Assembly (NCBI GenBank): GCA_964538865.1
Contig: CAZIHU010000006.1
Location: 26,059-66,058 of the forward strand
Direction of reading: 5' to 3'
Length of the DNA stretch: 40,000 nucleotides
DNA from: an uncultured Candidatus Peribacteria bacterium
GTDB taxonomy: Bacteria; Patescibacteriota; Gracilibacteria; UBA1369; UBA12470
Of this stretch, positions 1 to 40,000 are shown one piece after another. How positions within the stretch are numbered: the stretch's first letter is position 1; the number at the start of each line of letters is the position of its first letter. The position numbers and the translations under genes are program-made. The notes below the pieces were generated by a model. That model was given only the letters and a program-made list of their open reading frames with translations. It was not told the DNA's origin and did not search any database.

Positions 1-3000
1 CTAGTAATAGTATTAAACGATGTAGACCTAATAGAAGGTCCAAATATCGAAATAACTGTAAGTGCATTCAACAATGTATCTGAGAAAGTAATGAGCACTT
101 GGGCAGAAGAAGTCGGAGGTGGCGGCCAACCAACAAACATACTTTTTAATCCGCACTTGTCTTTCCAAACAGCAATATTAACAGTAGAAACAAGCACAAT
201 AGCAAATAAGACAGATAATACAGTCGCATGTGACATACAAGTCATTAAGGCCGCACTAAATGGCAGTCCTACATGTTACGACACTTCAACAGCAACAGTA
301 AACGGACTCGCAGGAGGCATCACTGTAGATTTTATATTGCAGGGAGACTCAACTATAGGAAATTTTGGATACACTGATGGAAATTTAATCATAGGTCTTA
401 GCGACACAAATCCGGTAACTACAAGCCTAGACAATCTATCGGTAGACCTAGCAAACACAGGAAGCGTCACTGAATCTTTCAATGATTTCCAACAAAACGG
501 AATTAATTACGCACAATATAAAAACACCGATGCCGACTGGTCCGACATGACAACAGCAATTACCGCACCATTAACAGCAGGTGCAGGAATAGATACGAGC
601 GGCCTAACAACTGCATGTCCGGTAGACGCAATGTTTGACGGAAAAACCTGTCTAAATCAAACAGGATTTGATTTCACAGGAGGAGATATAAAACAAACAG
701 CCTCACTAGACGCAATCGTCGTAGGCAATACAGGCAACCAATTGATACTTGTATGGGACGATAACAACGTAATTATAGATAAATTCGGATTAAGCTTAGA
801 GGTACCACAACTCGACATCGCAAAACCAGCGACGCTGGGCAACTTCATCGACATTGGAGGTGGTGGCGGAGGAGGCGGCGAAAACAAATACCAACCATTC
901 CACGAATTTACCGGGACATCAGTGATGTTACTTGGGGGAGCAAGTATTGACGCAGGGAAACAAACCGCTTGTAACCAAGAAATACAAGACATACTTGGAT
1001 TTTTCGCAGGAGGAGAACTGGTCTGTTATCAAAACTCTCTTGTAACCAACGTATCTGGAGACTCACTACAAGGACACATATCAGCAAACAACGTATGGGC
1101 ATTGGTAGACCAAAACACGATCATGCCAGGAGAAAGCGGCATAGCGGTGATATTTTCAATGCCGGACATCGCATTCGGAACAGACAGCCTATCCATCACA
1201 GTTGACGGAACAGCGTACAGCACTTGGGGCTGGGACGATGGGATGACAGAAGATGACTGGGACCCTGTAATGATGGGGTCAGACGACAACGTTTGGTTCC
1301 AGGGATCTTTCATACCTTGGGAAGTCGGAACAAACCTGAAAACAGCAACTATGATGTGGTCAGGACCTTTGAATACAGCAACAGTCAATACAAGCGTCTT
1401 CAAGCTTTATGACTCTGACTGGAACTCCAAAACAATTTCCGTAACTTCAACAACACTCGAAAGCGGCGAAACAGTAGTGGATATTGCATTACCTCCTGTA
1501 CTATCAGACGACACCGAATATATGATAGTAGTCGACGGCTTAAAAGATGCAAAAGGTAACGATTTAAATTACGAACAACTTAACTTCTGGACAAATTCAG
1601 CCTTCAACACAGACTCAGGCTCGCAAATGATGTACAGCTGGCCTGGAGACAACGAATCAGGAATAGACCCTCTTATGCCAGAGATAGGAATCGGCTTCGA
1701 TTACAGTAAGCCAATAACTTCAACCGGGACAGGAACTATCACGCCTTCAGTATCAGGAACAACATACGAAATAGATCCAATGTATAACGAAATTTTAGTT
1801 TACCTAGGTGAAGCTTTAGCAAACAACACTGAGTACACAGTAAGCTTCCCTAACGTAACAGATGCGTATGGATTCACTTCGAGCGCCGAAATAACATTCA
1901 CAACTGGCCAAGCAAGCACAGACGCACCTCAAATAAACTGGGTAGACTTCTATACAGGAACAGATTCAGGAGGAACAATAATGGGAGGGGAAGTAACGAT
2001 GGGCTTCAACATGGCTTTAAATTCAGCAGCAAAAGAAGGAGAAAACTGGACCTTGGTATGTGATGGCGGAGCCACACTCCCTTCAACCACTTTGGAAGGG
2101 AAAGCGGTCGAATACAATTCAAACGAATGGATGGTAACAATCTTCGACCCAGGTATCCCAGAAAACGCCAACAACTGTACCATCACAGCAGGAGCTGCAA
2201 TAAAAGGACTTAATAACGTAGCATTTTCAACTAACGAATCGACAGGACCTCCAATGCAGGAATTCTCGTACTTCGACGAAACATGGGCAGGAGATTTCGG
2301 CAACATGATGGATTTTGGATGTATGGGAGACTGTGGACTTGATGACAAATTCATGGACGCAGGATTCATGGCATTCGGAGGAATGATTGAATTTGAACCA
2401 AGTACAACAATAGCAGGGAAAGTTGCTGAAGAAATTTGGTTTAGCACCTCAATAAGTCAGGAATTGAAAACAGGATATATATTAGAAATAACACTGCCAT
2501 CAGGAGCAACTCTTGACGACAGCAAACTAGAAATTCATGGGCAATACAACATAAACGGCAAAGTAATTTGGTTCGACTCTGACAATGCAACATATTCATC
2601 TACAACCAAAAAAATCAAAATCCCTATAAAAATCGATTCTGACGGAGACGGAAATGCAGACACAGGAGACAGCGGAGGTAAACTTAGCAATTTCCAATTA
2701 GACGGAATTATCGGAGGTTCATGCTTTACAAACCCTGCAACCGCATCAGAATACGACTGGGAAACAGGTAACGGAGGTGGATATGCAGTCTTTGGCATAA
2801 CAGACTCCCTTGGTAAAACCACAGAAAGCATCGGGAACTCGACACCTTACTCAGTAGGAGCAACCGGAGACGGAACAATCAGTGGTAAAGTAATAAATTC
2901 AGCAACAAGCGAAGGAGTCGAAGGAGTACCAGTATTCGTAGAAAGCTGGAAAACAGGTGAATTCGAAACTACAACAGCCTCAGACGGTACATACAGCTTT

Positions 3001-6000
3001 ACAGGACTACCTACAGCAGAATCAGTAGGCTCATCTTATGGAGTTGATTACTTCGTCGGGATAGATCCAAAAGAAGGATATGTTGTAACAACAGCCGACA
3101 ACTTCATTTATCTAGATTCAAGCAACAAAACCGAAACAAACTTGGATTTCAACGTGAACCCTGCGGATGTAACCGCAAGTGTTACATTCACAACCCCTGA
3201 TCACCCTGTAAAAAACGATTTAGTAGTAGAAGCTTTCAACTGGATGAACAACCAATTTGCGATGAAGGAAATAACAATCCCAGCAAACCAAACAGAAACA
3301 GTAGTTGAAATAGGAATATCAAACGGTGATTGGGAAATATGTGCACACCCCGACCAAGGAGTAGAAATGAAAGGAGGAGGAGGTATGGATATGGGTACAG
3401 GAATGGCAATGCACATGATGATCCCATGTGTAAATATATATGTAGGTGAAGGAGAAAGCACAACTACTGCATCAATCGGAGTAGAGCAATCAGACGGAAC
3501 AATAAACGTCACAGCAACCGACACTTCGGGTAGTGCAATATCCAACACAACGGTATTCGCATACAATCCATGGAGTGGCATGGGTGGAGGAGACTGTACA
3601 ACCAACGACCAAGGGACATGTTCTATAAACGTTGTCTCAAACGAACAATATACAGTTCTCATGGACAGAAACGGATCGATGCAAGAAAAAAGTGTGTACG
3701 TACCTAGCGGAGATCCCGTATCAGTCACATTCCAAGGTAAAAGCCAAGGAATAGTAATAAGTGGTAATGTACTAGCAGAAGGTAGTAGTTCAGCATGGAT
3801 TCAAACATGGGACGACTGGGGTTTCTACGCAGGAACCGAAGCAAATACAGAAACAGGAGCATGGGCTTTATCAGTACCTGACAACACAACACTATACGTT
3901 GAAGCATGGGGCGACTGGGGTCAGTTAACAGGTTCAGGTGTATACGTAACAAACGGACAGCATGAGATAACAATATCAGGTGACAACGTAAGTAGTATTA
4001 ACTTCGTCAAAGACAGTGCCAACTCAGTAACACTCTCAGGAAGCACAAGTCCTGCTATAGAGGGAATGACAATATGTGCTGACGAGAGATACATAAGCAC
4101 AGGCGAATATGGATACAACTTCAATTGTACTTCAACCAACTCAAGCGGAGAATTCTCATTGGTTGTCGCAAAAACGACAGGAACCACTGCATACGAAATC
4201 ATTGGATACAGCATGAACTACGGAGATCTCTATTACGATTCTTGGGTAGAAGCTACTACAGATGTAAGCAACATTGTAATGTCAGCCGGCGATATGAATG
4301 AAGTAACAATCAACATAACCGGCAACCCAGGACTAAATGAAGCATTCTTAGATATTTTCGATCCCAATACAGGAAGATGGGCAGGACAACAGGTTATGCT
4401 AAGTAACTTAAGCAGCAAAACCGTAACATTATACGTAGACGACGGGACATACGACGTATGGCTTTGGACTCAACTCGGTGGATTCAACCCATCAGACTCA
4501 AACGGCAATCCAAAGCTAACTATTAACGAAGATACAACAATTAACTTCACACTGGGAGAAATAAGCAACGATCTTATCGAAATGACTGTGACGGTAGTCG
4601 ACCCTGGCGGAGACCCTGTAGAAAACGCATGGGTAGAAGCTTTTGACTACGAAACAAACACATTCATAGGTGGTGAAACCGACTCAAGCGGAGAATTTAC
4701 AGATTGGGTAGCACCAGGATCAAACCTAAAAATCAGAGCAGATCACTGGAATTATTCGTCCAAAAAGATCTCTGTAACAAAAGAAGAGCTAGAAACAAAC
4801 CCTAATGTAGCATTAACACTCGGTGGACAGAAAAGCAGCACCATCACCATCAACGTAACAACCGGCTCAGGCTCAAGCGTCACGGATTTCTGGGGAGACG
4901 TCACAGACGGCGAATTCTGGAACGGTGCACCTCTCATCGGAGCAACACAAATCGCTGTACCTGATCTAGACGGAGAATTAACTGTTTTCATCAACGCAAT
5001 CAACGGAGATTATCTCGAAACAACAGCTAGTGTAGGAGACACAGTATCTGTCACCTACCCAACTGACTTTACAACAGGAGCAGACTGGCTAGGAACAGAT
5101 GCCGAGCCAGCAATTCAAAGCGGCGACGAAAACGGAGTATCCCTAAAAGATACCGACAACGGAATAGAACTGGATGCATCAACAGGACTTCTTAATGGAG
5201 ACTTTACAATCACAGCTCAAACCGTAGGAAATCTCCCAGGTAAAACAGGAGGAGAAGTAACACCTCTATTAGGTAAACAAATCATCCTGAAAGACGCCAA
5301 CGGAACAGTTACAACCGACACCTCGGCAACATACAACACGACTTTCACTATGGACGATAATCAGCTGGAGGGAATGATCGCAAACAACGAATTAACAATA
5401 GATGGTTTCGCTGGACTCAATATAGGATATTGGAGCGCCAATAACACATGGGTAGTAGAAACAACAAGTAGAACTGCAGAGGTAAAACTAACATCTGGTG
5501 ACTCATGGACAGCAGAAGAAATGACAACATTAATCACAAATCTGAAAGCAAACACAGATTACTACTACGACTACCGAATCAAACTCACAGCGATCGGACT
5601 AGATCACTTCACAATCTTCTCACCAATAACAGGAAGTGATTCAACTCCACCAAGCGCACCGACAGGCCTAAGTGGATCTGCGACATCTTCAGCAGTCACA
5701 CTCGACTGGAACGACAACTCTGAAGGAGACCTACTTGAATACGAAATCTACAGAAGCACAACAACACCAGTACCTCTAGAAGACGCAAACCAAGTCAACA
5801 CAAGCGCAGTTACATCAAGCACTTTCACCGACTCAACAGTTACAGCAGGCACAACTTACTACTACGCAATAACCGCAGTAGACACATCTCACAACGAATC
5901 AACATCCCTAGAAGCAAATGTGGCTGTACCAGCAGAAGATGATGACACCCCAGTCGTGATAGTCATAACCCCATCAGCAACTGGAGGAGGCACAGCAAGC

Positions 6001-6678
6001 ACAGTAACATCCGATGATGACGATGAAGAAGTTGAAGAAGCCGAAGAAGGTGAAGGTGAAGGTGAAGAAACCAGCGACGAATCCGGATGGACATCATCAG
6101 AACACGATGAAATAGATGAGGATGAGGATGAAGAAGAAATAACAACCGACTATGAAGACCACTGGGCAAAGAGCTACATCGAAACAATTATCGAAGCCGG
6201 CATTGCATCAGGCCTAGACGAATACACATTCATGCCTGACAACGCCTTAACTCGCGCAGAAATGACGAAGATGATTGTACTCGCATTCGAATACAACATC
6301 CAAGAGGACCTCATCTCAACCGTCTTCCCTGACGTAGACCCTGAAGAGTGGTATGCACCTTATGTAGAAGCAGCTTACGTCAACGGACTTGTCAGCGGAT
6401 ATCCTGACGGAACATTCCAGCCAGGCAACAACATCAACAGGGCTGAAGCGATGAAAATCATCGTCGAAGCTTATCTCACAGATGAAGAAGTCGACGCCAT
6501 CGTAACCGCCACACTACCATTCCCTGACGTAGAACCGGATGCATGGTATACACCTTACATCACCTACGGATATTTGGAACATATAGTAAGCGGATATGAA
6601 GACGGCACTTACGGTCCTGCAAACAATGTTACTCGCGCCGAATTCAGTAAGATAATTTCAAACTTACTGCAGTTATAA
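1..6678 (+). CDS. Giant S-layer-type surface protein, 5'-partial (Ig-like, CarboxypepD_reg-like and FN3 modules plus 3 C-terminal SLH repeats)
   Basis: Frame 1 is open from nt 1 (LVIVLNDVDLIEGPNIEITVSAFNNVSEKV precedes the ATG at 91), and no signal peptide follows M91, so the gene probably starts upstream of the window. Motifs read in the translation: SbsA/Big_5-like Ig modules (..EYMIVVDGLKDAKGNDL; ..NNTEYTVSFPNVTDAYGF); carboxypeptidase-regulatory-like beta-sandwiches (GTISGKVINSATSEGVEGVPVFV..DGTYSFTGLP; VTVVDPGGDPVENAWVEAFD); one FN3 (PPSAPTGLSGSATSSAVTLDWNDN..YYYAITAVDTSHNES); a D/E-rich linker; and three SLH repeats at the C-terminus. Confidence 0.85.
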   Translation, partial: LVIVLNDVDLIEGPNIEITVSAFNNVSEKVMSTWAEEVGGGGQPTNILFNPHLSFQTAILTVETSTIANKTDNTVACDIQVIKAALNGSPTCYDTSTATVNGLAGGITVDFILQGDSTIGNFGYTDGNLIIGLSDTNPVTTSLDNLSVDLANTGSVTESFNDFQQNGINYAQYKNTDADWSDMTTAITAPLTAGAGIDTSGLTTACPVDAMFDGKTCLNQTGFDFTGGDIKQTASLDAIVVGNTGNQLILVWDDNNVIIDKFGLSLEVPQLDIAKPATLGNFIDIGGGGGGGGENKYQPFHEFTGTSVMLLGGASIDAGKQTACNQEIQDILGFFAGGELVCYQNSLVTNVSGDSLQGHISANNVWALVDQNTIMPGESGIAVIFSMPDIAFGTDSLSITVDGTAYSTWGWDDGMTEDDWDPVMMGSDDNVWFQGSFIPWEVGTNLKTATMMWSGPLNTATVNTSVFKLYDSDWNSKTISVTSTTLESGETVVDIALPPVLSDDTEYMIVVDGLKDAKGNDLNYEQLNFWTNSAFNTDSGSQMMYSWPGDNESGIDPLMPEIGIGFDYSKPITSTGTGTITPSVSGTTYEIDPMYNEILVYLGEALANNTEYTVSFPNVTDAYGFTSSAEITFTTGQASTDAPQINWVDFYTGTDSGGTIMGGEVTMGFNMALNSAAKEGENWTLVCDGGATLPSTTLEGKAVEYNSNEWMVTIFDPGIPENANNCTITAGAAIKGLNNVAFSTNESTGPPMQEFSYFDETWAGDFGNMMDFGCMGDCGLDDKFMDAGFMAFGGMIEFEPSTTIAGKVAEEIWFSTSISQELKTGYILEITLPSGATLDDSKLEIHGQYNINGKVIWFDSDNATYSSTTKKIKIPIKIDSDGDGNADTGDSGGKLSNFQLDGIIGGSCFTNPATASEYDWETGNGGGYAVFGITDSLGKTTESIGNSTPYSVGATGDGTISGKVINSATSEGVEGVPVFVESWKTGEFETTTASDGTYSFTGLPTAESVGSSYGVDYFVGIDPKEGYVVTTADNFIYLDSSNKTETNLDFNVNPADVTASVTFTTPDHPVKNDLVVEAFNWMNNQFAMKEITIPANQTETVVEIGISNGDWEICAHPDQGVEMKGGGGMDMGTGMAMHMMIPCVNIYVGEGESTTTASIGVEQSDGTINVTATDTSGSAISNTTVFAYNPWSGMGGGDCTTNDQGTCSINVVSNEQYTVLMDRNGSMQEKSVYVPSGDPVSVTFQGKSQGIVISGNVLAEGSSSAWIQTWDDWGFYAGTEANTETGAWALSVPDNTTLYVEAWGDWGQLTGSGVYVTNGQHEITISGDNVSSINFVKDSANSVTLSGSTSPAIEGMTICADERYISTGEYGYNFNCTSTNSSGEFSLVVAKTTGTTAYEIIGYSMNYGDLYYDSWVEATTDVSNIVMSAGDMNEVTINITGNPGLNEAFLDIFDPNTGRWAGQQVMLSNLSSKTVTLYVDDGTYDVWLWTQLGGFNPSDSNGNPKLTINEDTTINFTLGEISNDLIEMTVTVVDPGGDPVENAWVEAFDYETNTFIGGETDSSGEFTDWVAPGSNLKIRADHWNYSSKKISVTKEELETNPNVALTLGGQKSSTITINVTTGSGSSVTDFWGDVTDGEFWNGAPLIGATQIAVPDLDGELTVFINAINGDYLETTASVGDTVSVTYPTDFTTGADWLGTDAEPAIQSGDENGVSLKDTDNGIELDASTGLLNGDFTITAQTVGNLPGKTGGEVTPLLGKQIILKDANGTVTTDTSATYNTTFTMDDNQLEGMIANNELTIDGFAGLNIGYWSANNTWVVETTSRTAEVKLTSGDSWTAEEMTTLITNLKANTDYYYDYRIKLTAIGLDHFTIFSPITGSDSTPPSAPTGLSGSATSSAVTLDWNDNSEGDLLEYEIYRSTTTPVPLEDANQVNTSAVTSSTFTDSTVTAGTTYYYAITAVDTSHNESTSLEANVAVPAEDDDTPVVIVITPSATGGGTASTVTSDDDDEEVEEAEEGEGEGEETSDESGWTSSEHDEIDEDEDEEEITTDYEDHWAKSYIETIIEAGIASGLDEYTFMPDNALTRAEMTKMIVLAFEYNIQEDLISTVFPDVDPEEWYAPYVEAAYVNGLVSGYPDGTFQPGNNINRAEAMKIIVEAYLTDEEVDAIVTATLPFPDVEPDAWYTPYITYGYLEHIVSGYEDGTYGPANNVTRAEFSKIISNLLQL
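6151..6675 (+). other. Three tandem S-layer-homology (SLH) repeats, the cell-wall anchoring module of the CDS above
   Basis: DHWAKSYIETIIEAGIASGLDEYTFMPDNALTRAEMTKMIV / FPDVDPEEWYAPYVEAAYVNGLVSGYPDGTFQPGNNINRAEAMKII / FPDVEPDAWYTPYITYGYLEHIVSGYEDGTYGPANNVTRAEFSKII. These match the classical SLH pattern (aromatic-rich helix, G.(P/E)DGTF.P...(I/V)TRAE). Confidence 0.85.
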
Positions 6679-6683
6679 AATTG

Positions 6684-6723
6684 TTCAAAAAAAGACCTTC
6701 CCCATTTCGGGGGAGGTCTTTTA
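6684..6723. terminator. Bidirectional rho-independent terminator between convergent genes
   Basis: AAAAAAA-AGACCTTCCCC-ATTTC-GGGGGAGGTCT-TTTT. The stem is 11 bp with one G-U pair, the loop is 5 nt, and an A-run and a T-run flank it. It lies 15 nt after the plus-strand stop (6678) and 18 nt after the minus-strand stop (6737). Confidence 0.85.
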
Positions 6724-6736
6724 AATGTATCTCAAA

Positions 6737-7030
6737 TTACTCAAGCTCAACCTTAATCCCTCCAACTTTCCCCGCAACAATATTATAGATGAAAGCTCCA
6801 AGCGCACCTGCGATATAACCAATAATAAATCCTACGATTGCCCCTACAATCATCGCTCCAAGAGCCACAATCACCCCAAATCCAGTACCTTCAAAGCCCA
6901 AAAGCGGCCCAATCAAGGAAAATACAAGCGTCAAAGCTCCCCCTAGAGCATACATAGCCGCAAAAATTGTAGCCTGAATCTTCGCGACCGACCCCACATC
7001 GAGACTTTTTACAGTTTTCATTTCTGCCAT
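6737..7030 (-). CDS. Small glycine-rich integral membrane protein (hypothetical)
   Basis: The 97-aa ORF has an ATG start and 2-3 hydrophobic G/A/I-rich segments (FAAMYALGGALTLVFSLIGPLLGF; GVIVALGAMIVGAIVGFIIGYIAGALGAFIY). It has its own extended -10 promoter, the A-rich AAAAACAAAC-ATG start context seen at other genes here, and the terminator directly downstream. The overlapping plus-strand ORF 6725..6946 has an implausible composition. Confidence 0.6.
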   Translation of the reverse strand: MAEMKTVKSLDVGSVAKIQATIFAAMYALGGALTLVFSLIGPLLGFEGTGFGVIVALGAMIVGAIVGFIIGYIAGALGAFIYNIVAGKVGGIKVELE

Positions 7031-7064
7031 GTTTGTTTTTGTTAAATTTTACAAACTAAGAAAA

Positions 7065-7073
7065 ATCATACCA
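7065..7073 (-). promoter_or_regulatory. Extended -10 promoter element (TGgTATGAT) for the small membrane protein gene
   Basis: The minus strand reads ..gttttgTGGTATGATttttc.., 35 nt upstream of the ATG at 7030. There is no good -35 (TCGAAC-like), which is typical for extended -10 promoters. Confidence 0.4.
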
Positions 7074-7082
7074 CAAAACATC

Positions 7083-7369
7083 GATGTTCGATACTTGAAT
7101 GTGGAATTTGGAGGTTGGAAGCTCGAATATGGAATCTGGAATTTGGAATCTCGAAGCTCGAATCTGGGATCTCGATGTTCGAATCTCGAAGCTCGAAGCT
7201 CGAATCTCGAATCTGGGATCTCGATGTTCGAATCTCGAAGCTCGAAGCTCGAATCTCGAATCTGGGATCTCGATGTTCGAATCTCGACATTCGACATTCC
7301 AAATTCCAAATTCCACATTCGACATTCAACATTCCACATTCGACATTCCAAATTCCATATTCAGCATTC
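7083..7369. repeat. In-register heptanucleotide tandem array, 41 units (GAANNTC to NANATTC types)
   Basis: Read unit by unit, the 7-nt register is unbroken over 287 bp. There is no stop codon in any of the six frames. The left end (GAATGTG GAATTTG) is the reverse complement of the right end (CAAATTC CACATTC). Confidence 0.95.
7160..7285. repeat. 49-bp (7x7) higher-order tandem repeat inside the heptamer array, about 2.6 copies
   Basis: GAATCTG GGATCTC GATGTTC GAATCTC GAAGCTC GAAGCTC GAATCTC starts at 7160, 7209 and 7258. The third copy is truncated after 4 units. The copies look identical by eye. Confidence 0.9.
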
Positions 7370-7383
7370 AAAACCACCGCAGA

Positions 7384-7477
7384 GGTTTTTGTTCATTTTG
7401 CGAAAACATCTGCAGGCTTCTGTTAATCGGATCTCGATTAACAGAAACGAAGCCGTTTGAGCAAAATAACAAAAACC
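7384..7477. repeat. Nested long-hairpin intergenic element, copy A (terminator-like or structured 3' element)
   Basis: The outer arms GGTTTTTGTTCATTTTGC (7384..7401) and GCAAAATAACAAAAACC (7461..7477) pair. The inner hairpin CTGTTAATCG-GATCT-CGATTAACAG (7420..7444) is a perfect 10-bp stem, and GGCTT/AAGCC pairs lie between. The right arm ends 5 nt from the CYTH stop codon (7483). The sequence resembles copies B and C. Confidence 0.7.
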
Positions 7478-7482
7478 GACAT

Positions 7483-8037
7483 TCAACATTCGAACTTCAA
7501 ATTACAAATATCAACCTCTGGCCACCTCTGCGCAAACAGCCGAAAAGCAGTTTCACAACTAATCTCATAATCCCCTAGCCCAAGCTTTTCCACCATCCCA
7601 TACACCTCATCCTCGGAAGCCCCCTCAATCTCTGCATAACAAATCCCTCCCGGATATTCATCAATATCAATATGCACGCCATCAACATCATACGAAGTTC
7701 GCTTTTTTTCACAATACAAGGTCTCGACCAATCCAACCTCTTTCAAAATCGCACAAGCAACTTCCGCATCATCCACCAACGTCTGAACTTCCGAACGAAC
7801 CTTGCATCGACCACTTTCCTCCTTCGGCCCCTTGTAGGCAAACTCAACAATCGTTTCTCCAATCGACCTCACTCGAATAAGTTTACCATCCGCACGAAGC
7901 CGCTTATCCGGATAATCAAAATGCCGAACAATCATCAGCCCATCCGGCAGTCTCTTTCCGCCAACATCAATTACCGCTTTTTCAAGCGATTCTTTTTCAA
8001 TACCGAGGACTTTGATTTCAATTTCTTTGTTAGGCAT
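7483..8037 (-). CDS. CYTH-domain protein (triphosphate tunnel metalloenzyme / class IV adenylate cyclase CyaB-like)
   Basis: The N-terminal EIEIK matches the ExExK hallmark. It is followed by LIRVRS..EFAYKGP..CKVRSEVQT..LKEVGL..EKKRTSYDV..VHIDIDEYPG..YAEIEG, which fits the conserved R.R / K / R.E.E / K.R / D.D / E.E tunnel residues of CYTH proteins. The start is ATG. The last ~7 codons are encoded by heptamer-repeat sequence. Confidence 0.8.
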   Translation of the reverse strand: MPNKEIEIKVLGIEKESLEKAVIDVGGKRLPDGLMIVRHFDYPDKRLRADGKLIRVRSIGETIVEFAYKGPKEESGRCKVRSEVQTLVDDAEVACAILKEVGLVETLYCEKKRTSYDVDGVHIDIDEYPGGICYAEIEGASEDEVYGMVEKLGLGDYEISCETAFRLFAQRWPEVDICNLKFEC

Positions 8038-8072
8038 TAGGCATTAGGGTTGATAATAGTTTACTACAAACG

Positions 8073-8147
8073 TTTTGCGAAGCAAAACTTCACAGACGCC
8101 GAATAGGCGTCAAGCATAATATCAACCGTTTCTGCGAAGCAGAAACA
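8073..8147. repeat. Cluster of three short perfect hairpins (two with a GCGAAGC core) downstream of yhhQ
   Basis: GTTTTGC-GAA-GCAAAAC (8073..8089), GACGCC-GAATA-GGCGTC (8096..8112) and GTTTCTGC-GAA-GCAGAAAC (8129..8147). Confidence 0.8.
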
Positions 8148-8156
8148 CCAATCACT

Positions 8157-8184
8157 GCAATCTGCAAGTTGCAAGTTGCAAACT
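8157..8184. repeat. Heptamer array TGCAATC TGCAAGT TGCAAGT TGCAAAC (4 units)
   Basis: Read directly. It ends 5 nt from the yhhQ stop codon (8190). Confidence 0.85.
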
Positions 8185-8189
8185 AAAAA

Positions 8190-8924
8190 TCATTCATCAT
8201 CTTCAAGCTTGTGCAACATTTTCCCAAACCACGACGAACGTTTTTTCAAATAATCCGACTCAAAACACGGCAGCTTACTCAAGTAGATAAACGGTGTATC
8301 GATAGCCGCAACAACGATCTTTATTATCCAAGTAAACAAAATAATCGACCAAATCGCCTCGAATCCGGGCACCCCATAAAACGCCAGCATCGTAAACACA
8401 GTGCTATCAATAAACTGTGAAATAAAAGTCGAACCATTATTCCTAAGCCACAGCATCTTGCCCTTCGTCTTCTGCTTAATTTTATCAAAAAGATAAATAT
8501 CCAAATTCTGCGAAATCAAATAAGCAATCATACTCGCTCCAACAATCCTCGGTGAAAGCGTAAATAAAGTCTCAAAAGCACCCTGCGCAAAATCCCAATC
8601 ATTCGGCGCATACTTGAGCATAAATTGAGTCATAATCAAAAAGAAAACCGACGCAAAAAACCCAATCAACACCGCCTTAAAAGCCTGCTTTTTCCCATAA
8701 TGCTCAGCAAGCAAGTCAGTACACAAGAAAACCGACGCATAAAGCACATTTCCTCCCGTTGCAGCCAGCCCAAAAAGATCAACTTGCTTCATTACAAAAA
8801 CATTCATCAGCACAACATTCACAGCAATCAAAGCCATAAGCCACTTCCGCCCCATCCGAAACGCAAAAAGCGCCATCGTAAGCCCTACAAGAGCCTGCAG
8901 AATAAAAAGAGTTTCGTTCGACAT
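8190..8924 (-). CDS. yhhQ: Queuosine-precursor (preQ0/preQ1) transporter, YhhQ/Vut (DUF165) family
   Basis: The 244-aa protein is polytopic. Family-typical motifs are GGNVLYASVFLCTDLLAEHYGKK, PRIVGASMIAYLISQNLDIYLFDKIK and WLRNNGSTFISQFIDSTVFTMLAF. The start is ATG. Confidence 0.75.
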   Translation of the reverse strand: MSNETLFILQALVGLTMALFAFRMGRKWLMALIAVNVVLMNVFVMKQVDLFGLAATGGNVLYASVFLCTDLLAEHYGKKQAFKAVLIGFFASVFFLIMTQFMLKYAPNDWDFAQGAFETLFTLSPRIVGASMIAYLISQNLDIYLFDKIKQKTKGKMLWLRNNGSTFISQFIDSTVFTMLAFYGVPGFEAIWSIILFTWIIKIVVAAIDTPFIYLSKLPCFESDYLKKRSSWFGKMLHKLEDDE

Positions 8925-8955
8925 GTTTGTTTTTGGTTAAAAATATTCGAGTGAG

Positions 8956-8984
8956 ATTTTACCATCACCTACCGATTTAATGAA
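8956..8984 (-). promoter_or_regulatory. Candidate promoter of yhhQ (TTCATT - 17 nt - TGgTAAAAT)
   Basis: The minus strand reads ..gTTCATTaaatcggtaggtgaTGGTAAAATctcac... The -10 lies about 32 nt upstream of the ATG at 8924. Confidence 0.45.
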
Positions 8985-9021
8985 ACTTTTCAGTAGTAAT
9001 CTGCCTCGCGACCGTGTGACA

Positions 9022-9408
9022 TCATCGCTTATAGATAACCCCTATCATACCAACAGCTGTAACCATATCCAATTCCGGCGACTGCAAAACCCACTCCTCA
9101 AAATCACATCCTTGAGCAAGTCCAACCCGAATCTCCTTCAGAAATTTATCAAAATGCAAATAAACATAACTGCAAACCTCCAAAAAAAATAAAATCTCTT
9201 CATCCACAACAGAAGCAGGACATTGCCGCCTCATAGCCTGATAAAAACCCTCCACCACCTCGCTTGTAAGATAATTCGCCATATCAAAAAACTTAAACAT
9301 TTTTCCAGCATCCCCATCAAGCAACAGAAACAACCCCTCAGCCAATTTCTTGGAATAAGGAAGCATGCGTTCTTCATCAAATTCTGGAGGATCAAGAGTA
9401 TCAGTCAT
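9022..9408 (-). CDS. Hypothetical protein (128 aa from ATG 9408; the ORF is open to TTG 9513)
   Basis: The ORF track gives 9022..9513, but that start is a TTG abutting the GC-rich palindrome. The first 35 codons run over hairpins (CCCGC-GAA-GCGGG at 9470..9484) and a candidate promoter (TTGCTG..TGaTAAATT). I prefer MTDTLDPPEFDEE.. at 9408. I recognise no family. Confidence 0.5.
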   Translation of the reverse strand: MTDTLDPPEFDEERMLPYSKKLAEGLFLLLDGDAGKMFKFFDMANYLTSEVVEGFYQAMRRQCPASVVDEEILFFLEVCSYVYLHFDKFLKEIRVGLAQGCDFEEWVLQSPELDMVTAVGMIGVIYKR

Positions 9409-9517
9409 AACAATATTCGTTACGGGCACGTAATTTATCACAATTTTAGCGAAAACAGCAAAGCACTTGTCCCGCGAAGCGGGGAAAACACCACAGATGC
9501 CGCCAGACATCAAGCAG

Positions 9518-9548
9518 CGCTCGAAGAGCCCGCCTGCCGGCAGGCAGG
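9518..9548. repeat. 31-nt GC-rich palindromic element, copy A (core GCCTGCCGGCAGGC)
   Basis: CGCTCGAAGAGCCCGCCTGCCGGCAGGCAGG is identical to 14531..14561. The perfect 14-nt palindrome is at 9532..9545. It lies about 80 nt 3' of the stop of the 9627..13931 gene and acts as a likely terminator-type hairpin. Confidence 0.8.
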
Positions 9549-9590
9549 CGCAATACTAATAACCCGTTTTGCGATAGCAAAACTCCACCC

Positions 9591-9632
9591 ACTAGGGACT
9601 AGGTACTAAGTACTAAGTACTAGGTACTACCC
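9591..9632. repeat. Heptamer array ACTAGGG ACTAGGT ACTAAGT ACTAAGT ACTAGGT ACTACCC (6 units)
   Basis: Read directly. The last unit contains the stop codon (CTA at 9627..9629 on plus, TAG on minus) of the giant gene. It is preceded by the hairpin GTTTTGC-GATA-GCAAAAC (9566..9583). Confidence 0.9.
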
Positions 9633-12149
9633 CAGTCTATCAATCATCCCCTTCTCCACCTCATGCTGCTTTCGTGCTTTCTTGTAGAGAATGAACGCAC
9701 CTGCAAGCACGAGTAGAGAAACTCCAATCAACGGTAAATATGGAAATTTGTCTTCTTCTTCGGCTTCAGCCGCAACCGGATGTGTGCCTTCAACATCCGC
9801 CACACTGGTCAGCCCCTCAGCACCAACTGTGAAGTTCACCATCATCGTTTCACCTTTTACACCTTCTTCATCTTCTGGATACATATAAACAACGTGTTCC
9901 CCCGGCTCATCATAAAGCTCGCCCGGCGCCTCAACGATGAACTCACCGGTCTCAATATCAGCAACAAGCACAGACGACAACGTCATACTTTGCCACGTCG
10001 CATAAACTATCGATCCCGGCTCCGTCTTACCAGCAACAGATTCCGAATTTACAAACTCCTCAACCTCAACCTTCGCAGCTTCAATCTCCTTATCAACTTT
10101 AAAAGTACTAACAGTCGATATATCAGTAGCATTTCCATCCTCATCAGCCACAACTATCATCATCTGATATTCTCCACTTTCCAGAAGCTCCTCATCAATA
10201 TTCGCAGCAACTTTACCTTGAGCATCAGCAGTAGTTTCTACAGTAGCCACAGGATTTCCATCCGCATCCAAAACCATAATCACAGCAGTCGAATCAGGCT
10301 CCGCCACCGCTTTTACAAAAACATCAGATGTATAAACCTCATCTTCCTTCATATTCGTAACACTAGCCTTAATTTCCTCAACATAATCCACGCTATTCGG
10401 ATCCATACCATACTCAATCTCCTCAATATCCGTAAACCCATCTCCATCCGAGTCAGCACTAGCAGGATCAGTCCCGTTCTTTATCTCCATATAGTCACTC
10501 ACCCCATCGCCATCGCTATCGGCTGATTCCGCATACACATCCGTATCAACTTCCACAATATTATCCTTTTCTGTCGGAGAAGTACCCGCCGCTAATTCAT
10601 CCACATCCGCAATACCATCACCATCCGTATCATAACTCAATGGATCCGTACCAAGATATTGCTCCATTGTATCGCTCACACCATCACCATCCGAATCCGA
10701 ATCGGTAGGATCCGTACCGCTCACATACTCATCGTAATCGCTCACACCATCCTCATCTGTATCAAGTGCCTTCGCAGTTTCAGCATCGATATCCATATCA
10801 ACCTCCAATATATCTAGCATCCCGTCACCATCGCTATCAGAAAAAGCCTGCTCTATCACCTCTGCTACTTCTTTTTCTACAAAATCTTGTACCGCTTCTA
10901 TAGTTTCTTCTGATTCAAAAATCACTGCCGCACTTTTTTGTAAAACAAGAGGTTCTTGCGTGTCTATTTCGACCTCTATCACAATTTCCTCCTCACCCTC
11001 AACTATAGTTAAAGTTGCCAAACCTTGCGCCAAATCTATCATCTCTGCTGCTTTTTCAACAACCACTTCAGTCTCCTCTTCGACCACCTCCTCCTCCGGA
11101 GCAGCCTCATATGCCTCCACTACCGGCTGATAATATATAACTTCAGCAGGTTCTTCTTCGACAATCTCTTCGTAAACCTCCTCGGAAACCTCTATCTCCA
11201 CTCCTGTTGGAAGCCAGACTGTCTCCTCCTCTTCCTCAGAATCATCCGCGACCGTCTCAACAACTTCGTCACTCTCTTCAGTTGATTCTTCCTCGCCTGC
11301 CAAAACCGTGTCAGATTCCTCTTCAGAAGAAGATTCCGTCGTTGATGTGTCGCTTGTGAATTCGCTTGATTCTGTCGAAGTTGATGTCGAAGAATCCCCA
11401 CCTCCGCCTCCTCCGCCTCCCCCACCTGTCGCAGCTCCAAAATAAGGATCATCCGTATCCTCGGTAGTAAATGTAGAAGTACTGCTCGTCAAACTATTCC
11501 CAAAATCATCAACAGCTTTTACATAAAAATCATAACCGGTCCCTTCAGAAAGGCCCGTAATAACCATGCTGGTTGTTGTCATCGTTGTATCTTCACCATA
11601 CAGAGCGTAAGAAGCAGCACTGGAAAGCTTGTAATAAACCTGATATTTATTCCAATTGGTCTCGGTTGTTATAGCATCCCAGCCTAGTGTGAATGAATCG
11701 TAAGTCATTCCTGCACTTGAGAGGGTTGTGAGCCCCCCTGAAGGCGCCACATTATCAAGTGTGAATGTTGTTCCGGTGCCTGTTGTTCCCGTCCCTGTAC
11801 CATCATAAATAAGTACTCTGAACTGGGCCGTCGAAAGATCTGCAGTTGCTTCATCAGTAGCGCTAGCCCAAGTTGCTGTTATCGTATTTACTCCTGATGA
11901 TGTTGTGATATATCCATTGCTATTTCCCAGCTGATGGACATTGTCGTTTTCGACATTGAAATTGCCATATGTTGCTGACGTTCCACTCGTCTCGGACATC
12001 GTAGCTTTGGTCCAACTACCTCCTGCGTAATACTCAACATAAGCCTGCAGAGTATCGTCGTCGTCTGCATCGTCCACCACCATAGAAATCGTCACCTGTC
12101 CACTCCCATCGGTTGCCCCTGTACCCGTTACACCCGAGATTGTCGGCAC
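9627..12149 (-). repeat. Shared C-terminal cassette (aa 595-1434), copy in paralog 1
   Basis: From VPTISGVTG.. to the stop, it is collinear and highly similar to aa 1285-2145 of the 14661..21083 gene. Long identical nucleotide runs include 9638..9695 = 14669..14726 (58 nt) and about 49 nt starting at 11651 = 16747. Confidence 0.9.
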
Positions 12150-13931
12150 CGTATTAAAACTCCAGTTCGTATTAAACCCACCATCATTCGAGTTATCCCC
12201 GGGATCTATCGCACTACCGCCACTCGCATCGGAATACCAAACATCCACCCAATCTATACTCGTCGATCCATTAACAATCAAATTCCACACGGAAGCAGCA
12301 GTACTATTAAGCTCTATTAAATTGCCATCAGCACCTGTTAACGTAAACGTACCACCCACACCCATAGTTTGCGTTGATCCTGCGGTAAAATTTATATTTT
12401 TATCCGCTGTAGTACATGTGAAATCATAAAAAGTTGTGTTTCCGGCAATAGTTGATTGCTGAGTTGCATCATTAAAAGTAACCGTCCCTTGTTGAGCCGT
12501 AAAAGTATCACTATTTGTAAAATTATGACCGATTGTGAGGTCATAATGCGAACCGGTCACATCTAGCGTCCCTGCCGTAATGGTCAAATCATTTGCTATC
12601 ACAAGATTCGAACCAGCACTAACAGTATTACCGGATGAATTAATAACAACATTATAAAGAGTATCCGTTATTTCCAAATTAGCAGTACCCGTCAAAGTAA
12701 TCGTGCCATCATTATGCGTAAAAGTTCCCCCATACTGCGCAAAATTAGCTGCCACAGTCGTTATACTGGAAGTAGCCGTATACACCCCACTATCTAGCCT
12801 AAAACTACCATTGATTGGACGAGAACCACTATCCGAAAGCGTATCCACAGCATCAGTCATATTCACCTTTAACCCAAAATACGTCCAATCTTTAAGCGTA
12901 TAATCAGTCTGCGACGCATCCCCATTCCCAACATACTCAACAGTCCCACTATTCGTATCATTAGTTAAATTAATCGTTTCATTCCCTAGAATCCGCAACG
13001 TACCGTTATTACTAAAAGTACCACCTGTCGCAGAAAGCGTATTACCGGCAGTAGCAAGAATCCCTGCAGTAATAGTGAGATCCTGACTCGCCGCATCCAT
13101 ATTCAAATCAGATGCAAGAATAACCGATCCACCAGCTTTATTAACCGATATCACAACATCCAAATTATCCGACGCATCACCATCAACGTTCAAATCAAAA
13201 GTTTGATTCGCACTAGGATGTGTGAAATTAAGAAGTGCACTACCACCGGCATCAGCACCCATCAATACACTCACATTACCTTGTGCATTTAAGGTCCCAT
13301 TATTGGCAATACCATTATCAAATATCAAAGTCCCCAAAACATTTATCGTGTCTCCACTAAAAGCAAGTGTCCCGTTTTTCTTAATAGTCAAATTATAAAA
13401 CGTTTCCGATGAATCAACATCCCATGTCGCACTATTACCATCCGCATAAACAGAACCGTTATTATGATTAAAAGTGCCACCAGCCGTATGCGTAAAAGCA
13501 CCCTCAATATCCATTATGCCTGAAGTTGAAGTAAAAACACCTCCACTTAAAGTCCAAGTACCATTAATAGAAAACCACGTATTACCACCAACAAAATTTC
13601 CATCTGCTTGATCATAACCACTGGCACCTAACAAAACCTCTACGCCAGTCGCCTGCGTAATAGTTTGGGTATAACCGGAATTAATATCAATCCCACCAAC
13701 ATTGATATTCGCATCAATCGTACAATTAACATCCCCGGTCCCATCAAACGTCGCCACATCACCAGTCCCTGGCGCTGTCCCACCAGCCCAATTCCCATCT
13801 GTACTCCAATCATTATCAACATCTCCTTCCCAAACTATAGCCGCAGCCCACGCTGTCTGAGCAGAAAACAAAACCACGCTCGAAATAGCGATCAATAACG
13901 TTGCTTTCAAAATTCGGCACAAGTTTTTCAT
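9627..13931 (-). CDS. Giant surface adhesin-like protein, paralog 1 (signal peptide, beta-helix passenger, FN3, TSP3-type Ca-binding repeats, Ig-like domains, C-terminal membrane anchor)
   Basis: The ATG start is followed by a signal peptide (MKNLCRILKATLLIAISSVVLFSAQTAWA). The N-terminus IVWEGDVDNDWSTDGNWAGGTAPGTGDVATFDG plus long G/T/N-rich repeats is typical of parallel beta-helix passengers. An FN3-like module follows (LDNVAPSGG..YDFYVKAVDDFGNS), then poly-Gly, an E/V-rich acidic spacer and DxDxDG repeats (DSDGDGVSDYDEY..DTDGDGIADVDE..). It ends in a hydrophobic anchor plus KKARKQ tail. Confidence 0.9.
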   Translation of the reverse strand: MKNLCRILKATLLIAISSVVLFSAQTAWAAAIVWEGDVDNDWSTDGNWAGGTAPGTGDVATFDGTGDVNCTIDANINVGGIDINSGYTQTITQATGVEVLLGASGYDQADGNFVGGNTWFSINGTWTLSGGVFTSTSGIMDIEGAFTHTAGGTFNHNNGSVYADGNSATWDVDSSETFYNLTIKKNGTLAFSGDTINVLGTLIFDNGIANNGTLNAQGNVSVLMGADAGGSALLNFTHPSANQTFDLNVDGDASDNLDVVISVNKAGGSVILASDLNMDAASQDLTITAGILATAGNTLSATGGTFSNNGTLRILGNETINLTNDTNSGTVEYVGNGDASQTDYTLKDWTYFGLKVNMTDAVDTLSDSGSRPINGSFRLDSGVYTATSSITTVAANFAQYGGTFTHNDGTITLTGTANLEITDTLYNVVINSSGNTVSAGSNLVIANDLTITAGTLDVTGSHYDLTIGHNFTNSDTFTAQQGTVTFNDATQQSTIAGNTTFYDFTCTTADKNINFTAGSTQTMGVGGTFTLTGADGNLIELNSTAASVWNLIVNGSTSIDWVDVWYSDASGGSAIDPGDNSNDGGFNTNWSFNTVPTISGVTGTGATDGSGQVTISMVVDDADDDDTLQAYVEYYAGGSWTKATMSETSGTSATYGNFNVENDNVHQLGNSNGYITTSSGVNTITATWASATDEATADLSTAQFRVLIYDGTGTGTTGTGTTFTLDNVAPSGGLTTLSSAGMTYDSFTLGWDAITTETNWNKYQVYYKLSSAASYALYGEDTTMTTTSMVITGLSEGTGYDFYVKAVDDFGNSLTSSTSTFTTEDTDDPYFGAATGGGGGGGGGGDSSTSTSTESSEFTSDTSTTESSSEEESDTVLAGEEESTEESDEVVETVADDSEEEEETVWLPTGVEIEVSEEVYEEIVEEEPAEVIYYQPVVEAYEAAPEEEVVEEETEVVVEKAAEMIDLAQGLATLTIVEGEEEIVIEVEIDTQEPLVLQKSAAVIFESEETIEAVQDFVEKEVAEVIEQAFSDSDGDGMLDILEVDMDIDAETAKALDTDEDGVSDYDEYVSGTDPTDSDSDGDGVSDTMEQYLGTDPLSYDTDGDGIADVDELAAGTSPTEKDNIVEVDTDVYAESADSDGDGVSDYMEIKNGTDPASADSDGDGFTDIEEIEYGMDPNSVDYVEEIKASVTNMKEDEVYTSDVFVKAVAEPDSTAVIMVLDADGNPVATVETTADAQGKVAANIDEELLESGEYQMMIVVADEDGNATDISTVSTFKVDKEIEAAKVEVEEFVNSESVAGKTEPGSIVYATWQSMTLSSVLVADIETGEFIVEAPGELYDEPGEHVVYMYPEDEEGVKGETMMVNFTVGAEGLTSVADVEGTHPVAAEAEEEDKFPYLPLIGVSLLVLAGAFILYKKARKQHEVEKGMIDRLG

Positions 13932-13957
13932 GAAAAAATGTATAATTATTTCTAGTA

Positions 13958-13986
13958 ATTATACCACATTTACGGGTTTGGATCAA
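13958..13986 (-). promoter_or_regulatory. Promoter of paralog 1 (TTGATC - 17 nt - TGgTATAAT)
   Basis: The minus strand reads ccTTGATCcaaacccgtaaatgTGGTATAATtac. The -10 ends 26 nt upstream of the ATG at 13931. Confidence 0.65.
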
Positions 13987-14030
13987 GGGTGCTGTAATGC
14001 ACAAAGAGGCCTAAAGATTCTTTAAGGGCA

Positions 14031-14058
14031 TTGACACATCGCAGTAACTAGGTATAAT
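14031..14058 (+). promoter_or_regulatory. Near-consensus sigma70-type promoter (TTGACA - 16 nt - TATAAT) for 14089..14499
   Basis: ggcaTTGACAcatcgcagtaactaggTATAATaagg. The -10 ends 30 nt upstream of the ATG at 14089. It is divergent from the paralog 1 promoter. Confidence 0.7.
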
Positions 14059-14088
14059 AAGGTCTCGAAATAATCTAACCCAAAAACT

Positions 14089-14499
14089 ATGCGTACTTCA
14101 GATCAACCAAGCTACGATGACCTTGAATACCCTCTGGAAGTAACTATCGAAGGCATCGATCAACAAAATGCCCAAGCAGCATGGGCCAAACTAGCAGAAG
14201 AAACTCATTATATAGACCAAACACTGCGAGGCCCCAAGCACACATTTTATTGCACCAATGACTCCCCAGATCCAAGTAAAGCTGGCTATTTTATTGGGAT
14301 TTTTGCTCCAGGTAGTGACCCAAACAAAGACGCTAGTTTAGTTGACTTATTTCTTGTACAAAACGAGGATGGAACACTCAGCGTAATCCAGCCAAATGTA
14401 AACGCCGAACTCGGAGAAACCAGCTTATTAGCCCAGGAAATAGATCCCTTCCTGGATCAAATTGCAAACAGCACCCGGAAACATTCGGAAGAAGGATAG
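14089..14499 (+). CDS. Hypothetical protein (136 aa)
   Basis: It has an ATG start, a consensus promoter upstream and a GC-rich palindrome downstream. It is the only complete plus-strand gene in the window. I recognise no family. Confidence 0.6.
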   Translation: MRTSDQPSYDDLEYPLEVTIEGIDQQNAQAAWAKLAEETHYIDQTLRGPKHTFYCTNDSPDPSKAGYFIGIFAPGSDPNKDASLVDLFLVQNEDGTLSVIQPNVNAELGETSLLAQEIDPFLDQIANSTRKHSEEG

Positions 14500-14530
14500 A
14501 GACAGAGAACGAAGCGATCCCCGAGCCCAA

Positions 14531-14561
14531 CGCTCGAAGAGCCCGCCTGCCGGCAGGCAGG
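14531..14561. repeat. 31-nt GC-rich palindromic element, copy B
   Basis: Identical to 9518..9548, with the core palindrome at 14545..14558. It lies between the convergent genes 14089..14499 (+) and 14661..21083 (-) and is a likely bidirectional terminator hairpin. The flanking U-tracts are weak. Confidence 0.8.
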
Positions 14562-14573
14562 GCGAAAAACAAT

Positions 14574-14657
14574 CATATCCCACATTCCACATTCAAAATT
14601 CAACATTCGACATTCCACATTCAAGATTCGAAATCCGAAATCCGATATTCCAAATTC
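14574..14657. repeat. Heptamer array, 12 units of the NNNATTC family
   Basis: CATATCC CACATTC CACATTC AAAATTC AACATTC GACATTC CACATTC AAGATTC GAAATCC GAAATCC GATATTC CAAATTC. It is in register and ends 3 nt before the stop codon at 14661..14663. Confidence 0.9.
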
Positions 14658-14660
14658 CAA

Positions 14661-17246
14661 CTACAGTTTATCAATCATCCCCTTCTCCACCTCATGCTGC
14701 TTTCGTGCTTTCTTGTAGAGAATGAATGCACCTGCGATTACTAAGAGAGAAACTCCTATCAATGGTAAATATGGGAACTTATCTTCTTCTTCAGCTGCTG
14801 GATGTGTACCATCCGCTTCCATCGCACTGGTCAATCCTTCCGCACTCACCATAAAATTAACCTGCATCGTTTCTCCTTTCACACCTTCTTCATCTTCGGG
14901 ATAGAAATATGCCGTATGTTCTCCAGGTTCATCGTAAAGTTCTTCCGGTGCTTCAACTACAAATTCACCGGTCTCCATATCAGAAACAAGTACTGACGAT
15001 AACGTCATACTTTGCCATGTTACATAAACTATCGATCCTGGCTCTGTTTTACCTGCTACTGCATCTTCTTCGACTTCAACTTCTTCTACTGTTGCAGCTT
15101 CGATCGTCTTATCCACTGTAAACGATGTCATTGTTGAGACGTCGGTTGCGTTACCGTCTTCGTCTGCAACTACTATCATCATTTGATATTCCCCGCTTTC
15201 AAGCAGTTCTTCATCGATGTTTGCAGCTACTTTACCATTGGCATCTGCGGTTGTTTCTATTACCGCTACAGGGTTGCCTTCTGCGTCTACCACTGTAATA
15301 AGGGCTGTTGAATTAGGCTGAGCAGTCGCTTTCACAAACACATCTGAAGTGTATGTTTCGTCCGCTTTCATGTTTGTTACGCCCGTCTTCATTTCTTCGA
15401 TGTAATCTACCTGATTTGGGTTAGTTCCGTATTCAAGCTCTTCTATGTCTGAAAGTCCATCTCCATCTGAGTCTGTACTGTTTGGATCTGTTCCGTTTCT
15501 TGTTTCCATTGCGTCACTCATTCCGTCTCCATCACTATCTTTGTATTCGTCTCCTTTTTTTTCTATAACTATCGGGTTGTCTTTCTCTGTTGGTGAAGTT
15601 CCTGCGGCTAGCTCATCTACGTCCGCGATACCATCTCCATCTGTATCGCTGCTTGATGCGTCTGTACCGAGAAGTTGTTCCATTGCGTCTGTCATTCCGT
15701 CTCCATCGCTATCGGAATCTGTTGGGTCTGTTCCGTTCATATACTCTGTGTAATCGTCCACACCATCACCGTCTGTATCGGTCTCTTTTGCCGTTTCTGC
15801 ATCCATATCTGTATCAAGCTCGAGGATGTCGAACATCCCATCTCCATCTTCATCTGCGAATGCTTGTTCTAGTACCTCTACCACGTCTACTGTTGGTTCT
15901 GTACTCATTTCCGCGATTTCTTCTGCTGCTTTGGCAAATTCTTCTACTATCTCTTTTTGTTCTTCCATGTCGCGTGGCTCAAACAACGTTGCTGCGCTTT
16001 GCTTCTCAAGCTCTATCTCTTGCTCTAAATCGATTTCTATCTCGATTGTAATATCTTCTCTTCCTTCTTCGGTTAGTGTCAAAGTTGCCAAGCCTTCTGC
16101 CAAATCTATTACTTCGATTGCTTGTACTGGTACTTGGATCTCTTCAACTTCTTCGGGGGTTTCTTCTTCAGCAGGAACCTCTTCGATCACTTCCAGAGCA
16201 GGCTCTTCATATGTCACAACCGTTGGTTCGTAATACACAGGTTCTTCTTCAGCAACTTCCTCATAGACTTCCTCGGGGACTTCTACTTCTACTCCTGTTG
16301 GGAGCCAGACAGACTCTTCTTCAGAATCGTCTGCTTCTTCAGCAGCTTCGTGACTCTCCTCACCGGATTCTTCTTCACCTGCCAAACTCGTATCAGAAGA
16401 AGATTCCGTCGTTGATGTGTCGCTCGTGGACGTGTCGCTTGTGGAATCGCTCGTGGACGTATCGCTCGTGGATGTCGAAGTCGATGAATCTCCTCCACCA
16501 CCGCCGCCTCCTCCACCTCCACCGGTCACAGCTCCAAAGTAAGGATCATCCGTGTCCTCGGTTGTGAATGTAGAAGTACTACTCGTCAAACTATTTCCAA
16601 AATCATCTACTGCTTTTACATAAAAATCGTATGCAATTCCTTCACTCAATCCAGTTATAGCCATACTGGTTGTTGTCATCGTTGTATCCTCTCCGTACAA
16701 AGCATAAGAAGCATCGCTGGATACTTTGTAATAAACCTGATATTTGTTCCAATTGGTCTCGGTTGTTATAGCATCCCAGCCTAGTGTGAATGAATCATAA
16801 GTCATACCTGCGCTTGAGAGGGTTGTGAGTCCTCCCGATGGTGCAACATTATCAAGTGTGAATGTTGTACCGGTACCTGTCGTTCCCGTACCTGTCCCGT
16901 CATAAATAAACACTCTGAACTGCGCTGTCGAAAGGTCGGCAGTCGCTTCATCTGTTGCACTAGCCCAAGTTGCCGTTACTGTATTTGGCGTGACTGACGT
17001 CGTGATATATCCATTACTGTTACCAAGTTGATAGACGTTATCGTTTTCGACATTGAAATTGCCGTACGTAGCGCTCGTTCCGCTTGTTTCTGACATCGTA
17101 GCTTTCGTCCAGCTACCACCTGCGTAATACTCAACTACAGCCTGCAGAGTATTGTCACCATCTGCATCGTCTACCGCCATCGAAACCGTCACTCCTCCAG
17201 TTCCATCGGTAGACTGAGCACCTGTTACTGTTGTAATCGTCGGGAC
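14661..17246 (-). repeat. Shared C-terminal cassette (aa 1285-2145), copy in paralog 2
   Basis: See 9627..12149. Similarity begins at VPTITTVTG.. (V codon top at 17246) and runs to the stop codon. Confidence 0.9.
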
Positions 17247-20200
17247 CTGGTTTGTGCTGACAATAATCGCTTTGTTTGCACTGAGTGAGTTTGTTTCTCC
17301 GGGAGTTGCAAGTGTCAGTGTGGCTGTGTTGCCTGCCAAATCTGTTATTGTCCCAGAATTCAAGGTCAAAGCACCTGTACTTGTATATGCTAAATCCGAA
17401 ACGTTATCTCCGTTTACCGTTGTATATGTGAATGAAAGTGTGTCTGTACTTACGCTAGCATAATTTGCTTGTCTATCTGTTCCATCAAAGTCTAATTCTA
17501 TTTGTGGTGTTCCGGTCACAGCCATATTCTCATCGAACTGTACTGTCACCGTAAGCTCAATAGCTACTCCATAAGTATCATTTGCATTTGTTGCTGTGAC
17601 ATCACTAACACTCGGTGCACTTACATCGTACGTTGTTGTATCGTTTGTTGTAGAAGATTCTACTGCACTGCCATCCTTAATCTTAGCTGTTATTGTTTTG
17701 AGCTCCTCCGTGGTTGTACAGCCAGTCGCCCCGGTTGTCATATCCCAAGCTGGACCGTCCCCGTCATTTACGACATCGTCATCCGGGTATGTTATCCAGC
17801 TACTCCAGTTACTACCAGCATCACAAGAAAACGCCACATCTGTTGCTGTAGAACCGCTCGTAACAAGCGTGATTTGCGGTGTTGTGTCGTTTGTAAATCC
17901 ACTAGCGTTGTTGTCGTTGATTGTTACAGATGTAAGGAATGGATATAAGGTTTTCGAAAGAGTACCAGCTGACCCAGCTACTGCACTACCATCAGCTGCA
18001 CCACCTGCAGCTACTCCTCCTGCAGTGAGATTTGTTACAAGCGAATCTGTATCCGCACCATATTGAATAGCAATTCGTCCTCCTCCTCCTCCTCCACCAT
18101 CATTCGTTGATCCATTACCTCCAGCACCACCATCTGCAGAGAATGTCCCCGTTGCACCACCATCTTCAATAACTGACCCAGCAGTGACATAAATCGATCC
18201 TCCAGATCCTCCTCCACCAGCCTGATTACTACCATTTGTAGCCCCAACCCCACCATCTGCAATAATAGCTCCGTTATGAGTCAAAACTCCATTAATTACT
18301 AACCTTAGATATCCTCCACCATTACCCCCTCTAAAACTAGTAGTAGAATTACCTCCAGATGATCCAAACAACACTGGTGCCGTAGAAGATCCATACGTTG
18401 CACCACCACTAACCACGCCTGTATGAGAACCATCTCCACCTTCACCTCCATGACCACCTCCTTGATATCCCTGACCAGAATTATTACCGTCTCCCCAACC
18501 AGCAGTATCCATCGCACAAACATTTGAGCTATCTGGCCCATATCCATTATGAGAACCAACATTTACACATCCTTTACCAGTCGCATCAATTGATGCACCC
18601 GACTCAATAGCAAGATCTACCAGCGCAGTCCATTGCGCATTAGCAATGATTGCAGTCGTCCCTGCAAGAGTTATATCTATAGCATCATCTATCGTAAACC
18701 ATCCTTCAGGCCCACCGGTAAAAGTAAAATTGGTCCAAGTCTGATCATCCCCCGCAGGAATATTAAAATCCACATCTGCCCCTTGCCCTGCAACAGAAAA
18801 TGTAGTTCCACTACCCACTGTCAAAGCCGTACCAGCAGACAAGTTAAAAGAAGTAATTGTTGTTAAATCACATGAAAGGGTCCCATCCCAAGCCAAAGTT
18901 CCAGTCACCGTAACCGAAGGTGTTACCGTTCCAGACTCACAATACATATTGTCTGCACCAGCATCTATAGTCCAATTAGTTTCGCTATGATCTGTATCAT
19001 CAAAAGTAAACCCATAATAAATATTTACAGCACTTGATCCTGTGTTTTTTACATATACTGTACCTATTACACCTGCTACAGCACTGCCATCAGCCGCACC
19101 AGCTGCAACTGTAAAATCTTCACTTCCAAGACCAGAGAAAGTACTTGAGCCATAGTTAAGTGAAATACGACCTCCTCCGCCTCCTCCTCCATCATTAGAT
19201 GATCCATCACCCCCATCTCCCCCATCTGCAGAGAATGTTCCTGTGCTACCAGCAAATGCTCCAGTAACAGTAATATAAACAGAACCTCCAGATCCACCTC
19301 CTCCAGCCTGACTACTACCATTTGTAGCTCCAACTCCACCATCTGCAGTAATTACACCATTGTGTGTAAAATCCCCACTTATTGCCAATCTGACATATCC
19401 TCCACCATTACCCCCTCTAAAACTAGTAGTAGAATTACCTCCAGACGAACCAAACAACACAGGAGCCGTAGCAGACCCATATGTTGCTCCACCATCAACC
19501 ACACTTGTATGAGAACCATCTCCTCCTGCACCTCCATGACCACCCCCTTGATATCCATTACCGGAGTTATTACCGTCTCCCCAACCAGCAGTAGAAATTG
19601 TACAAACATTGGAACCATCTGGACCATATCCATTATGAGTACCTATATTCACACAACCTTTCGCATCCGCAACAATAGATGCACTTGCACCAATAGTAAG
19701 GTCGACAAGAGCAGTCCACTGCGCATTTGCTGTAATCGTAGTTGTACCAGCAAGATCAATATCTATCGCATCATCTATTGTAAAAAGTCCTTCAGCTCCC
19801 TCGGTAAAAGTAAAGTCAGTCCAAGTCTGGTCATCCCCCGCGGGGATATCAAAATCTACATCTGCACTATCCCCTGCAATTGATATAACTGTCCCACTAG
19901 CAATAGTAAAAGCCGTACCACCTGAAAAATTGAATGAAGTTATTGTTGTTAAATCACATGAAAGCGTCCCATCCCAAGCCAAAGTCCCAGAAGCTGTAAC
20001 CGAAGGTGTTGCCGTTCCAGACTCACAATACATATTGTCTGCACCAGTATCCACAGTCCAGTTGGTCACACTGTGATCTGTATCATCAAAAGTAAATCCA
20101 TGATAAACATTTACAGCATCTACCCCTGTGTCTTTGACGTAGACTGTACCTACAGTCCCAGCAACAGCACTGCCATCAGCCGTACCAGCTGCAACCGTAA

Positions 20201-21083
20201 GATCTTCACTTCCAAGACCAACAAATGTGCTAGATCCATAAGTCAGAGAAATACGACCTCCTCCGCCTCCACCACCATCATGAACACCACCATCAGCACC
20301 ATTCCCCCCGTCGGCAGAGAATGTTCCTGTGCTGCCAGCGAATGCTCCAGTAACAGTAATATAAATCGATCCTCCACTACCTCCCCCTGATGAGGTATTA
20401 CTTCCACCTGTAATACCAGCACCCCCATCTGCACTAATTACACCATTGTGCGTAAATGCACCACTAATATTTAACCGTACATATCCTCCACCAGAACCAC
20501 CATTTGTACTCGCTGCACTACCACCAGATGACCCGAATAACACAGGCGCTGTAGCTGATCCATAAGTATCTCCGAACTGATCCATATTCGATCCAGCTCC
20601 TCCTTCTCCTCCATGTCCAGCACCTTCAGCTCCTACATTACCCATATTCCAACCTTTCCCGTATCCGGCAGTTTGAGAAGTACAAACATTGGAACCATCT
20701 GGACCCCAACCATGCGAAGTCCCCGTATTATCACAACCCTTAGCATCTGTATTAATACTTGCCCCACTCTCAATCTCAAAGTTCCCCGTAGTTGAAATAT
20801 TTATCCCATCTGCATCTTCAGCAACATGAGTCAAAACCACTCCAGTCTCAATAAGCACAGAAGCAGCTGTAATCGCAGCATCCAGTTCACAATACCCATC
20901 TCCACCAGAATCCGAAAAAGTTACATCATCCGCATTCAAATCCCCTTCAGTCACAGCAGTCGGCGAACCGGAAGTTCCCGAACAATTAACCGTCACTGGA
21001 GCTGCACTCGCACTAGACACTCCCCACAGCAGAGCCACAACTGTGATCCCAAACAAAACCGATGCTTTTAGGAGTTTTTTCAT
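14661..21083 (-). CDS. Giant surface protein, paralog 2 (signal peptide, 3 x ~360-aa Gly-rich tandem modules, Ig-like domains, shared C-terminal cassette and anchor)
   Basis: The ORF track starts at GTG 21098. The ATG at 21083 gives a textbook signal peptide (MKKLLKASVLFGITVVALLWGVSSASA), and the promoter -10 sits at 21102..21107, so I prefer 21083. An Ig-like adhesin module follows (..TGALTLNSGTITDLAGNTATL..), and the C-terminal 861 aa are shared with paralog 1. Confidence 0.9.
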   Translation of the reverse strand: MKKLLKASVLFGITVVALLWGVSSASAAPVTVNCSGTSGSPTAVTEGDLNADDVTFSDSGGDGYCELDAAITAASVLIETGVVLTHVAEDADGINISTTGNFEIESGASINTDAKGCDNTGTSHGWGPDGSNVCTSQTAGYGKGWNMGNVGAEGAGHGGEGGAGSNMDQFGDTYGSATAPVLFGSSGGSAASTNGGSGGGYVRLNISGAFTHNGVISADGGAGITGGSNTSSGGGSGGSIYITVTGAFAGSTGTFSADGGNGADGGVHDGGGGGGGRISLTYGSSTFVGLGSEDLTVAAGTADGSAVAGTVGTVYVKDTGVDAVNVYHGFTFDDTDHSVTNWTVDTGADNMYCESGTATPSVTASGTLAWDGTLSCDLTTITSFNFSGGTAFTIASGTVISIAGDSADVDFDIPAGDDQTWTDFTFTEGAEGLFTIDDAIDIDLAGTTTITANAQWTALVDLTIGASASIVADAKGCVNIGTHNGYGPDGSNVCTISTAGWGDGNNSGNGYQGGGHGGAGGDGSHTSVVDGGATYGSATAPVLFGSSGGNSTTSFRGGNGGGYVRLAISGDFTHNGVITADGGVGATNGSSQAGGGGSGGSVYITVTGAFAGSTGTFSADGGDGGDGSSNDGGGGGGGRISLNYGSSTFSGLGSEDFTVAAGAADGSAVAGVIGTVYVKNTGSSAVNIYYGFTFDDTDHSETNWTIDAGADNMYCESGTVTPSVTVTGTLAWDGTLSCDLTTITSFNLSAGTALTVGSGTTFSVAGQGADVDFNIPAGDDQTWTNFTFTGGPEGWFTIDDAIDITLAGTTAIIANAQWTALVDLAIESGASIDATGKGCVNVGSHNGYGPDSSNVCAMDTAGWGDGNNSGQGYQGGGHGGEGGDGSHTGVVSGGATYGSSTAPVLFGSSGGNSTTSFRGGNGGGYLRLVINGVLTHNGAIIADGGVGATNGSNQAGGGGSGGSIYVTAGSVIEDGGATGTFSADGGAGGNGSTNDGGGGGGGRIAIQYGADTDSLVTNLTAGGVAAGGAADGSAVAGSAGTLSKTLYPFLTSVTINDNNASGFTNDTTPQITLVTSGSTATDVAFSCDAGSNWSSWITYPDDDVVNDGDGPAWDMTTGATGCTTTEELKTITAKIKDGSAVESSTTNDTTTYDVSAPSVSDVTATNANDTYGVAIELTVTVQFDENMAVTGTPQIELDFDGTDRQANYASVSTDTLSFTYTTVNGDNVSDLAYTSTGALTLNSGTITDLAGNTATLTLATPGETNSLSANKAIIVSTNQVPTITTVTGAQSTDGTGGVTVSMAVDDADGDNTLQAVVEYYAGGSWTKATMSETSGTSATYGNFNVENDNVYQLGNSNGYITTSVTPNTVTATWASATDEATADLSTAQFRVFIYDGTGTGTTGTGTTFTLDNVAPSGGLTTLSSAGMTYDSFTLGWDAITTETNWNKYQVYYKVSSDASYALYGEDTTMTTTSMAITGLSEGIAYDFYVKAVDDFGNSLTSSTSTFTTEDTDDPYFGAVTGGGGGGGGGGGDSSTSTSTSDTSTSDSTSDTSTSDTSTTESSSDTSLAGEEESGEESHEAAEEADDSEEESVWLPTGVEVEVPEEVYEEVAEEEPVYYEPTVVTYEEPALEVIEEVPAEEETPEEVEEIQVPVQAIEVIDLAEGLATLTLTEEGREDITIEIEIDLEQEIELEKQSAATLFEPRDMEEQKEIVEEFAKAAEEIAEMSTEPTVDVVEVLEQAFADEDGDGMFDILELDTDMDAETAKETDTDGDGVDDYTEYMNGTDPTDSDSDGDGMTDAMEQLLGTDASSSDTDGDGIADVDELAAGTSPTEKDNPIVIEKKGDEYKDSDGDGMSDAMETRNGTDPNSTDSDGDGLSDIEELEYGTNPNQVDYIEEMKTGVTNMKADETYTSDVFVKATAQPNSTALITVVDAEGNPVAVIETTADANGKVAANIDEELLESGEYQMMIVVADEDGNATDVSTMTSFTVDKTIEAATVEEVEVEEDAVAGKTEPGSIVYVTWQSMTLSSVLVSDMETGEFVVEAPEELYDEPGEHTAYFYPEDEEGVKGETMQVNFMVSAEGLTSAMEADGTHPAAEEEDKFPYLPLIGVSLLVIAGAFILYKKARKQHEVEKGMIDKL
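17980..20880 (-). repeat. Intragenic tandem repeat, three units of ~1.08 kb (360-362 aa)
   Basis: The marker motif DAKGC..GxGPDGSNVC recurs at aa 120, 480 and about 842. The string TCCAAGTCT recurs at 19820 and 18734, a period of 1086 nt. Units share ..YGSATAPVLFGSSGG..GGGYVRL.ISG.FTHNGVI.ADGG..GGGSGGS.YITVTGAFAGSTGTFSADGG..DGGGGGGGRISL.YGSSTF.GLGSED.TVAAG.ADGSAVAG..GTVYVK.TG..AVN.Y.GFTFDDTDHS.TNWT.D.GADNMYCESGT.TPSVT..GTLAWDGTLSCDLTTITSFN. The outer boundaries are approximate. Confidence 0.85.
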
Positions 21084-21101
21084 GTTCAATTTATTCACAT
21101 A

Positions 21102-21130
21102 ATTATACCTGATCCCAACCTGTTAATCAA
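21102..21130 (-). promoter_or_regulatory. Promoter of paralog 2 (TTGATT - 17 nt - TATAAT)
   Basis: The minus strand reads ggaTTGATTaacaggttgggatcaggTATAATtatg. The -10 ends 18 nt upstream of ATG 21083, implying a very short leader. Confidence 0.65.
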
Positions 21131-21262
21131 TCCTACCACCTGAATCAAGACCACAGAAAATCACGCTTTTTGGCTTAAACAAGCGCCTACTCCAAAATCA
21201 GCATTTAAACTTTACATATAGCTAAATTGTCCTGTCGCAACAGCACAAGAAGCAGGTAGCCT

Positions 21263-21385
21263 TTATGTTTTTTTAGCAAGATCGTCCAAATCCCCTTCCA
21301 AACTAGATTCATCTTGAGCCTTCAGAACAGCCTCCACCGCCTGATCTTCTTGGCGAACAACTTCAGACATATCTTCCATAGCCAT
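21263..21385 (-). CDS. Candidate small acidic ORF (40 aa) immediately downstream of the RHS gene
   Basis: Hand-translated, because it is below the ORF-track cutoff: ATG..TAA gives MAMEDMSEVVRQEDQAVEAVLKAQDESSLEGDLDDLAKKT. It starts 31 nt after the RHS stop on the same strand. An imperfect hairpin (21227..21248) follows, and then the next gene's promoter. The support is positional only. Confidence 0.25.
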   Translation of the reverse strand: MAMEDMSEVVRQEDQAVEAVLKAQDESSLEGDLDDLAKKT

Positions 21386-21416
21386 AATTATTACATTGTC
21401 ACATAACATCATAATA

Positions 21417-29067: not shown

Positions 29068-30292
29068 ACTCCCCAATCACCGCCGTCTTAATATTTTCCT
29101 CCTGAAGCAGCCCCTCCGCCACTCTCCTCACATCCGCAACGCTAACCTTCTCAATCCCTTCAAGAACCTCATCCATATCCCTCACTTTCCCATACAAAAG
29201 CTCATACTTCCCAAGCAAATGCGCCATTTCTTCACTATCTTCAAGTTTCAAAATAATTTTTCCCTTCATATATTCCTTAGCCTTCTTTAGCTCCGCCTCA
29301 GGAACATCTTCCTCTCGCACCAAACGATACTCCTCCCGGATAGCATCGAGAGCCTCCTTAACACGCTTTGTATCAACACCCGCCCCAGTCGAAATCGCCC
29401 CGCAATCAGTATAATCATCAGTCGTCGTCCGAATATAATAACAAAGCCCTTTTTGCTCACGCACAGACTGAAACATCCGCGAACTCATCCCTCCCCCAAG
29501 AATCACAGCAAGAACCTGTTTCGCAAAATGATCCTCATGCATTTCCGGCACACCAAAAGCACCGCAAACAAGATGCACCTGTTCGGTTTTTTTCTTATGA
29601 ATATTCTCTTTTTTATCCGCCAAACCCTCCTTAAAAGGCTCAAACTCCAGCCCCTTCTCCCGCGAATCGAATTTAAATTTTTTCTCAATCAAATCTAAAG
29701 CAACATCTTCCTCAATATTCCCAACAACCGAAACAACACAATTATCAGCCGAATAAAGCTTTTCCCAATAATCCGCAAAATCCTCATGAGTGACACCCCG
29801 AATCAACTCCTTGGTACCAATCTGATCCCAACCCATCGGCTGATCACCAAAAACAAGCCGCTCAAAATCCCACCCAATCTGATACATCGGCGTATCCTGA
29901 TACATATTGTACTCCTCCATAATCACACCTCGCTCATTATCAATATCCTCGGTAGCAAACTTCGCATTGATAAGCATATCCGAAAGCACATCCGCCGCAG
30001 TCTCCGCATGCTCCGCCGCAACTTTCACGTAATAACCGGCATACTCCTTACCTGTAAAAGCGTTGAAAGTCCCCCCAATCCCATCTATCGCCTCACTTAC
30101 CGCCTTAGCATTTGGATACTTCTTCGCCCCTTTGAAGAACATGTGCTCCAAGAAGTGTGAAATCCCACGGAGTTCCTGTGTTTCATACCGCGATCCCGCT
30201 CCACAAAGGACGAGGATTGTTACTGCCTTGGTTCCGTTGAGCTTGTTCGTTATTATGCGAAGGCCGCTATCTAGGGTTGTTTTTTTGTGCAT
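29054..30292 (-). CDS. M16 (pitrilysin/insulinase) family zinc peptidase
   Basis: The 412-aa protein has an inverted zinc-binding motif HFLEH (..GISHFLEHMFFKG..) at the canonical N-terminal position, followed by ..NAFTGKEYAGYY.. and ..ERGVIMEE.., as in M16B peptidases. The start is ATG. Confidence 0.85.
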   Translation of the reverse strand: MHKKTTLDSGLRIITNKLNGTKAVTILVLCGAGSRYETQELRGISHFLEHMFFKGAKKYPNAKAVSEAIDGIGGTFNAFTGKEYAGYYVKVAAEHAETAADVLSDMLINAKFATEDIDNERGVIMEEYNMYQDTPMYQIGWDFERLVFGDQPMGWDQIGTKELIRGVTHEDFADYWEKLYSADNCVVSVVGNIEEDVALDLIEKKFKFDSREKGLEFEPFKEGLADKKENIHKKKTEQVHLVCGAFGVPEMHEDHFAKQVLAVILGGGMSSRMFQSVREQKGLCYYIRTTTDDYTDCGAISTGAGVDTKRVKEALDAIREEYRLVREEDVPEAELKKAKEYMKGKIILKLEDSEEMAHLLGKYELLYGKVRDMDEVLEGIEKVSVADVRRVAEGLLQEENIKTAVIGEYDFV

Positions 30293-30380
30293 AAGAGGAA
30301 GAATTTATGATTTTTTTTGCATATTGAAAATATGGTATTACGGTGGAATTTACAAGGGGTTAAGTGGTACACGCCGCGAT

Positions 30381-31241
30381 TCATGGCGCCTGAGCCCGCT
30401 TCATATGCTCTTGGTACTTGAGGTCGATCGCATTGAGCTTGGGTGCTTCGCGGAGACGCCACTTCTCAGGTGGGTCGTGTTCGTTCTCGATCAGGCCTGC
30501 GTGGGCTAGTTGATGATGTTCATCACAGAGAGCGACTATTCGGTTGTGATTCTGCGTGGCAGCATATCTATCTGGGTGGTGGTAACAGGTGTGTGGCTTG
30601 TTGCAGCCTGGAAATGTGCATTTGCCGTTATTGTCGGTTTCTCGTTTCTTCTGGGCTGAAGGGTTGCGACCGGTTGTTCCTTTGGATTTTCGAGTTTTCT
30701 TGGGTGGTTCTTCTGCTTGGTCAAGGAGTGTTTTGAGTACTTCCCCGAGTGGAACCGGTTCTCGACGTTCTTTTTCTAGCCTCTGTTGATATTTTTTGAG
30801 CTTGAATTGGGTGTCTTTGTCGAGTTTGAATGTTACAGATTGAAATTCCGAGCCGGCTCGGAATTCACAGGTTGGGGCTTTCATTTCTCGTGCGTGTTGT
30901 TGGAGAGCGCTTTTGGGTAAGGTCTTAACTAATTCAACTTGTTCCTCCTCTGAAACCGGGATTGATGCTGCTACTCTTACTTTTGACCAGCCTTCGTTTA
31001 CTATTTGGGCTTTCAGTTTAGGCTTATCCTCCACCTTTTTATAAGTCCTCAATATTTCGTCTACTGTAGATTCATTCAAACCAGCTAACTTTTTCGCAAA
31101 TTCATAAATCGAATACATATTATGTTTCTTCCACAATTCTCTCTTCTCAACTTCCGGCAATAATTCAGCGAATTTCCTACTCCACATTCGAGTCTTAGCA
31201 CCGCATTCACAGCATAATTTGTATAGTTCTTTGTCTGTCAT
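30381..31241 (-). CDS. HNH endonuclease domain protein (free-standing)
   Basis: The C-terminal region reads CTFPGCNKPHTCYHHPDRYAATQNHNRIVALCDEHHQLAHAG (Cys pair, H-N-H residues). The N-terminal helical region with a lysine-rich linker resembles the DUF222/HNH architecture. The start is ATG with an A-rich context (TCAAAAACAA-ATG). Confidence 0.8.
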   Translation of the reverse strand: MTDKELYKLCCECGAKTRMWSRKFAELLPEVEKRELWKKHNMYSIYEFAKKLAGLNESTVDEILRTYKKVEDKPKLKAQIVNEGWSKVRVAASIPVSEEEQVELVKTLPKSALQQHAREMKAPTCEFRAGSEFQSVTFKLDKDTQFKLKKYQQRLEKERREPVPLGEVLKTLLDQAEEPPKKTRKSKGTTGRNPSAQKKRETDNNGKCTFPGCNKPHTCYHHPDRYAATQNHNRIVALCDEHHQLAHAGLIENEHDPPEKWRLREAPKLNAIDLKYQEHMKRAQAP

Positions 31242-31516
31242 TTGTTTTTGATGTTTGGTGTTTTCGCTGTCGCGAAAACGGGTTAATAATATGGCCCGGG
31301 AATCGCTTCGCTTTCTCGGGCTGTTAAAGTACTAATTATATACCATAAACGAGACCCGATTAACAGGAGTCCGGCTGGACAATCACACTGAGTGAGTGTG
31401 CGATAGCATTTTCCGCATTGACGCATGCCGAAATATGTCTTTGCATCTCATCCTCGCAACCACATCGCAACCGCGCGTGCCAAAATATGCTCCGCGTCTC
31501 TCACCACGCACAATAC

Positions 31517-32107
31517 CTAAGCAAGCACCCCCGCCCTATCAGCCCACAAAATATTAAGAACTTCCACCATATCAGAAGCATCCAGAACCTCATCCAGTTC
31601 TTCAGGCATATCCATAGTAAACTCCATAGGGCCTTCTACGCCTGCAAAACAAATATAATCACCACTGTCCCGATACTCAAAAGGTCGATCTCTAGCATCT
31701 TCAGCCGGCATCCCAAAATCCCCCAAAACACCATTGCACATGCTCACAATCGCTTCAATCTGTATAGCATCGAGCTCCTTAGAAATCAAAATATCCCTAA
31801 CCGCCTCCGGCACATCCGGCATCTCATCAAATTCCTCCATATCCAGATCACCTACCTCCGACTCACCAGGCTCATCAGGCTCATCTGGCTCATCAATCGA
31901 TTCTCCAACTCCTTCAACCAAACCTACATTCTCCTCCTCATACCGATCCGCCAACCTCTGAACAGCACCAACCCACGACTCCCCAGCAGACTGCTCCAAA
32001 CACCAAGCCAACGCCTCAGCTTTTTGCTCATGCGTCATATTATCGACCTTAGCCCGAACCAGCAAAGGATCAAAATTTATCGCCTCTCCTGGCTCCAATT
32101 TATTCAA
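31517..32107 (-). CDS. Hypothetical acidic protein; C-terminus carries one copy of the private repeat module
   Basis: The track start at 32107 is a TTG that overlaps the upstream TGA (TTGA), and the first ATG is at 32038 (MTHEQKAE..). The C-terminal ..RDRPFEYRDSGDYICFAGVEGPMEF..DMVEVLNILW resembles the modules of the 784-aa protein (APFY.EG...FAENW....EVLNALM). Confidence 0.6.
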   Translation of the reverse strand: MNKLEPGEAINFDPLLVRAKVDNMTHEQKAEALAWCLEQSAGESWVGAVQRLADRYEEENVGLVEGVGESIDEPDEPDEPGESEVGDLDMEEFDEMPDVPEAVRDILISKELDAIQIEAIVSMCNGVLGDFGMPAEDARDRPFEYRDSGDYICFAGVEGPMEFTMDMPEELDEVLDASDMVEVLNILWADRAGVLA

Positions 32108-32571
32108 ATCCCCACCACCTCACGCGCCTCATGCAACTCCTTTACATAAGCAAAATATTTGAAAGGATCCGTAGCAACATCCACTCCAAAATGCTCCTGC
32201 GCCAAGCCAGACAACGTAACATCACCCGATTCAACAGTATAAGAAACCTCTTCCGGAACACCATCGCCAGGTGCAAACCCCACCTGCAACCCATCCAAAT
32301 CCTCACCAACCTCCCCCGCCAAATCCTCACATTCAGGAAGCTCCCTAAACAAAAACTCTTGAGCATCCGCAACAGCTCCATCCGCAATATCAGCCTGAAA
32401 ATCAAACTGCGGACTATACGCCAAACTCGTAAAATCCATGACCTCACCCACACTATACTCAGCCGCCCCCTCAGGATCCTCATACAACCAAGACATCGCA
32501 TCCACATCCATATCGGTATCCGCATCAGCCTCTGGATCTGCACCTAATTCTGGGTTTTGGGATGGGGGCAT
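32104..32571 (-). CDS. Hypothetical acidic protein with C-terminal LysM-like segment
   Basis: The 155-aa protein has an ATG start 9 nt after the upstream stop. The C-terminal SYTVESGDVTLSGLAQEHFGV.. resembles the first half of a LysM motif (YTV..GDTL..IA..YGV). There is no signal peptide. Confidence 0.6.
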   Translation of the reverse strand: MPPSQNPELGADPEADADTDMDVDAMSWLYEDPEGAAEYSVGEVMDFTSLAYSPQFDFQADIADGAVADAQEFLFRELPECEDLAGEVGEDLDGLQVGFAPGDGVPEEVSYTVESGDVTLSGLAQEHFGVDVATDPFKYFAYVKELHEAREVVGI

Positions 32572-32580
32572 GGTGAGTTA

Positions 32581-34935
32581 TTATGATTTATTCTTCCACC
32601 TAAGATATGCCGCATTCAAAAACTTGGCATATTCATCCAAATCAATCCCGGAGAACCCTTGCGAACTAAGCGTAGCATTATCAACAACCGTATCATCAGG
32701 ATCAATGTCAAGACCTATCATATCAAATTGGGCCCAGTTTTCAGCAAACTTAATACCATCACCCTCACGATAAAAAGGTGCCCTCTTCCTTTTTGACTCA
32801 ACACTTTCATCGGAATATTCAGTCAAAATCCTACTAGAAATCAAGTCCAAACGACGCCTTTGAGCAGGCGACAACGCTGTCAATGTATCAAACTCACTTA
32901 ACTCTTCCTCAGCTAAAGCAACTTCCTTGCCGGCAACATTGACCTTGAAGGCTTCACCCTCCGAAAGTGCTTCTGGTGCTTCCGCCTGGCCACCTTGCTG
33001 TCTCATATAACCAAGCATCAAAGCATTCAAAACCTCAGCACACTGCATCAAGTTCAATTCGCCCAGTCCCCTCTTGTTAAGATCTCCACTGGTTAAAACC
33101 GTATCATCAGGATCTAAATCCATACCTATCACATCCAAACGTGCCCAGTTCTCAGCAAACTTTAAATTACTTCCTTCAACATAAAAAGGCGCAAACCGCC
33201 TGGCAAAATCCACACTTTCATCCGTATAATCCACCATAATACTTTGAGCAAACATCTCTAAGCGATGTTTCTGATCCGAAGACAACCCTTCCAAAGTACC
33301 TCGAGTACCATCCGCTAATGTGTCATAAGGCAAAGAAAGTGAAGTATCTCGAACCTTCATATCAAAAGAAGAACCGCTCACCCCAGTAGTTTCACTAGGT
33401 TGAGCATACTCATACATCAACGCACTCAAAACCTCCGTAAACTGACCCGCATCCACCCCCTCAGGAATAGCGTCCACAGCTAACACTTCATGATCAGACC
33501 CAAAATCCGCAAACATAATATAAGCTCCTTCAGAATAAAAAGGCATAGCACGTCTACTCCTGCCAAAACTTTCAGTCCATTTACCTGCATGCTCTCCAAT
33601 TATATCTGAAACCAATAGATTAAAATCAGCCGTAGTCAACGCCGACAACGCCTCTCTCGTCCCTGGTTTAAGCACCGAATAATCCAACGTCACCTCCGTC
33701 CCACCAATCGTAAACGCCATACTCTCATAAGGAACCAATTCTTCTTCCGGAGCCTCATCTTCAGAAGGAACCTCACCATCATCAGGCGCATCATCAGGAG
33801 CAACCTTAACAGCCTCCGCAGTCTTCTTAACCCTCATATTCAAATCATTAGTCTCCTCTTCCCACACCCAGCCATCAAGCAATTCATAATCATCCTTAAC
33901 CTGACTTTTCAATATAGGCAAATTCTTAACCTGCCTCAAAACACCTTTCTCAATCGCATCATCAAGCTCAAGCACAGTATCTTTAGGCATAGCATCCAAC
34001 TCACCTACCTCCGCAATCTTCCTCACATCCCAATAACCATCACTACCCGGCTCAGCATCAGGATTAATCCACTCCCAACCCTCAGCTTTATTAACACCCT
34101 CACGCGTCAGTCCACCATCCATCTCATAACCATCCTTTAGCACAAGAACACCCTTATCAAACCCCTCAAGAGCAGTTAACTCAGTATCAACAGGCGCCGC
34201 CTCACAATACCCACCAGTTTCCACCTCCTTCTCCGCCCTAGTCCGCAAACCAGGCATCCATCCTTCCTCATTCGTACCAATCGTCCCATACCAGTCAAGA
34301 GACCCAGCAACCTCCTCACAAATACCATCCCAACCTTCCGCAACATCATCCCATTTAAGCACCTCACCAGGGTCCAAAACATTCGGATCCTTGTCGCCTT
34401 CCCTCGAATCGTTAATCCTCTTTACTATCGCAAAAGCTAACTGCGGATGTGTTTCCCAATTCACATCAAACTTATCCTTCACAAGCCCAGACAAAGTATC
34501 GCCTCTCTTAACCGTATGTGTCTCGCCACGAAGATCCTCTGGAAATTTCGGAAGGCCATCTGCATCGACCTCAAAGCCAACATCAGCGTCATCCTCAGGT
34601 TCAGCTTCTGCTACTGCAACCGCATCACTAAGAGTAACTCCATCTACTATCGATTCCTCCAACTTATCTAAATCACCTGCCAAAACAGCTTTCAAATCGT
34701 CTACATCTTCTATGTGGCTCAAAAAATCTATCATCTTTTGCAAAAACTCCTTCTGAAGAGCCTCATCTATACCATCCGCAGTATTCTTCTCTACCAACTC
34801 GGTTATCTTAGCTAAAAACCCAACAACATCCACATCATCATGTGCAGCATCTAGCCCCTCAATATTCCCTTTCTGCGTATCAATCTCCCCCTTCAGCTCA
34901 TCCACACTTTTTGTTATTTCTGCTCCTGCTGTCAT
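32581..34935 (-). CDS. Hypothetical 784-aa protein: LysM-like segment plus three ~115-130-aa private repeat modules
   Basis: The start is ATG. The LysM-like segment is HTVKRGDTLSGLVKDKFDV....VLDPGEVLKW (34351..34520). The three C-terminal modules share F.V......L.....L..LS..Q..RL......I..(D/E)Y.DESV...R..APFY.EG...KFAENWA..D.IG.D.DPDDTV, at roughly 33400..33725, 32990..33385 and 32584..32960. There is no signal peptide and the protein is very acidic. Confidence 0.7.
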   Translation of the reverse strand: MTAGAEITKSVDELKGEIDTQKGNIEGLDAAHDDVDVVGFLAKITELVEKNTADGIDEALQKEFLQKMIDFLSHIEDVDDLKAVLAGDLDKLEESIVDGVTLSDAVAVAEAEPEDDADVGFEVDADGLPKFPEDLRGETHTVKRGDTLSGLVKDKFDVNWETHPQLAFAIVKRINDSREGDKDPNVLDPGEVLKWDDVAEGWDGICEEVAGSLDWYGTIGTNEEGWMPGLRTRAEKEVETGGYCEAAPVDTELTALEGFDKGVLVLKDGYEMDGGLTREGVNKAEGWEWINPDAEPGSDGYWDVRKIAEVGELDAMPKDTVLELDDAIEKGVLRQVKNLPILKSQVKDDYELLDGWVWEEETNDLNMRVKKTAEAVKVAPDDAPDDGEVPSEDEAPEEELVPYESMAFTIGGTEVTLDYSVLKPGTREALSALTTADFNLLVSDIIGEHAGKWTESFGRSRRAMPFYSEGAYIMFADFGSDHEVLAVDAIPEGVDAGQFTEVLSALMYEYAQPSETTGVSGSSFDMKVRDTSLSLPYDTLADGTRGTLEGLSSDQKHRLEMFAQSIMVDYTDESVDFARRFAPFYVEGSNLKFAENWARLDVIGMDLDPDDTVLTSGDLNKRGLGELNLMQCAEVLNALMLGYMRQQGGQAEAPEALSEGEAFKVNVAGKEVALAEEELSEFDTLTALSPAQRRRLDLISSRILTEYSDESVESKRKRAPFYREGDGIKFAENWAQFDMIGLDIDPDDTVVDNATLSSQGFSGIDLDEYAKFLNAAYLRWKNKS

Positions 34936-34947
34936 AATTAATTTAGA

Positions 34948-35292
34948 TTAAATATTATTTAAACATTTTGTAAGCTCCTCATCCGCCTTATTCGCATCTC
35001 TCGCATGATCCGCATCAGCAATCTTTTTCATACTTTTCGCCTTAAAACTTTTAAATTTACCCATAAACTCCTTAGCAGCCTCCGGATCCTTCTTAAAATT
35101 CTTAGCGATCAAATCCTTAAGACCATTCTTATTCTTCTCCAAAACCGCAATCAGCTTCTGAATATGCTCCTTACCCATAAAAAACACCCTAGCCTGCCAA
35201 TCCTTTCTCTGACGAGCAGATAGAAGCGGATTCGACGTAAGTAGCTGATTCGCATAAGTTTTCAGGTCTGCAAGTGTTTTTGTAGCCGCCAT
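34948..35292 (-). CDS. Hypothetical lysine-rich helical protein (114 aa), first gene of the promoter-proximal unit
   Basis: It has an ATG start and a strong promoter 30 nt upstream. The next gene starts 12 nt after its stop. Confidence 0.6.
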   Translation of the reverse strand: MAATKTLADLKTYANQLLTSNPLLSARQRKDWQARVFFMGKEHIQKLIAVLEKNKNGLKDLIAKNFKKDPEAAKEFMGKFKSFKAKSMKKIADADHARDANKADEELTKCLNNI

Positions 35293-35321
35293 AGATACGA
35301 TTTTTTTATTTTTATCTTAGA

Positions 35322-35350
35322 ATTATACCATGATTAGAGAGAAAAAGCAA
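35322..35350 (-). promoter_or_regulatory. Near-consensus promoter (TTGCTT - 17 nt - TGgTATAAT)
   Basis: The minus strand reads gtcTTGCTTtttctctctaatcaTGGTATAATtctaag. The -10 ends 29 nt upstream of ATG 35292. Confidence 0.7.
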
Positions 35351-35396
35351 GACCCTCGTAATGGTTCAATAGCTTCGCATCACCACCACCCGCAAA

Positions 35397-35482
35397 GGTT
35401 TTGTTTAATTCCGAAAAAGCTTCTGCAGCACTACCACCAGGCACCAAAACAAAGCCGCGAAAAAGGAATTTAAACAAAAACC
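35397..35482. repeat. Nested long-hairpin intergenic element, copy C
   Basis: The arms GGTTTTGTTTAATTCC (35397..35412) and GGAATTTAAACAAAAACC (35465..35482) pair. The left half (CCACCCGCAAAGGTTTTGTTTAATTCCGAAAAAGCTTCTGCAGC) aligns with copy A (CCACCGCAGAGGTTTTTGTTCATTTTGCGAAAACATCTGCAGGC). The right arm ends 6 nt from the stop codon at 35489. Confidence 0.7.
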
Positions 35483-35488
35483 GCCTCC

Positions 35489-35935
35489 CTACCCCCTCTG
35501 ACTCTCAAGAAACTTATAATCAATAAACCACTGAGGCAGATAGGCATATGGCACTCCATAAAAATCATCCGCAGGAAACGTTTCACTCCCCACCAATTGC
35601 TCTATAATAACCAGGTTTTCCTCTCCCCGCCTAATAAACTCCTCTCCGTTCTCAACTCCATCTCTGCGAACCTTATTAGCTCTATATTGATGAGCAATTT
35701 GCGCCAATAGATACAATCTTTTCCTAATATCAGGAATCGACATTAACTCATGACTAATTTCCTCCAGCCTATGTGCAGGATCTTCATCATTCAACGCTAT
35801 CTCCTCCAAAACAAAAGCCACAAGACCCTGATTCTGTTCCGTCGGAGGCACCTGAAGGTCAGTCATTAAACCCTCAAGTTTTTCCATCGTATTAACGGAT
35901 GGGCTTTCGCCTAGATCTCCCATTGCATCTGTCAT
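35489..35935 (-). CDS. Hypothetical protein (148 aa)
   Basis: The ATG start lies 30 nt after the stop of the giant upstream gene, and hairpin element C follows. I recognise no family. Confidence 0.6.
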   Translation of the reverse strand: MTDAMGDLGESPSVNTMEKLEGLMTDLQVPPTEQNQGLVAFVLEEIALNDEDPAHRLEEISHELMSIPDIRKRLYLLAQIAHQYRANKVRRDGVENGEEFIRRGEENLVIIEQLVGSETFPADDFYGVPYAYLPQWFIDYKFLESQRG

Positions 35936-35965
35936 TTTATAATTTAGTTAAGAATAACATACTTT

Positions 35966-38900
35966 TTAGTTAGCCAAATCCAATATCACCTGCTGCAGCT
36001 GACGAAATTCCGGCTCCGCAGCAAATAACCTCTCACGGGCAGCCTTAAACTGCTCAAAAGTCCTTGCATCCATCATGGCTTCAGCAGCCTCATACCTAGG
36101 GTCATTACTGGGAACATCTGCACGACTAAGGTAAATTGACAAACGAGCATTTAAACCATTTCTCATATGAGTCGGCATACTTTCAAAATCCCCTTGCTTT
36201 ATACCCAATATCCCAGCCCAATTCCCAATCCCAAATGCAAATCTCTGGCTATATTCAGCATCAAAAGCCTGCCTCGCCTCATGCATCTCGCGAACAGCTA
36301 TCTCTTCAGTCAAAAAACTGCGATGATGTAAAGCTTGCTCATAGTCCACAATCAGATCTTGATCAGTAGGATTATTTTCAAGTTGTGCTCTAAGCCTTTT
36401 TATTTCAGCATTACGCTGACTCAACCTCGTCCTTAACATATCTATACTCTGAGCTGCAGAATATACCTGAGATACCCTCACTTCCATAACACCATTCGCC
36501 CCAACAATACGCAAAGTCCCCTCATTCACCTCAAGAGCCGTCTTAAACCTACTCGCAGTTAAAGGCTCCGCACCCTGCCCCTCCAAATAATCATTAACCA
36601 TCTTCAAAAATTGTGTCGTCTCAAAAGAATACTGAGAATCAAAAGAACCTTCCAAAAGCTCCCTGGTAGTAGACTCTTCCAGATTAATTCCAATCACAGC
36701 ACGTCCATCCTTATCAAAATCAACCTCAAACAAGTTCCCTCCGTACCTGCCTCCAACCATACCTAGCGTAAACTCCCCGCTCTTGAAGAAAATATTATCA
36801 ACAGCATCCTTAAGAAGATCCGCCTCAGCTAACGAAAGCTCCCCTTCAATAACTCCTTGATCCAGCAATGCCTTCAATTCCGCTTTAAGACCCATTACAA
36901 CAGGGTTATCTTTGCCACCGGCCAACCCCTCTTGCTGAGCCGTTTGCAACAGACCCAAAAGCTTAAGCGCCTTAGGATTAGTTGCAAAAACCTCAGGTAG
37001 TTTTTCATTACCAAACAGAGCCATATTATCACTAAGCCTAATAATCGAAGCCATGGTATCCATAGGACTGTTCGGATCATAAAATATCTCAGTACCATCA
37101 TGATCCCTGATAAACCTCTTCATCTGCTCAAAATTCTCTTCACCAAGAACCTCTCTAAACAACTCAGACTGTGAATCCGAATCCAGCAACATATCGCTAA
37201 CCAGAGGATGCAGCCCTGTACCATCAACCCCGGAAGCACCTATCGCAGCTGTATATCCCATATCATGACTGATATGAGTCATCATCATGAGCAAAGTATG
37301 CTCAGGAGTAAAATTATATTCAGAACCCTGTTTAAACTGCAGCTCTGCCATCAGCTTCTTCGCAACTCTAATATTTCCCAAAATATGCCTGATCCCATGA
37401 TCACCCAACTGCCTCCTGGTAGTCTCCATCGTCTGAAAGAACAATTTCTCAACCGAATCCTCCACAAGCAACCTAGTCTGCTCAACAGTCAAACCGGCAT
37501 CACCGGCTTCTTTAACAACATCATTAATTAAAGACTGAACAAGAACCCTATTATCTAGAGACAAAACTCTCATCCCCTCTTGCATACTAAGATGACTAAG
37601 CATCTCCGACGCATGAAGCTTCATAGCTTCTTGAAGAGCAGGATCGCTTGCCAAAGTTTCACTACCGCGAGCTTTCAAAACAGACATTTGCCTAGAAATC
37701 GCATCCAGCTTAATCTGACCCCTCTCATAAACTCCATACATCGAATGTAACATCGTCATCTCCTCGATTTTTGGATCCACCATGCCTCGAAGCATCTCTT
37801 TCTGCTGCTGCACTTGTTCGTTCCTGGTCTCAAGCCATGCTTCTAAAGTTGCAAGGTTCTTAGCCTCCGCATCGACTCCCACCTCTACAGGCTGCCCGGC
37901 TCTCTCCAATATAGACTTAACATCAGCAGCTTTAATCGTACCGTTCTCAATAGCCGCAACCGTAGATTCAGCAACATCCACCCTAGCAGCACCAAAATCA
38001 CTTTTCACTTTCTTCAACATCTTCGGATAATTCTTGGCCATAACCGCATGGATAGCCCCATATTCCGCAACAAGTGCACGAGGGTTGTCTCTATTCACTT
38101 CTCTATTTGCTTCAAATCTATTCCTGAACACTTCCAAGAACTGCTCTGGATAATCCGGAGACGATTCATCCAAGGCACCCAATTCTTCTTCAATATCTTG
38201 TCTCAATTCGGCAACACGCTCCCTCACATCACCTCTCCTCTCAGCAACAAATCCTTTTGACTCCGCCTCAGCTCTCGCCCGAGCTTCCGCTTCAGCTTCC
38301 ATAGCACTTTTTATCACCTCAACATCACCCGCCTTCAAATCCCCACTCGGCTTAAATTTCACAACTTCCGTTCCTTTCCGCGCCTCAAACTCACCATCAG
38401 CATTCATCCCCGTAACAACATATCCATCCTGCTCAAGAACAGCCAAAAATCCTTCACCAGTCCTAGCCGTCAAACTATCATAAGAATATCCTCTGCTAGC
38501 TTGATCAAAATTCACTCCATAACGCTTCGTCGCCCCCAAAAACTCACCACCTCTCCTCAAAGTCCGCCTCATAGCCGGACTCTCACTAGTAGGAGCAAAA
38601 GACAATGTATTCGTAAAAGCCTTTCCATTCACAGTTGATTCAATCGTACATGTAATAACTCCATTAGCATCTACTTCAACAGCACCTTCTGTACCATGCT
38701 GAGCCTCCAACGAAGCAATCAAGCCGTCCTGCATATCTTGTTTATATTCATAATTACCCCTTGATCCATTACCATGCGTCTCCTGACCCAAAAAAGAAAC
38801 TCCGCTCGAACCATCCAAGCCCGCAGCCACATTTTGCCCGTCAAGACTGTTCCAAAACATAACTGCGCCACCTAAAGCAGGACTTATACCGTTGGCAACA

Positions 38901-40000: not shown

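Follow-up and report, generated by a model that had tools for sequence, protein, structure and literature searches.

The STRR1–3 repeats of heterocystous cyanobacteria have the heptanucleotide units CCCCAGT, TTGGTCA and CAACAGT, and the MIRUs of mycobacteria are intergenic minisatellites that behave as variable-number tandem repeats (VNTRs). Among the long SSRs (LSSRs) of SSR-rich prokaryotes, heptanucleotide repeats are the commonest of the classes with units of 5–11 nt, and slippage has been proposed as their source (Mrazek 2007, in the summary given by PMC4679880). The (TTCAAAA)n/(AAAATTC)n arrays of Nostoc PCC 7120 are described as short (3–8 units), homogeneous and mostly placed near start codons or promoters (bioRxiv 10.1101/2022.06.06.494920). 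The TAACTGA repeats of marine Beggiatoaceae, some Cyanobacteria and Bacteroidetes are in turn portrayed as sets of mostly 2–6 perfect copies, in forward orientation, just upstream of start codons (MacGregor 2015, PMC4679880).

Here we analyse a heptanucleotide array that lies between two co-oriented genes of an uncultured, Peregrinibacteria-like marine bacterium, within a window of 40,000 nucleotides, by which we mean the whole stretch of DNA that was analysed. An earlier sequence-only reading of this DNA had singled out the array, likened it to STRR elements and knew of no description in an organism with this gene content; our full-text literature search agrees, having turned up no paper that describes repeats of this sort in Peregrinibacteria or in any other CPR bacteria. 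We take the block to be a non-coding heptanucleotide SSR of the STRR/LSSR-like kind, born by slippage and mainly structural in its effect, and give this reading a probability of roughly 0.6. The features on which the argument rests are collected in Table 1.

Table 1. Coordinates of the focal array, its parts, its flanking elements and the other heptamer arrays of the window.
Feature	Coordinates	Strand	Remarks
Whole heptamer array	7083..7369	.	41 in-register heptamers, 287 bp, non-coding
Long arm	7083..7285	+	29 units, type GAAnnTn; inverted relative to the other arrays of the window
49-bp (7x7) higher-order unit	7160..7285	.	2.6 copies here; VNTR-like
Short arm	7286..7369	+	12 units nAnATTC, dispersed family; GAATnTn on the gene-sense minus strand
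97-aa membrane-protein gene, downstream of array	6737..7030	-	next to CYTH in relatives too
TGgTATGAT, extended -10-like element of small membrane-protein gene	7065..7073	-	consensus match only
U-rich tract AUGUUUUGUGG	7071..7081	-	immediately 3' of the ~300-nt hairpin
Separate 94-nt hairpin	7384..7477	-	15-nt terminal inverted repeats; between CYTH stop and array
Short run (2–3 units) of focal-array heptamers	7478..7495	+	overlaps CYTH stop codon
CYTH-domain gene, upstream of array	7483..8037	-	Pfam PF01928, E = 1.7e-12
Heptamer mini-array TTAGGCA x2.7	8030..8048	+	overlaps CYTH start codon
Heptamer mini-array TGCAAGT x2.7	8163..8181	+	8 nt after Vut_1 stop
Different-unit heptamer array (ACTAGGT/ACTAAGT)	9591..9629	+	overlaps stop of 1434-aa gene
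Second array, nAnATTC family	14577..14660	+	directly after stop (14661) of 2145-aa gene
Third array, nAnATTC family	28082..28139	+	starts at stop of ParE-like gene (28139-28417)
Fourth array, nAnATTC family then TCACTTC/TGATTTC units	28899..28955	+	~98 nt after M16 peptidase stop

Units, register and higher-order repeat

Read directly in steps of seven nucleotides, the interval 7083–7369 resolves into 41 heptamers in a single register that is never broken, and the units agree with those listed in the sequence-only reading. Position 6 of the unit is T in 41/41 cases, position 2 is A in 37/41 and position 1 is G in 33 of the 41; 3–4 of the seven positions are degenerate. Tandem Repeats Finder called period 7 on the array as well as a period-49 array at 7132–7287 (3.2 copies, 94% matches, score 270). 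All three previously noted starts of the 49-mer were seen; the copies from 7160 and 7209 are complete, whereas that from 7258 is partial. A four-unit pattern had 11 matches across the window, whereas 100 shuffles gave 0.00. When the period-7 scan was run with a 42-nt sliding window, 334 positions reached the match threshold and 268 did so at period 14, a multiple, whereas every other period between 2 and 15 gave 0–16 positions.

The block is better described as two opposed arrays than as one uniform array. The short arm belongs to a family that reads GAAT(G/T)T(G/C) on the gene-sense strand, and the long arm is its inverted, diverged partner (GAATCTC, GAAGCTC), seven of whose units make up the 49-mer. 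Since the unit frame, GA-NNN-TC, reads the same on both strands, the inversion leaves the register unbroken. The symmetry noted earlier between left and right flanks is real, the left units GAATGTG, GAATTTG and GAATATG being the reverse complements of the right units CACATTC, CAAATTC and CATATTC, but it is imperfect: the arms 7096–7189 and 7270–7363 are 72% complementary, and their best 37 nt reach 84%.

TCGA recurs every 7 bp in the long arm, with 22 such sites across the array. Two further explanations were considered and rejected. Avoidance or enrichment of a restriction site does not apply, TCGA occurring elsewhere in the window 148 times against 137 expected, and a replication origin or DnaA-box cluster, suggested by the likeness of TTCCACA to a relaxed DnaA box, was discarded since GC/AT skew keeps one sign across the window apart from a gene-orientation effect.

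Coding status

All six overlapping ORFs that had been listed across the array are indeed called. The accompanying claim that no stop codon occurs in any of the six frames holds for a 227-bp core (~7099–7325), over which every frame is open, but fails for the full array, where three of the six frames carry one stop each (plus-strand frame 2 near 7095, and minus-strand frames near 7363 and 7327). The ORFs are supported as a by-product of stop-poor units. The array itself is non-coding because alleles that differ by 49 or 98 bp, described below, would frameshift every ORF, 49 not being a multiple of 3. A search of the array region against Rfam returned nothing at gathering or E-value thresholds, the sole hit being a spurious one to mir-2566 that scored 26.7 bits where the gathering score is 86, and no tRNA or tmRNA genes were found.

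An assembly artefact is an extremely improbable explanation of the block, and so is a repeat that codes for protein. Numerous contigs do break within the array, and ORFs can be called across it in six frames, but the frames are open merely since the units contain no stop triplets, any ORF would be frameshifted between alleles, and independent JGI, ENA and Logan assemblies contain this sequence between unique flanks. The array and identical flanks occur in contigs of ~10 separately assembled samples from these sources, which disposes of the concern over artefact that the sequence-only reading had itself raised. The locus occurs, for instance, in SRR9166041, SRR8062344, JGI 3300009374, 3300007755 and 3300009332, and in runs of SAMN10231901/13/24 and SAMN11854486/93/94; the window corresponds to contig Ga0118720_1000702 of JGI 3300009374.

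The locus and its relatives

The gene order on the minus strand is Vut_1, CYTH, array, 97-aa membrane protein, and a giant SLH-domain protein gene converges on the locus from the other side. The array had been placed between the 3' end of the CYTH gene and the extended -10 (7065..7073) of the small membrane-protein gene, and this position is confirmed; a -35/-10 promoter scan did not list TGgTATGAT at 7065–7073. The neighbourhood is rich in giant surface proteins of the SLH, fn3, TSP3 and RHS types.

The closest named CYTH homologue (64% identity) comes from a Candidatus Peregrinibacteria MAG. Contigs with CYTH homologues of 54–70% identity keep the order Vut_1–CYTH–small protein, and the small membrane protein encoded there is 53–57% identical when the neighbours of the CYTH homologues are compared directly; a homologue search with the small membrane protein returned only the query itself, within the limits of the word index. 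The CYTH/membrane-protein spacer of the Peregrinibacteria relatives measures 59–75 bp and contains no heptamer array, against 452 bp here, and ~100 kb sampled from the relatives held one heptamer array, built from a different unit. Because the relatives lack the array and show just this one, unlike, array, the propensity to form heptamer arrays is recent and lineage-specific. At least one relative shares the promoter-proximal leader TAACAAAAACAAAC-ATG, which implies that the ancestral spacer persists and that array and hairpin came in ahead of it, after the CYTH stop.

At the CYTH stop codon, a run of heptamers of the focal-array type encodes the last residues of the protein (..FEC), two more than homologues have. 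The 94-nt hairpin at 7384–7477 is possibly an insertion into an older array that once started at this stop codon.

Predicted fold and its consequences

The sequence-only reading had predicted that the array could fold back into a long imperfect hairpin, and both DNA and RNA predictions bear this out against shuffled sequence. The single-stranded DNA fold of the region has an energy of -65.9 kcal/mol (z = -7.1), and the minus-strand RNA fold of the whole spacer reaches -172.5 kcal/mol (z = -8.9), with 0/100 shuffles as good. In the predicted sense RNA, one exterior stem runs from 7379 to 7082 (298 nt), and of the 287 bases of the array 229 take part in pairing; next comes AUGUUUUGUGG, right ahead of the -10 element TGgTATGAT. 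Each additional 49-mer is predicted to contribute ~20 kcal/mol more stability. The stem is AU/GU-rich, imperfect and ~140 bp long, far longer than canonical intrinsic terminators, and a consensus terminator scan that admits loops of 3–8 nt only did not call the 298-nt stem-loop. On these fold models, it is plausible that the hairpin and U-tract act as a terminator or insulator of the CYTH transcript, one of the roles initially suggested.

The same fold bears on the possibility that the repeats form a multivalent platform, titrating or recruiting a CsrA/RsmE-, S1- or Csp-like protein on RNA or a heptamer-binding regulator on DNA. The motifs are regular, with the TCGA periodicity of the long arm and GGAAU repeats in the sense RNA, and proteins of this sort have been proposed for the TAACTGA repeats (in the account of PMC4679880) and for the Nostoc heptamers (as put forward in bioRxiv 10.1101/2022.06.06.494920). 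However, the predicted MFE fold pairs every one of the six GGA motifs that the sense RNA contains (mean unpaired probability 0.07), which tells against the CsrA/RsmE titration that had been envisaged. The degeneracy of the units at 3–4 of 7 positions, the absence of a candidate binder encoded in the window (none of the ten window proteins scanned has a CsrA domain) and the retention of the gene pair without the array in relatives likewise make a binding platform very unlikely.

Copy-number variation of the 49-mer

Array length varies among assemblies in 49-bp steps, in line with the earlier idea of slipped-strand length variation. Relative to the window, one contig (L001) lacks exactly 49 bp, three (L004, L005 and L131) lack exactly 98 bp and one (L128) matches. 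In contig L132 one copy of the 49-mer links the short arm with the far flank, L134 and L003 hold at least two copies, and six contigs end inside the array. These copy numbers derive from short-read assemblies only, in which collapse of a 49-bp cycle in the de Bruijn graph can turn three or more copies into two. The distinction between one copy and two or more is nevertheless probably real, since a one-copy contig requires a junction word of ~36 nt that a genome carrying more copies would not contain; the exact numbers are unreliable. A link between strain haplotype and copy number was sought and rejected: the flanks of one-, two- and three-copy contigs are free of SNPs over ~4 kb, so linkage is unusable as proof that the 49-mer alleles are real. 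At the other arrays, no length differences were seen between assemblies.

Apparent one-, two- and three-copy alleles with identical flanks, in a neighbourhood of giant SLH, fn3, TSP3 and RHS-type surface proteins, are what might be expected if expression of the small membrane-protein gene, or of the giant surface-protein genes nearby, were set by 49-mer copy number in the manner of a phase or contingency switch. The geometry argues otherwise. The variable part (7160–7285) lies ~90–220 bp upstream of the -10 (7065–7073), neither between promoter elements nor within a reading frame, so slippage leaves promoter spacing unchanged, and the earlier suggestion that length changes would alter the geometry upstream of the promoter does not survive. 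The other arrays, moreover, keep the same length between assemblies, and relatives conserve the gene pair without the array. A switch of this kind is accordingly highly doubtful.

For this uncultured marine population, the 49-mer offers a candidate VNTR by which strains could be told apart. Arrays of this type also break short-read contigs and can yield chimeric joins, which matters for MAG quality.

Heptamer arrays elsewhere in the window

Perfect period-7 tandems of at least 2.5 copies number seven in the window, all of them (7/7) intergenic and built from at least five different units, against 0–2 for each of the other periods from 4 to 12; an excess of period-7 arrays, which the sequence-only reading had required genome-wide, is present within the window. 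Their distribution is patchy and clustered, with no heptamer arrays at 29–40 kb of the window or in the ~6 kb past its end. The stand-alone arrays of the nAnATTC family all have one orientation relative to the upstream gene, and in 5/7 cases 0–8 nt lie between the stop codon that ends the upstream gene and the start of the array. Under uniform placement, Fisher's combined p for this proximity is ~5e-4 to 2e-5, a post hoc figure from a small sample in which two arrays are duplicates. Such proximity is not obviously predicted by pure neutral slippage and hints at function or at an insertion preference.

Accordingly, one may ask whether the heptamer arrays after stop codons are a dedicated 3'-end signal, governing transcript end, stability or termination and read by a protein or by RNA polymerase, of which the focal array would be an elaborated form. 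We consider this unlikely. The closeness to upstream stops and the shared orientation of the stand-alone family arrays would fit such a signal, as would a hairpin and U-tract just ahead of the next promoter; but at least five unrelated unit sequences argue against a single sequence-specific reader, and the inverted partner is found in the focal array alone, so the hairpin is not a common property. Two of the arrays are copies from one duplication, which leaves fewer independent cases, the arrays are missing in relatives, and the positional statistic is post hoc. Still less likely is the bolder proposal that arrays at stop codons constitute a functional 3'-end code partly replacing canonical terminators in a reduced genome, with the focal array serving as a copy-number-variable hairpin that insulates the membrane-protein gene. 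Should the start of arrays at stop codons hold genome-wide, the function of bacterial heptamer repeats would become testable by metatranscriptomes.

A 211-bp duplication brackets the ParE toxin–antitoxin pair and ends inside heptamer arrays, two of the arrays being its copies, and contig L006 switches after 6–7 units of the focal array to a different gene, an ECF sigma factor. These array borders, at the duplication and at the L006 junction, suggest that the arrays are recombination-prone. A more far-reaching interpretation is that the arrays travel with insertions and rearrangements or draw them in, as a footprint or a hotspot of mobile DNA or recombination, the inverted arm having arisen through a strand switch or an inversion; the 94-nt hairpin with terminal inverted repeats that separates the main array from the heptamers at the CYTH stop could be seen in the same light. 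No transposase, integrase or target-site duplication was found at the focal array, however, and the L006 contig could be a chimeric join through the repeats. Recombination is compatible with the slippage-born SSR that we favour and does not replace it; as an explanation in its own right it seems very improbable.

Proposed origin and effect

A loop of 7 nt generally escapes mismatch repair. Under the reading that we prefer, a heptanucleotide SSR with a mainly structural effect, the array would have originated by slipped-strand mispairing or unequal exchange during replication, and the same process would change its length. Twelve units of the GAAT(G/T)T(G/C) family face 29 inverted, diverged units, seven of which were re-amplified as the 49-mer. 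The array expanded a spacer that measures 59–75 bp in the related Peregrinibacteria, and it spared the ancestral ~50 nt next to the promoter.

The sequence of the array is probably not read by a dedicated factor, and we infer that its main consequence is structural. The CYTH transcript is predicted to fold into an imperfect hairpin of ~300 nt, followed by the U-rich tract and then by the downstream -10 element. Judging by this fold, the hairpin probably ends, insulates or stabilises the upstream transcript, and gain or loss of 49-mers would alter hairpin length with the promoter untouched. If this is correct, the locus offers a clean, datable case of a compact CPR-type genome growing intergenic DNA, the spacer having lengthened from 59–75 bp to 452 bp via heptamer slippage, inversion and 49-bp re-amplification.

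Comparison with known repeats

The likeness to STRR elements drawn in the sequence-only reading is supported at the level of kind, an STRR or long SSR with period 7 and dispersed intergenic arrays. As in STRRs, heptamers occupy many intergenic loci, four arrays of one family and three others lying within 40 kb. The units, here GAAT(G/T)T(G/C), GAATCTC and GAAGCTC, are not the STRR consensus units, and the host is not a heterocystous cyanobacterium, the nearest CYTH homologue belonging to Candidatus Peregrinibacteria with conserved synteny. Because unit and host both differ, the array falls outside a strict definition of STRRs, and its natural place is among the heptanucleotide long SSRs. It consists of tandem head-to-tail units within the 5–11-nt range (41 units, period 7) and is longer than chance (11 pattern matches against 0.00 in shuffles). 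With the LSSRs as treated by Mrazek, Guo and Shah (2007, in PMC4679880) it shares the 7-base unit, the intergenic position, a length beyond chance, sporadic occurrence across lineages, the presence of several heptamers per genome and a presumed slippage origin; compared with the LSSRs of that account, it differs in its degenerate units, its facing quasi-palindromic arrays, the superimposed 49-bp unit and an apparent CPR host.

The cyanobacterial STRRs and the Nostoc PCC 7120 repeats (bioRxiv 10.1101/2022.06.06.494920) are likewise dispersed intergenic tandem heptamers, from which the present arrays depart in unit sequence and phylum; those of Nostoc are described as homogeneous and close to gene starts, whereas the arrays of the window are heterogeneous and mostly abut stop codons. 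The TAACTGA repeats, in the description of MacGregor (2015, PMC4679880), are also abundant intergenic heptamer direct repeats that show 7-nt indel steps between strains, contigs ending in repeats and a few long mixed arrays; in contrast to those sets, the arrays of the window lie at gene 3' ends and have variable units, and one of them forms a long hairpin.

MIRU-type VNTRs resemble the 49-mer in having a unit of ~50 bp, a place in the spacer between co-oriented genes and strain differences of whole units, but the 49-mer is made of seven heptamers, occurs at a single locus and has a variation known from short-read assemblies only. REP/BIME elements and intrinsic terminators share with the array a position 3' of genes, stable RNA hairpins and a possible part in ending or protecting transcripts; the stem here is a ~140-bp, imperfect, AU/GU-rich one of tandem repeats, rather than a short GC-rich stem or a dispersed palindrome of 35–40 nt.

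Scans of reference genomes and metagenomes with nAMATTC, which gave at least 120 matches each, led us to reject the idea of a special cross-phylum motif, the matches listed being mostly short homogeneous microsatellites; these comprised (AAAATTC)n, (CAAATTC)n, (GAAATTC)n and (GACATTC)n from many phyla, and a genome pattern scan gave, among the matches listed, (AAAATTC)3-5 arrays in many Nostocales. In viral contigs the focal pattern matched at least 120 times, and numbers were similar for two permuted controls, at 113 and at least 120. Long mixed-unit, higher-order or inverted heptamer arrays are found in unrelated contigs as well (L173, L147, L176, L015 and L157). None of the features of the array is therefore without precedent, and it is a real element of an already known kind.

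Heptamer arrays at gene boundaries

The TTAGGCA array at the start of the CYTH-domain gene places two ATGs, 7 nt apart, on the gene strand (ATGCCTAATGCCTAA). The gap separating this gene from its upstream neighbour, Vut_1, spans 152 bp in the window and contains two heptamer mini-arrays; in relatives, Vut_1 and CYTH overlap. At the end of the 1434-aa gene, the first bases of the TAGTACC/TAGTACT array form its TAG stop and, because TAG is present in every unit, stops occur in all three frames.

A hairpin of 94 nt lies between the main 41-heptamer array and the heptamers found at the stop codon of CYTH; its terminal inverted repeats are 15 nt long (GGTTTTTGTTCATTT / AAAATAACAAAAACC). The element looks MITE-like; it had no match in Rfam, and no target duplication was seen.

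Coordinates of the arrays and associated features (window positions unless a contig is named)
Feature	Position	Remark
94-nt hairpin	7384-7477	
TTAGGCA x2.7 mini-array	8030-8048	overlaps CYTH start codon
TAGTACC/TAGTACT array (gene strand)	9591-9629	unit differs from main array
Common segment 1, 1434-aa vs 2145-aa gene	11147-12113 vs 16238-17210	81% identical
Common segment 2, 1434-aa vs 2145-aa gene	9633-10832 vs 14664-15848	72% identical
Direct repeat, 211 bp	27901-28111 and 28710-28920	97.6% identical
ParE-like toxin gene	28139-28417	
Antitoxin-like gene	28407-28661	
Segment missing from L266	30388-30436	exactly 49 bp
L006	1465-1800	ENA SUTE22-1 SAMN10231913 scaffold_81576
Inverted pair, L015	4090-4200	(GAATGTT)n...(AACATTC)n
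Inverted pair, L157	8080-8245	(CAAATTC)5...(GAATTTG)5

Duplication, differing contigs and window composition

A 211-bp direct repeat encloses the ParE-like toxin and antitoxin-like genes, and since both copies run into a heptamer array, the boundary of the duplication lies inside the arrays. Contig L006 is identical to the window as far as the end of the 94-nt hairpin, CYTH included; next come six to seven diverged heptamers and then an ECF sigma-factor gene where the window has the membrane-protein gene. This junction is either a rearrangement breakpoint within the array or a chimeric join. Another contig, L266, is missing a non-repetitive segment within the 3'-terminal part of the 286-aa gene. 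This gap happens to be as long as the 49-mer of the main array.

The neighbouring 1434-aa and 2145-aa giant surface-protein genes have two segments in common, the identities of which mark them as paralogous modules. Strand asymmetry is strong across the whole window: on the plus strand, GC skew lies between -0.3 and -0.5 where the genes are on the minus strand and is about 0 along the plus-strand gene, and AT skew mostly stays positive. This pattern is consistent with a single replication arm with no origin in the window.

Heptamer arrays in other bacteria

Inverted array pairs also occur in a Thermoanaerobaculia MAG (L015), directly after a canonical terminator, and in a metagenome contig (L157). 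Both pairs, in hosts unrelated to the window organism, would form hairpins. Many Nostocales have in common a near-identical short element, TCAATTC (AAAATTC)3-4 AAAATTA (loci L008, L013, L018, L047, L049, L056, L058, L074 and others), which is the (TTCAAAA)n heptamer treated for Nostoc PCC 7120 (bioRxiv 10.1101/2022.06.06.494920).

Follow-up and report, generated by a model that had tools for sequence, protein, structure and literature searches.

Heptamer repeat arrays at stop codons and in other intergenic DNA of a Candidate Phyla Radiation bacterium

Tandem heptanucleotides have reportedly been known in cyanobacteria since Mazel and colleagues described, in 1990, the STRR repeats with the units CCCCAGT, TTGGTCA and CAACAGT. 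Contiguous 7-bp units also serve as protein targets: the omega repressor of plasmid pSM19035, a ribbon-helix-helix protein, binds with one dimer per heptad to units in direct or inverted orientation, and its operators are promoter operators with 7-10 WATCACW units. According to the survey of Mrazek, Guo and Shah (2007), as it is represented in PMC4679880, heptamers are the most abundant class of long simple sequence repeats (SSRs) in prokaryotes and are mostly non-coding, and polymerase slippage was proposed as their cause. Rehm et al. 2015 (PMC4692102) described the heptamers GGGAATC/(GGGANTN)n of Xanthomonas and GGGGAYT of Nostoc. The Xanthomonas arrays are 89-93% intergenic, lie at a mean of 28 nt from the upstream ORF end versus 160 nt from the downstream ORF, form 70-75 inverted pairs, and are rarer between divergent genes; positions 1-4 and 6 of the unit are conserved while 5 and 7 are variable, and length and sequence turn over fast between close relatives, with no function found (PMC4692102). 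The closeness of heptamer arrays to the 3' end of the upstream gene is hence already known from Xanthomonas (PMC4692102). In marine Beggiatoaceae, TAACTGA direct repeats form an intergenic heptamer family with hundreds of sets of 2-6 perfect copies, which are oriented toward a start codon a few nt downstream and were proposed as 5'-UTR regulator sites (MacGregor 2015, PMC4679880). Thirteen of these sets overlap the upstream stop codon, and since the units carry stop codons, the arrays overlap gene ends only slightly (PMC4679880).

We analyzed a 40,000-nt window (the whole stretch of DNA) of a bacterium of the Candidate Phyla Radiation (CPR; Peregrinibacteria/Peribacteria), together with a 1.8-kb extension and the loci of four relatives. 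Arrays were detected with TRF and autocorrelation and range from 4 to about 40 units. As a wider sample, we used 120 unrelated metagenome contigs with GAATNTN arrays, from among the matches listed. The arrays of the window belong to the known heptameric long SSR class, here in a CPR genome, and are not a new termination device. As in Xanthomonas, they are intergenic, lie nearer to the upstream gene end, include an inverted pair, and vary at unit positions 5 and 7. The arrays at individual stop codons are as follows, with coordinates denoting positions in the window.

14574-14660, minus strand: direct array (GAATNTN)12-13, adjoining the TAG (14661-14663) of the 2145-aa surface-protein paralog 2 in a convergent spacer.
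9591-9632, minus strand: array (TACYTAG)6, within which paralog 1 (1434 aa) has its TAG stop (9627-9629).
28084-28139, minus strand: array (GAATNTN)8; the ParE TAG stop (28139-28141) ends in the first G of the array.
8157-8184, minus strand: array (TTGCARN)4, 5 nt after the TGA of Vut_1/yhhQ, at the left end of a 152-nt inserted spacer.
7478-7498, minus strand: three imperfect units, GAAGTTC GAATGTT GAATGTC, spanning the CYTH TGA; a weak case.

An earlier note on this DNA had reported five arrays touching stop codons. Their coordinates and stop distances were correct on recheck and four of them do lie within 5 nt of a stop, whereas the CYTH case, with its three imperfect units, is weak. The array of paralog 2 has 12 units at 14574-14657, and one extra unit to 14660 makes it contiguous with the TAG. 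The seven GGA triplets counted earlier in the 84-nt array are reached only with this extension; there are six within 14574-14657, and GGA arises only where unit position 7 is G. The stop codon of paralog 1 is in phase with the TAG of every TACYTAG unit, the first unit of the ParE array, which shares its G with the TAG stop, is GAATTTG, and the CYTH TGA is formed at a unit junction. Reading through the stop would add tails of 67, 6, 62, 41 and 14 codons to paralog 2, paralog 1, ParE, yhhQ and CYTH, respectively, so that the claim that stop-codon loss adds long repeat tails holds for three of the five genes and fails for the other two.

The remaining arrays and spacer elements of the window are listed below.

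7287-7373, minus strand: about 12 GAATNTN units, the distal arm of an inverted double array; the CYTH stop lies 109 nt upstream.
7086-7286, plus strand: (GAATCTC/GAAGCTC...) in about 28 units, the arm of opposite polarity, adjoining the promoter-like region of a 97-aa gene.
28892-28961, minus strand: composite array, first GAGAAAT/CAGAAGT-type units and then four GAATNTN, 92 nt downstream of the M16 peptidase stop.
8030-8048, minus strand: array (TAATGCC)2.7, closing the inserted spacer on the right; the CYTH ATG comes from one of its units.
8072-8147, minus strand: three stem-loops (UUCG loops in two of them) immediately following the yhhQ array; terminator-like, without a clear U tract.
9515-9548, no strand assigned: 34-nt GC-rich palindrome block, copy 1, repeated at 14528-14561.
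14528-14561, no strand assigned: copy 2 of the same palindrome block, 12 nt past the end of the 14574 array.
27901-28111, minus strand: 211-nt block, duplicated at 28710-28920 with 97.6% identity.

The arrays at 7086-7373 and 28892-28961 and the short TAATGCC array at the CYTH start were omitted from the earlier note. The inverted double array (7086-7373) is the largest in the window and is not at a stop; its plus-strand arm contains a 49-nt higher-order unit at 7132-7287, and the two arms fold into a long hairpin (-129.6 kcal/mol, z -6.8) with no U tract after it. The array of paralog 2 has no significant RNA fold (z -0.8). On their far side, within about 8-12 nt, the arrays are bordered by hairpins or conserved blocks. 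The GC-rich palindrome block is the only spacer sequence common to the downstream sides of paralogs 1 and 2. A rearrangement junction was weighed as the origin of the break in homology at their stop codons and dismissed: with the paralogs no more than 72-81% identical, divergence of neutral flanks is to be expected in any case. A terminator consensus scan of the window gave matches only in hairpins beyond the arrays. We also rejected an intrinsic terminator consisting of a GC-rich stem-loop and a U tract, since single arrays are unfolded and the inverted array has no U tract, and a CsrA/RsmA-titrating GGA-repeat RNA, with GGA in hairpin loops as in the CsrB/RsmY/RsmZ families, for which there was no predicted structure and no Rfam match in the window. 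Over the whole window, Rfam at gathering thresholds returned no family and a tRNA/tmRNA scan returned zero matches. A literature search on Peregrinibacteria repeats found nothing relevant.

In the window, 533 of the 2,797 intergenic nt lie in period-7 repeats, versus 14 of the 37,203 coding nt; not one intergenic nt is covered by period 5, 6 or any of 8-13. The chance model for stop contact was random placement of the arrays inside the spacers, repeated in 20,000 simulations. Four of the seven stop-facing array sides lie within 5 nt of a stop versus 0.4 expected, and none of the simulations reached four contacts. The contrast in period-7 coverage and this result together exclude chance for array placement. 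The comparison with shuffled placement that had been proposed earlier thus came out positive within the spacers of the window, and the view that the arrays are not random microsatellites stood, as they are intergenic and enriched at stops both here and in unrelated contigs. Four of the six main arrays come to within 5 nt of a stop codon on the minus strand, and none comes as close to a start codon; the TAATGCC array, with its 2.7 units, is the only one that runs across a start. The window combines at least five unrelated unit families (TTGCARN, TACYTAG, TAATGCC, GAGAART and GAATNTN), with GAATNTN present in four separate spacers. Among 35 units in sense orientation, taken from four arrays in three spacers, none deviates at positions 1, 3 or 4, T6 is nearly invariant, and the differences fall almost wholly on positions 5 and 7 (chi-square p 1e-11). 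There are no G3 runs in the GAATNTN arrays, so that G-quadruplex formation is inapplicable.

The wider sample gave a similar placement. In the 120 contigs among the matches listed, stop-side contact was observed in 46 cases versus 11.1 expected, start-side contact in 16 versus 11.6 expected, and convergent spacers were favored over divergent ones (28 vs 12). Array starts in these contigs, again among the matches listed, peak right at the stop codon (0 +/- 2 nt), which often shares bases with the first unit. The abutting ORFs were real genes in 9 of 10 cases tested, with Pfam domains reaching the C-terminus in some. The strand relation to the upstream gene that the earlier note had drawn was not borne out, as arrays next to stops were 24 sense and 18 antisense, and those between co-directional genes 20 sense and 24 antisense (contigs among the matches listed). 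The background strand skew in the window is extreme (-0.29), and the sense orientation of its arrays coincides with this skew and may therefore be unlinked to genes.

Neither the unit sequence nor the presence of arrays is conserved in the relatives. The L007 ortholog of paralogs 1 and 2 has the same ...KL-TAG end with no array behind it. After CYTH, relatives carry (GCKCAAG)3-4 where the window has about 40 GAATNTN-type units, and in L009 the GCKCAAG array is 9 nt from the CYTH stop. The units of L008 are CCCTAYN with C3-5 runs, L008 being the only relative with such runs, and L010 has no arrays in 20 kb. The comparison at orthologous loci suggested earlier therefore showed, at matching positions, either arrays of other units or none. 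Near-identical contigs differ only in the copy number of the 49-nt unit (3, 2 or 1 copies between metagenome assemblies, with assembly collapse possible), all other arrays being identical. The genes yhhQ and CYTH overlap in three relatives, and the 152-nt spacer between them in the window is an insertion exactly after the yhhQ TGA. Each of its ends carries a heptamer array, and its flanks (TGATTTTTAG ... AGTGATTGGT and a hairpin) match the CYTH-downstream spacer of L007 and L009. L007 itself has a 165-nt insertion between TTTTGATTT direct repeats.

Our best explanation, to which we give about an even chance of being right, is that the arrays are heptameric repeats driven by slippage and retained where the DNA from a stop codon to the following element is free of constraint. 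They would grow and shrink via slipped-strand mispairing or unequal recombination, of which the 49-nt unit with its 1-3 copies may be an example, and would survive only in unconstrained DNA, from the stop codon to a hairpin, GC block or promoter. Three factors together could account for the many arrays that begin exactly at a stop: the stretch from stop to next element is short in a compact genome, deletion would remove the spacer between stop and array, and A/T-rich units may supply TAG, TGA or TAA at their junctions. We infer that such erosion of the spacer took place and that transcripts probably include the arrays as the opening part of their 3' UTR. The order of stop, array and canonical intrinsic terminator in a few contigs of the wider sample (such as L079 and L087) places the array within the 3' UTR there. 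Single arrays would be unstructured filler, and inverted pairs would form long hairpins that may terminate or stabilize. The slippage reading is supported by period 7 being the only spacer period and excluded from coding DNA, by the 49-nt copy differences, the far-side hairpins and blocks, the turnover in relatives and the occurrence of both orientations. Further support comes from the contrast between stop-side and start-side contact, the overlap of stop and unit and the real abutting genes, and, by analogy, from the published Xanthomonas parallel and the abundance of heptamers in prokaryotes. Against it, slippage with neutral decay predicts no position-specific pattern such as the variation at positions 5 and 7, and leaves unexplained that one family, GAATNTN, recurs in four spacers. 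A simple 'free space' model would give a broader peak of array starts than the one seen at 0 +/- 2 nt, and the copy-number differences between assemblies could be due to assembly collapse.

The positional pattern (p 1e-11) and the recurrence in four spacers would be accommodated if the arrays were binding platforms for a putative trans-acting factor reading a 4+1-base core, GAAT.T., every 7 nt, a reading that we consider unlikely. At the DNA level it would resemble the omega/ribbon-helix-helix reading of contiguous heptads, direct or inverted; at the RNA level the readers would be KH, S1 or cold-shock type proteins, or Rho on a C-rich, G-poor rut-like tract. A comparable pattern of conserved and variable positions in Xanthomonas and the enrichment of arrays at 3' ends and in convergent spacers also point to a reader. 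A rut site calls for some 60-80 nt of C-rich, G-poor, unstructured RNA on the transcribed strand and for Rho dependence. The C-rich strand of the skewed arrays is rut-like (30% C and 5-9% G over 56-87 nt), but in the window this composition occurs only on the strand antisense to the upstream genes, and the random orientation in the wider sample counts against an RNA-level reader of the sense strand. With at least five unit families in the window, and yet others in relatives, one sequence-specific reader cannot explain all arrays, and no candidate protein emerged. Viral contigs gave 73 matches to GAATNTN, 112 to a permuted unit, 73 to a period-8 version and at least 120 to a period-6 version. 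We thus rejected GAATNTN as a specially widespread motif, since its matches reflect database size, and without a period-7 preference the viral collection is uninformative on bacterial bias. An extended form, which seems to us rather improbable, takes stop-starting heptad arrays as a widespread, selected gene-end element that would insulate neighbors both ways. A putative heptad-binding DNA protein or a Rho/KH-type RNA binder would recognize its core (GAAT.T. here and GGGA.T. in Xanthomonas) and would tolerate the two free positions of each unit as noise.

The direct contact with stop codons could also mean that the arrays are termination or 3'-end elements, such that the upstream mRNA ends in or just after the array or has its 3' end stabilized by it. 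The strong hairpin of the inverted double array, the many inverted pairs in metagenome contigs (among the matches listed) and the 70-75 pairs in Xanthomonas agree with this, but the sole strong hairpin of the window is 109 nt from the stop and adjoins the next promoter, and single arrays are unfolded with no U tracts behind them. In L079 and L087 a terminator does follow the array; the array, lying upstream of the real terminator, would be a 3'-UTR passenger. The sequence downstream of arrays in the wider sample is on average unstructured (mean z -0.55, 12.5% below -2, a weak structure signal only), arrays occur in both orientations, and none follows the orthologous stop in L007. We therefore find such a role quite doubtful, and the dedicated 3'-UTR or termination function proposed in the earlier note is unsupported, given the mixed orientation, the skew, the unfolded single arrays and the lack of conservation in relatives. 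Stop-codon contact would instead be a matter of insertion-site choice if small intergenic modules, mobile or copy-pasted, inserted at gene ends and either brought the arrays along or gave rise to them at their own ends. The 152-nt insert after the yhhQ TGA, the L007 insertion and the 211-nt block, whose copies each end in GAATNTN units and bracket the ParE/antitoxin genes, speak for this. No transposase, terminal inverted repeats or consistent target duplication was found, however, the arrays of paralogs 1 and 2 have no common flanks beyond the GC block, and most metagenome arrays lack flanks of a module-like kind. Where flanks are conserved, the arrays between them have different units, which means that the array still turns over in place, and as a general account modules would seem rather unlikely.

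No long simple repeats are commoner in bacteria than heptamers, and the window extends this class to the CPR. Any explanation must meet array starts that are often within 2 nt of the stops of ordinary genes, in either orientation, with two variable unit positions. If a reader protein exists, the arrays would be a general gene-end signal; if not, they would be a clean example of mutation pressure filling the only DNA that is free in compact genomes. The arrays also matter for annotation, because spurious ORFs are easily called through them.

Among the known systems, the omega heptads are a precedent for heptad arrays as protein platforms, whereas the window arrays come without such a protein or promoter link. 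Like the cyanobacterial STRR, the window has several heptamer families dispersed in the intergenic DNA of one genome with copy number varying by locus, but its units match none of CCCCAGT, TTGGTCA and CAACAGT, and the likeness implies no homology or shared lineage. In contrast to the TAACTGA repeats, the window arrays are long, degenerate and stop-proximal, and no main array is within 5 nt of a start. They share with the prokaryotic heptanucleotide long SSRs the head-to-tail 7-nt units in several copies and the predominantly non-coding location; CPR genomes, stop contact and positional variability within units lie outside the scope of the survey of Mrazek, Guo and Shah (2007) as it is represented in PMC4679880. 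The G-quadruplex-forming heptamers, with at least four G3+ tracts per array, were rejected as a match for the GAATNTN arrays, and unlike those of Xanthomonas and Nostoc the window units are A/T-rich, have no G3 tracts, and occur as several families together in a CPR host. The contact with the stop codon itself (0-5 nt), in difference to PMC4692102, is quantified here.

The genes of the window (G+C 44.5%) lie mostly on the minus strand and include giant TSP3/fn3 surface-protein paralogs, a CYTH protein, a Vut_1/yhhQ transporter, a ParE toxin with its antitoxin and an M16 peptidase. Rfam and tRNA scans of the window found nothing. The yhhQ protein has identical copies on about 20 metagenome contigs and shares about 80% identity with proteins of Candidatus Peregrinibacteria/Peribacteria MAGs, so the host is a CPR bacterium; the paper on complete Peribacteria genomes makes no mention of such heptamer repeats. 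The giant TSP3/fn3-repeat surface-protein cluster (1,300-2,200 aa) occupies 91-6678, 9627-13931, 14661-21098, 21417-27851 and 35966-39994. Two of its proteins share a C-terminal membrane anchor ending in ...HEVEKGMID(K/R)L, and a neighbouring giant gene of the near-identical contig L001 has an SLH domain. All period-7 arrays of the window are confined to the spacers between genes:

7086-7373, period-7 tandem array, intergenic spacer
7478-7498, three imperfect heptamer units, intergenic spacer
8030-8048, period-7 tandem array, intergenic spacer
8157-8184, period-7 tandem array, intergenic spacer
9591-9632, period-7 tandem array, intergenic spacer
14574-14660, period-7 tandem array, intergenic spacer
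28084-28139, period-7 tandem array, intergenic spacer
28892-28961, period-7 tandem array, intergenic spacer

Period 7 covers 533 of the 2,797 intergenic bases compared to 14 of the 37,203 coding bases, and periods 5, 6 and 8-13 cover no intergenic bases in the window scan. Because the C-rich strand is free of stop codons, mechanical ORFs of 87-143 aa pass uninterrupted through arrays (7029-7460, 14462-14725 and 28025-28366, all plus strand) and could be miscalled as genes.

The earlier note placed arrays at the stops of five minus-strand genes and took this placement to be non-random. With arrays placed at random within their own spacers (20,000 simulations, contact defined as within 5 nt), 0.4 stop contacts are expected; 4 were seen, and none of the simulations gave 4. 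The TAG of paralog 2 (14661-14663), a giant surface-protein gene of 2145 aa, is indeed directly followed by TTGGAAT and then by twelve units of the form GAATNTN (written in the sense of the upstream mRNA), and the TAG of paralog 1 (1434 aa) lies inside (TACYTAG)6, in phase with the TAG of every unit. Likewise, the G of the ParE TAG is base 1 of a GAATTTG unit, and (TTGCARN)4 lies 5 nt past the TGA of yhhQ. The CYTH TGA does lie at a unit junction, but with only three imperfect units it is a weak case. Of the seven GGA triplets claimed for 14574-14657 we counted six, the seventh being gained by extending the array to 14660. Loss of the stop would add the long tails that were anticipated to paralog 2 (67 codons), ParE (62) and yhhQ (41), but not to paralog 1 (6) or CYTH (14).

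Three arrays omitted from that account are 7086-7373, 28892-28961, which is 92 nt from the M16 stop, and a short (TAATGCC)2.7 array spanning the CYTH start codon. The first, the largest, is separated by 109 nt from the CYTH stop and by 55 nt from the next start; its two arms, of opposite polarity, are predicted to pair in a hairpin (-129.6 kcal/mol, z -6.8), whereas no significant structure is predicted for the single array that follows paralog 2 (z -0.8). Within the large array (window 7132-7287) seven heptamers form a higher-order unit of 49 nt (7x7), present in 3 copies in the window and in L002, 2 in L001 and 1 in L005. Its copy number is the sole difference between the window and six near-identical contigs, the other spacers present in each being identical. 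Contigs that differ in this number are assemblies from different samples. Either slippage has made the copy number truly polymorphic, or copies have collapsed in some assemblies.

Comparison of orthologous loci, which the earlier note had proposed as a check, showed arrays that vary in unit, length and presence among relatives. After CYTH, where the window has about 40 GAATNTN-type units, the relative L009 has (GCKCAAG)4 from 9 nt past the stop and L007 has (GCKCAAG)3 preceded by a 165-nt insertion. This insertion (5690-5855 versus L009 5562-5570) is flanked by TTTTGATTT direct repeats, at a site between the CYTH stop and the heptamer array, much like the trace that a small mobile element would leave. 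In L008, a related Peregrinibacteria MAG, the units are CCCTAYN, and one array is located 26 nt past a stop and 5 nt ahead of the yhhQ start codon; its arrays at 2794-2826 and 4804-4837 are C-rich, and the opposite strand is G-rich with runs of 3-5. No array was seen in 20 kb of L010. In L007, the gene orthologous to paralogs 1 and 2 has the same ...KL-TAG end without an array after it. It follows that the stops are ancestral and the arrays lineage-specific, with fast turnover in unit, length and presence.

A fixed sense orientation was not borne out. The plus strand of the window holds 6291 G and 11504 C, an extreme asymmetry (G-C skew -0.29), so the minus strand, which is the sense strand of nearly all genes, is very G-rich and C-poor throughout. 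The skewed arrays, having 30% C and 5-9% G when read on the plus strand, share the sign of this background. The sense orientation of the window arrays can thus be a by-product of strand bias, and the 4 of 4 single GAATNTN arrays in sense are alone not significant. In order to cover a wider sample, metagenomes were scanned for 4.5 GAATNTN units, which gave at least 120 contigs of 21%-70% G+C; arrays were defined by TRF and genes by simple longest-ORF calls. Among the 120 contigs listed, stop-adjacent arrays were 24 sense versus 18 antisense, and those between co-directional genes 20 versus 24. Stop contact itself recurred in these contigs: 46 stop-facing sides lay within 5 nt of an array versus 11.1 expected (p < 5e-5), compared to 16 start-facing sides versus 11.6 (not significant), and co-occurring arrays of other, unselected units made 18 stop contacts versus 5.7 expected. 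Here array boundaries peak within 2 nt of the stop on either side (0 +/- 2 nt), and the stop and the first unit often overlap (e.g. TAG|AATTTTGAAT, TAA|ATTCCAAATTCC); array spacers are more often convergent than divergent (28 versus 12, p 0.017), and many arrays form inverted pairs. Nine of 10 tested ORFs adjoining arrays carry Pfam domains (among them GTP cyclohydrolase I, Omp85, H+-pyrophosphatase, NADH dehydrogenase subunits and M48 peptidase), and are real genes of diverse bacteria. The GAATNTN unit is not specially widespread: in viral contigs it had 73 hits, compared to 112 for a permuted unit, 73 for a period-8 form and at least 120 for a period-6 form, which are similar frequencies, so that no special status of the unit is demonstrated. 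The abundance of metagenome matches reflects database size.

In window spacers the stop is usually followed by the array and, within about 8-12 nt, by a stem-loop or conserved block; after these come an extended -10 like TGGTATAAT, a leader rich in A and the start of the next gene. The arrays thus take up the space that separates a stop from whichever element comes first downstream of it. Among the stem-loops are GTTTCTGC-UUCG-GCAGAAAC and GTTTTGC-UAUC-GCAAAAC, and the conserved blocks are a 34-nt GC palindrome (9515-9548, 14528-14561) and a duplicated 211-nt block. The palindrome, with core CCTGCCGGCAGG, is kept at 33 of 34 positions downstream of paralogs 1 and 2, the rest of these spacers being unrelated, and no U tract follows it on either strand. 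Hairpins of the form GTTTTGC-NNNN-GCAAAAC or GTTTTCGC-NNNN-GCGAAAAC, often with UUCG-type loops, recur at 8072-8088, 9566-9583 and about 31250-31280, and in contig L121; they may represent a family of REP-like or terminator-like elements. The 211-nt block (27901-28111 and 28710-28920, 97.6% identity, fold weakly significant at z -1.96) is a direct duplication bracketing the ParE/antitoxin pair, each copy ending in GAATNTN units, which suggests that the cassette was inserted into, or recombined at, a pre-existing array.

We consider slippage-driven expansion in the sole unconstrained DNA the most likely mechanism, and one that could equally prove wrong. Stop contact would then come from a short, eroding stop-to-hairpin spacer, and also from units that can themselves provide the stop codon. 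This model leaves unexplained that one unit family recurs in separate spacers and that variability is position-specific: in 35 sense-orientation GAATNTN units (four arrays, three spacers) positions 1, 3 and 4 are invariant, 6 nearly so and 2 is A or G, nearly all variation falling at 5 and 7 (chi-square p 1e-11). Both points would favour a trans-acting reader of the heptads, which we nevertheless regard as improbable.

The terminator or 3'-end role put forward in the earlier note is slightly less probable still. In L079 and L087, two contigs of the wider sample, the array is preceded by the stop and followed by a canonical terminator, which places it within the 3' UTR; as a rule, however, sequence downstream of arrays is not significantly structured (mean z -0.55). 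Carriage of arrays by small inserted modules seems just as doubtful as that role. The yhhQ-CYTH spacer of 152 nt (window 8038-8189) is missing in L007 (compared at 5140-5160), L008 (5570-5577) and L009 (5020-5030), where the two genes overlap (ATGAATGA), and its flanks, TGATTTTTAG ... AGTGATTGGT with a hairpin, match the CYTH-downstream spacer of relatives. The spacer is an insertion with heptamer arrays at both sides; it contains three tetraloop hairpins (two UUCG) and supplies a new CYTH ATG from a TAATGCC unit.

Among the long SSRs of prokaryotes heptanucleotides rank first in abundance, and polymerase slippage has been given as their cause (Mrazek 2007, as summarised in PMC4679880). Those of Xanthomonas and Nostoc, without known function, are about 90% intergenic, at mean distances of 28 nt to the upstream and 160 nt to the downstream ORF. 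Inverted pairs of them are frequent, few lie between divergent genes, and they vary among close relatives (PMC4692102). The L008 CCCTAYN units are closer than the window units to their quadruplex-capable units, and Xanthomonas (GGGANTN)n shows a pattern comparable to that of GAATNTN, with conservation at positions 1-4 and 6 and variation at 5 and 7 (PMC4692102). Given these shared traits, the window arrays match, and therefore belong to, the already published class of intergenic heptameric repeats.
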